Under the pieces are notes generated by a model. That model did no database searches and was not told the origin of the DNA. It was given only the letters and a program-made list of their open reading frames with translations. Positions 1 to 64,000 of a DNA stretch of 64,000 nt are shown here, one piece after another. The position numbers and the translations under genes were made by a program. Source of the stretch: Paraphysomonas bandaiensis. Its lineage: Eukaryota; Protista; Chrysophyceae. The stretch is taken from assembly GCA_965644295.1 (NCBI GenBank), contig CBFFRP010000380.1, forward strand, positions 257,301 through 321,300, given 5' to 3'. The number at the start of each line of letters is the position of its first letter. Within the stretch, counting starts at the first letter, position 1.

Positions 1-3000
1 TATACTGTGTTGTTTTCTTCTTTTATCTTGTCTGCTGTAGGTGCAGAGAGTATTTCAATAAACAAAAAATCTACACTACAGGAATTTGTTACTAAACAAT
101 CGTGGCCATATTGATGACTTACAGTAGATTTATTGGAGCAGTGAAGATTGCCACAACTATAGAAATAATAATAAAAATCTGCAAAAAATTAAATTACACG
201 GAAACGGAACAGACAATACATTACCTTCACAGACATTGCAATGGGAGATGATTCACACAAATATGAATCATCAGCATCAGCATCCTCAACCCAGCGACAT
301 ACAGAAGTATCCACATCAAACGGAGATTTCCTTCGTACACATTCCCTCTCCGTGGTATATCCACTACACTCGCCTTCATCATTCGGGTACTGTAAATCAT
401 AACATACGGCTACAACCAAGCACAGTTCAATACATGGAAAATATTGAGTGAAGTTCTTACCCAGAATAAACATCAGCATACTCTGTACAGTCAACAGATG
501 TACCCCTGTGAGCATACGCACACTATCGCCATTGGAGCCATTAGCAGTGAACAACACTAAGTATCTGTCACAAAAGTATGAAATACACAACAGCCATAAA
601 TGGTATTATCGATCTACCGGTGGTGCTTGCATATTTCATCCCATAGCCGCAATAATGCCGGTTTCGTACGGTAAACAGACGGGAAAACTTCGTTTACATA
701 AGATGTCAAGTAGGCCTTGACATCACTTTTATCCATTGTAGATCTAGCAATTTCCTTCTTTTTGCCAGACTCCTTGCCAACAACTCTATCAGAGTCATAA
801 TACTGCCGCAAAGAGCACAACAAGATGCCACTGAGTCCCCCGCTCCATCTGAAATTCTAGAATCACAACACAACTAGATGAAAAGAATGCACTTACAAGA
901 TGCCATACAGTAGAATCACCACAATAGTATCTTCCAAGTCAGAAACCGAATTTAGGTCATCTGCAGTAGTCACCGTAGTTGAAAAATCGTTAACCACGAG
1001 AGTAGATATCGCAACCACCTGCACACACACAAACGCATCCAATGAAACAGAAGCCGGTATATGATGTCGAATTATACCTCTAAAACTTTCGACTGTTTGA
1101 CAGCACTATTAAGTCGTCGAGAAGTAGCTGTGGTATTGCTTATCGCTAAAGTACAAAAACAAGTCGTATCACTCTCAGTGAAATGTTGCAACTCACAGGT
1201 GTACAAGCTCTTTCCGGCAATAATATCACATGATCTTTTGACATTTATATCGGGACAGAGTGTTTCCATAATCGCATATGTGCCATTGCACATATGGGTT
1301 ACCGTAATATCACCTTTGAGGCCTGAGCATGTCAATTCGTGAACTGACCAATCACCATCCATGCAAGTAGTGTTGACAACTTGACCAGTATTCAGCATAA
1401 GCCTTTCTTCTTTCGAATTTCTTATCACAACAGTAATATTCGGCTGATTAGTCGTCCATTGAACAGCATTCAGACGAATTCGTACCACATTTGAAGTAAA
1501 CATTGAGGCATTCTTGTAGACTTTGGGTTTAACAGACATCACTGCAACTCGTTGGCTATCAAGAGCAAGACCAGATAAAATGAGTTGTGAAGTTGCAATA
1601 TCAAGGTGGGACTCAATATCTGACTGCGGCAATGCAAGAGACAGGTTGTTACTGCCACCAAAACAAGCAAAAGCCAAACGAAATAATTCTGTAGACACAT
1701 ATTTAGGGCTCAGTCCCACAGTCATCTCATTTAACACAGTATCAGCAAAACTATCAAGGCCATTAACAACCTCTTGTAATATATTCTCTCTTTTTTGCTC
1801 GCCCGGGAGAAAAGTTGCTATCGTAGCCTGCGAAATTGAATCCAAGGACATGAAGACCTCAGAGTAGGCCTCGGAAGGAACTAATGTGCTGGTTGAGGCA
1901 TCCAGAATAGAGGATGCTATTGTCAACACTGCTGAAGACACATTCTCAGAAATTGTATCCATCGATTGAGTAATGGAAGATAGAAAAGATGCCAAATGAG
2001 CAATGCTGTCAATTGTAGGATCGTCCACCTTGGAAACACTCAACAAAAGCACTGCAAGTTGACTACGTATACTCTCAGTTGTCATGAAACTTTCCTCTAA
2101 TATATCACAAGCACTGCCATAATACCCATCGTTGCACTGACATACAACATCGCACGAATGATCTCCAACATCACAACGGTCCACAAGTGTTCCAACGTTT
2201 GCATCAACGAATAGACATCTACCATTACTAGAGCAGTTATTCACACAAGATTTAGACATTCGCTCACATACAGAAAACCCGTATTCGGTGCTTTCTTCAC
2301 ACGACTCCCACATGTCGCAGTCTGTATTCGTAGAGCAATTCCGCAATGTCCATTTAGACAAAGCAATTTCAAGTTGACTCATATCGTAACACATCGAATT
2401 GTACTCATTCACAACCCAATAGTAGCCTGCAATGCAGTCACCACAAATGTTTCGCGTAGAAGTGCAAGTCGAGCGATTAAAAGCAGAACAGCCCATTAAA
2501 ATCATACAGTCAACGCCATTCAAGACAGAACTCACAACAGATAAAGTCTCCTTCTGAGCATCAATATTACCATCACTGGAGCTTATCAGATGCCCCATTG
2601 TGCGCAAGAGAGTCGACGATGTCATCTGGGGATCGTTAACTATTAACGACACTGATTCAGAGCTATATGCATTGAGCACATCAAACACTCGCACTTGACA
2701 CAGCAATAAGTCATCATTGGATTTACCTGGCGGAAGCAATGACGTTGCAAAGGAATACTCTGATCGCCCGTGAACAACTTTACTAGTTTGTGTCTCTATA
2801 TAGGCAAATTCATAAGATAATGGGATGTCGTCGTCACTCCATTCAGAGGCTGCAAACTTAAATTTCGTTATCATAGCAGTGCCGTTAGAAGGAACAACTT
2901 CAAAAACACCTGGGGAAGGAGGAACATTAATTGCGATTGCAAGAGACGACCTGGCTCCAGACGACATCAATGAAAACACATATGGTGTCGATTTCGGAGA

Positions 3001-6000
3001 CAGTACTAATGCTGGAATAACAAGATTAAACTGGTGACTCCCATGACGTAATGGCGCCGTTACCGCTGTTCGAGATACAGACTTTAAATCAAGCAATGGA
3101 TCATCCACAGCCCATGTTACAGTGGCCATATCCTGTAGTAATACTGATCCATAAAGTATTAAATCATCAGAGGGATTAATTTTAATCGCTCCATTTCTTG
3201 AAGTTATTGACAGTTGAGGCGCTGACCGTTCGGTCACTGTTATCATTACCGTTTCGTGGGACTGTCGAGTGGAATCATGTACCGTAACAGTGATAGCATA
3301 CACATTACCCGTGGGTGTGGAATAAGGAGATGTAATCATTACATGCGATAATGCAGGCTGAAGTTGCAAATCACAAGTTGAGGAGAGAGTTGGCTCCTGC
3401 TGATAACACGACCACGAAAACGACAGCCCCGCCGATGTTCGTGATTCCTCGTCATAGCTTCCCGCCGCATCCACAATTAAGATGTCTCCCTGACGAATAG
3501 TCCGCTCAGTAGCTCCAGATATTGCCGCTACAATCTTACTAGAAGGAACAGACAGTTGAACCGCAGCACTAGAGGAAAGACCCGACAGCGGGCTCACTAC
3601 AGTTACCACGACGTCATACACTGAATTTGGTCGAAGGGCGAACGCAGGAAGTTTAAATTTAGTTTTGTCAGATGATATCGACGTCAGAGTGTGGTCTATT
3701 ATACCATCTCTGCTTGCCGTCCATGTATAAATCAAGTTGGCAAACGATCGAGTGCCATCACAAAAAGAAGTGTACCCTTGTGCTTGCAAAAGTAAAGGGG
3801 AGGCCATGCTAACTGTCCTTGACTGTTGGCCAGCTATTGAAACAACTGGTAAGGCAGAATCAACAGCACTAATTTGATGGAACCCTATACCACATGCGCC
3901 AAGAAAATTGCATAACTTGATTTCAAAGGTGTATACGTAACCAGCTACGAGCACACCGCGTGGGAGAGAAGTAGGTGGACTTATGGTATACTGAGTAGCA
4001 AAAAACTGCTCAACTGCCACAGCGGATTCCACACTAGAGCTGGTCACATTTACTGCAATAGATGACCAGCGCCTACCACCAGAAGGCCATGATGAGGTCA
4101 AATCGATCAGAACCTCGTCACACCGTCCTACAGTACTTGGAGCAGATATCGCTACTACCGGAATCATTGGTACTAGAGGAGCTACGATAGGTATTGAAAT
4201 GGAGGGAACAGACGTCCACTGGTCGCATACTGATAAATCAGAACGACACGGAGCTCGAACGGAGTTCGTACGCACAGAAACATAATCTCCCACCACTGGT
4301 CTATTTATACCTTTAAGCGTTATCGTAAGAGTCGAACTCGTACTCCACAGACAACTTGACTCTGATGCACCAGTCAGTATAAGAACATCTTCACATGAGA
4401 ATGAACTCAACTTCCTCGCTTGATCAGTTGGAGAGTCAAAGACTACTATGATATACATACCATCAGATGAAAATGCAGCACTTGACAACCTTGGGGTTGT
4501 TGGTTCTACATTAGGCGACTCCAATATAAAAGATTGAACTCCGTTATTTCCAAAAACAACTTCAAATTCCTGTGCAGAAGGGCCACCGAGGGATACGGAA
4601 GTATAATACGAGCCAGGGCTACTGCTACTAGTCAATGAAACTTTGTGGATATCGTCCCAATTCTTACCATTCAGCGTAACACTGGATGGGAATAACATAT
4701 TTGACAACAAACCACTGGAATTACCAATCGAAAGAGAAACCACTAAATCATTTGATGGAGTGCCAGTGGCATGGATTGATATAAAATTAGTCACAACATT
4801 CCCACTCACAAAAGATGTGCCAGTCAGGGTGACAATGACCCGCTTGCAGCACTGCGTTTTAATGTCATGTCTGCTCTCCATTACAGTGACGATGGCATCA
4901 GACACAATATCGACGCTTTTCGCGAGGCAGTACACATCATACAACGTCCCAGACTGAAGTCCATTCAAAGTAATTACTTGCGGTGCTGTTGTGGAATCAA
5001 CTAAGGCGAACTTATTCTGAGCCACGATTCTACCAAAAGATTCAGGAATTACTCCAGAAAAGAAGCTTGCACAGAACACTATCCCTTCTTGTGAAAACCG
5101 CACATACACATCGATAGACGACTCAGTGGTAGATGTAAACACACTCAGAAGTTCAGTTGGTACCGATGACGGCAGTCCAGTTGGACAGAATGAAGGCTGT
5201 CCTGATGGAAAACTACTTGGCATAACTGTAGGACTACCACTTGGTAGTCCAGACGGTAATCCAGTTGGTTGCCCCGATGGAATACACGTAGGAGCTCCGG
5301 TTGGTTGTCCTGAGGGCTGGCTCGAGGGCTCACCACTTGGCACACCTGTTGGTTTACCAGAGGGTCGGCATGAGGGCCAACCAGAAGGTTGACTAGAAGG
5401 TTCAGAAGTCGGTTTGCAGGTCGGCTGACCTGTTGGATCCATTGAAGGCCCGCCGGTAGGCAGGGATGTTGGCTGTCCACTTGGCTCCCAAGTTGGCTTT
5501 CCAGTTGGTTCCCCAGTTGGCTCAGAAGTCGGCTGTCCTGTTGGGACTTCACTTGGTTTCCCAGTCGGAGCAGATGTCGGTTGACCAGTTGGCTGAGTGC
5601 TTGGATGACTACTTGGCTGGCCTGTGGGCTGACCAGTTGGACAACTAGAAGGTTGGCCCGTAGGGAGCGCGGAAGGCTCCCCAGTTGGTTCAGCAGATGG
5701 TTGTCCAGTGGGTTCACCAGTCGGTTGACCAGTTGGCTGGCCGGTGGGTTCGCATGTCGGCTGTCCAGAGGGCTGACCAGATGGTGCAGATGTTGGCTGG
5801 CTTGTTGGTTGTCCAGTGGGCTGACCAGATGGTGCAGCAGTGGGTAGGCTTGTTGGCTGTCCTGATGGTTGACCACTAGGCAGACCACTTGGATGTCCAG
5901 TGGGTTCACCAGTCGGTTGACCAGTTGGCTGACCGGTGGGTTCGCATGTCGGCTGGCCAGAGGGCTGACCAGATGGTGCAGATGTTGGCTGGCTTGTTGG

Positions 6001-8232
6001 TTGTCCAGTGGGCTGACCAGATGGTGCAGCAGTGGGTAGGCTTGTCGGCTGTCCTGATGGTTGACCACTAGGCAGACCACTTGGATGTCCAGTGGGTTCA
6101 CCAGTCGGTTGACCAGTTGGCTGACCGGTGGGTTCGCATGTCGGCTGGCCAGAGGGCTGACCAGATGGTGCAGATGTTGGCTGGCTTGTTGGTTGCCCAG
6201 TGGGCTGACCAGATGGTGCAGCAGTGGGCAGGCTTGTTGGCTGTCCTGATGGTTGACCTGTGGGTCCACTTGATGGTTGACCACTAGGCAGACCACTTGG
6301 ATGTCCAGTGGGTTCACCAGTTGGTTGGCCAGTTGGCTGACCGGTGGGTTCGCATGTCGGCTGGCCAGAGGGCTGACCAGATGGTGCAGATGTTGGCTGG
6401 CTTGTTGGTTGTCCAGTGGGCTGACCAGATGGTGCAGCAGTGGGCAGGCTTGTTGGCTGTCCTGATGGTTGACCTGTGGGTCCACTTGATGGTTGACCAC
6501 TAGGCAGACCACTTGGATGTCCAGTGGGTTCACCAGTTGGCTGACCAGTTGGCTGACCGGTGGGTTCGCATGTCGGCTGGCCAGAGGGCTGACCAGATGG
6601 TGCAGATGTTGGCTGGCTTGTTGGTTGTCCAGTGGGCTGACCAGATGGTGCAGCAGTGGGCAGGCTTGTTGGCTGTCCTGATGGTTGACCTGTGGGTCCA
6701 CTTGATGGTTGACCACTAGGCAGACCACTTGGATGTCCAGTGGGTTCACCAGTTGGCTGACCAGTTGGCTGACCGGTGGGTTCGCATGTCGGCTGGCCAG
6801 AGGGCTGACCAGATGGTGCAGATGTTGGCTGGCTTGTTGGTTGCCCAGTGGGCTGACCAGATGGTGCAGCAGTGGGCAGGCTTGTTGGCTGTCCTGATGG
6901 TTGACCTGTGGGTCCACTTGATGGTTGACCACTAGGCAGGCCACTTGGATGTCCAGTGGGTTCACCAGTTGGTTGGCCAGTTGGCTGACCCGAAGGCAGC
7001 GTAGAAGGCTTCCCAGTTGGTTCACCAGATGGATGTCCAGTGGGCTGGCCTGTAGGATGACAAGTGGGGTAACCAGAAGGTTGTCCAGTTGGTTGGGAAG
7101 TAGGCGAGGGAGAATCGAGGTCAGTCATAAAAACTAGTCGTACTCTACTATTGCGGTAATCTGCAACCAAAACATAAGTGTCACTGGGACTCAAAGCAGC
7201 GTCAATCGGACTCCAAAACCGTGCATTAGTACCAATACCGTCCGAACTCCCACTGCTTGATCCTCCGGCAATGGTAGTCACCACACCTGTACTCAATATG
7301 CATTTACGAATTCGATGCGAATTGAAATCGGCGACTACGACGTAAGTGTCGTCACTTGATATGTCAATATTATATGGCTTATCGAATCTCGCATTTGTTC
7401 CAGTCCCATCTAGATATCCAGTAACAGACCCTGCAATAGTAGTCACAACCCTGGTAGACAACACAAGCTTACGTAGGCGATGATTATCACGATCTGCAAC
7501 TACAGCAAAGCTGCCATCACTCGACACAGTCACGCCACGTGGACCATTAAATCTAGCTGATGTGCCCGTTCCATCACTTGATCCTGGCGACGATCCAGCG
7601 ATTAATGACACAACTTGGGTAGAGATTATAACTTTCCGGATTCTGTCATTTGAACAGTCTACGATTACGGCCAGAACTCCATCTCCAGAAATAGCAACAC
7701 CACGAGGAAACGTCAACCGCGCGTCCGTTCCAACACCGTCAGAATTACCAGCATGCGTGCCTACAAATGTAGAAACTTCTCCAGTAGATATGATAACTTT
7801 GCGAATTCTGTGATCATTGTTTCCAGCCACAAGAGCAAAACTATTATCTGCAGACAGTGCAATACCATAGGGTTCGTCGAAGGCTGTGGAATCTGAAATT
7901 GTAGTGACCTCTGATGTAGATATAACAAGCTTCCGGATTTTATTTCCATAAGCGGCTGCAATTACTGCAAAACTTCCATCACTTGATATGCTTATTCCAC
8001 CAGGTCTATGTATTTCGGCGTTAGTACCAATCCCATCCTGAGAGTTGTCCCCATCTCCAGCAAATGTGATGACCTGTTGTGCAACACCTTGTAAAGCTAC
8101 TAAATTACGGTGAAAGTCTGGTGGAGGTGTATTGATGATTGATGTATTCGAGACAGCCAAGTCTTGAACAGTCATATCAACACAGTAACAAACACATACA
8201 CAAGTCAGTAGGCGGTATAAGTGAGCACGCAT
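1..8232 (-). CDS. Giant multi-exon adhesion-receptor / polycystin-1(REJ)-like membrane protein, paralog A (NHL repeats, PxGQ stalk, REJ/PKD-like, EGF-like, GPS-like, multi-TM); 3' end lies beyond window start
   Basis: The 2386-aa first exon has a hydrophobic N-terminus, NHL repeats (DGxGTxARF..PxGI), a (P-T/S-G-Q)n stalk, REJ-like motifs (LSFSWSC, PPSPGVFEVVPSNGTAMITKFKF, DIPLSYEF), an EGF-like CSSNGRC..CQC..YYGSAC and a GPS-like TTCFC. GT-AG introns (e.g. 1077-1019) join it to TM-encoding exons (TIVVILLYGILWSGGLSGILLC) and to the ORF fragments at 614-823 and 189-590. Confidence 0.88.
251..979. repeat. Inverted near-identical block 3 (partner 18673-19399), covering TM exons and introns
   Basis: Reverse complement matches 18673-19399 almost base for base, introns included. 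The ORF track shows duplicated ORFs (614-823 vs 18826-19035; 448-720 vs 18929-19201). Confidence 0.92.
2528..4851. repeat. Inverted near-identical block 2 (partner 14824-17147), REJ-like module
   Basis: 2324-bp colinear inverted match with scattered substitutions. The proteins are near-identical from CCK.VIVTLTG to KETLSVVSS. Confidence 0.95.
5690..6990 (-). repeat. Coding tandem repeat of paralog A: 216-bp (72-aa) units plus 192-bp deletion variants, built on a 12-bp PxGQ period
   Basis: Shadow ORFs recur at 6061, 6277, 6493, 6709 and 6925 (216-bp period) and at 5889/6081 (192 bp). The degenerate PxGQ stalk extends about 5150-7110. Confidence 0.95.
7221..7875. repeat. Inverted near-identical block 1 (partner 9403-10060), NHL propeller
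   Basis: EPYGIALSADNSF...DGIGTNA is nearly identical at DNA level between the two genes, with one small in-frame indel (THAG vs APTAG). Confidence 0.93.
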
Positions 8233-8938
8233 TAGTCACTAATGTATCCTCCTAGCTAAATTAAGATAGATTATATGAAGCCATAGTGAATATACAGTAT
8301 GTGAAGTGGGGACTGCTGTGAGATAATTAATCAGTCGTACTATATCAGCATACGAGACGTCACTGTTCAACCAACACACAACTAACTTCCCTTTATTGTT
8401 AACCGCATTACTCGTAAAATTGGTCACGGACACAAAAAATTGGACCACTCTCCTCTATTTTCTCCTAATCCCCTCCAAAATCTAGAAAAAGTATGTTTTT
8501 TTGAATTGATATGTCCATGAATGTACACAATGGATGTGCTGCTATTCATTTATCCAGTCATTTTCACCGTATTATATATCTGTATTCGGTCTTGGAATTC
8601 TTGGAATTCCTAGCAACAGGGATATCGATATCTGGATATCTAATACGGGTGGGGTGGGAATAAACCATATACCGTATATCGTACATATGTATGTACATAG
8701 AGAGAGTAGCGTATCACGCACATGTTTCAATACTGTACTAGAAATACACACTGAAGAAGAAAGATGCCACAGATGTTGGAGTAGATTCTAATAGACCAGA
8801 TTGTCTGATACGATTATTGGAATAGTGCCGATATGAAGCTCATGTGTGTATTTGTAGCACCTTCTTGTATTGGATGGTGTTATTATTTAAGCATTGTAGT
8901 AGATAACATCTACAGTGTGTTGGAGCGTTTGGGTGTCA
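8233..8938. promoter_or_regulatory. Putative bidirectional promoter between the divergent paralogs
   Basis: 706 bp between the divergent start codons (8232 on -, 8939 on +). No credible ORF. Function inferred from position only. Confidence 0.55.
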
Positions 8939-11900
8939 ATGAGTCTAGACGACTATATTCGAGCACTGATATTCTTTGCAGTAGTATGTTTTCCAATCCT
9001 AGGATATGAGGTTACACATACACTTGATGGGTATAATTCCAGTACCCCAACTTCGATATTTCAGCGGCGTTTGCAAGGTACCAAATTCAGACTACAATAT
9101 TCACATAACGTATACTTGCAGTACGAGCGAGCAGTAATTTTGAAGGAACTGCGGGTCAAGTCATTACTATTTCAGGAGTAATGGGAGAAGAACCGATGGT
9201 ATCAGACGGTGTGGGAACCAATGCACGATTCAAAGGCCCTGGTGGTACTAGCTTATCAAGTGACGGACGATTTGCAATCATTACTGATGCAAATGCTAAC
9301 CAGATTCGTAAACTTGATATGCTTAGTGCCCAAGTAACAACGGTTGCTGGAACTGGTGGGAACGGCGGAAACGACGGTGGATCAACCACTGCAACCTTCA
9401 ATGAACCCTATGGTATTGCACTGTCTGCAGATAATAGTTTTGCTCTTGTGGCTGGAAACAATGATCACAGAATTCGCAAAGTTATTATATCTACTGGAGA
9501 AGTTTCTACATTTGTAGGTGCGCCAACCGCTGGAAATTCTGACGGTGTTGGAACGGACGCGCGGTTGAGATTTCCTCGTGGTGTTGCTATTTCTGGAGAT
9601 GGAGTTCTGGCCGTAATCGTAGACTGTTCAAATGACAGAATCCGGAAAGTGATAATCTCTACCCAAGTTGTGTCATTAATCGCTGGATCGTCGCCAGGAT
9701 CAAGTGATGGAACGGGCACATCAGCTAGATTTAATGGTCCACGTGGCGTAACTGTGTCGAGTGATGGCAGCTTTGCTGTAGTTACAGATCGTGATAATCA
9801 TCGCCTACGTAAGCTTGTGTTGTCTACCAGGGTTGTGACTACTATTGCGGGGTCTGTTACTGGATATCTAGATGGGACTGGAACAAATGCGAGATTCGAT
9901 AAGCCGTATGGCATTGACATATCAAGTGACGACACTTACGTCGTAGTCGCCGATTTCAATTCGCATCGAATTCGTAAATGCATATTGAGTACAGGTGTGG
10001 TGACTACCATTGCCGGAGGATCAAGCAGTGGGGGTTTGGACGGTATTGGTACTAATGCACTTTTTTCGGGTCCAATAGGTATTTCCATAAGCCTAACTGA
10101 CTCTTATGTACTCGTTGCTGATAGAGACAACTTTGCGTTAAGAGTGTTATTTTTACAAGACGTCAGAGCCGAAGCACACAGCAAATCAACTATACACCCT
10201 ACCTTTATACCAACGCATTCACCCACATGGCAACCAACGGATTCACCGACTCGTGTACCGACCGTATCGCCAACAGTGGTTCCGACCAATGCACCAACAG
10301 ATGTTCCCACTCGTTCGCCAACGGCTGTACCAACAAATACACCGACACGGCAACCAACGGATTCACCGACTCGTGTACCGACCGTATCGCCAACAGTGGT
10401 TCCGACCAATGCACCAACAGATGTTCCCACTCGTTCGCCAACGGCTGTACCAACAAATACACCGACACGGCAACCAACGGATTCACCGACTCGTGTACCG
10501 ACCGTATCGCCAACAGTGGTTCCGACCAATGCACCAACAGATGTTCCCACTCGTTCGCCAACGGCTGTACCAACAAATACACCGACACGGCAACCAACGG
10601 ATTCACCGACTCGTGTACCGACCGTATCGCCAACAGTGGTTCCGACCAATGCACCAACAGATGTTCCCACTCGTTCGCCAACGGCTGTACCAACAAATAC
10701 ACCGACACGGCATCCAACGGATTCACCGACTCGTGTACCGACCGTATCGCCGACAGTGGTTCCGACCAATGCACCAACAGATGTTCCCACTCGTTCGCCA
10801 ACGGCTGTACCAACAAATACACCGTCACGGCAACCAACGGATTCACCGACTCGTGTCCCGACCGTATCGCCGACAGTGGTTCCGACCAATGCACCAACAG
10901 ATGTTCCCACTCGTTCGCCAACGGCTGTACCAACAAATACACCGACACGGCAACCAACGGATTCACCGACTCGTGTACCGACCGTATCGCCAACAGTGGT
11001 TCCGACCAATGCACCAACAGATGTTCCCACTCGTTCGCCAACGGCTGTACCAACAAATACACCGACACGGCATCCAACGGATTCACCGACTCGTGTACCG
11101 ACCGTATCGCCGACAGTGGTTCCGACCAATGCACCAACAGATGTTCCCACTCGTTCGCCAACGGCTGTACCAACAAATACACCGTCACGGCAACCAACGG
11201 ATTCACCGACTCGTGTCCCGACCGTATCGCCGACAGTGGTTCCGACCAATGCACCAACAGATGTTCCCACTCGTTCGCCAACGGCTGTACCAACAAATAC
11301 ACCGACACGGCAACCAACGGATTCACCGACTCGTGTACCGACCGTATCGCCGACAGTGGTTCCGACCAATGCACCAACAGATGTTCCCATTCGTTCGCCA
11401 ACGGCTGTACCAACAAATACACCGTCACGGCAACCAACGGATTCACCGACTCGTGTACCGACCGTATCGCCAACAGTGGTTCCGACCAATGCACCAACAG
11501 ATGTTCCCACTCGTTCGCCAACGGCTGTACCAACAAATACACCGACACGGCATCCAACGGATTCACCGACTCGTGTACCGACCGTATCGCCGACAGTGGT
11601 TCCGACCAATGCACCAACAGATGTTCCCACTCGTTCGCCAACGGCTGTACCAACAAATACACCGTCACGGCAACCAACGGATTCACCGACTCGTGTACCG
11701 ACCGTATCGCCGACAGTGGTTCCGACCAATGCACCAACAGATGTTCCCACTCGTTCGCCAACGGCTGTACCAACAAATACACCGTCACGGCAACCAACGG
11801 ATTCACCGACTCGTGTACCGACCGTATCGCCGACAGTGGTTCCGACCAATGCACCAACAGATGTTCCCATTCGTTCGCCAACGGCTGTACCAACAAATAC

Positions 11901-14900
11901 ACCGTCACGGCAACCAACGGATTCACCGACTCGTGTACCGACCGTATCGCCAACAGTGGTTCCGACCAATGCACCAACAGATGTTCCCACTCGTTCGCCA
12001 ACGGCTGTACCAACAAATACACCGACACGGCAACCAACGGATTCACCGACTCGTGTACCGACCGTATCGCCAACAGTGGTTCCGACCAATGCACCAACAG
12101 ATGTTCCCACTCGTTCGCCAACGGCTGTACCAACAAATACACCGACACGGCATCCAACGGATTCACCGACTCGTGTACCGACCGTATCGCCGACAGTGGT
12201 TCCGACCAATGCACCAACAGATGTTCCCACTCGTTCGCCAACGGCTGTACCAACAAATACACCGTCACGGCAACCAACGGATTCACCGACTCGTGTCCCG
12301 ACCGTATCGCCGATAGTGGTTCCGACCAATGCACCAACAGATGTTCCCACTCGTTCGCCAACGGCTGTACCAACAAATACACCGTCACGGCAACCAACGG
12401 ATTCACCGACTCGTGTACCGACCGTATCGCCGACAGTGGTTCCGACCAATGCACCAACAGATGTTCCCACTCGTTCGCCAACGGCTGTACCAACAAATAC
12501 ACCGTCACGGCAACCAACGGATTCACCGACTCGTGTACCGACCGTATCGCCGACAGTGGTTCCGACCAATGCACCAACAGATGTTCCCATTCGTTCGCCA
12601 ACGGCTGTACCAACAAATACACCGTCACGGCAACCAACGGATTCACCGACTCGTGTACCGACCGTATCGCCGACAGTGGTTCCGACCAATGCACCAACAG
12701 ATGTTCCCACTCGTTCGCCAACGGCTGTACCAACAAATACACCGACACGGCAACCAACGGATTCACCGACTCGTGTACCGACCGTATCGCCGACAGTGGT
12801 TCCGACCAATGCACCAACAGATGTTCCCACTCGTTCGCCAACGGCTGTACCAACAAATACACCGACACGGCAACCAACGGATTCACCGACTCGTGTACCG
12901 ACCGTATCGCCGACAGTGGTTCCGACCAATGCACCAACAGATGTTCCCACTCGTTCGCCAACGGCTGTACCAACAAATACACCGTCACGGCAACCAACGG
13001 ATTCACCGACTCGTGTACCGACCGTATCGCCGACAGTGGTTCCGACCAATGCACCAACAGATGTTCCCACTCGTTCGCCAACGGCTGTACCAACAAATAC
13101 ACCGTCACGGCAACCAACGGATTCACCGACTCGTGTACCGACCGTATCGCCGACAGTGGTTCCGACCAATGCACCAACAGATGTTCCCATTCGTTCGCCA
13201 ACGGCTGTACCAACAAATACACCGTCACGGCAACCAACGGATTCACCGACTCGTGTACCGACCGTATCGCCGACAGTGGTTCCGACCAATGCACCAACAG
13301 ATGTTCCCACTCGTTCGCCAACGGCTGTACCAACAAATACACCGACACGGCAACCAACGGATTCACCGACTCGTGTACCGACCGTATCGCCGACAGTGGT
13401 TCCGACCAATGCACCAACAGATGTTCCCACTCGTTCGCCAACGGCTGTACCAACAAATACACCGACACGGCAACCAACGGATTCACCGACTCGTGTACCG
13501 ACCGTATCGCCGACAGTGGTTCCGACCAATGCACCAACAGATGTTCCCACTCGTTCGCCAACGGCTGTACCAACAAATACACCGACACGGCAACCAACGG
13601 ATTCACCGACTCGTGTACCGACCGTATCGCCGACAGTGGTTCCGACCAATGCAGCAACACATGTTTCCACAGGACACCCAACACAATTCCCGTCATTTCG
13701 TATTTTGAAACCGTCAATTTCGCTGCCGCTTCTCCCGACTAGTACCCCTTCCGTGTCGACAACATCTGTTCCTACAAGTCCAAGTGGCCATTTAGTTTTA
13801 TCGTACCGACCTACGGACTCTGCTACTGCACGACCAACTAGTGTGTCGAGTGGTATCCCTACTTTTGTTCACCCTGAACAACCAACAAACGTGCCGACTA
13901 TATTGCCAACGTTGCCTCACTCAATATTACCTACTACAGGACCAACGGATGTGCCCAGTGGTATCCCTACTTTCATTCCCAGTGAACACCCAACGAACTT
14001 ACCAACGTTTTCTCACTCAATAATACCTATTACAGGACCAACTGGTGTGCCCAGTGGTATCCATACTTCTATTCCCATGGAACGACAAATCGAAACCCCA
14101 ACATCGGTTCCATGGATGGCATCAACCGCTGTTCAAAGTTTTCATCCTACTTTGAAATCCACTGTAACTATTGCTTCTTTGATGCCGTCTTCGCTGTCCT
14201 CTGTAAGTGATTCGAATTCCTACACAACAGTTCCCACCTACTTAACCACTATTACAGCTCCAGTGTCTTTTTCCCCGACTTCGTCGTTGTCGTATGGGCC
14301 TACAGTATCACTTTCTGAGAAAGCAACTGCTAACCCGACTTACACACCTACGGATTATCGAGATAGAATCGACAATCCCACGCTCTGTCCATTTCTATTA
14401 CCAAGTCATGAGCCGTCTACGTACAACGTTTTGTCTCCACTTCAACATACCGCTTTTCCGACTGCTTTGAATACGGTAGTTCCGACTGTAGTGTCCACAA
14501 GACGTATATACCGTACCCCTCGTATTGTCGTCATGACAATCTGGAGTTCTCAGTACAGCGTTGCTGTCACTATTGGTTTGTCTGACCAGGGAACTGTTTT
14601 CTGCGGTCTGTTCAAGCATGGCACCGTTCAGCCGCCTGTCAATGCTATTGTTGCCCAAAATCGATTTGTGGCTATAGATTCATCATTGCAATTACGAACT
14701 GTGAGCTTGAAGGGACTTCAGCCGCTCACGATGTACGATATTTATTGTCTTGCGAAAGCGAATTTAGCAATCACCACGACAACTGAGATAGATTCATTCA
14801 GGAAAGTAACGTCTACGACTAGTTGCTGCAAGCAGGTCATTGTCACCCTGACTGGCACATATTTTGTGAGTGGGAATGTAGTGAAAAATTTTATTTCAAT

Positions 14901-17900
14901 CCATGCCACTGGCGCTCCATCTAATGATTTAGTGATTTCTCTTTCGATTGGTAATTCCAGTGGTTTATTGTCGAATATGCTATTCCCATCCAGTGTTACA
15001 CTGAATGGTAAGAATTGGGACAATATTCTCAAAGTTGCATTGACGGGTAGAAGTACCCCTGGCTCGTATTATACTTCCGTATCCCTCGGTGGCCCTTCTG
15101 CACAGGAATTTGAAGTTGTTTTTGGAAATAACGGAGTTCAATCTTTTATATTGGAGTCGCCTAATGTAGAACCAACAACCCCAAGATTATCAAGTGCTGC
15201 ATTTTCATCTGATGGTATGTATATCATAGTAGTCTTTGACTCTCCAACTGATCAAGCGAGGAAGTTGAGTTCATTCTCATGTGAAGATGTTCTTATACTG
15301 ACTGGTGCATCAGAGTCAAGTTGTCTGTGGAGTACGAGTTCGACTCTTACGATAACGCTTAAAGGTATAAATAGACCAGTGGTGGGAGATTATGTTTCTG
15401 TGCGTACGAACTCCGTTCGAGCTCAGTGTCGTACTGATTTATCAGTATGCGACCAGTGGACTTCTGTTCCCTCCATTTCAATACCTATCGTAGCTCCTCT
15501 AGTACCAATAATTCCGGTAGTAGCGATATCTGCTCCAAGTACTGTAGGACGGTGTGACGAGGTTCTGATCGACTTGACCTCATCATGGCCTTCTGGTGGT
15601 AGGCGCTGGTCATCTATTGCAGTAAATGTGACCAGCTCTAGTGTGGAATCCGCTGTGGCAGTTGAGCAGTTTTTTGTTACTCAGTATACCATAAGTCCAC
15701 CTACTTCTCTCCCACGCGGTGTGCTCGTAGCTGGTTACGTATACACCTTTGAAATCAAGTTATGCAATTTTCTTGGCGCATGTGGTATAGGGTTCCATCA
15801 AATTAGTGCTGTTGATTCTGCCTTACCAGTTGTTTCAATAGCTGGCCAACAGTCAAGGACAGTTAGCATGGCCTCCCCTTTACTTTTGCAAGCACAAGGG
15901 TACACTTCTTTTTGTGATGGCACTCGATCGTTTGCCAACTTGATTTATACATGGACGGCAAGCAGAGATGGTATAATAGACCACACTCTGACGTCGATAT
16001 CATCTGACAAAACTAAATTTAAACTTCCTGCGTTCGCCCTTCGACCAAATTCAGTGTATGACGTCGTGGTAACTGTAGTGAGCCCGCTGTCGGGTCTTTC
16101 CTCTAGTGCTGCGGTTCAACTGTCTGTTCCTTCTAGTAAGATTGTAGCGGCAATATCTGGAGCTACTGAGCGGACTATTCGACAGGGAGACATCTTAATT
16201 GTGGATACGGCGGGAAGCTATGACGAGGAATCACGAACATCGGCGGGGCTGTCGTTTTCGTGGTCGTGTTATCAGCAGGAGCCAACTCTCTCCTCAACTT
16301 GTGATTTGCAACTTCAGCCTGTATTATCGCATGTAGTGATTACATCTCCTTATTCCACACCCACGGGTAATGTGTATGCTATCACTGTTACGGTACATGA
16401 TTCCACTCGAGAGTCCCACGAAACGGTAATGGTAACAGTGACCGAACGGTCTGCGCCTCAACTGTCAATAACTTCAAGAAATGGAGCGATAAAAATTAAT
16501 CCCTCTGATGATTTAATACTTTATGGATCTGTATTACTACAGGATATGGCCACTGTAACATGGACTGTGGATGATCCATTGCTTGATTTAAAGTCTGTAT
16601 CTCGAACAGCGGCAACGGCGCCATTACGTCATGGGAGTCACCAGTTTAATCTTGTTATCCCAGCATTAGTACTGTCTCCGAAATCGACACCATATGTGTT
16701 TTCATTGATGTCGTCTGGAGCCAGGTCGTCTTTTGCAATCGCGGTTAATGTTCCTCCTTCCCCAGGAGTTTTTGAAGTTGTTCCTTCTAACGGCACTGCG
16801 ATGGTAACGAAATTTAAGTTTGCAGCCTCTGAATGGAGTGACGACGACATCCCATTATCTTATGAATTTGCCTATATAGAGACACACATTAGTAAAGTTG
16901 TTCACGGGCGATCAGAGTATTCCTTTGCAACGTCATTGCTTCCTCCAGGTAAATCCAATGATGACTTATTGCTGTGTCAAGTGCGAGTGTTTGATGTGCT
17001 CAATGCATATAGCTCTGAATCAGTGTCGTTAATAGTTAACGACCCCCAGATGACATCGTCGGCTCTATTGCGCACGATGGGGCATCTGATAAGCTCCAGT
17101 GATGGTAATATTGATGCTCAGAAGGAGACTTTATCTGTTGTGAGTTCCGTGCTGAACCGTAGGAATTGCTCCAGTGCTCCTCGGTGCTCAAATTTTAATC
17201 GAAATGGCTGCAGTGCTGTTGCAAATACTTGCGGGAATTGCTTACTGGGATATTTCGGTACTGATGGTGACGATAATTCAATGTGCCACCACCTGAGCAG
17301 TCTTGCTGTTTTTGTACCATCAAGGTTACCTTCTTTGTGTATGTCCGACTTCGACTGTGCCCCATGGGAATTTTGCTACGAAAATTCGATGAATGGGTTT
17401 CCGGTGTGCAATATAAAGCTGAAGGAATGTAAGGGTGGGTGTTCTGGTCACGGCATCTGCTTTTTTAGAGATCGCAATACCAGGTTAGAAATAAATGCAT
17501 GCTTTATGAGCGACTATACTTGTGAGGCTGTTTGCATATGCGAAAGCGGGTTTACAGGGAGTAATTGTGGCATGCACTACGAAGATTTTCTTGTTAAGCG
17601 GAATATTCGCAGTCAACTTGCATTCCTTTTGTACAATATTTCAAGGGTTGATGATGATTCAGCGGATAATATTGCATCGTGGGAATCATTATTGTCTTCA
17701 ATCACCCAAAACGTCCAAGAAATTTCTGTAGACATGGCTCGTGTAACGCTGAGTGTGGTGTCCTCTATTTTGAATGCGTCATATAGCTACACTTCTTCAT
17801 TGATGACTCTTTCCGGAGCCGTCAACTCCCTTGATGCTGTTGCAGAGGCAGCGGTGTTATTTCGTTCTCAGGGTCATAAAAGTTGGAGTTCCACTCGTGA

Positions 17901-20900
17901 TATTGTTGACTTGCTTGGTACATACGGTAGTACTATCACGGGATTGATGGAAGCAAGTGAGAGTTCTGTGGAAACAGTGGCCAATATGTTTCGGATTACC
18001 ACGACTTTTTATATTCCTGGGAGTGAGACACCCATCGTGATCCCGCAAACGAACATTGAACATTTCATGAATGTTTCTCCGATTTCTGTGATCTTGTCTT
18101 CTGAAAATGTAACAAATTATCAACGCGTTGTGTTGATTAATCTAAAATCAACGCTCTATAAAGACTTCAACAATTTTTCATCTGATGTTATGCGAATAAA
18201 GTTGATAGGTGATGACTCGCCCTCAATGACCATTGCATTAAGAAACTTTAATACCGAGATACCACTTGCGCAGAGAAGCTTCGTACTGAATACCACATGC
18301 GCTGAGAGTGATTTTTCTGTTCATAATTTGAATTGTCCAAGTGTCAATGGTGATATTAGAGTCACACATATATGTAACGGCTCTTTTGCTACAATTGAAA
18401 CCCACTGCCCTATTGTGGAGTGGCAGCGATCTTGCAAAGTACTAGACGGGGGAGCTGACTATAGTTGCTTTATGAAGTCATTTTCTCAAGTAAGCACTAC
18501 TTGTGTGTGCGATCCTGTTACAGCAATCAGAAGCGGTGAGGGACGACACCTCGCTGGCTCTTTTCACGACACCGGTATATTAGAGGTATGTGGATTTGGT
18601 ACTTAAATCGTGGAATGACCAAGTGGCGTGAAGGTTGTTGCAATTTCGACATTGATTGTAAACAGTTTCTTCACTACGGTGACTACTGCAGATGATCTAA
18701 ATTCGGTTTCTGACTTGGAAGATACCATTGTGGTGATTCTACTATATGGCATCTTGTAAGTGCATTTCCTTCTAGTTGTCTTCTGATTCTAGAATTACAG
18801 ATGGAGCGGGGGGCTCAGTGGCATCTTGTTGTGCTCTTTGCGGCAGTATTATGACTCTGATAGAGTGGTTGGCAAGGAGTCTGGCAAAAAGAAGGAAATT
18901 GCTAGATATACAATGGATAAAAGTGATGTCAAGGCCTACTTGACATCTTATGTAAACGAGGTTTTCCCGTCTGTTTACCGTACGAAACCGGCATTATTGC
19001 GGCTATGGGATGAAATATGCAAGCACCACCGGTAGATCGATAATACCATTTATGGCTGTTGTGTATTTCATACTTTTGTGACAGATACTTAGTGTTGTTC
19101 ACTGCTAATGGCTCCAATGGCGGTAGTGTGCGTATGCTCACAGGGGTACATCTGTTGACTGTACAGAGTATGCTGATGTTTATTCTGGGTAAGAACTTCA
19201 CTCAATATTTTCCATGTATTGAACTGTGCTTTGGTTGTAGCCGTATGTTATGATTTACAGTACCCGAATGATGAAGGTGAGTGCAGTGGATATACCACGG
19301 AGAGGGAATGTGTACGACGGAAATCTCCGTTTGATGTGGATACTTCTGTATGTCGCTGGGTTGAGGATGCTGATGCTGATGACTCATATTTGTGTGAATA
19401 TCCTCCGGAGGCATTCAACATCAGAGTAGGAATGTTATCAATCGATATCTGTTTTTATATCTCTTCAACAGAGCTTTGTCATTATATCTATCGTCGTGGC
19501 GATATTCACTGCTCCTATTAACCTGCTGTGAGTACTTAATAATTATAATGTCGTCGTTGTGTGACTGTTACTTGTTTTAGCGTTGATTTTTTATTTATCG
19601 AAGTTCTATCGGCACCAACAGCGAATGCTTTGAATGTGCGATCCGCAGATGAAACTGTGTTGAGAAACGCAATTCGCATAGGTCGCCGCATATCTGCCGT
19701 TACAATAGTGTCTGTGTCGGCTGCGCAACAACGGCTGATGAGGTTGCACCAACGTGCCTCCATACGAGGTGTATTTTCCCTCCAGACTATTCGTACAGTA
19801 CCCGAGGCTGCCTCCAATGCGCACTTGTTAGCTACTCGGTCTGCAGAGACTCTACTTGTGGATATACAAGATCGTATGGGCCATCTTGAAGCTCGACGAA
19901 AAACCATGCGCAAGGAATCTGAGTCTCTTCATTTAAAGCATAAGTTGGAAAAGCATAGAAAGTTTCTCAGAGAACGGACTTCTCGTGTACAGACAAAGAA
20001 AGAGTTACAATCTATTGAAATGGCAAATTATACAGATTCTACACTGCAAGACTTGTTTATCGAATTGACTGTCGACATATCGGAACAACGCCGGGTATTG
20101 AAGCGAATTCAGCAGGAAGGTTTTGATGCTATGTGGGGTGTGGACCCAACTGGAGAGTTCTCTCGACAGCGGGAGCTTACGTTTCTGTGTATCCCTCGCA
20201 CCTGCAGTGTGGAGCGAGCTATAAAGTCTGAATTGAAGTATGTTCGCGATGAAACTCAAGCGAAATTTGAGAAGCTGAGATTTGCTTCTGATGCTCAAAT
20301 TGGAATTGAGATATTGCATCAATTTTTGATGGATATACTGGGGCGTGACACTCCCGTTGCGAAAGTGAGTACTGTAACGTAGTTATGTTGTTTCTGACAC
20401 CCCATGATTAGATATTTTTGACCAAATCTGAAGAAGATTTTCGACATTCATACGTCGTCACGAAATTTGTTAAGGCGATAGCATGGAATTGTGTCGTTGT
20501 ACTAAATCTTTTTTTGTGAGTACCCCCCTATGCTTAAGTTTTATTCTTTATTGTTGCTACACCAGTGTTTGGTTTTCTATGCTACGTGGCCTTCAACGTG
20601 GATATCATTGGCAGGTAGGCCCAGTGTGAATATCGCAAAGAACTTGGGTTATTGATGTACTTTCACACAGAAACTCTACATGATTGCATGTGTGATGCAA
20701 CTCGTCATCGAAATATTGTTCTATGAGGTAAAGGCACTCTATTTTATAGATAAGGTATAATATTGTGTTTGTTTAGACGTCAGAGTGTGCTATTATTCAT
20801 TTTTTTATCCCTGACTTGGCGCGTAATGAGGTGCACACTGCTAGTTTTGCACTGCATCAAGCGGTAAATAAAATATGCTCGTCATCCCTAGATGCTGCTG

Positions 20901-22033
20901 CAAATGTCATACTTGATGCACCGCACTACCTCTTTGTGTCTACAAACCTGGCCAAGAGGTTTCCAAATCTACTCGAGAGTGCTATTGTAATGAGTTATCA
21001 CACCTACTCTCCTGGAGAGTTTTCCAAGAAATGGAGAGTGAGTCACTCAACTACGATTGACGCCAATGTCAGTCCATGGTCTCGGTCGAATAGAAGAGTA
21101 TCGAGGTTTGCTGTTTCCTCAGCACTGTTTGGATTCATGCAGCATATGGGAGCTATGTCTCCAACTGTTCAGCGTGTAACAATTCATAGCTTACAACCCC
21201 TCGTTGTCAGCAGCCTTTTTTTGCTGTGGGTGTCTCTCTGGACTTATCCATTGTGGAGTATTCCGGTGGCGTTTGTGATCATATACAAATTATATGAATG
21301 TGTCCGCGGTCATAAAATCGGGAGATATATTTCTCCAAATAACAACAGTGGTGACATTTACCCTTTGGTTGCTGATATTGAGATTGACACCAAGCCAGCA
21401 ATAGCTCAGCAGAGCATCCATAGTCGTGAAGTATCTGTTCCCGCCGCTTTACCCGTAGTGCGTTTAGAAATCAATGAATCTGATGTCAACACAACGAATG
21501 AGGAGTTAGTGCCTTTGAAGTCGGACTTAACAGATATTACGCACGATTTATCGAATGCTCAGCATAATTTCAGCAGAAAGAGCAATAGTTTTAATACGCA
21601 TGGGAAATCATTTAGTCGGGACAGCGAAGATTCGGATCCTTGTATGTGTATGCTTAATCAACGAAATGAACTCTGTAGTTATGACTTTGATGACGAGTCG
21701 TCTTTTACTACTGACCTCGGTGATTGTGATAACATTTCATATTCAGATTGTGATAGTGTTTGCCATGATTATAATTCATATACAGGTTATGATAGTGAAC
21801 GTGATGTCTCTCGTAAGCCATCCAGCGTAGGGGTTTCAGAAGCGTTGCGTGAAGTGTTTGACGAAGAGCTTCCACGTTTTGGTGTGGTTCAAAAAATATT
21901 TCGTTTTGTATCTGGCGAGTCTTTTACAGTGGACAACTCTGAGGAGAGTGAACAGGTGTATTCTGATAGCGATATCATTTATCATAATGGTTACGACGAT
22001 AGCGATACTTTGAACGAACAAATGCGATTTTGA
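8939..22033 (+). CDS. Giant multi-exon adhesion-receptor / polycystin-1(REJ)-like membrane protein, paralog B
   Basis: Exon 1 (8939-9077) encodes a signal peptide, MSLDDYIRALIFFAVVCFPILG...QRRLQ. A 44-nt GT-AG intron (9078-9121) joins it in frame to the 3141-aa ORF, which has the same domain order as paralog A. Further introns from about 18587 link TM exons and ORFs 19561-20382 and 20816-22033, ending in an acidic Ser-rich tail. Confidence 0.9.
9403..10060. repeat. Inverted block 1 partner (NHL)
   Basis: Reverse complement of 7221-7875. Confidence 0.93.
10231..13653 (+). repeat. Coding tandem array: about 28.5 copies of a 120-bp (40-aa) unit QPTDSPTRVPTVSPTVVPTNAPTDVPTRSPTAVPTNTPTR
   Basis: Exact 120-bp periodicity is visible in the sequence lines. 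There are five recurrent variant sites, one singleton and no indels. Confidence 0.98.
14824..17147. repeat. Inverted block 2 partner (REJ-like)
   Basis: Reverse complement of 2528-4851. Confidence 0.95.
18673..19399. repeat. Inverted block 3 partner (TM exons and introns)
   Basis: Reverse complement of 251-979. The 1-nt indel near 19230 lies inside an intron. Confidence 0.92.
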
Positions 22034-23440
22034 AAGAATGTGTGAGAATAATGTGTTGCAACATTATTTTTGATATATTTCGTGTGTACGATAATATAAA
22101 AATCTACTTGATAGTCTGTTGACGCATTCAAAGTACAATGTCGAATGACCTAGCAATGTAATAAGGTGATATAAAGCGAAATAGATTAAATCTTACGAAA
22201 AAAGAAGCTTAAGAACGGCATACTCTTTTTTATATATGAGTCCAGTTTACATAAATAATTTTATACAATATGAATGATTATCGGTAATATAATATGCGGT
22301 GCTTCATTGTATATTACGTAATCTGAAATTTTAAATGTCTTGAATTGACGGCGATGTGTTTGTATACTGACCGTGAACAAGATTTAAATACCGGAACTAT
22401 CAATGTCACAGCGAATTATGGTTGCAAATAGAGAAAAGCTAAGGAAGTCCCCTAGAATGCTATATATCCGGCTTCATGATATTGTACTAGGCTTTGTCAA
22501 CTGTGTATGCGAATATGATGCCGCATCATACGTTTGTATGTTGAATACACAATATTGAAGTTTAAAAGGCCGATTGGTGTTTATATGTGCCTTTGGCACT
22601 GTTCTTCAAACAGTGTCGGGTACATATATGATATAAACGGAAATAGAAGTATTAATATATAGATAGCTTGAATTATTAATATATTGCAGCTGTGATGAAC
22701 TTTTAATTATACTCTACAATATGACAATATAAGGCAACATTTACGGCTCACATTTCAATCTTACGTTTAAGCCTATTTTACTATATAAATACCTTTAGAT
22801 TGTTGAAGAAAGATTATGTCGTTAGACTGGATAGATTATTATTATTTCATAGGCAATAGCGTGTTGTCATAAAATAACGTGTTGCAACGTTTTTATACTT
22901 CTTTCATGTCTACCATTGAATAACTTCCGTATCTTGAATCGTCATAATATGTGATGTCATGATACTTCAGTTTCACAGTTATAGGTATATAGTATTTTTG
23001 ACTACGTACTGCGGTTTTCAAATTGTATTTAACGTATTCTACAGTTCTATCTTAGAGAAATATACGTATTTCAACAATTTATTTGCTCTGTAGTTTTTCA
23101 TTCGAGCGAACAAGGTGTACGGTTTCCTAACGAACTTTTATGTTGCGCTAGAGAAGAGTGCATATGCGACATTGAATTTGACTTTTTGAAAATTTTGGTT
23201 GATGCGTGATTTAGTCGATTTGACCACCAAGCCTGGAAAAGCAATTTCAGCAGGTTTTAGACACTAAACAAATAAAAGATTTAATATTGGTGCTTGTATA
23301 ATTTAAAACGATTTAAAAACTGCTGAATTACGAATTACATTTTATTGATTTGGAAACAAATAATGATTGCACCTATAACAATTGATAATTCAACTAATTG
23401 TTACACAAGCCTGGTGATAAGTGCCAAAAACTACTAGGTG

Positions 23441-23734
23441 TATTAGAATATGGATCTTATTCTAGTATATTCAGTATGTCACTTGAAGACAATGTACGAG
23501 AATACAGTGAAATATAGTGATGTACAAATGCTGTGATGATATTGAGAAACTGAAATAGTTTGATCTTTCAAGATATGTTCAGTAACGAGAGGTTCGCATA
23601 TGTAGGATATTATGCAGCGATTATAATGAGTTAGTGTTGGTTATCACAACTTCGTGTAAACGATATTAATAAATCTATCTAGTCTTACGACAAATTCTCT
23701 CTGTGATCTAGCTTAAAATGAGCAATTCTCAATA
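23441..23734. mobile_element. MITE-like element of about 294 bp, TA-flanked; second copy inverted at 55073-55368
   Basis: Near-identical reverse-complement copy 31.6 kb away with unrelated flanks. Ends are TA-TTAGAAT...ATTCTCAA-TA (short imperfect TIR, TA at both sides). Confidence 0.8.
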
Positions 23735-23739
23735 AGGTG

Positions 23740-23905
23740 GTATGTAGATGTTTGTGTTGAGTTTTGCTGTTTGAGCAATTAAAAGCTGTAATTCTAAGGT
23801 GTTGGAATTATGACCGTTAGTCGAAGAATACAGTAGTGATGAGCTGTATTATGAGAAGTGATATCATGACGATGTAAGATCGTACTAGAAATGAATGGTA
23901 GTAGA
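23740..23905. repeat. Dispersed non-coding repeat family (copies at about 43830-44060 direct and about 46295-46365 inverted)
   Basis: The core gttttgctgtttgagcaattaaaagctgtaattctaagg is recognisable in all three places, moderately diverged. Confidence 0.7.
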
Positions 23906-24391
23906 GATAACGTGATATATTGCTTATTATATTTATTATAATCTTCTCTTATCTTAACTTGATTAACGAGTGAATACTCGTCTCATATCTTGACAGTTTG
24001 CTGTTTTTTGCATTCCCTTATTGACTCACGCATATCATTTCTGGTGAAGTTGAGTCAGATATTTTTATGTTGTTACACGAACGAAGCTAATGTGGGTGTA
24101 GTAGTCGGAGGTACTACACAATTCACCTCATAGCTCAGATTAAAGAGTTGAATTTAAAAGTCATAATTAATTATTTATTCTGCAATAAAATAAATAACTT
24201 TATCCCTTTGACAGAGGGTACGTACGAACTACAGTATTTCTACATTTTAAAGGCATATAACATTCGAGCACATGTTACCACACTAACTTGATGGAATCTA
24301 GTACAAAATGGTGCAATAATTCAATTCTAGTAATCCATAACTCAGTTCACTGACGATAGAATAGTCAGCATCCAAAGTATAACCGCGCATA

Positions 24392-26429
24392 CTACACATT
24401 CTCTGAGTTAGCTTCTGGAATAACACTATCCCAAACATGTATTTTGTTACTATTTCTTTTAGGTGAAAGTGGCTGTGAGGGAGGTGGAGTATCGTTTCCA
24501 CTACTGTTGAGAATAGATAAAGCAGCGGGGGAAACGGACAACGGGATCACAGAGGCAGGACTGGGAGGATGGATCGATCTCGAACTCCCATCCGATAATA
24601 TCAGAGCATCCGAGACCGATTCCTCTACCCAGTACGTGGTCATAAGTCCCTTACCTTTGACAGATATCTCGCCACGACAACATAGCCGTATGTTATCGTA
24701 CATGGTTTCTACTATCTCTGGGGGACAACTATCATGGGGGTTCGCGACAGTCGAGATGGATGTTTGACTACGATAATCCGACACGATAGAATCTCCGTCA
24801 CTGTCTCTTTTAGGCGGCAGGAGCAACGTAGCAGTGTCAGAACTAATCTGGATACGCATAGGCTTGCTCGTGGACTCCATGCGGGAGGCCGTGTTCACTA
24901 CATCTCCAAAGAGACAATAGCGCGGCATCGCGCTTCCAACTATTCCTGCTACACACGGCCCACTGTGAACTCCAATCCGTGTGCGGATACCATCAGACCG
25001 ACCCACAGACAATAAATGTCGGTGGTGGAATCGGGACGCCTCAGCTATAACATCCATGGCGAAGTTAACGATCTTCGCAGCCGCTACAGAGGGATGCTCC
25101 ACCTCTGGACAACCCGCCACACACCTATATCACACAGAGGTTACCGTAGAAAGTGTAGGCAGTACAAAATTACATATACGCGTCCCCGATGGTCTCAACC
25201 TTGTACACGCCGTGCTTTATAGCGAGTTGATCATATATACTGTACAAGTCGTTGAGTAGTTCTACGATCTGAATAGGTTCCAGTTGGGATGCCATGGGAG
25301 TATAATCACAGATGTCACAGAAAAATATTGTTACCATATCAAACTTCTCAGAAAATATCTCACGTTTGTCTTTCGAGTAGTGCGCAATAGCCTTCGGTGG
25401 CAACATGGAGGCCAAGAGTCTTCTATTTTTCTCCTTGGCTCGAAGAAGAGAATACAGCATCCCAGCTAATGAGAGAGAGACAGCCGCGCAGGCAGCTAGA
25501 CATGGGTCTCGCCATATTGGCACCCACCCATCCCGTGGAGCTAGCTCGATTTTCCAATGAAGGTTATGAATCCGAACGTCTGTAGCGACGGAATCAGGGA
25601 TCGGCGCTTTACTGGTTTCGTATATGCAGTCCAACAGACCGAAAAGCATTTGAAAGCTAGGGTCGTTAGGCAAAATTTTGTCGGCAATGGAAGTTATCTT
25701 GAGGCTATAACCAGCGCTTTCCACAGACTCAATCGCTGGCAGATTACCTGATACAATTGTTGTGGCCTCCACAGCAGCACGTGAGAATCCGTAGAACTTC
25801 GTACCATCAGCTTCGTTGTAACAGAGTGTAGCAGTACAGTTGGAAGTCTCAATACCGCAACTTATACTGCTGTTGAAGGATTCTGCTTTTTTCCAGAGAG
25901 GTATAGCGGCGATTATTCCATACGAACTACCGTCACCAACAGGAAACGGCCCAAGCATAAACTCTTTGGACTGCAGTACTATTTCCATAAGTTCAGGATT
26001 ATACATGAAAATGTCGAATCCCTCGGGAAAAATTAGAAATCCATCACTCCAGTCAGGATTCGTAGGGTACGAGTAGTTAACTCGTCCAGCAAGATCGAAC
26101 GACAGCTGTTCTGTGAAATCGTTCCATTGTAAAATGTTTTCAGATACTATGTTGAATGATTTCGGTATATCAGGACAAGGTATAGCTATAAGATGTGCAC
26201 CTAACGCCAAAGCACCACGAGATATATCTGATATCTGCGTATGCAGTGCGGTGGCTAAATCTTGAGCCACTCCTTCCTTTGCATACTCTTTAGTATAATC
26301 AATCTCTGATTTGCTCAATATTAATACGATAACTACAGATGTTGCTGTTAATACAGTCCATAATAACCCACTTAACAATAATGATGATGAAAATTTTGGT
26401 GATAAATATTTAAAATGGTTTGATTTCAT
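24392..26429 (-). CDS. Receptor-type guanylate cyclase with CHASE-like extracellular domain (TM-CHASE-TM-class III cyclase), two exons
   Basis: Class III motifs [24 protein letters not shown] and [37 protein letters not shown] and C at the specificity positions indicate GTP. CHASE-like [22 protein letters not shown] and WKIELAP lie between two TMs. An intron at about 25173-25125 restores AYMCVAGCP. Confidence 0.9.
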
Positions 26430-27117
26430 TTGTTGACTATAGCCGCCTATCAGATATGAGATAGAGGAGATCACAGTGACTATGAATATCAATTGAATAC
26501 ATCATTCAATCTGTGGTTTCCTTTAATCTAACTATCTAACATGTATATATATGGGGCTCTAACTAGTGTGTTTAATAGTCATATGGAATAGTGTGTAGGT
26601 TTGTATAGTATATGTATGTACAGTAGAGTATGTATGGTAGATTTATATGGAAGTGGGTGGAGAGATGTACAAATTTCTGTTAGAGAGTTTTCCATTCCCA
26701 TCTTCTGGAGTCTACAGTATACGTTCCTCGTATGAGGGTGACCGGGGTGGTCAATCCCATCATCTACGTGTTTTTGTTTTTTGTCCAATCAGAATATTTC
26801 AAATTGTATATAGAAGATGGCTGACCGTGTGAGAGGGGAGTGGAATACTAGTAAAGGAAACGATAAGTAATACTGTAGACTACTGACACGTATAATGATC
26901 TGTTGAAAGAGAAGGCAGTGAGGTACACAGCAGTACACAGCAGCGTATAGAGAGAGAGTGAGAGTGCGAGTGTATGTATATATAGATGAGGAAACTGGTC
27001 GTTGTATCATTTGGTTGTGTTAATATGACTATAGGCTTGATACTTTAACTCCTTGTAAAGCGTATTGATATAGGGATATCTGCATTGAAGTTACAGGTTA
27101 GCATATAAGCCCCTCAT

Positions 27118-27717
27118 ATGATTATACACATCACAACACTGCTGGTGTCTGTATTCCTCTCTGCATCAGTGGGGAGCGACATATACATATCTGTACACTC
27201 AGAAGAGAAGTGTGATGATTCAAATCTTGCGTTTGCTGAAACTCAAGATAACAATACATGCTTTACGAAATCACTTGATGGCAACACACTCAGCATGAAG
27301 GTTGTGTGTAATGGAGCCAATGCATCCGATTCGTGGAATGCCAAAATATGGTATTCCAATAATTGTATGGGGTTGATGTTATTTGATAGTAGTTCGTCGG
27401 GACCGTGTCCATGCGTGGTGGACTATTATGCTGGATACACCGTTGGTATGATAGTGAATTGCGCTGGTGTTGAAACCACATGTGATTATCAAACTCAATC
27501 TGACGGAAAAAGTGGAAAAAATAATGGGAATGCCCTCACATATATGATTGTCGGAGTCGTTGTCGGTGTTGTTCTGTTTGTAGTTTTGGCCATTGCTTTA
27601 TATTTTTCCTGCAAGTCCACTGGAAAGAGTACTGGACCCACAGTGAAGAAAATTGTGGACCCTGCTTGTCAGCTTTCGTCTAATACTGCCCCGCATAATT
27701 TTAGCACTGATGCTTAA
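27118..27717 (+). CDS. Small single-pass type I membrane protein with Cys-rich ectodomain, unknown function
   Basis: 199-aa ORF with signal peptide, 8 extracellular Cys, TM MIVGVVVGVVLFVVLAIALYF and a short basic tail. Confidence 0.8.
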   Translation: MIIHITTLLVSVFLSASVGSDIYISVHSEEKCDDSNLAFAETQDNNTCFTKSLDGNTLSMKVVCNGANASDSWNAKIWYSNNCMGLMLFDSSSSGPCPCVVDYYAGYTVGMIVNCAGVETTCDYQTQSDGKSGKNNGNALTYMIVGVVVGVVLFVVLAIALYFSCKSTGKSTGPTVKKIVDPACQLSSNTAPHNFSTDA

Positions 27718-28081
27718 GGTCAATGCATTAAAAAAATAGGCAAATTAGATTATGCGTGTGTTAAGTTTAGTTTTATTTTTGTGAGCTTGCTGTTAGTACA
27801 GCTTTCTTAGTAGTCGGGTCATATCCTACAATACTGTCTCTGTTTTTTTTGTTCGTTATGTTTCTTATTTAATCCGACTAAACATAAAAGTTGTTTCTTT
27901 TAACTCTTGACAAGGGTTTCAAGAATATCACACTATTGAAAACACATGAGTCAGTAATTAAAACTATGACAGACATTTATCATCAATCAGTTAAACTTGC
28001 TACATATTCATTCATTATGTTTTGCTTTAGCTAATATAATTCGTAGCATTTCACAATCCAATAAAATAATGTATTTATCTA

Positions 28082-29230
28082 CCAGGCTTGCGAGGCAATT
28101 AATTGGTGACAGGTGTCCAACAATAATAATTGCGACTATTAAGCAAGCATCCAATTATTGGCAATAATTGCCAATTAATTTCCTTTAATTCTATTGATAG
28201 ATTTTGGAATAACTTTCTGAACTATAATCTCATCCCAAAGAAATAGTAATATTTTTACATTTCAAGGTGTCTAGGTTCTTTTCGCTTGCAAAAATTTAGT
28301 AATAACAATCTTAGCTCTGCTAAACAACCTATCACAAACATTGGTAGTGCTATACGAATACTTCATGCAACGATATCGTGTTGGAAGTTTGATGCGTGCT
28401 TTTTGGCGCTTTCGGTTGTCTTTAAGTAAACGAATGGCGTCGTCTTTTTTCCTTATCTCTCTTTTCAAGTTCACCTTCGTGTGCAGGTATATCATTTATC
28501 AAAAAGCGTCGCACCTGTGCTTTTTCAGCGCGGTTCAGTTCTTCTTCCCTACCGCGCTAAATTTTGACTACTGCTCTCTCGAAATCTGCATTCTGAACAA
28601 GTTCCGTGTCAGCACCCAGGTGAAATTTCATGCCAGGGTACTGACAAATTAAATCAGCAAATTTGTTCATTCGATGCCATTCTGTTGAATAAATAAGAAT
28701 GATCAGTATGGCTATCCAATGCATCTAGTCCATTTTATTGTTGTACACACATACAACGGATTCTCTGTATTAAGGTATTCTTGCACACACACATACTTCT
28801 CTTCCTCTGATAGTGGTACCTAACGGATACACTTATAACGTCATTTACACTATACTACTATAATTGAATATTTCGAAGTAGTTGAATATGCTGTCACATT
28901 ATAATATTGAAGTAGACGATCGTTATGGAAGTGCTCAGTGTGTTCTTTACCAACGATCTTTGACATGATCTCTTGCATGCTGAGGTTAAATAAACTAACC
29001 CTAATTACGATTAATAAAATGATAACGTAGCTGTGTACATGCATCCATACTACTATATGCTCACATGTAATGGGTGTGTACCTAAGATCAGTAGCTAGAT
29101 ATCGTAAGATGATATATATAATATTTAGCCAGCAAATTAATTGGCCACAATTACCAATAATAATAATTGAAATTATCACTATTAAAACCAATTAATTTAA
29201 TTGGCAATCCAATTCATTGGCAATACAGGC
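28082..29230 (-). mobile_element. Degenerate hAT-family transposon remnant
   Basis: Minus ORF 28271-28495 contains RYRCMKY..STTNVCDRLFSRAKIVIT, resembling the hAT C-terminal dimerization motif (TSN.CERLFS.A). Both ends carry clustered CAATT/AATTG subterminal repeats and imperfect CAGGCT/TAGCCT termini. TSD is not clean. Confidence 0.55.
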
Positions 29231-29539
29231 TATCTACTATTCGTGTATTCGTCACTATTGTTTATATTTCAAACTTACGCAAAGTTCAACACATGTTGAA
29301 CCCGTTGTATAAGCGCTACTTTAGTATTAACAAATCTTTGTCAAGGTCTGTTATGAGGGTTACATCATCTGTGAAGTAGTGGTTTCATGAATGTGCTTAC
29401 GAGTAATTCGTACATTCCTACACTGTAGTGATCTCCTCAGACTACAGACGCTTGGTGATATAATTCGATAAATATACATGCCGCATGTTATTATAGAAAC
29501 CAGTTAATAATACCATTATTATATTATCAATTCGACTTC

Positions 29540-29955
29540 CCAACAAATTCTGTGGTAATTATTCGTGCCCCTAACAAAGTCGGACTAGCATCTTTTCGTG
29601 GTGTTTTGGGGATAAGGGATTAGTGCGACCTGAACTGGGCCCACCTGAAGGGTAACTGGGGTATTGGGCTGCCTGCTGAATTCAAGCATCCGGGATGTTC
29701 ACTTAAAAAACTGAAAAATCCTGAAGCCAGCAGATGTGCAATGCTAAATTAGATCTGACTCTTAAACGCCTACTGCTAATAATAAAACAGTCAATTCCTA
29801 TTTCTTAATTCACTACACTTATATTAGTGTCCCTTACATTGCATTAGGCTATGAGTGGAAAGAACGTTATTTGCTGTCTATGTTTGCCGCTCACGTTAGT
29901 CCCCGAAGAAATATATCCGGTACTTATCCCCCAGAACACCATGAAAAGGGCATGT
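29540..29955. repeat. Modular dispersed repeat sharing rearranged segments with 49715-50295
   Basis: aacaaagtcggact..cttttcgtggtg..ggggataag, tgggcccacct..atccggg.tgttcac and aattagatc.gactctta..gccta.tgctaataataa occur in both. 29823-29950 is the reverse complement of about 49825-49960. Confidence 0.75.
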
Positions 29956-30231
29956 TGTACTGAGTTGGCGTGTAGTACTGTCAGTGGATGACAATACAAA
30001 ACATGCGAGCTCAAATCATAGTAGAAAATTAATTAGATAAAAATGAATGATGCACGCTGAAAGTTGTGACTGCTGGAGGTTAAGTAAATATATACGGCCA
30101 AGAATGAAGACGTGTTAGTAATTTTATGTGATAGCAATGAGCAAACTCTTACATGTGATCGTCACAACCCCCAAAAAATACTACACTAGAGTTGATGTTT
30201 AAATGAAACAACACACTAAAACAATATGATC

Positions 30232-32802
30232 TCAAAACTCCGATTTCCCGCCTCCTTTATCATCATCGCTTCTCGTCAAAGTAAATTTCTGCACAGCTGA
30301 GCCGGATTTCGCCTTGGGCTTTATAACAAATTGCATGAGGGTCTGCGCAACATCGAAAAACATTAAACAGCTATCAATGATCCCAAAAAGCTATTGTTGA
30401 TGTGTACGTTATTCAAGCATGCATCCGATATAAGAAGTGGTATACTCGTGCGAGCATCAGTGTTCATCAACATAAACAACGATTTTCATCCAACTTAAAT
30501 ATACCTGACCGTGTAACCTCGCACTAAACTTATGCCCCGCGAAAGTATTCATAGAAACAGGATGCCCAATCAAGAGGTCACCCATCGGCTGTAACACCAT
30601 GTGAATAGTTAGATACATCTAAACTGACTGATGCATGCGTCTGTACTACCTGATCGTTCCAATACAATTCTACAGGCCCTTCAACCTCATTATTTTCAAA
30701 TACAGCCGTCAATTGCTCCGGTTCAGCCACAGGTGGTGTCCATTGGCCATTTTTACGTCGTTCACGGAAGAGATATGGTTGCCTCGGGCCGTTCCATACC
30801 CAAAGGTTGGCTGCCCATTTTACTCCCTGTTGCGTTTACAATGATGAAGGCATTACGAAAAAAGTTGCGTATCCATATCTCTGTTATACCTGTAGCACAG
30901 GGCATCCCCCGTGCATGGATGACCTGTCAACCTCACCATCAGGATGTTGTGAATAGAATAGAAGTGCTTCGGCTTTTACAGGCCGCACTGCCATTTTACT
31001 CCTAAACACATGTCAAAGTGAGCTATGTCCTCCTTCCCGTCAATAATAAAATGGTTCTGACTCTCATTGCACACCGAGTCAACTAGAGTAATAAACGCAT
31101 CATGAAACTCAGAACGAGAAGGCTACCTGCAATTTCCCACCATACGCCTTTGCCAACTACATAGGTATATATGTAAGCAAGAAACTCATATAATCGTATA
31201 TTCAGTAAACAGCACTTTCAGCCTTTGCATACCTATTTTCTGGAAAAAGATGGGATATGTTGTGGCTTTCAAGATACTCAGTAGTATTTTCCCTAGCCTG
31301 TTAGAATACACTCTTCAATACGTCGGCGATGCATAACATGCATAGGTATAGGCCAAGGCAGATAGTAACACACCAAACTGATACAAAAAGGTACATATAT
31401 ACCAACCTGTTTCGTACTCATAGTAGCCCTTTCCACGTGTCCGGTACAATCTCTACTATTGATATTTGCACATTCTTTCTCCTTTCCTGCATCTCGTGCA
31501 TACCACTCTTTCGCTTCTGGAAAGAATGTCTCCCCACCGTCATCCACTCCTGTGAGGTACAAAAGAATAGTGGCAAAGCGATTTGTGCCTGTCCCTGCAC
31601 TATCCCAGTCATGGTCTATACTATCGGATTCAATATAGTCTGCATAAAATAATAATTACAAAAATATTTCAGAATTGCATTTAATGCTCATTGGAAATAA
31701 GCTGGAGTTGTACCTAAGTGGTTAATGTACGCGGTAGTCTGATTATATCGCAATATCTAAACGAAGAGATTTAGAGTTATTCTTAATCGGGAGATGTTGC
31801 TGTAAATGAAACGATACCTGCAAGCCATCTGCCCAGGTTTCCTCGTATGGGTGAATACCCAACAGATCAAAACAGCGCTTCTTCAGTCTCATCGCAACCT
31901 ACATAACCCGAACCAATAAGGTTATGAGATATCGTCGGTACAGTCTTCGACGTATTCATACAGAAGTATTAGCTAGCTATAGTGCAATAGTCCACATTCA
32001 GACAATTCTACTCCACCAATGCATGACCAGGATTACACATACCGGAGACGTGGTATCGAATGCATTCTCACTGGTTCGTTTGTCATCAATACTGTAACCG
32101 TTGGTGCCAGTCGATGACCGCTTTAGCCTATACTCTTCTTCCGTCAACTGCAGCGCATTTTCAATCAACTTATTCGACTCATCCTCAGTGAAGAAATTGT
32201 ATATTCGAAACACCCTCGGACTGGTACTGAGAGTTTCAAGAACGATTGGATCATAACCCCATGGTAGCTTCACAGTTGATGCCACGGCGCGGTGACCAAG
32301 TTCAAAGCTTGGCCATATAAAAACCCGACCTTCATCGACAAAAAACAGTCTTGTAGCATTCGTCAATCCAACACCACTCGTAATCTCTGCCCCTGTTTCA
32401 GTGAATATCTAAATAAAAAATCAACACATTCTTCTTTTCACCATACTGCAAACATACCTTTCCTGATCTACCAGCAAAAGATTCAACCTTACTTGCTATA
32501 ATTTGATCAATAGGCATTTCAGTGGATGATATATCAGCATAAGTTAATATGACATCTTCGCTATGATCAGTATCTCCATTTTCATGCACAAACACCTATA
32601 GAACAATCTTCAATCCATCAAACCATTAAATTTAATCTATTACCAATATACTCTCTTTGTTAGTTGGATTTATAATGGAGTTACCCCATTCATGAACCCA
32701 ATTCATAACAATACTCATACCAGATGAGAAGTTCATGCCCATACTATGTATAGGCAATAGTATCAGTATACATGAAACGAAAGTAATGATATAAAATCTC
32801 AT
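30232..32802 (-). CDS. Prolyl 4-hydroxylase alpha-like 2OG-Fe(II) dioxygenase, multi-exon, secretory
   Basis: Signal peptide MRFYIITFVSCILILL. Motifs LETLSTSPRVFRIYNFFTEDE, RTSENAFD, GLQ/ILRYN, HLDY, TNRFATILLYLTGVDDGGETFFP, MHGGCPV and AANLWVWN occur across GT-AG-spliced exons. The protein ends ...GGKSEF*. Confidence 0.88.
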
Positions 32803-33345
32803 TAAATAAAATATTTGATTACTACTATACTATTATAACATATGAATATACTTTAAACAGAAGAGTATGGTGAATGTTCAATCTATCAGCTTATGTGTGG
32901 ATCAATCCATACATAACATGAACTCGAAGTAATATTGTAGTTGAAACTTGAATCTCATGTAATATTTCTATAGTTTCGGTCTGGAATATCAGGATATTAG
33001 TTTATGGTGGATGAAAAAATGGTGTGTAGTGAGTATATTTTGGTGCTCACTACACTCGAAAATCCAGTATTCTTGGATACAAGGACACCCTAAAACCAAT
33101 GATTTTCGTCCTATAGTCCATGTCGTTTTGTACGATTTTTTGCTGATATATGGTATAAAAAATCTGGTTTTAAACCATTCTAAAAAAACAGGGTTGAAGA
33201 AATTCTGACTCTTGAGGTCCAGTCATTCGTGTATTTTCATGTACCACATGCCATCTTTATTGAGCGATAGTGATGACTGATTCATTGCACTATTACAACA
33301 CACTTGTTCGCTTGTTCTAATTGGGGGAGGGAAGATATTGTTGCC

Positions 33346-34893
33346 ATGAATCACTTTCTTTGGCTTGCATTCATTTATTTGGTCAGTGGTTATATCACTG
33401 CCGAAGAAAGTGAACATGGTGATCATTTATGGGAATATGCTGGCATATTTCATATTGAGCACCCGGAGTTAAAACACAGCTGGTCGTTTGAAAAAATAGA
33501 TAAAACATATGCTGGTGTTGATGGAATGCATTTAGTTGTAGTTCAAACTACAGGTGCAAATGAAGAAGCATTGGAAGCTGTTGAAGAGGATGTGGAGCAT
33601 CTCTTTGAGGAGGACAATGCTGTGGAGGTAACTGACGATACATTGATTGGAACGGACAGTTTGTATGAAATAACTTTCAATCAAGACTCGTGGTTGACTC
33701 AAGCAGTGTTCGAGTTTGCTACTGAGGGGTATTATGCTATATTCTATGAACATCATCCGGATGAGTTTTGCAGTGAAGAGGATCACTGCTTTAAAAGTTC
33801 TGATGGTGAAAATATTGAAGCAGAATTTGTTGAGGGGGAAGGGCATGAAGAAGATGACAACTCAAAATATTGGGGGAAAACATTGGGAGCTTGTGCGATT
33901 ATATGGTGCTGTGTGTTTACTGGCGTGATTTTGTTGGGTGGAGGCTCCAGTAAAATCGATCCTGAAATTATGGGTGAGCGAGTTGAATACATTAATATGT
34001 TTGCATCAGGGGCACTTCTTGGCACCGCTGTTTGTCTAATATTGGTGGAGGCTTCTCATCTAATTGGTGCACGATACAGTGAAACAACCACTTCTGGAAT
34101 ATGGGGCACAATGATATTACTAGGATTTATATCATGTGCTGTCATAGATTTGCTGAGATCTTGTGTCATGCACATCGTTCATTGGAGGATATCCGCATGT
34201 GGTGCGCTAAAACTTAAGGGATATTGTTCGCCAAATAAGACTGTTGACTCTTCTGTTGAAGCCAATTGCGCTCCCGATAGTCTGCCTGGAAATGCAATTG
34301 CTTTGACTGGTGGTGAAGTTGAATTAGGTGCTTCAGAATCGGAACCTAAGACAGTCGCGGTAACGAAGGAGGTAACGAAGGAGGGTTTACTTATTGACTA
34401 TGAAGTAGCTTCAGCAGTCTTCATAGGTGACTTTTTCCATAATTTTTCTGATGGAATATTTATTGGAGCGGCTTTCCAGTCGTGCTCCAGCAGCGCTGCC
34501 TATGCTGTTGTGGCGTCCACAGTATTTCACGAATTGGCTCAGGAGATCGCTGATTTCATCGTGTTGACAACAAAAGGGAAACTCAAGCCTACCCAGGCAT
34601 TACTCGTAAACGCTGTCAGCGGATTATCTGTGATATTTGGAGGTGTTGCTGTCAGTGTACGTGACATGAACGACTCGACCGTTGGTATGTTGCTTGCATT
34701 TGGTGCTGGGACTTATCTATATCTCGCTGCCAGCGAGCTCTATCCTGTGGTAAATACATTTTCTAACAAGAAACATAAACTTCTGGGTCTACTTTTATTT
34801 GCCCTAGGAGCTATGGCCGTGGGATTGGTTTTATTGAAACACGAACATTGCGAAGGCGAGGAAGAAGGCCAAGGTGGAGGCCACGATCATTAG
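33346..34893 (+). CDS. ZIP (SLC39) family zinc/metal transporter with long acidic His-containing N-terminal ectodomain
   Basis: Signal peptide, then FASGALLG, GDFFHNFSDGIFIG, HELAQEIADF and GAGTYLYLAASEL, with a His-rich C-terminus. Intronless. Confidence 0.93.
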   Translation: MNHFLWLAFIYLVSGYITAEESEHGDHLWEYAGIFHIEHPELKHSWSFEKIDKTYAGVDGMHLVVVQTTGANEEALEAVEEDVEHLFEEDNAVEVTDDTLIGTDSLYEITFNQDSWLTQAVFEFATEGYYAIFYEHHPDEFCSEEDHCFKSSDGENIEAEFVEGEGHEEDDNSKYWGKTLGACAIIWCCVFTGVILLGGGSSKIDPEIMGERVEYINMFASGALLGTAVCLILVEASHLIGARYSETTTSGIWGTMILLGFISCAVIDLLRSCVMHIVHWRISACGALKLKGYCSPNKTVDSSVEANCAPDSLPGNAIALTGGEVELGASESEPKTVAVTKEVTKEGLLIDYEVASAVFIGDFFHNFSDGIFIGAAFQSCSSSAAYAVVASTVFHELAQEIADFIVLTTKGKLKPTQALLVNAVSGLSVIFGGVAVSVRDMNDSTVGMLLAFGAGTYLYLAASELYPVVNTFSNKKHKLLGLLLFALGAMAVGLVLLKHEHCEGEEEGQGGGHDH

Positions 34894-35293
34894 ATCATTT
34901 AAGCATGCATTACTTTTGAAAGTATTCAGCACTTTTTGATTATCGATACATTGAGCTTAGAAATATACAGCAATAAAATAGATTATCGAAATAATTTGCT
35001 GATTAAACATTTTCTTGATAATAAAGGGAATTCTCACTGCTAACTGGTCTGTTAGAATTGGACTTTTCACTGATGTTAACCTTGCTTGAACACAATGCAC
35101 TTTCAAGTAAAAAGTTATAATATTAATCTAAACACTTCACTACATATTCATGTAACATCTGTTCTCAGTACACTGGTATTGGCTGTAATTAAGCGTATAC
35201 TGTAACTGGTGTATTGAGCTTGTGTCGGAATACCTATGGTTCTCTAAGATAGTACTGTAGAATACGTTAAATACAATGTGAAAAACAGTAATT

Positions 35294-36626
35294 GGTTTTA
35301 ACCACACTCAAAAACCACACTCACCATCACAGCACAAAAAGCACAAAAAACACTGTTGTTATGTACGGAAAAAACATAACAGTCAATTCGGACTCAACTC
35401 AAATGAAGTATGTGAATTCATATGACAGCAGCGGACAACACTCCCAGTGACCCAATCACAGGGCAAAATGATGTGCAGGTAACTTCATTATATTCGACTC
35501 ATTCTTATACTTAAAGATGTCTTCAAAGAGGAGCAGATCCAATACAAAAGAGCGCACAGAGAATGCTGCACGACAAGCCAAAATTAGGGCTGAGTCGAAG
35601 AAGCTTCAAAAGCAGTGGAAGCGGGTTAATTTGAGACACGAAACGTTTCATTTGCCAGATTCAGACCTTCTCAGTCAATACCCAACGTTAAAGCTGCGAA
35701 GGCTAACGCTCCTGAGCATATTTCTTTAGTTTGTTACACCTGTACTTGTCACGATAATTGCCCGAGATATAGATCCTGAGCACCTCGTTTTCAACAAAGG
35801 AAACTCTGTGCTGTTCACTGTGAGTAAGATATAAAAAGATGTGTGCTATTTGGATTCGTATTTATGGCGAACAGTTCGTTTACCGGAGTCCAGAAGAAGG
35901 TCCGTCCACTGTGTTCAGGACTGAAATAATACCGAAAAGAGTTCAGAAGAAATTATCCTACGATTTCGTCGTTGGGCATACGATTTGCCGAAACATTCAC
36001 TGCCAACTTTACGTTTGACAAGCTCTACTCTGAAGATGTCTCCTTAAAGTTTAAGAGATTTCTTAGAGCGATTATTAATCCGAAGCAATTTCCTGCGTTG
36101 ACACGACTGGTGCAGCACGGAGTAGATATATGTGGGGAAAATAGAATGGGTATAGAACAAAAGAAAGAAGCAAATAGTTGTGCACGCTCACAGAAGAAAG
36201 ATGGGAAGCAACACACAGTAGTAAGTAATGCGTACACGAGGCGGACAACCAAGGCCTCGATATCATATATGTATTCCTGTGCGTGATGACTATTACAAGC
36301 TGTTTTATGCCTATGACAAATACAACAAGCAAATCAAACAGAGGGTATGACCACGCAGGGATGGTGGCAATGGGCGTTTGGGTGAGGCGGGAAAGCATAA
36401 TTCGTTTATGTTTGGTTGTATAATAGAAAACACTGTCGATTCCGAAGATATTTGAGTACTTTGGTTATTGTCAAACTCTAGCAAACGATTTGTATGTGTA
36501 TGCAAGCACACTCTCTGATAGTACTATTTAGTAGAGTAATACAATGAATTTAATTGATTTGGACGTAAATATATTACTTCTTATAAGTGTGGTTACTGAC
36601 TGTGGTTAATGAGTGTGGTTAAGACC
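35294..36626 (+). mobile_element. Non-autonomous TIR DNA transposon, probably piggyBac-derived
   Basis: TTAA-CCACACTCA (35298-35310) ... TGAGTGTGG-TTAA (36610-36622) with subterminal AACCACAC repeats. Internal broken, spliced coding fragments resemble a piggyBac-like DDE C-terminus (KQHTVVSNAY, DYYKLFYAYDKYNK, FMFGCIIEN). Confidence 0.65.
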
Positions 36627-37253
36627 AAATACGTAGTCAATAGTCAAAGGTGCTATATAGCTATAACTGTGAAACTGAAGTATTATATCATGACGATTCA
36701 AGATACGGAAGTTGAGCAGTGGTTGACATGAACGAAATAATTTATCATGTTGTTGACATGTGTTACATGACAACACACACAATTGTGTATACAATTATAA
36801 TAAAGTAATCTATCTAGTTTGACTAACTTAAACTTCTCTTACAACGATCTTAATCATCTGAAAATGGTCAATTATCAATAACTTGTACAATTTGATTTAT
36901 CAGGAATGGGTTTAGAACAAGCATTTCTAGTAAAAGCTATACATTATGAAATTATGCATAACTTGTTATACCATCACGTTGAATTCTTATAATGACTTAA
37001 ATAGTTTTAAATAATATACTAAATGTAAACATCATTGCACCAAGCAGTCGAAAGAAATTCCGTAGTCTAACATATTATTACAACTCTACAATCACTACAT
37101 AACGACAGAGTACATACTACAACAACTCATTGCATGACTAAAAAAGTTCAAACACAGTTCACAAAGCATATGCCCATGAGCTTTTATTCGAAACATATCG
37201 TCAGTATATAAAAAAAGCGAATTGGAACTTATCGATGCCCATTGAAGTATAAA

Positions 37254-40200
37254 TTACACTAATTTTAACCACTCGGACAACCGCTTCGCCAGTCCACTCT
37301 CAATAATTCCAGCCGATGTTGTTGGGCGAGTGGATGAACGCTTGATGCCGGGCCCAGACATCACCGACTCTAACTCATCGCGCTGGGATTGAGCATCCAC
37401 GGAATGATTGTCGTCGTCGGAGGAGTAGATCCACAAATCGCTCACTACGAGGCGACAAAACATTTCTGTAAAGTCATCAAAGGTAACAAATAAGTCCAAA
37501 CTTGATATGTCATCAGATCCTGGGCTTTTCTTGTTGATCGCCTACAGCCAATATGGGTCAAGAACGATTAAAAATATAAATTATACATAGACACAGAAAA
37601 TTCAATACCTCCATGATTTGTATAACTCCAACATCATCTTCTTGTATAGTAGATCCCCGAAGGGCAAGCGCAAGTTTCACGACATGCTTAACTTGAGGGG
37701 ATGGAGTGGTCGATCCTGAACACGATAATTAGAGCTCATACACGTCACACACGCATATTACAAACACATTCATAATTCATTTTAAGACCTGGAAATCCCT
37801 CATTCGCAATATCAATCACCTGGTCCCAGAGGGAACGCATGGAGGATGCATACTTACGGAGTACCATTTGTACCTGAATATATAACGTGGGAGAATATAC
37901 GAAAACTTCGTATTCATATAGCATGCACAACAAATATATTCCACTGCACCATCACAAGTCTGACCTTATCAGAATACAAGGCTGCCACAAACACAGGTGG
38001 GGGTCTGATTTCAGATGCCAACGGCTCGATCTACAGAAAATGAATATCAATGCACACAACTAAAAGCAGCAATGACAAAACCAACAAACGTCACACAACG
38101 ATATATAACATGCACCATTACTGCAAATTATGGAGAATAGGTGTACATTTGCACGACAGTAACAGATAAACTGAGCACATACCGTCTCCGCCATTGTGCG
38201 ATAGACGATATCAAACAGCCCTGCACCAGAAACTCCACCATGCCGACGACACATGGCCTCCGAAATAATCCTTACTACCAGCTCCACAAACTCCCTCTCA
38301 CGAATCGGCAGCAAGAAGTCTTGATAAATATCTTTTTCAAAAGTAGTGTTCAAAGCCATATCCAAACGTTTAAAAGCAATATTAATTTCAGGTATAGTAC
38401 GCTCCGCGTGGAGGGCAGGAGAGTCCTCTCCTGATGCATCCATCATCACGCCTCCAGTATTACTATAAGAGTCAGGATTATCCACGCTCTTTCTTGGTAA
38501 TCTGCTTTTTACTTCCTCTGCCCCATTACTCAGAGTACCGGCCATATCGTTCCCTTGCACACTGCCCGCCTCGGAATTATCACGATTCCGGTGACTACCC
38601 GCAGACCGTTGGTTACTTCGAGATGATGTCCGACTGCGAGCGGAATGTGAATTAAAACTAGTCCGACTGGTACGGTCTTGGTGAGAAGAATCCTCATTCT
38701 CATCTTCTTCAGCGGTTTGAGTTATAATGGGAGGAGGTGGGAGGGCATTGATTAGTTCTTGACGACGGTATGCTTTCTCCATTTCATGTGCAACTTTGCT
38801 GTGTATCAATACACTGTAAGTGACGTAATCGAGAACAGAGCTAAGGAAACATATATCGAAAGCATATATGCAAATTTAAAAGTACACAGTATGTTGGTGT
38901 CGAAACAGTGGTAGTTGTTATGATATTTCAATATGTTTACACTGGAAACCACGGCTTACCTGTGCTCGTTGTGCATCGCTTTCACACACATACAGACATC
39001 ATATCCCGTCAAAAGTGGACCAATTAACTCACATTCCCTAGCAAACTGACACAACTGCTGCAGTGTAATACAGAAAAACTTGTCTAATATGCATCTCCGG
39101 CTGTGAAAAAGCAACTCCATTGGCGTCCAATCTTTCGGGGGATGAAGAATTGGGTGGGTGTCACGCTTAGATGGTTTATTCGAGTGCTGAATACTTCTAT
39201 AAGTCCCAGCTGCGTTCGTAAAACGCTTTAAAAAACTACGCACTGCTGCATTGTATCGCAGAATAAGTCTCTCAATATCCTGGGTTTGAATTTTGTGGTT
39301 GGTTTTATTCCCCGTCACGGGATAGGAAGCGAGAACATCGTTTATATGCAATCGATATTGCGCATTTACAGACTCAGTTTCTCGAGGCATTGAAGCGGAA
39401 TTGGTGTTTGATAACTCATTGCAACCAGGTGGTGAAGAAAGCATGCGATCACAATTAAATTCCCCAAAATGAATACGCCCATCCGAGTGAACAAATGTTC
39501 CTAATATAAATTCAAACGTTTAGAATAGTATGGGAAAATTTACATTATACATTGTAGAATATAGTTAGTATTTATTTATCACAAGGTGTGATAATCTTAG
39601 AATGTTTAGAATCATACCATATCCATTCTTCATGTTATTTTCCCATTCGCCTTCATACTGTGATCCATTGGCATAAAAGAAACATCCTCTACCGAATCTC
39701 ATCCCTTCTTTCCATTCACCCCTGTATATGTTACACATTTGTCGTTGAAACGACTTCCCAGGTGTATCCGCCCATATTTGCTCCCCAACGCCATGGGGAA
39801 GATCATTATCCCATGCACCGAGATATACCTCGCCTACAGCACACATGCTTCTGTTAGTCCACAGAAGCTACAAAAACGATTCGATACAGTCCAAATTCAT
39901 TGGCCAGCAAAAGATGCATTATTGCAGCGCGAAACGACACACACATATAAATGCTATAGAAAAATATACATTAGATATGACACTGACATGAACTGTTGGA
40001 AGTATGAAAACAACTTTAGCACACAAAAACAACGGTGTACACATTCTCGAATACCTCTATCTTGCCAAGTCATGACACCTTGACCATGTTTCTTGTCGTT
40101 TACCCACTCGCCTTCATAAATATTACCGGAAGAATAAGTCATCGTCCCAAACCCTTCACGCTTATTTTCTACCCACCCACCAACATAAAACACAGTTCGA

Positions 40201-40601
40201 GCTTTGTCGTAGTACATAGTACCGCTACCGTGTCTTTTACCATTGTACCATGATCCGTCATAGTACTGACCAGTGGAGCACTCAAATATTCCATGACCAT
40301 GACGCTTACCACACACAATATCACCAGTATATTTGCTGCCATCAGGCCACACGTACTCTCCAGAGCCATCCATATGCCCACGAGCAAAATCGCCCTTGTA
40401 TTCGACCTTATCAGCCCATACAAATGTTCCTTTCCCATCAAACAGTCCATTTTTATAGGATCCCGAGTATGATGACTCATTATCGAGAACAGCTGATCCA
40501 GGGCCGTGGAATCTCCTCTTCTGCTCATCGTATTCACCTTCATACGATTTCAACACTGTGTTAGCAACACGACATTCTAATGTATCTACCACCTCCGTCA
40601 T
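37254..40601 (-). CDS. RSPH10B: Radial spoke head 10 homolog B-like MORN-repeat protein, multi-exon
   Basis: About 10 MORN repeats in the RSPH10B pattern (YEGE..., WPDGSKYTG, GKRHGSGTMYY, SSGNIYEGEW, NIYRGEW..GMRFGRGCFFYANG), followed by a long spliced C-terminal region. Confidence 0.82.
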
Positions 40602-41061
40602 TATGACGGTTAAAGAGTATCTATGAGACTATTATCGAGTATATGATTGATATGATGTGACTCTATCAACACAGTGTTTGAATACACACACTCATATATA
40701 ACACACACACACACGAAACGTTTCAGTTTTAGGTTCATATAAATATAGCAATCTGCTGCTGGTGCTGTATGGCAACTACGTGACATGTCGAATCGTATAG
40801 TATAAAAAAAAGGACTTCTAGAAAATTGGCAAAATATGCATTTCTATATCCTGAAAAACATGACTTTTTAGGACTATCTTGTCGTGGTGATGTAGTGCAG
40901 CAGTATGCCTATGCCTGGTATGTGAGTATGAGTAGATGTTAATGGAATGTATGCATGTATCAATATACTGCTATAGAGAGGAAGCAGCCCTGTACCACAT
41001 AACTCATTCATCGTGATATATTATAGATCATATCATCTACTGGTATCATTCTATAGTAGTA

Positions 41062-43410
41062 ATGTCACGTAATACAAGTGTGACTATTCTAACTATTATT
41101 ATCTTGTTCTACTTCTCTCTGTTACGATATACATGCGGCTCAACTTATGAATCTCATATCTTTAACTGTAGTCGAGAAGAGGTAGTTGTGTGTTATGAGT
41201 ATGATACATGAAATATACTAATATTCAATACAGGTGATTGATGATAACTATTGCGATTGCTCTGATGGATCGGATGAGTTGCATACATCTGCTTGCTCAG
41301 GCCGCACACAGCAAAGGTATATTGCTCGTTGTTTTACTGTACCCTGTCTTATGATTATAGGTTTCATTGTTTGGGAAGTGGTTATCTGAACGTATCCATT
41401 CCGATGTCGAGAGTTGGGGACGGTCAGTATATCTTGCCTATTCGTATTTGAAAAACCGAATCGTTTAAAGTTCATGTGGTGACACCTTTCATCAACAGGA
41501 ATTTGTGATTGCTGCGATGGTGCTGATGAGATCGGTTCTTTTTTCGAACCTGAATGTCCAGATCACTGCGCTACAGATATACATCGACTGAAAATGCAGC
41601 TTATCAGCGAGTATCGGCAAATTTCCTCCGGTCTCAGGGCGAGAGGAGATATGGTCGCAAACCTGAATAGGCGCAAGCTTAGGGAACAACAGACTCTAGA
41701 TGGTCTCGTATCAGAGCTGGAGGAGACACAGCGGCTGTATTACTCAATTAAAGTATGGCTTAGTCATGAGCAGCGCACAGAATCCAGACTCAGGTTTCAA
41801 GAGCTGCGGCGAAGGGCCAGAGCTTGTGGTGAAGGGTTCCTGGAGATGTGTGATCTTTTTCGAGACGGCAACGAGAATTTGGAAGAAGAAGATATGCCAG
41901 ATTTATGGGGAAATGAAGGTAGCATTGAAATAAGTGAGGTCGATGAAGAAGAAGATGGTAAAGATAGTGAGAGGGAGCAGACCTCGGACAGCGCGGCGCG
42001 GGACGAATACAGAAGACATATGAGTGCGGTAGAACGAGTCTGGTCTAGCTACTGCACAGATGAAGAACAGCGCACAGGACTGCTTGGTGGTGAAGAAACG
42101 TTGCGGATTCATCGCAGTTTGAAACAGTATATTCAGTTCGTGACAGGTCCTGGTGGAGCGGCGGAACGAAAGCAGCGTAGAGGGGTCGAGGCTGTGCGCA
42201 AAAAGTCTACGATTTTTGGACCTTTTCTGGATAATGGTAGAGAAGGACATATACTTGGTGCTCAGGTGCTTTGCGAGATTGTGGGTTTGATCCTTTCTCC
42301 TGTGACAGTGCCTTGTACATTAGCTCACCGGATCTGGAAGGGTGTTGTGTCATATATGTGGGACGGAATAAAGACTTGTGGTACATCTCACATAGATGAG
42401 CAGCCCTGTCACGATAGTGTCGTTTCAGGCGCTAAAGCTTTTCTTGCAGTTTACCAAAGTGGTTTTGTGTCTACACTCTCTGCCACCCTGGACCCCACAC
42501 AATACAGTGCAGTGATGGCCGTGATTGATCGTCTCCTTCCCACCTACAGGTGGAGCATGTGGTTCACGCGTATTATCCAGATGGCACCATGGTACTACTT
42601 TAGATTCTATCTATCTGACGGTGCTGATCGGCTACCTGTCCTTCGTAATGCGTGCACTCTGCGGGAGGGTCTCCGAATTGCCTCTGACGAGATTGATGCC
42701 ACGAAGCTACGCATAGAGAACAAGCAGGGCGAGGGGTCGGACACTGATAAAAATTTTCCAGTCAAGACAATCGACTTTGGACCTGATGGCGCATGGGAAT
42801 CTCTATCTGATACTTGTCTTGAGTATAACCAGGAACAGTACAATTACAAATTGTGTTTTTTCAAGGAAGTAACTCAAAATCACATCCGAGTGGGCACATT
42901 CTCAGGGTGGCACAAAGACGCAGCAGAATCAGATACGAGCTCCACACCACCGAAGGGTTCCTCAATTAGGGACAGGATGAGTCGCATGAAAAAACGCATA
43001 TCACGGAGTATAGAGAACAAGGTAGATACAAAACGAGATCAAGATTCATCAGAGTTAGTGGAAGCTTATACCAAGCAGTTTTATGACATGGGTGAAAGGT
43101 GCCACAACGGTAGGAATAGAAATGCAGTGGTCACATTACAGTGTGGAAGTACGACTGAAGTGCTTGAGGTCGTGGAGTACGAGGTGGGGAATACTTTTTA
43201 AAAAATGATTATGTGAATTGATTTGTGTAGGTGTGTGGGTACTCCATTGCAGTACGTTGTCCCCTAGTTTGTGATCCAAAGCAGGAGGAAGAGATACTTG
43301 CCAAGCTCAAAGATCTAGATGTCGCAGGATTCAATGTAAAAAAATCAAAAGCCAGCCATATTTCTGGAGAAGTTAATATAGATGGTGTTTTGTCTGATGG
43401 ACAATTATAA
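41062..43410 (+). CDS. PRKCSH: Glucosidase II beta subunit (PRKCSH)-like protein, multi-exon
   Basis: Signal peptide, DDNYCDCSDGSDELHTSAC and GICDCCDGADE (LDLa-like), coiled coil and acidic stretch. C-terminal MRH domain DFGPDGAWESLSDTC..YKLCFF..GERCHNGRNRNAVVTLQCG..EYEVCGY. Confidence 0.82.
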
Positions 43411-44620
43411 TGATGGTTCTGTTCATAATTAATGAGTGACGTAGACACGCATCAATGGTATAGGACAAGCGTTAGTTATTGTTGTAGTGTGGTGCGGACG
43501 TGCGGAAAATTAGTGGAATTTTCGACATACATTAAACTAACTTTACTTTGAATGTACTATTATATTGCTATGTTCTCCTGGTAATTCTATCATAAGTGCT
43601 AATTAATGTATGTCAAGTGCATATAGTCTCATATCTCATTGTGATCATATACTCTTTCTTCTGCTTTCCCTACATCTCCCACCGCTACTGGTGAAACACC
43701 AAGCAGAAATTCTTCAAAAAAATTCTTTCTCATTTGAATGAAAACGGTACTAACATCAAAGTAACTGGGTGGCTAGTATATATGTATATTTGATCGAGTC
43801 ATATACAGTATACAGTAACCTCTTTTTTATTGTGTTTTGCTATTTGAGAACAATTAAAAGCGGTAGTTCTAAGGTATTTAAATTACGACCGTTACATAAA
43901 GAATACAGCAGTGATGAAAAGTATTACATGTAGTGAATGCCTTATTAGCAATAGGCGGTATTACATGAACTGTTGAGAAGATGATAATCATCAGTAGTGA
44001 AACTGCAATATACTGACTGTATAAGATCGTATGAAGATGATTGGTAGTTGATATAACTTAAATTTGGCGAATGACAATGAATGATAAGTGAGATAGATCA
44101 TAATTTATAATTCAAGCATTACATTCTGCTATTTAAATCTTCATGTAAAATACTGATTTTTGATATTTTCATCGTGTAGAACATATAATTCACATAATCG
44201 ATATTGCACATACTTACTTGAGAGTGTAACTCTACTGCTCAATCTATCCTGGAAGATATACATCATAAATCAAAATTTGGTTCAGTCTTGTTTAGATGAA
44301 CGACAACACGTATATGTCAAGAGGCCAATGGAATAATTCGTGAGTGACGTAGAAATGAGAGAAAGAGATAAAAGAATTCCTTTCAGAAGTTGAAAAAAAT
44401 TGCAATTAAATTAACTTGTGTAAAATTTATCATAGTAAAAGTATTCTTCATACTTGCATCATTAATCAATAGATTAACGTCATAACCAGTAGAAATAAAG
44501 ATACGCTCGATTTACATCAAATATGTGTTGGTATTCCCACATACGACAGTCTGACATGGTACACAAACTTCATGAAAGGTGTACGCTTGCTATGCTATGT
44601 AGTTAGCATTGGAAACAAGA

Positions 44621-45055
44621 TTAATCGCGATGTGTGCTGACAACCCGGGATATAATTTTTCTCAGCACGCGATCTCTGCCGCTTATGTGGTGGGAATTAT
44701 GTTGCTGGAAGGGCTGTTTATTTTCATCGTCTCTCTGATTTTTAGTCAGACTAGGGTTAGAATGCCTTCGATTCTTTAAGTCCCCTGAGTGTGGGTTTTC
44801 TTTAGTGTTATCGTTATGATAGATCCCATCAACAGCACTGTTAATCATACGAGTGAAAACACGATCCCTCCCGCTCTTCGTACGTGTCATCGTTGTTCGA
44901 GACTTTCTTGCTGCTTCTTGTAGAGGAGTATATTTACCGAAAGCAGAAAAAGAGGATCTTCTCTTGTCTTGAGTCGTATTGCAGTTAGAATCGTTCTCGT
45001 TACTCACTTCTGCGTACTTATGAATCTTGTTCTTCACTGGACTATCCTGCATCAT
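44621..45055 (-). CDS. Small orphan hydrophilic protein with duplicated SGRDRV motif
   Basis: 144-aa ATG-started ORF with protein-like composition. SGRDRVFTRMI and SGRDRVLRKII are repeated. Confidence 0.55.
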   Translation of the reverse strand: MMQDSPVKNKIHKYAEVSNENDSNCNTTQDKRRSSFSAFGKYTPLQEAARKSRTTMTRTKSGRDRVFTRMINSAVDGIYHNDNTKENPHSGDLKNRRHSNPSLTKNQRDDENKQPFQQHNSHHISGRDRVLRKIISRVVSTHRD

Positions 45056-46619
45056 TTCTTACTTCGTCCTTTAATTAATTATATGAATGAGTATTATGAA
45101 CTGTGTTCAGAGGTGTGAAAGTTGTTGGATGTGTTAATGGGAGTACATACATATATATGTGTGTGTGTTGGTCAATAGATACCTGCGTGAGAGTGGGATA
45201 GATATGACACTGATATACACTATGGATGCAACAGAACAATACATCATCAGCTGCAGTTCTGACAGATGGAATGTTCTTTGGAATGTGGTTTCTACAAAAA
45301 AAAATCTTACCCCATTTTTATATGGAATTCCCACGTGTACTTGTACTTATATGAGTGTGTGTACTTACATAAGTGTATGTACTGCTGCATGTCGCTCGTA
45401 ATATAGCAGTACTCCCACATTACATACAGCTACAGTAGCCATATGATGTAGATGGATATTACTATTAATAGCATTATGGTTCGCGTTGCTGGTTATCATC
45501 CACTGATCGAAATGAAGCGCCAAGCTTCGAACAGATAGCGATTCTTCTCATCTTGAGATGAGTGTCTGGAGTGGTGTGTATGGTATAATAGATCACACCT
45601 TCCTCACTGCCTCTCATGCTGTATCAGATATCGAAGATACTTTGAGCTCTAATGAAGCTGGACGTATTAATATTTGACTCGATTCATGCATACATCACAA
45701 TTGAGGTGGACATTGCACGTCTATGTACATAGTAGTGTATAATAGGCTCTGGGTTTACGTAAAGCAGTATTATCACACTGTCATATCTCAATGAAGTATG
45801 TCTTTACGTGTGAAGTCAAGTAATGGTTGTAAACTTCGCATTAGATGGAGCAGTACTATTATTATATGTACATCATAGTAGTGTATAATAAGCTCTGTGT
45901 TTACGCAGAGGCAGTATTGATTGCCGTCGTTACCTATTTGCACACTTTATATCTGTGTGCTATTCAGTATCTTAAGTATCGCTACTTACAATCTGTTTCT
46001 TCAATACAGTCAGCTAGACAGCCAACTGCTTCTCCCTTCTAGTATCACGCTACAGTAGTATTATCCTAATCGAAATAGAACTGAATTGTGGTGCGTATTC
46101 TCAGGGACGGTGAGGAGGAACAGCGGAGAGGACGGGGGGTTCATCTTAATCCTAAAAAATTCTGAAATAGTACCCTTTACATTTAATTCCATAATGGAAT
46201 ATTGAATATTCCTGCATCTTGCTCAGTTTTAGTACTATAATAGCTATCACACAATAGGTTCTCATAGTACGGTTAGCTACAACTGTATTCTTAGAGCAAC
46301 GGTTATAATTCAAATATCTTAGAAACTACAGCTTTTAATTGCTCACAAACAGCATATCTCAACACTACTAGCTCACTACCTCTATGACTCAATACAGGTT
46401 TGAAGAGCCCCCTTCATCCCACATTTTTTCAGTGAAATTGCATAACTCCAACATGTCACTACATACTACATACATTCATGAGTAACTCCATTGAAAGAAC
46501 AACGCAACTTTCAGCGCAACACTAAATCAGCGCAACAATTTCGAATAATAAAAATGCTAGCACTAGGTTTGTAAGTCTGTTCTAAATGAACTGTGACTAC
46601 AGTCTACATCCACAGATGA

Positions 46620-47830
46620 GGACGACAACCTAAACAACTCCTGAACTACACCTTCCTGTCTCAAATACTCGGCATCATTAATATTACACCACTCCTCATC
46701 GTCTTTGAAAGGGTACTGAGCGCCCTCGTATCCGATGAACCGAATAGATGATGAGCATCGTAGAAGAGAAGAATCTCGTTTAATTCATTTAGACGCAGTA
46801 TTGGACACGCAGCGGAACAAGGCTCCCACACAAGCTCCATCCCCTCCGTACCCATAACTCCTCCAAACACTACATCCCCCTCGCAGAGCGTATACGCGAG
46901 ACGGCATACGTATGGGACAAATCCTTTGCAATGGGTAGAAACCGAGCCAAAGGAAAATCCGGACACGATCGCACAACGGCTTCCACATGCGCAGACTGTG
47001 CACACCCCACAGACAACATGGCGCACATGCTTCTCACCTGCACTCACCCTGACATCATTCACATACGTGAAGATGTCCACCAAGCACACCACAATAAGCT
47101 TGACAAACTTCGCACACGGACGCTCCCCCATCCCTGGTTTTACACCGCCATAACCAAACTAGCCAAAGCCGCATGGAACCCAGCCACCCCCCAGGTTGAG
47201 CGCTACTGGACCGGCCACATTACTGCCACACAAATGGCCGACGCATTCGGACGCCACATATCCAGCTCACTGCTCGAACATCAATTCCACGCCCTAGAAA
47301 AATCCATCGCCTCTATCCTACTCCCCCTATATGATGGAGGGCTCCGCATGCTTCGCAATAGGGGACACAGACACCACAACGTAGACACGGCACCGGCGAC
47401 ACCGGTCCCGACACACGCAAAGCCCCGCCAGCCCCAGGTTACCCACCCGACACCAAAAGTACTCCAGCTACTCCAGGCGACATCCACCCCACGAACTACA
47501 CTCTCTGCAAGAGCCCAGACCCGACAGAGGCAAGCGCAACCACTCCGGAAACAACTTCTCCTTACTTGTAGCCGAAACCCCACCTCAACAACCAGCACCA
47601 TCTCCACCACCGACTTGCACTCTCACATACATCTCGCCTCACCCACCCCCCACATATTCCATGGCACAGGCCCGCCAGACACATTGCCCAAAGGTAGACC
47701 CCCCGACTAACCTCACTACAAGGGACGGTTGCACCATGGTGCTCGCAGCGATGCACAAGCAGTCCCGAGACGGTTGCCCGCCACTAGTAGTATATAGCAA
47801 ATCTAGTTATTAGCTAGTCTGTAGACATAA
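46620..47830 (+). mobile_element. 5'-truncated non-LTR retrotransposon (3' end of ORF2 with CCHC zinc finger)
   Basis: Abrupt C/A-rich composition. The open frame 46793-47710 has CADCAHPTDNMAHMLLTC (zf-RVT-like CX2C..H..C) and a Pro/Thr-rich tail ending PPD*. Stops lie upstream and there is no RT domain. Boundaries are approximate. Confidence 0.7.
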
Positions 47831-47854
47831 ACTAGTTTCTGTACGCAACCGTAC

Positions 47855-48940
47855 TCATGTAATAATCAGACTTTCATATAATTCATTTAGACGAGTGCAA
47901 TCCCACGGAATATTCTTTGTTAGTATATCGCTACTGACCAAGACATCCTCTTTGTCACGCCCAACATATCCCGTGCAACCAGCTATACCCAAGACGTAAT
48001 TTGCTACGTTCCTCAAACTGATTCTCATATTCATGTCATACTCCTTCTGTTGATTTAATCTAGACTTTTTATCCAAAAACTGGGGTTGTGGAGCCAAACA
48101 ACGTATCCCCATAATCTCGCATGCGAATGGAGTAATTTCTTCCTGGCCACGACCTCGGATGCCGTCATAGTCCATTAAAACTATCGAGTTGTTGCCAAAT
48201 ACCCTCCCATATCTCTGTGCTAGGTCCTCAATAAACAGTGATACATACCGGAATTTATGGTTGTGCACTATCCATGAGCTATAACTGTTCGGCCTTTTGG
48301 CACTCTTATTCATTTGAGTGTATAATGACTGGAGCCAACTGATAGGGTTTCTGTATGTAATAACAATCTTAACAGCGTCATACCCTTCGCAAATTTCTTT
48401 CAGCTCCATAATTTCATCGTGATTGAGCACAACTAAATCTTCACTAGAAAATACAACTGATTTTCCTTGGTCGAATGCATTTTTAATGTCACTTCTTGTC
48501 CGCTGCAAGTAATAAGCATATGTGTGATTGACGATCGATTTGCGGTTACAAAGACGATCCATATACTTTTCGTAATGTGGACATTCTAGCATAGACCATG
48601 ACCATAGGAAGTTGTAATCTATCGTTGTATTATGCCGACTTGATTTTGGAAGTCTCAGAGCCTTTTCGATATGGCTGTATATTTTGATCCCCGGAGCAAA
48701 TCCACCAGCTGTAGGCATAACCCACCCATGACGAGCAAAATCGAAGTAGCACTCGGCCATTGAGGCTTGTAAGGCTGATGTGCCAGTTTTTTGCGGTCCG
48801 ATATGAATCACAAGCTCACGTGGACTTCGACTGTTACCATTCACTGGAGCATCTTAAATGTGTCTTAGACATGGACCAAAGGCTCCAGACACACACCGCC
48901 ACAAACACAGAATACCGAATGTAAGAAACACACCCGCCAT
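47855..48940 (-). CDS. Sulfotransferase-fold (P-loop) protein, secretory; possibly pseudogenised
   Basis: HIGPQKTGTSALQ (5'-PSB-like), SSEDL and VITYRNPISWLQSLYTQ (3'-PB-like). The signal-peptide ATG at 48940 is in frame but separated by an in-frame TAA (48856-48854), unless a short intron removes it. Confidence 0.7.
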
Positions 48941-49714
48941 GTGAACTCGGTCCTATTTAAACGTTATAATTACATAAAATTATTCTCTATTGTAGTGTGT
49001 GTGAGTTTTGGGTTTAGCGAAACTAGAAAGATCTACAAGTATGTAAAATGAATTACACAACCTAAACTAGACCCTTAAAATGTATATACTATGGATTGCG
49101 CTGCTTGATGGGCAACAAGGAATCCACATATTTATTTGAGGAGCCTGGATCTGCATTCCGCTTTGGCGGGGTATGTTTAGTAGTTGAATGGTCCCACTTT
49201 GCTTTGCAATGATGCATTTCTACGTGTGCTGAGCGATAAATGTCCTATGCAGAGCTCTTACTTTATTAATTCAACCCAATACTGCCTTTCATTCTCATTG
49301 TATGCATGCAGCATCTACATCCGAGTTATATGGACGAGTGTTCAATACAGCTAAGCTTATAATCCAGAGGTGAATAAACGTATGTGCCGTGTGACACTCC
49401 TGATGTGATTTTATATATATGAAAGTAATCGATACGAATGGAAATTTTGAATTTTGAATTTTGAATTGGTATTCCCTGTGATTAACATTAAGAAGATATA
49501 CAAAAAGTCAAAGTATACAATCAATGGTGTCTACAGCAGGGAATGGCAATTGTACCAAATAAATTTCCGAATTTCATAATGCTACAACAAACTTACCCTA
49601 CTACTAAACATAAGGATACTGAGGGAAACAGATTAAATTTATACATAAACGTGATCATCATGAATGCACAAGAAAATTGTAGTGTGTATGATATGTGTGT
49701 GAAATCCTATCGTG

Positions 49715-50295
49715 ACCAAATTCCTAACGGAACAATCCCCACTACCCCAAAGCACCTTCAACATCAGCTGTGGGCTGCGGCATTTCCGCATTTGAAGTCT
49801 CCCCTCAACAAAGTCGGACTCGCACCTTTTCGTGGTGATCTGGGGGATAAGTACCGGAAATATTTCTCCAGAAAACTAACGTGAACCGCATGCATAGTCA
49901 GCAGATATTGTTCTACCCACACATAGCCTAATGCTTGTGTGGTACAAGGGACACTAATTAGTGTTATTTGTGTAGACGTCTTTGAGCCCTGACGAATAAA
50001 CAGGTATCCGGGAATGGGCCCACCTTAAGAGTATTTGGGATATTGGACAGGAAGCTGAAGTCAAATATCCGGGCTGTTCACCTTAAGGACTCATATCATA
50101 TCAATATTTTGCCTGCTCACTGTGTATTTTCTTTGCGTTATAGAGCGGAAGTGGTTGCGCCTTGGTGCTTGCGATGGCGCAGAAGCAGCATTCGTAGCGT
50201 TATATAGTAGGATATCAGAGTTAAGCACTAGTTAGAGTTAAATTGCAATGCTGAATTAGATCGGACTCTTACATGCCTATTGCTAATAATAAGAA
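49715..50295. repeat. Modular dispersed repeat (see 29540-29955)
   Basis: Same modules as 29540-29955 in different order and orientation. Confidence 0.72.
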
Positions 50296-50613
50296 TGAAT
50301 TATATATCACTTGCACTGAATTATATCAGACGCAGGAGGAATATAACGTGGAGTGTTTGATACCCTGCTTTGAAAGCTCACTCATCATTGTGTTTTCTCT
50401 GAAAATGCGTAACGGAATAAGTTGTTACTGCACCCTTACATATTATGTGCTATGATGGTTGTCACAAGTTTCATTTCGCAATTGAATTCTAACGGCTATC
50501 CTTCTGAACATCACTACACCAGTGAAACAAGGAATCTATCTGTCTACAAGAATGAAATTATTTTTCAAAGAACTTACCTACCGAGCTAAGATGATAAACA
50601 ACCGCAACAATAT

Positions 50614-51750
50614 TTAACCTCTATACATCTTCTTGTGGACAAGAAACAGAGATAGTTTGAATATAAACAGAAACAGAAACAGTAAAACACAGTATTGTAC
50701 ATTCGAGAAAGGTGATGCTAATCCATCATGGGCCACACCAATCAAATTTCTCACGCGGGGAAATTGTGGCAGCTCTCCTCCAGTACGACCACCACGGTAG
50801 AGTAGTCTTCGGGAAGATGGCTGCAAGGCGCGACCTTTTAGCGCGTACTTATTGTGTAAAATATCCCGCAACTTCGCTATATCAAATACTGGTTTGGGGC
50901 CTTTTCCTCTTCCTTCCCTACCGGCAATAGCGGCTGTGGTATTGTGACTCTTCCAAAATCTACGTACTACGGCAACAATGTCATTGTTATCAGATATATT
51001 ATCGTCCCACAGACAAATCTGTAACGATGGCACGCCAGCAGCTTTAATGAGGGACATGGTTACAGTATTCAACGATACAAAAGCTTGCTGTAGTTCGACT
51101 AAAGCCTTAGACTTCCCAAACATTCTATCAAGCACGCGCGTTTGAACCAGAGCATCACTCACAATCTTCTCGCTTTGCATACAGCTGATAAAATCGTAAG
51201 GATGGAGAACATTCGCATTTTTCCATAGTTTCGGGTGACATATGGCACTAAATGGATGCAATGACAAACGGCGTTCGGCCCATTCCACTGGATCGCGGAG
51301 CGAAAGAATAACTGCTTGATCAGGAGCAAAATGGAGGATGTCTGGCAGAAGGCTATCAATGGGAAAATCAGAGGCAAACTCGTAATTCAAAAGTAAATTT
51401 GTAAGTGCGTGACGATAACTATCCAGAAGATCAGCAGATCGACATTTAATAGAGGGGTCGGCAATGCATATCCCAATAGCTAAAGTCCACTCCTGCATTG
51501 CTGTCTGTCCACCTTCTATATTGCATCCATCCAAAAAATGCATTGCGGTAACTCCTAATTCCGAGCATATTAATGCATTTATTGAACGTGTTCCAGTGGT
51601 TCCACTTCCTGCGTTAATAGACTTCAACATAATAGATGACTGATTCACTCCGGGAAGAGTCAATCCATATCGAGGATGACGCAACACATTCGCTATATAC
51701 CGTGATACATGTCCATGCTGATGTATAGCTTTCGAACAATTGCTCTCCAT
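50614..51750 (-). CDS. Sulfotransferase-domain protein with C-terminal TM anchor (true start may be upstream or spliced)
   Basis: INAGSGTTGTRSI, FASDFP and VILSLRDPVEWAERR motifs of Sulfotransfer_4-like proteins. Hydrophobic C-terminus VLLFLFLFIFKLSLFLV. Confidence 0.75.
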   Translation of the reverse strand: MESNCSKAIHQHGHVSRYIANVLRHPRYGLTLPGVNQSSIMLKSINAGSGTTGTRSINALICSELGVTAMHFLDGCNIEGGQTAMQEWTLAIGICIADPSIKCRSADLLDSYRHALTNLLLNYEFASDFPIDSLLPDILHFAPDQAVILSLRDPVEWAERRLSLHPFSAICHPKLWKNANVLHPYDFISCMQSEKIVSDALVQTRVLDRMFGKSKALVELQQAFVSLNTVTMSLIKAAGVPSLQICLWDDNISDNNDIVAVVRRFWKSHNTTAAIAGREGRGKGPKPVFDIAKLRDILHNKYALKGRALQPSSRRLLYRGGRTGGELPQFPRVRNLIGVAHDGLASPFSNVQYCVLLFLFLFIFKLSLFLVHKKMYRG

Positions 51751-52106
51751 ACTGATATCGTATAAAAGTGGACCCTCTTCAGTGACATACAGCTGGACTA
51801 TGATATATTTATGATGCTGCGTACATGTATGTGTATCAGCTCATATGGCTGTATATGGCCAGCCAATTATGACATATACAGTGGTATACAGTGGTATTCC
51901 TATTGTCACCTATTTTTTTGTGATGTGTGATTCATCTGTGCGAAAGTTTCCACACGGATATACCGTATACTGCTGTATACAGCAGTATGTGCACCCTACC
52001 CTATACATGGGCACAGCAGCATGGCCAGACACAAGCCACCTTAAGGCGGCCACCTTCATTGGAATACTATGAAAATAATGCACTAACAGTGTTAATCACT
52101 TTTATT

Positions 52107-54276
52107 ATGAACAGAAAACTTGTTCTAATATCACTGGTTGTGTTGATATGTTTATCTGTATGGTTTTCACTCTATGGAACCAGTTCATTGGTTCCAAATG
52201 ACTCAAGATCAATCCTTCCATGGGGCAGTCAACTGCTGGACAGTCAACCACTGAATATTCATCGTGCAATTAGAAAATGGGAAGAAAATGAATATGCAAT
52301 GCGAAACCGTGTCAACGAAGTACTGAGCAATCCTGATCTTCTGCAATGTGATATGAATGCAAACGTCACTTTTGTTATGCCAACATATGGATCAAGATCG
52401 TCGATTACAAAATCCATACAATCCATTTTAAAGTTAGATGATTGTGCGTGGCGTTTGATTGTTGTATACCCTGTTGTTGATGATACTGTCAGTGGATTGC
52501 ATGAGGATGCGCCATTCCAACTGACGACTATCCCGCAGTATATTTGGCAAGACCCTCGAATATACTTTCTACCGTTCAAGAGCGCAGTGGGAATACATTA
52601 TGGGGGGTCACAAAGAAATGCAGCATTCCGGCACATAAGTACACCGTGGGTAGCCTTTATCGACGATGACGATATCATAACTGTAGACTATATTACACTA
52701 CTCAAGGAAGAGGTACACAACTTCCCTGAAGCAGCTGCAGTGCTGTTCCGTATGTCATGTATAACATGTGAGCACTCTATAGTTCCACCCGAATCTTATA
52801 GCACAATAGAAGCTAACCATGCTGGCATAAGCTTCGCTGTTCGTCGGGTAGTAGTTACTCCTCTGGGCAATCATCGGTTTGTGGATGGGCCCATTGAGGC
52901 CTTCAAATTTCTACATGATATGATCCGTGGTGGCCTGGGTGTGGTGCTCTCCGGATCAGTGACGTATCTAGTGAAGGGCAACTATGTAAAACCCGAAGTT
53001 CCAATTCCCTCTACACTTATTCGCCTCGCTGATGACAGCGTTACGGAAAGCAAACTGTCTGTCGTCAGACCCTTTCTAGGATTCGATTTTCCCGAAAAAG
53101 ATAGCATTTTCTTCGGGTCGAATGTTCGCGGATTGCAGCAATCACTGGAGCATCTACGTGGAGTTGGTTGTGTAGATAGTACGTTTCTTGACTCTGTTGC
53201 AGTGGAAGTACACTTCGGGTTCAAAACTCCTGTTGTTGATAGTAAAAAGCACCTAATCCAGGTGCAGGTGGAGCAGATACATAACAGAACCATACCCCGA
53301 ACAAACACACTCGTCTTTTCGTCACAGTACCTTCAGAAAATGCGCAGTGCTAGTCAAGTGTGGGCAATAGCTCCCTCTCATTACAGATTTTTGACACAAA
53401 CGTTGGGGCTGAGCAACGTTTTTTTTGTGCCTATGTGGCATATGACTGAGTCAGACGTGACTCTAGATTCGGTTTTGAATAGGAAAAAGCAGATACAACT
53501 AACAGCTCCGACGAAACACCAGGAGTGTGCGCCTGCTACAGTGCATCCCATTCTTTTTGAAGGAGATTCCTACCATGTGGGAAACTGTGTTTTGTACCCT
53601 GCAAACTGCCCCCAAGAAAAAGTCTATTCCAGTAGCACCCCTCTCTGCAAGCTCTCTCGAGTACTCTTCTTCGGCGCAGTTCGGCACAGTCAAAACGGTA
53701 GACGAGAACGACTCTGTCAGGTAATGAGCAAAGGGGTGGACGACTTCATATGTTATGAAGGAGTTTTTGGTTTGTACTTAAGCCGCCTGATTCACGCCGC
53801 CGACGTGGTGGTGCTGGACCGCTACTATGCTGTCTCTACGCTAGAATCCCACCGCATCGACCCACTGCTGTTGAAGGGGAAAGTTATTGTCAGCACACAT
53901 TCTTTTGGTGCGTGCGCCGTTATCTTTATAACTGTCTAGGTAATCGTCTATTTCAGACAGGGATCTCGAACTAGTGTACAACAACTCCATAGTGTTCGTA
54001 GACCGCATTGAGGACATGCCGGGCACTGTCAATAGAATCCTCAGCGATCAGCTTATGTTAAAGAGAATGTCTGCGTACAATAAAGATTTTATACGGCAGA
54101 AGGTGTGTCCTTGTTCGATGCAAAACGTGGTCACTAATAGTTCGCAGATGTTGCTATCGGAGCCACTATGTGCCGCCTTGACCGCGCTGCCACGATCCGT
54201 CATGTCTTATGATGCTGTAAACGTTGCAACGGGGAGTACCAAACTGGAGAAATGGCAGCAATATAAATATTGGTAG
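52107..54276 (+). CDS. Type II membrane bifunctional glycosyltransferase (GT2/GT-A domain plus second GT-B-like domain), three exons
   Basis: N-terminal anchor MNRKLVLISLVVLICLSVWF. GT2 motifs VTFVMPTYG and RNAAF..WVAFIDDDD. Second domain QVEQ..VW, VLFFGA..RR, GVFG, LESHRIDPLL..GKVIVS. Introns at about 53908-53956 and 54103-54147. Confidence 0.82.
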
Positions 54277-54703
54277 AGCATATATATATTATAAGCAATT
54301 TTCTAGAGGTTAGTATGTACTCTTTGCATTATCATATTTTCACAATATGCACTAATTGTACGACTCAATGACATGGTTTAATATATTTGATAAAAGTGAA
54401 GTGCACAGCTGGTTAGGACATTTGAACAATTATATCTACTTGTGATATATTCTTTGCCACTGTAGAGATACTGTAAAGAATATAAGAGTTTGTAGAAATG
54501 ATACAAGCAATACAATACCAATTCTCAGATATGCGATGTACACTTCATCTATAAATTCAACACCATTCCCTATGGAAAGTGGAAATAATCTGCTATAATA
54601 TGCTAAATCCGTTTAGCTAAATGAAATCACATTGCATAAAATATAAACCCATCAACATTGTTTTGTTAAGAAGCACAAGCCTGGCCTGTGCGTGCGTTGC
54701 TGA

Positions 54704-56112
54704 CAGGGCTGCGTATCAATTAATTGTCAATTATTGATAATTGCAATAATAGAAATTGGGTCAGCGAATCATAATTGCAATTATAATAGACTCCAACTTG
54801 CTTCAATTAATTGATAAAATATTCTATCAATTTGTCACTGGTAAGTTGATATAAAACAGCATTTTTGTGTTGAGAAGTCAAATTTTTACGAGAATACCCG
54901 AAGATTAGTAGAATCCAATAAAATCTATTGGATTTAATTCACATAACATTTCATTTAATCGATCAGCGTTATGAGCGATAAACTGGTTCCAGAAGTCACT
55001 GCTCGAATGTTCTTCAAGAAAATAAATGAAAACAGCGGAGACGTTGCATTAGAGGCTTGGCAATGTCGGGAGTATTGAGAATTGCTCATTTTAAGCTAGT
55101 TCACAGAGAGAATTTGTCGTAAGACTAGATAGATTTATTAATATCGTTTACACGAAGTTGTGATAACCAACACTAACTCATTATAATCCCTGCATAATAT
55201 CCTACATATGCGAACCTCTCGTTACTGAACATATCTTGAAAGATCAAACTATTTCAGTTTCTCAATATCATCTCAGCATTTGTACATCACTATATTTCAC
55301 TGTATTCTCGTACATTGTCTTCAAGTGACATACTGAATATATACTAGAATAAGATCCATATTCTAATAGGGTGTGTCCTGTAAGAAAAGGTGTTCTGAAG
55401 CAAAATAAGGGTCATGAATGGAGTAACCTCTAGCAGCATGCTATTAAACACGGTGTGGTGGTTGCGATGGATAAATCCATAGAGCGTAAGGTATCACCTA
55501 AAATATAACTACAAAAGAAAGGTGAATATCAAGTAGATATCCACGGCTTTTGGATATCAAGGCATCCAATAGTCGAACGTCACCTGGGCGACAATTCTGC
55601 TATTATTCATAACGCTGCATTCAAAAAGGCAGTCGTGAAAATTCCAAGTGACACAACGAAGTCTGACATATCCGGACGGAAAAGGATCAAATAAACATAT
55701 TTTCGCTTAATGAGGATAAAGAAGATGATGACAGTGAAAGTCTAGTTCAGAATGACAACACAGCACAACGTTTGATTGGTGGTAGCAGACAGCGGAGCAA
55801 GCACGTCTTAACAAGCAAACTCGCTACCGCAGCATGAAGCACTTGCATTCCACAACCAATAAAATTGAAAGATTATTCAGTAAAACTATCATTGTAAAAC
55901 TGATTGCGCAAGCGTATGGTTTCTCGGAATTTAAAGCTACTTCTGTATTTATACGCATGAATCGTTGCCTCAGGAGTGAAATTACAGCTGAGCAAACTAT
56001 GTTGGCAGCTAATGTATATAGCTACTTGAGCACATAGTTTGGTATCTTAATAGCAATTAATTGCAATTATAATTTATTATGACCTGTGTCAATTAATTGA
56101 TACGCAGCCCTG
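54704..56112 (+). mobile_element. Non-autonomous hAT DNA transposon (1409 bp)
   Basis: Perfect 23-bp TIR CAGGGCTGCGTATCAATTAATTG and perfect 8-bp TSD GTTGCTGA (54696-54703; 56113-56120). Internal remnant STTNKIERLFSK...FIRMNR of the hAT dimerization region (55834-56037). Confidence 0.93.
55073..55368. mobile_element. TA-flanked MITE nested in the hAT element (inverted copy of 23441-23734)
   Basis: 296-bp near-identical reverse complement of 23441-23734, with about 3 substitutions and a 2-bp indel. Confidence 0.8.
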
Positions 56113-56956
56113 GTTGCTGACACTGCGTAACTTGACTCTTCACATGTATATAGTTAATGTTGTATACACTAAGCATTGTACTCATTAGGCTTGAACAATA
56201 CTATAGAATTATCTTAGCTCTGTGTCAATATACTAGAGTAGATCGTGCAGAGTGTGTCGTACACTGCATGTCAGGTAGTAGCATAGTGGTAAAATGATGT
56301 AGAGATAACAATGACAATGTTAATGTACAGCATAGATAGTATGAAGTACATGTATAATATATATACATATCTGTGTGTATGGCAGTATGGCAGAGCTCGC
56401 GGTATCATATACCAAATAAGATAATAATGGCGCACAATCATACTACTACACATTACACTATGTACGTTGATATGTACCTGTATGTATCTAGCAGTACCTT
56501 CTAAAATCCTAATGGCACTACGACTATTCGATTACTAATTGATATAACTCCACTCCATAATCTTTATGTGTCTAAGAGAATCTCGTAGCTCCTCATAGAA
56601 TCCCACACAATTAAAAACCCGAGTTTCCTTCAAGGGCAATTACACGCAGTAAGTCGGACAAATCCATCTCTGAAATCTCCGCATGACCGAGATGATACAC
56701 TTCTCTTAGATGATCTCTCAGTTCTCCAGAAACAACCTTTTGTAAACGCACAGTGGTCTGTTCCTCTTCTTGAAAATCCAATATTTGTTTGACAGCTCTA
56801 GCCACTTTAGAAAGCTTTAGTTCATTGATACGAACTTTGCAAGTTCTTTCCTCACGCATTACGACAGTCTGTTGCACATTTGGAAGGTTGGCATTCTTTT
56901 TTAATTCCCTGAAAAGCTTCCCAGGTTTCTTGCCTCCTAACAAAGCTTGAGTTCTA

Positions 56957-59609
56957 CAGTTCGTTCACTCATAACTAACTGCTCCTAATATCAGCAAGTA
57001 TATTTCTAGAACTAGACATAAGTCTTAAAAAGTAAGCATATGCACTGAAAGCTTATGTCACAAAGATATATGAGACAAAGTGTTAGCTTCTACCTACAAG
57101 CCGTTTTACTATACCGTTAAGATAAGTGAAAGTGAACAGTTCAAAATTCGTGATTTTTACCCTTACAAAATATGGCCCTAATCCATATCACCATTCCTGT
57201 GAATAGTGAAGTGTACAGCCACCTCAGATGGGTTCTGTATATCTTCCATTTCTTTTTCAGACATAAACTTAGGGTTATTTGCTAGTATATTCTCTCTAAT
57301 GTCATCGTCAGGTACAGTTACATTGTCATACACACCACCCAACAAATTGTCCTGTCTGAGCCAGATATTCATACAATCATGCGCATGTCTAACCAAAGAA
57401 TCACACTCAATGGCTATAGAATGCTTTTTGAAGTAGTGTTGTATCCACTTCATGTCTCTACCAGAAAAGTACCTTCGTCCAATGCTATTTTTGATGTTTG
57501 CCCAGTAGAGTTCTATCGGTTGGAAATTACACATGTAAGGTGGGGTAAATATCACCTCCCAACCAAGCTCCGCAAAGCGACATTCTACCCAAGTCAGCAA
57601 GTCGCGAGGCTTGTGATCAGCTAGAATGTCGTGAACAGCCTCTTGAAGCTCCCTGAGAGATGGACCTGCTGGAGAATTTGGAAACCCTCCATGCCTAGGC
57701 ACTTCAAACTGAAGCAGCGTGCCATTCCTGTTGACAGTAATACGGGACCCCCTAGGCAGACACTTGCGCAAATGCAGCGTACACTCACTCTTGCTGAGAC
57801 GATGTGGGTTAATCATGCCTCCCATATGGTAGGGGGCATTGTCCAATACTAGTATGCAAGGGGTACCAGGATACTTTCTCTTCCATGTTGGAACAAAACA
57901 ACAGTTAATCCATTTCTGAAACGACTCGAAATTCATGGCATGTGGTAGTCTCCTGATTTTGTATAGAGGAAGGACCACAACGTCGACCATAATTTACCTT
58001 TTTCATTCTCTAATTGCCAACGAATTGCACCATCAGAAGTAATTGCATCGACAATTATCAAACGATCTCCCTTAGACGACTTTGTTCCTTGCCGTGTCAC
58101 TCCTTTGGGTCCTATGCCAGTCTTCCTGCTATGATATCTCCACACCCATGTCTCATCCATGTATGCAATGCAGGCACTCCCTTGTTTTTCCTTTTTAATT
58201 GCATCTGTAGAGACGCTAATGTTAATACACACCATAACAAGTAATAAATGTTACGGTATCACAGCACATACATCATCATCGGTTTTTGTATATAAAATAA
58301 CATAATTTCTTCAACAATAACGTACCACTATACAACAGCATAAATCGTCGGATTTGCAGTGTTATTTTTACTGAAGTAGTGTTATACGGAATGACACCAT
58401 TAACATAATCAAAGTCAAAACACATTCGTTTTCGTAAAGCGGTGTATGACACTTTGATGTCAAATTGGTTCTCGAGATACCGATGCAGGTCCGCATATGT
58501 ATGCCTTACTCCAACCCTCAATTCATTCATAATGTAGTCATGACATGAAATAAGCATCTCTTTCTGAATTTTCATGTGCTCATAAACATAGGCCTTGCTG
58601 CCTGTACCTCGAGTTGGTGCTATACTGCACGGGGTACAGTACACTTCTTGACCATTTGTGTCATACTCCTGAATGATATGTCTAACAGTCGTGTCGCCCA
58701 TCTGTAATGCGTCAGCAGTAAATTTAATGGCTGCGGTGTGATTGCTTGCTCTCTTCTTCATAATAACATTAGAATAGATGCGTAAGACATTAACAACATC
58801 ATCGAATGATGCCAATTGGCCCTGAGGTCGACATAGCTCCTCCCGCATGGCAACAGCCCTGTCTCTGAAGTCACACTGAACTTCTGCTTTTTCCTCCACC
58901 ACCTCAGGGTCTTCTTGGACTAATTCTTCCTCTATCCCTACTGGACGTCGCCTTGCACGTAATTCTCTTTTCTCTCTATTCTTCCTGCCCTTTTGACCGT
59001 GCATTGTATCCACTGCAGACCTCTTTCCACGGGATGATTTTCTGACAGATTTTGATCTCTTGTTAATCGCCATGTTTGAAACAAGCAGGCCCTTAAATAA
59101 AAATACCCAACGTGAGATTGTCACCAGTGATGTTGCGATACTTACCACGAAATATGGAGTTCGTTTGAGGTGAAATGCAAAATATATATTTTGCACGCCA
59201 CCGGACCTCGAAAATTTTGGGACCACTGTGTTGGCATCACTCTAATATTGGACATAGAGTATGAATGAGATATCTTAAGCATGCAAATGGAAGCCTGTGA
59301 CCTGAGTGACAGTGTCAAGTCGGTTTGGAAGGGTGTGTGGGTGCTGTCGTGGTGAAATTGAGAGATTTCCTGAAATATCATTATCAACGTATCGGCAGCC
59401 AGCATCTTAGTTTTCGGAAATAAATTGAATCAAAATATCCTATACATTACTGAACTATAACTACGGTTGGAATACAGATAATTGTTGACTCAATATTAGA
59501 GGCATCTTGGAACAAAAATACACAAAGGATGCCGATACGAAACTCAATAACTGAAAAAAACGTAACTGTCGACCGTTTTTTGAGCAATTAGTTATGGGTG
59601 ATCGAACTG
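56957..59609 (-). mobile_element. IS630/Tc1/mariner-group DNA transposon (long DDE spacing, Sailor-like), 2653 bp
   Basis: TIRs of about 28 bp, CAGTTCG(T/A)TCAC(T/C)CATAACTAA(C/T)TGCTC. TA TSD at 56955-56956 and 59610-59611. Encloses a transposase. Confidence 0.93.
57178..59073 (-). pseudogene. DD109E transposase, one intron, one frameshift
   Basis: HTH-like N-terminus. Intron about 58325-58205. Motifs YMDETW, GDRLIIVDAI, GDYH|AMN (one base missing near 57940), VLDNAPYH and TPPYMCNFQPIELYWA. Confidence 0.85.
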
Positions 59610-60121
59610 TAGTAGGGAATTCAGAAGCCACCTGCTGATCATCATCCTCCTCAGCATTACCATTTGACTGAGCAGTAGATGTATCTTCCTCCTCCAACAA
59701 TTCTCTTACAGACTCATCCCGCCAAGGAGTGCGATAGTGCTCCGCTAAATTATGCAGAGTAGAGTATCTCCTCGTATCACGTTTCTTTACCAGTTTCGGC
59801 AACGTGTCAGGAACAGAAGGTGTTCCTTTCGTAACTGATTCAACCGCCCCTGGGATATTTTGATCTTCCCTTGAAATCGTGGGGCTCTGCGCTCTTGAGC
59901 TGACAGGTGTACCTCTACGTGAGGCCCGCTCTTCGAGTCGCGTAACTCTGACCGTAAGGTCATCTATTCTCGTATCGAATTTCCTCTCTAAGGCATCGAA
60001 TCGTGCAAGAATGATTTCGAGCATGGAAGGCTCTAGATCCTCCTTAACACTGCCTTCAGAACCAGAGTGGCTCTTAGGGCTACTCCTACCAACGGGAGTT
60101 CGCATCTTCCACCTTAGTTGC

Positions 60122-60579
60122 TGTTACACTCTTTAGTTTATATACCCTCACAGTGTTTATATACTGCGTCTATTCTGCGACTGCTAACTTTAATACAGCG
60201 ATCAAGCAATAACAAAGATGCACTGTCAAGTTTCACTGCTGCAGGTTTTCCACCTCAGAGTTACACAGCTCCCTCGGTTTCAGAGACTAACAAAGATCGA
60301 CAAGGAGGGAATTTAAAATTCGCTCACAGGTCTCAACGAAATAACTCAAATCCAGTCCAAAGTCCCCCGGAAGAAACTGACAAATCCACAGACCTGCGTA
60401 AGAATCCACCAAGACACCAAGACACCACTCAACACACTGACACAAGACACCCCTGCACAACGCACACAAGCAAGGTACACAGACAGGTCTATCTAAATGA
60501 TGTGTATCAAGAATTATTCGCAAGAATTCTTGTGCGAGCAAATAAGTAAATATTTACTATGGCGCAACCCGGTTTGACA
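60122..60579 (-). mobile_element. Putative 5' LTR (458 bp) of the gag-bearing element
   Basis: On the minus strand it starts TGTCAAAC and ends GTGTAACA (TG...CA, 6/8 terminal inverted match), 16 bp before the gag-like ATG. No partner LTR or canonical PBS was found. Confidence 0.45.
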
Positions 60580-61986
60580 ACCGAAATCACGGCTCGCAGT
60601 ACAGGTATGCCACACACACACAAGTATAGGAACAATGTATTATTAATGTTTTTGACCACACTAAGCAATAACCTAATGCCCAGTTAATGATTTCCGCCAG
60701 AAATCACCACGCAGGTAACACCGCCAGTGCAACAAGATCGTTGGCACCAAGCACTTCGGTTAAGCCTAAACAAGTGCATAACACCATAGCATACATGTTA
60801 CACCCACTCCTACTCCTCAACAACATCACAACACCCGGCAACGTCACAACCCCCCACAGAAACGTGTTTATTCTATAAACTGAATACACACAGCAACCTA
60901 GGAGCAACGTATAACCGCATAGTAATAGTACACTACATCCTACGTTTTACTTTCTACCTAAATACCCATGCAAAAACAGTCTACCCCCACTTTGGTGTAT
61001 TTTAGCATTCAAGAACCCAAAACCCCTAATATCCAGGTTATTCGTAAATACCATCCTGCATCATGCCGCAATTGATTCCCCACTGAGTCTGGTATGAACA
61101 CCCGTGCACCTCGAGTATATAATATCCATTCACCCTTGATGTGATATGTACAGGGGGGATTCGAAATAAACGACAGTCTAATGAATGCTATGCTAGGTCA
61201 AGCTAGTTAGCTAGCTAGATGCTCTAGATAGATTCATATGAACACTTATATAAAATGCTATCTTGAAATACATGGGTCTTGCTTATTCTAATTTACATAC
61301 ACATGCATGCGTTTGCTGCAAATTAACGACAAATATTGATATATGCTAAATTTCACCTAATCTTATAGTTCAGTACAGTACCATCTAGTTCTCATTATTG
61401 CTTGCGCATGTAACAGAAAAGCAATAACTGTACCCCAATGAATGAACTGATTATTACTCAACAGCCCAATAGTACTCCAGCTACACACTCTACTACTCTA
61501 GTCTCTAGTACCACTACTTATTACCTGACACTAGCTGGGAGTCTCTGGAGCTGAAAGCCATTTCTGATGCATTTCTCTTTTTACCACGACTGAGAGCATT
61601 GCACAGTAAGTCGAGCATATCCACTACCTCACCTGCATGGTCTTCTTTTTCCATTTCAAACACGGTTTCATGCTGTAAATCAGCACATGAATCAACGACG
61701 TACTCGGACTGAACTTTCACTGCGCATTTCAAATGCTTTTCTCCCCTCCAATACTAATAGGCATACTGCTTGCTTGCGTCGTCTTCAATAACCTCGAGAC
61801 ATACACTCTCCGCTTTTCTACAGGTCACGGGAACCCACTTGTCACGCTCATTTTGTCGATAATGAGGCATAAACCTTTACAATAGCTCTCCCGCATAGTA
61901 ATGAAGCTTGCTATATACGAACTCACAGTTAATAATGGCACGATTCACAGTGTATTCGCTCTCTCAAATTCCTTCTGTGGGAATAA

Positions 61987-62104
61987 GTCGATCCAGCAGA
62001 ATATGTCGATCCAGCAAAAAAATCGACCTTTTTTCGTTATTTCTCTGAAATATATTCGTCAAAAAACAGCATGCATCAAAAAAACCTGGATTTTTTGCTG
62101 GATC
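61987..62104. repeat. Short direct plus inverted repeat (GATCCAGCA...)
   Basis: gtcgatccagca occurs twice in tandem. gatccagcaaaaaa(a)tc is inverted relative to gattttttgctggatc about 65 bp downstream. Confidence 0.6.
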
Positions 62105-63029
62105 TTATTTCCACACAGAAATGCTTATTGGAATTCCAAGAAATCACTATCTAAGTGCGTGGCATTCGCTACTTCAAAATTGAAGTTGCGGTTTCTGCAG
62201 CACGACATCAAGATTTCAGCTGGATGATGGTATCTTGTTCCCTCAAACCATCCCTATCTGCTTCTTGGAGTTCCAAAACGCTGTTCATATACCAGTGCCT
62301 GCCCATACTTCAATGTTCTGTTCGACGTCACACTTTAGTCAGCCGCATAGCATTTGCGATTCCTATACAATCACAACTTCACTGCAATCAAGTCAGAGTT
62401 ATCATCACGACTAAGATTCGTGTCCTCACAGTGAGTGTTGCCTGGAGTGACACTTCTTTATTGGCATGCTCCATTTCTGATTGGCTTCTGCGGTATGTTT
62501 TTTTGGACAAGACGATGAAAAACGACGCTTTTGTTCTCGTTAGCGCGAAGGGCATCCCAGTAGAGCTCATAGAACTCCCATACATACTCTCGTATCCAGA
62601 ATATACTCCAGAGCGCAAGTAAAAATCCCTTGCCTGACAATCCTGGAGTTTTACTTGCGCTCTGGAGCTGGAGGAAGATTTTACTCCCTTGCCTGATGAT
62701 CCTGCAGAGTGTTCGATCATGGAAGGCCGCAGTCCTGATCCCTTCTATCAGACATTGCATGCTCTTACTTGTCCAGATACACTGGATGAAATGATTCGTT
62801 ACTAATATTCGCCGCAAGAGAATGGATACTTTAAACGAGCAGCAGCATGTGGCAGCTCGAACAGCCGAACTGGAGACATCACGGTATCATGACCAGCTCA
62901 CTGAAACCAATTCATTTCCGTTGGCTGACTTAACACTTCTTCCTGCATCGTTTGTTTCTACTTGTAATATTTTTTGCTATCTGTTCCTTAGTCTTAGTTT
63001 GTTCCATTTTTACCATTAACTAACATTCG

Positions 63030-63112
63030 ATACTTAGTAACACTTACACGTAACCTTTCGACACTTAGTAACACTTACTTCTATTCACACTTAGTAACAA
63101 CTTAGTAACACT
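63030..63112. repeat. Degenerate tandem ACTTAGTAAC microrepeat
   Basis: Four copies of acttagtaac within about 80 bp. Confidence 0.6.
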
Positions 63113-64000
63113 ATATACTACTAACTAACATATATACTTCTACAGTTACACACAAATTACCAAAAAAAATCATGATTTTTACCAAATATATATCGAATAG
63201 TGAAATGGACACAATTTTGAAAATAGCATATCTGCACGAAATAAACGAATTAGAACGTCATCTACAGCGCAAAGGAAACACAATGACATAACAGTGACTA
63301 TTCTGCGGTAATATTTTTATCTTTCGATACATACGCCGCGTAAATAGATGTACAAGTACAACAAACATCATATATGTGTATTCCCGATATAAAAAAATTT
63401 CAAGAAAATTGAATGAAAATGATAAAAATGATATTGCACCTGTGTAAAGTGATAAAAAAGCTATCTTGATCCGACTTTTTCTTGCTTATTTGAATTTCCT
63501 CTGATTTCTACATATAGTCAAAAATTAAGTCAAACATACGCTATATATGCACAGGTAGGTATATAGTTAGAAGCATCACACATACCTTTATAGTGCCTCC
63601 TTGCAATTCCATCTTCTGGTACTGATCCCACTACCACTACTGGACTCTATTTCATCTTCTGGTAGCCATTCCTCATAAATGAAGAACGATTAGATGGTCA
63701 TAAGTCGATGTAACCGCCAAACCTGTTGAAATTTCGAAAAAGTCGATTTAAGTTGAGTTTATGATACGCATTGCAATAATTAGTGTAGTAGATGTGAAGA
63801 GAACATGTTTGCAATGACATTTAATAAAATTTTATCAATTACAGATCAAAAAATGTTGAATGAAACGGTTACATTATACATAATATATGTGCACTATAGT
63901 GCTATACAATACAAAGGTGTTATTGACTAATTAAAGTACTTACAATCGACAATCAACCGAACTTCTGTCACGTTTTCCAGTAGAACTAGATGCATAATAT

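Follow-up and report, generated by a model that had tools for sequence, protein, structure and literature searches.

Four inverted islands of 96-98% identity in a head-to-head pair of giant REJ-type receptor genes, probably maintained by gene conversion between old paralogs

Within the window (the whole 64,000-nucleotide stretch of DNA analysed here), two giant genes, A and B, lie head to head and are divergently transcribed, and along their length blocks common to both, nested and inverted, alternate with segments that have diverged to saturation. Each gene is 10-13 kb long and the locus as a whole spans 24 kb. With a gap in divergence of roughly 100-fold between neighbouring segments, it is an unusually clean natural case of conversion islands beside saturated divergence within one gene pair. 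We consider it probable, with good confidence, that four islands have been kept alike by repeated gene conversion between old sister paralogs, while the sequences flanking them escaped. The process itself is already known, and its mechanism is ordinary. A preliminary description of this DNA had reported the head-to-head pair with three near-identical blocks, and our analysis recovers the pair and its nested inverted blocks at almost exactly the same coordinates; "identical", however, overstates a measured identity of 96-98%, and there are four blocks rather than three, the fourth lying partly to the left of the window. That the blocks share one codon register, as was also pointed out, is true but trivial, because A and B are homologous.

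Both genes encode the same succession of parts: a signal peptide, an NHL beta-propeller, a Pro/Thr stalk, a REJ domain, a Cys-rich GPS-like region, membrane segments and a cytosolic tail. Gene A runs leftward on the reverse strand and gene B rightward on the forward strand, from either side of an untranscribed gap at 8297-8802 that has zero cover in RNA run X9 and is likely to be a bidirectional promoter region. The N-cap and 5' UTR of gene A occupy 7887-8296, with a signal-peptide-like start and the first blade; the ATG of the open reading frame is at 8232 and an X9 RNA contig reaches 8296. The 5' end of gene B (8803-9391) comprises an exon 1 with its ATG at 8939 and a signal-peptide-like start, MSLDDYIRALIFFAVVCFPILG, a 44-nt GT..AG intron at 9078-9121 whose spliced joint is present in RNA contigs, and a diverged first blade. 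The earlier gene layout had missed this 5' exon and is amended accordingly.

Moving outward from the centre, block 1 encodes about four NHL blades and pairs 7208-7886 in A with 9392-10073 in B (682 nt, 96.0% identity). It is followed by the diverged segment S1, which in A (4852-7207) holds the last NHL blade, a Pro/Thr stalk built of tandem units of 192 and 216 nt (5698-6990), and an adjacent domain of about 100 amino acids. In B, S1 (10074-14823) contains the last blade, a stalk made of 28.9 copies, 98% alike, of a 120-nt unit (10208-13670), a unique region and the adjacent domain, which is 31% identical to that of A. Block 2, the REJ domain region, pairs 2528-4851 with 14824-17147 over 2324 nt without gaps, with 54 mismatches (97.7% identity), and matches Pfam PF02010 at E = 4e-47 in A and 6e-45 in B. 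The next diverged segment, S2, is the Cys-rich, EGF-like and GPS-like region (987-2527 in A; 17148-18665, with a first short intron, in B); neither this Cys-rich region nor the 3' exons gave a significant Pfam hit, even with the E cut-off relaxed to 1. Block 3, the TM block, pairs 244-986 with 18666-19406 (746 nt, 96.6%) and encodes the final strand past the GPS-like Cys motif, a first membrane segment (TM1), a loop of about 65 amino acids, a second membrane segment (TM2) and a small Cys loop, interrupted in arm A by tiny introns, with exon content taken from an intron-less paralog at C380:41845. Beyond it in gene B lie the diverged segment S3 (19407-20043; end of a membrane segment and start of a cytosolic region), block 4 (20044-21254) and a diverged C-terminal tail that runs to the stop codon (21255-22033). 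The arm A partner of block 4 lies to the left of the window, at G000:C380:255708-256918, and matches arm B at 96.1% over 1211 ungapped nucleotides.

The order of parts recalls polycystin-1, PKDREJ, the sea-urchin REJ receptors and the Ectocarpus REJ-GPS protein Esi0130_0068 (PMC4700764), in which a large extracellular head and REJ likewise precede a GPS-like region rich in Cys and several membrane segments. Here, in contrast, a Pro/Thr stalk carries an NHL propeller as the head, PLAT and PKD-channel domains have no Pfam match in A or B, and only about 65 amino acids separate TM1 from TM2. The GPS match in the two genes is a weak lead (score 0.78, with no significant Pfam GPS), and the HL-T cleavage motif is absent, the corresponding sequences being CFCTLA in A and CVCDPV in B, whereas paralogs on contig C66 have CLCHLTS.

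The contrast between blocks and intervening segments is abrupt. Between the blocks, A and B are 40-58% identical in nucleotides and 20-50% in protein, and synonymous sites differ in a proportion of 0.6-0.95, bearing out the claim that these segments are strongly diverged. A sliding-window comparison of identity and synonymous differences gave a sharp alternation of block and flank, with synonymous differences of 0-0.25 within the REJ block vs saturated values of 0.57-0.96 just outside it, and the switch from conserved to diverged falls inside a single window of 40 codons. Similarity within the blocks extends to sites at which little constraint on the protein would be felt: silent and likely intronic sites are conserved to the same degree as coding sites, the 54 changes of the REJ block divide into 25 synonymous and 29 nonsynonymous, and the roughly 400 nt between two open frames in the interior of block 4 are 1.3% diverged, conserved as well as the frames themselves. 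The mismatches are also clustered. Of those in the REJ block, 21 fall within the first 233 nt, 8 within the following 1125 nt and 25 within the final 900 nt or so, with a mismatch-free run of 505 nt that would have P = 0.0005 if they were scattered uniformly, and the edges of both the REJ block and block 4 are frayed. GC enrichment, considered as a sign of biased conversion, gave no clear signal (0.44-0.46 in blocks vs 0.41-0.45 in flanks).

Neighbouring segments of the same two genes also give conflicting histories. In the REJ block A and B are 96% identical in amino acids, vs 43% to a paralog on this contig at a distance of 215 kb; in S2 they are 34% identical to each other and 32-35% to that same paralog, so that between blocks the distance from A to B equals that of either to a third family member. 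In the S2 tree, which was computed on a reduced set without the five closest subfamily paralogs (C74:96022, C58:261756, C292:67545, C431:141826 and C35:62662), A and B group as sisters with support of 90/93, both on long terminal branches (1.77 and 1.36 changes per site), and we hold this sisterhood with moderate confidence; their terminal branches in the REJ block tree are 0.014 and 0.022. Silent-site homogeneity, clustering of mismatches and the trees together give good support to patchy concerted evolution by gene conversion, which the preliminary description had offered as its conservative reading.

We therefore picture A and B as old sister paralogs whose inverted arms would have undergone repeated, short, non-reciprocal conversion, holding the four islands at 96-98%. 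Such conversion would arise from break repair that takes the opposite arm as template. The five intervening segments would have escaped it and drifted to saturation, and selection for differing heads and stalks may have aided that escape. Once DNA identity had fallen below about 60%, these segments would be unable to pair and conversion tracts would stop at the edges of the islands, making the mosaic self-sustaining. Occasional crossovers that invert the interval would be a rare by-product rather than the main process.

Partial conversion between inverted paralogs is seen in human RHD/RHCE, Drosophila Hsp70Aa/Ab, the Amy duplicates and the arms of Y-chromosome palindromes. These pairs resemble A and B in that they are inverted, nearly identical even at silent sites and sharply set off from diverged sequence, and lack a dedicated enzyme. 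The present locus differs in its islands, of which a single pair of 10-13 kb genes holds four, separate and nested, in the size of the contrast between neighbouring segments (again, about 100-fold in divergence), and in its gene products, which are giant REJ-type receptors from a marine protist. A review of concerted evolution by gene conversion is available (PMC3924832).

Public data allowed the arrangement to be followed in other samples. They comprise 23 runs, with habitat labels that indicate marine plankton and all in the form of Logan k=31 contigs; four of these runs were placed on 7085-10205. Runs X1 and X5 have DNA contigs that cross the full head-to-head centre (7833/7846 to 9432/9445), an arrangement that contigs of two strains confirm; transcripts of both genes occur in another strain (RNA run X9); and divergence between strains at the centre is roughly 0.7-0.8%. 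One low-depth contig of X13 on the B arm has a run of five A-type bubbles and then four of B type (P of about 0.035 under independent picks), which is at most suggestive of strain-specific conversion, with the limit that k=31 contigs retain a single path through each bubble and so constrain any comparison of the arms within and between strains. Single-site switches in X5 were set aside as signs of conversion, as they can be bubble-popping artefacts. A reading of strain-specific conversion from contig depth or missing arms was likewise dropped, because contigs of the reference strain also keep one path per interval.

Another way to view the four in-frame inverted blocks is as crossover sites. 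On this account the locus would invert recurrently, and strains or cells would differ in their chimeric receptor pairs, with up to 16 isomers; we regard this as unlikely, though better placed than the remaining alternatives. Its geometry is sound. The blocks are nested and inverted in homologous genes that share a frame, so that a crossover in any one of them would yield two intact chimeric open reading frames, as had been proposed, and with four blocks rather than three the number of possible configurations rises from 8 to 16. The signatures of conversion show, moreover, that the arms do recombine. Bacterial shufflons (R64 Rci/sfx) and phase-variable hsdS loci swap modules in frame by inversion between repeats in paralogous coding sequences, using short sites or repeats and usually a tyrosine recombinase, and they switch at high frequency. 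The present locus has, like them, several inverted repeats within paralogous coding sequences, but these are homologous gene blocks of 0.7-2.3 kb rather than short specific crossover sites, and no recombinase accompanies them: as the preliminary description stated, the window lacks one, a Pfam scan finding neither integrase nor invertase and only a DDE_3 transposase remnant at 57178-57990, about 35 kb past the end of gene B.

Inversion without a recombinase has precedents in yeasts. In the 'flip/flop' region of Saccharomyces chromosome XIV, almost identical repeats end a 24-kb multi-gene region that has been observed in both orientations, and homologous recombination between these inverted paralogs, homogenised by conversion, re-inverts the interval recurrently over evolutionary time without a recombinase (PMC9731477). 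In Ogataea (Hansenula) polymorpha a flip between inverted repeats, again by homologous recombination, switches mating type by changing which gene is expressed (PMC4238957). The likeness to Saccharomyces lies in the continual homogenisation of the inverted repeats, and the differences in that the repeats here are inside coding sequences, are 2-4% diverged and are known in one orientation; the Ogataea system is comparable in its inverted-repeat recombination, and its being regulated and inducible with a clear phenotype are features of its own. Even the almost identical 4-kb yeast repeats gave zero flips in about 53,800 mitoses (PMC9731477). Most differences between the arms here are older than the divergence of the strains, and exchange must therefore be slow. 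Neither isomers nor chimeric reads nor strand-changing joints were seen in the four k=31 runs at 7085-10205, data that are blind to isomers, as flipping within a block makes no new junction words. Protein-database matches for fragments chimeric between A and B were only two distant REJ proteins and generic NHL proteins (32-47% identity), a blank rather than evidence of absence. Thus, a high-frequency 'shufflon' is unlikely, given the lack of a recombinase, arms 2-4% apart and the almost identical arms of flip-flop systems, while it is plausible that inversions have occurred rarely in the course of evolution. That natural strains or rare cells in culture carry inversion isomers of the 24-kb locus, with chimeric receptor pairs and swapped promoters, is improbable on present evidence; if true, the locus would be the eukaryotic analogue, without a recombinase, of the bacterial systems that shuffle modules by inversion.

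A mosaic could also arise if the pair stemmed from an inverted duplication only 2-4% old, after which other family members supplied new sequence for the intervening segments in one of the two copies. The family would be a suitable source, with at least 33 giant paralogs and growth by continuous 8-9 kb duplications, both direct and inverted. Yet nowhere else in the genome does a copy resemble any of the diverged segments at the DNA level, nor was a near-identical donor of any segment of A or B found elsewhere in the assembly; the next closest paralogs are about 38% identical in protein, A and B remain sisters in S2, and it is implausible that eight in-frame replacement borders would have formed in the absence of homology on their flanks. 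We therefore rejected replacement from ectopic donors, and think the duplication scenario very improbable. Least probable of all is that the blocks, which do cover recognisable domains (NHL blades, REJ, membrane segments), reflect purifying selection alone, contradicted by the conservation of silent sites and of sequence between open frames, or an assembly or polishing artefact, since reference-strain contigs, which show not a single difference from the window, join A-type letters to the A flank and have B-type letters on the B arm, and since the centre and both flanks are backed by one run of RNA and one of DNA from another strain.

For a large and expanding family of giant receptors, conversion confined to islands would be one route to common signalling cores combined with diversified heads, stalks and juxtamembrane parts, and the locus offers a concrete site at which recombination-mediated swapping of modules can be searched for with long reads. 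Elsewhere in the family, a second head-to-head pair, on contig C116, has the same patchwork in a milder form.

In the preliminary description, the divergent giant receptor genes A (minus strand) and B (plus strand) shared three inverted, near-identical blocks. These proved to be real, with coordinates agreeing within ~15 nt, and extending the comparison 10 kb leftward revealed a fourth, so that four nested blocks alternate with five diverged segments. Block 1 (NHL; arm A 7208-7886, arm B 9392-10073) covers 682 nt at 96.0% identity, block 2 (REJ; 2528-4851 and 14824-17147) 2324 ungapped nt at 97.7%, block 3 (TM; 244-986 and 18666-19406) 746 nt at 96.6%, and block 4, whose arm A lies outside the window (C380:255708-256918; arm B 20044-21254), 1211 ungapped nt at 96.1%. 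Between the blocks, blastn gave no match of A to B, and in codon alignments the diverged segments have 40-58% nucleotide identity and a saturated proportion of synonymous differences (0.57-0.96). In the REJ block this proportion is 0-0.25, shifting to the outside values inside one 40-codon window.

The arrangement can be followed in public sequencing runs. Contigs of run X1, whose organism label is that of the best-holding run and which is possibly the source sample, have zero differences from the window: one carries the A-specific flank continuously into A-type letters of block 1, a second has the B-type letters of this block, and a third bridges the entire centre from inner arm edge to inner arm edge. 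An identical central contig layout was found in X5, a run with a different organism label.

Patchy concerted evolution by gene conversion, which the preliminary description kept as its conservative reading, is strongly supported by the homogeneity of silent sites and the clustering of mismatches in the REJ block. The first 233 nt of this block hold 21 differences, the next 1125 nt 8 and the last ~900 nt 25, and an identical run of 505 nt has P = 0.0005 against uniform scatter. Both edges of block 4 are frayed. Repeated conversion tracts of varied ages and end points leave patterns of this kind. A low-depth X13 contig on the B arm, with B-specific flank, is A-type throughout a run of nine diagnostic sites (9486-9750) and turns B-type from 9784 onward (P ~0.035 for the two-run pattern, counted as nine independent bubbles), and X5 has single-site switches at 7432 and 9534. 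As Logan contigs retain one path per bubble, those of the reference strain included, these patterns are only suggestive of strain-specific tracts.

Another way to view the blocks is as a shufflon, in which receptor modules are recombined by inversion. The geometric argument holds: whichever block hosts a crossover, the DNA in between would be inverted and both resulting chimeric genes would stay intact. With four blocks the 8 configurations first proposed become 16 arrangements. Rare inversions over the long life of the pair are plausible by analogy with the Saccharomyces flip/flop region, and strains may differ in the arrangement of the locus; all the public runs are k=31 contigs, in which an inversion inside a repeat leaves no new junction. 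Chimeric A/B fragments sought in the protein database gave no match. A frequent switch, however, is unlikely. In the unique centre X5 has 12 substitutions in 1613 nt, and strains differ by roughly 0.7-0.8%, whereas the arms differ by 2-4%; most arm differences therefore predate the strains: the arms exchange sequence slowly. In that yeast region, likewise, 4-kb inverted repeats that are almost identical re-invert only on evolutionary time, with zero changes in ~53,800 mitoses and 950 meioses (PMC9731477). As already noted from the sequence, the 64-kb window has no integrase or invertase; its only recombinase-like match is a DDE_3 transposase remnant (57178-57990, minus strand, E = 5e-8), ~35 kb past gene B and far from the receptor pair. 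With neither a recombinase nor short sites found, the shufflon class was rejected.

Recent import of the diverged segments from other family members is ruled out, because the assembly searched (62.5 Mb in 669 contigs, with the window at G000:C380:257301-321300) has no near-identical copy of any A/B segment elsewhere, except two B-derived fragments on transposon-rich contigs. In segment S2, the Cys-rich, EGF-like and GPS-like region, the A and B proteins are 34% identical, and either is 32-35% identical to a paralog 215 kb away; the REJ block values are 96% and 43%. Maximum-likelihood trees make A and B sisters in both, with terminal branch lengths, in changes per site, of 1.77 and 1.36 for S2 and of 0.014 and 0.022 for the REJ block. 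The blocks cannot be put down to purifying selection, since silent sites are conserved equally with replacement sites (of the differences in the REJ block, 25 are synonymous and 29 nonsynonymous) and ~400 nt between two open frames in block 4 are 1.3% diverged.

Under gene conversion, the simplest history would be an old inverted duplication giving A and B, followed by continuous homogenisation of four islands, while the remaining segments would have escaped and are now unable to pair. Giant paralogs of this receptor type number at least 33 in the genome, and the family grows by continuous 8-9 kb duplications, both inverted and direct (89-98% on contig C66, where C66:205001-325000 clusters at least seven members with many internal tandem modules). 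A second head-to-head pair (G000:C116:683-21235) has an 8.15-kb inverted repeat, 92.7% identical overall, around a 4.4-kb spacer. From the inner end outward its identity runs 80-82%, 96-100%, a dip to 78-90%, 98-100% and 81-85%; the dip lies ~800 nt past the long frame, the position of diverged segment S3 in A/B, and the N-terminal parts of the two genes differ. The A/B pair looks like a later stage of a recurrent process.

Mosaic concerted evolution between inverted paralogs is known from RHD/RHCE, the Drosophila Hsp70 and Amy pairs and palindrome arms, and the present locus is a clean new example of this known process. Concerted evolution between paralogs has been reviewed (PMC3924832). Among systems whose homogenised inverted paralogs also cause repeated inversion, the yeast flip/flop region comes closest (PMC9731477), and the regulated mating-type flip of Ogataea is a further analogue (PMC4238957).

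The long open frames of A (1072-8232, minus strand, 2386 aa) and B (9181-18606, plus strand, 3141 aa) both encode NHL repeats, a very long Pro/Thr repeat and a REJ domain (Pfam), the last shared with polycystin-1, PKDREJ and a brown-algal REJ-GPS protein (PMC4700764); PLAT and channel domains were not detectable by Pfam in either protein, and both lack the HL-T cleavage motif. The stalks are recent tandem arrays, of 28.9 copies of a 120-nt unit at 98% identity in B (10208-13670) and of 192- and 216-nt units at 98% in A (5698-6990), with no DNA similarity between them and differing peptide repeats. Past the long frames, both genes go on, across tiny introns, into exons that encode hydrophobic segments; an intron-less paralog elsewhere on the contig gives the content of these exons, in order, as a strand after a Cys-x-Cys GPS-like motif, TM1, a ~65-aa loop, TM2 and a small Cys loop. 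Gene A ends outside the window, ~2.2 kb left of its first base, and gene B at 22033. Both genes are transcribed, as contigs of run X9 behave as RNA, covering both, and a 44-nt GT..AG intron of gene B (9078-9121) is spliced in them; the spliced form gives gene B an ATG start at 8939, absent from the ORF list, with a signal-peptide-like segment. Since X9 leaves 8297-8802 uncovered, the ~500 bp between the genes is likely a bidirectional promoter. Directly downstream of gene B, an adenylate/guanylate cyclase catalytic domain (24392-26492, minus strand) extends over two open frames, probably one gene with an intron. The public runs put the organism among the marine plankton. In marine metatranscriptomes X12, X17 and X20, 6-36% of sampled words of 4852-14823 are present, so A and B, or genes closely related to them, are apparently expressed at sea.

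The two B-derived fragments (G000:C507 2900-4128 and G000:C224:4730-5465) are 99-100% identical to gene B. The first, between copia-like and Ty3-like elements, joins 19418-19683 straight to 16802-17768 via GGT microhomology; the second corresponds to 17758-18493. The gene B sequence is in permuted order, which points to a tandem or circular intermediate and to transposon insertions afterwards. At three clustered sites (16952-16956) A and B agree and the C507 fragment differs from both: either the fragment acquired a cluster of mutations or, after it was copied, a very short tract was converted from A to B.
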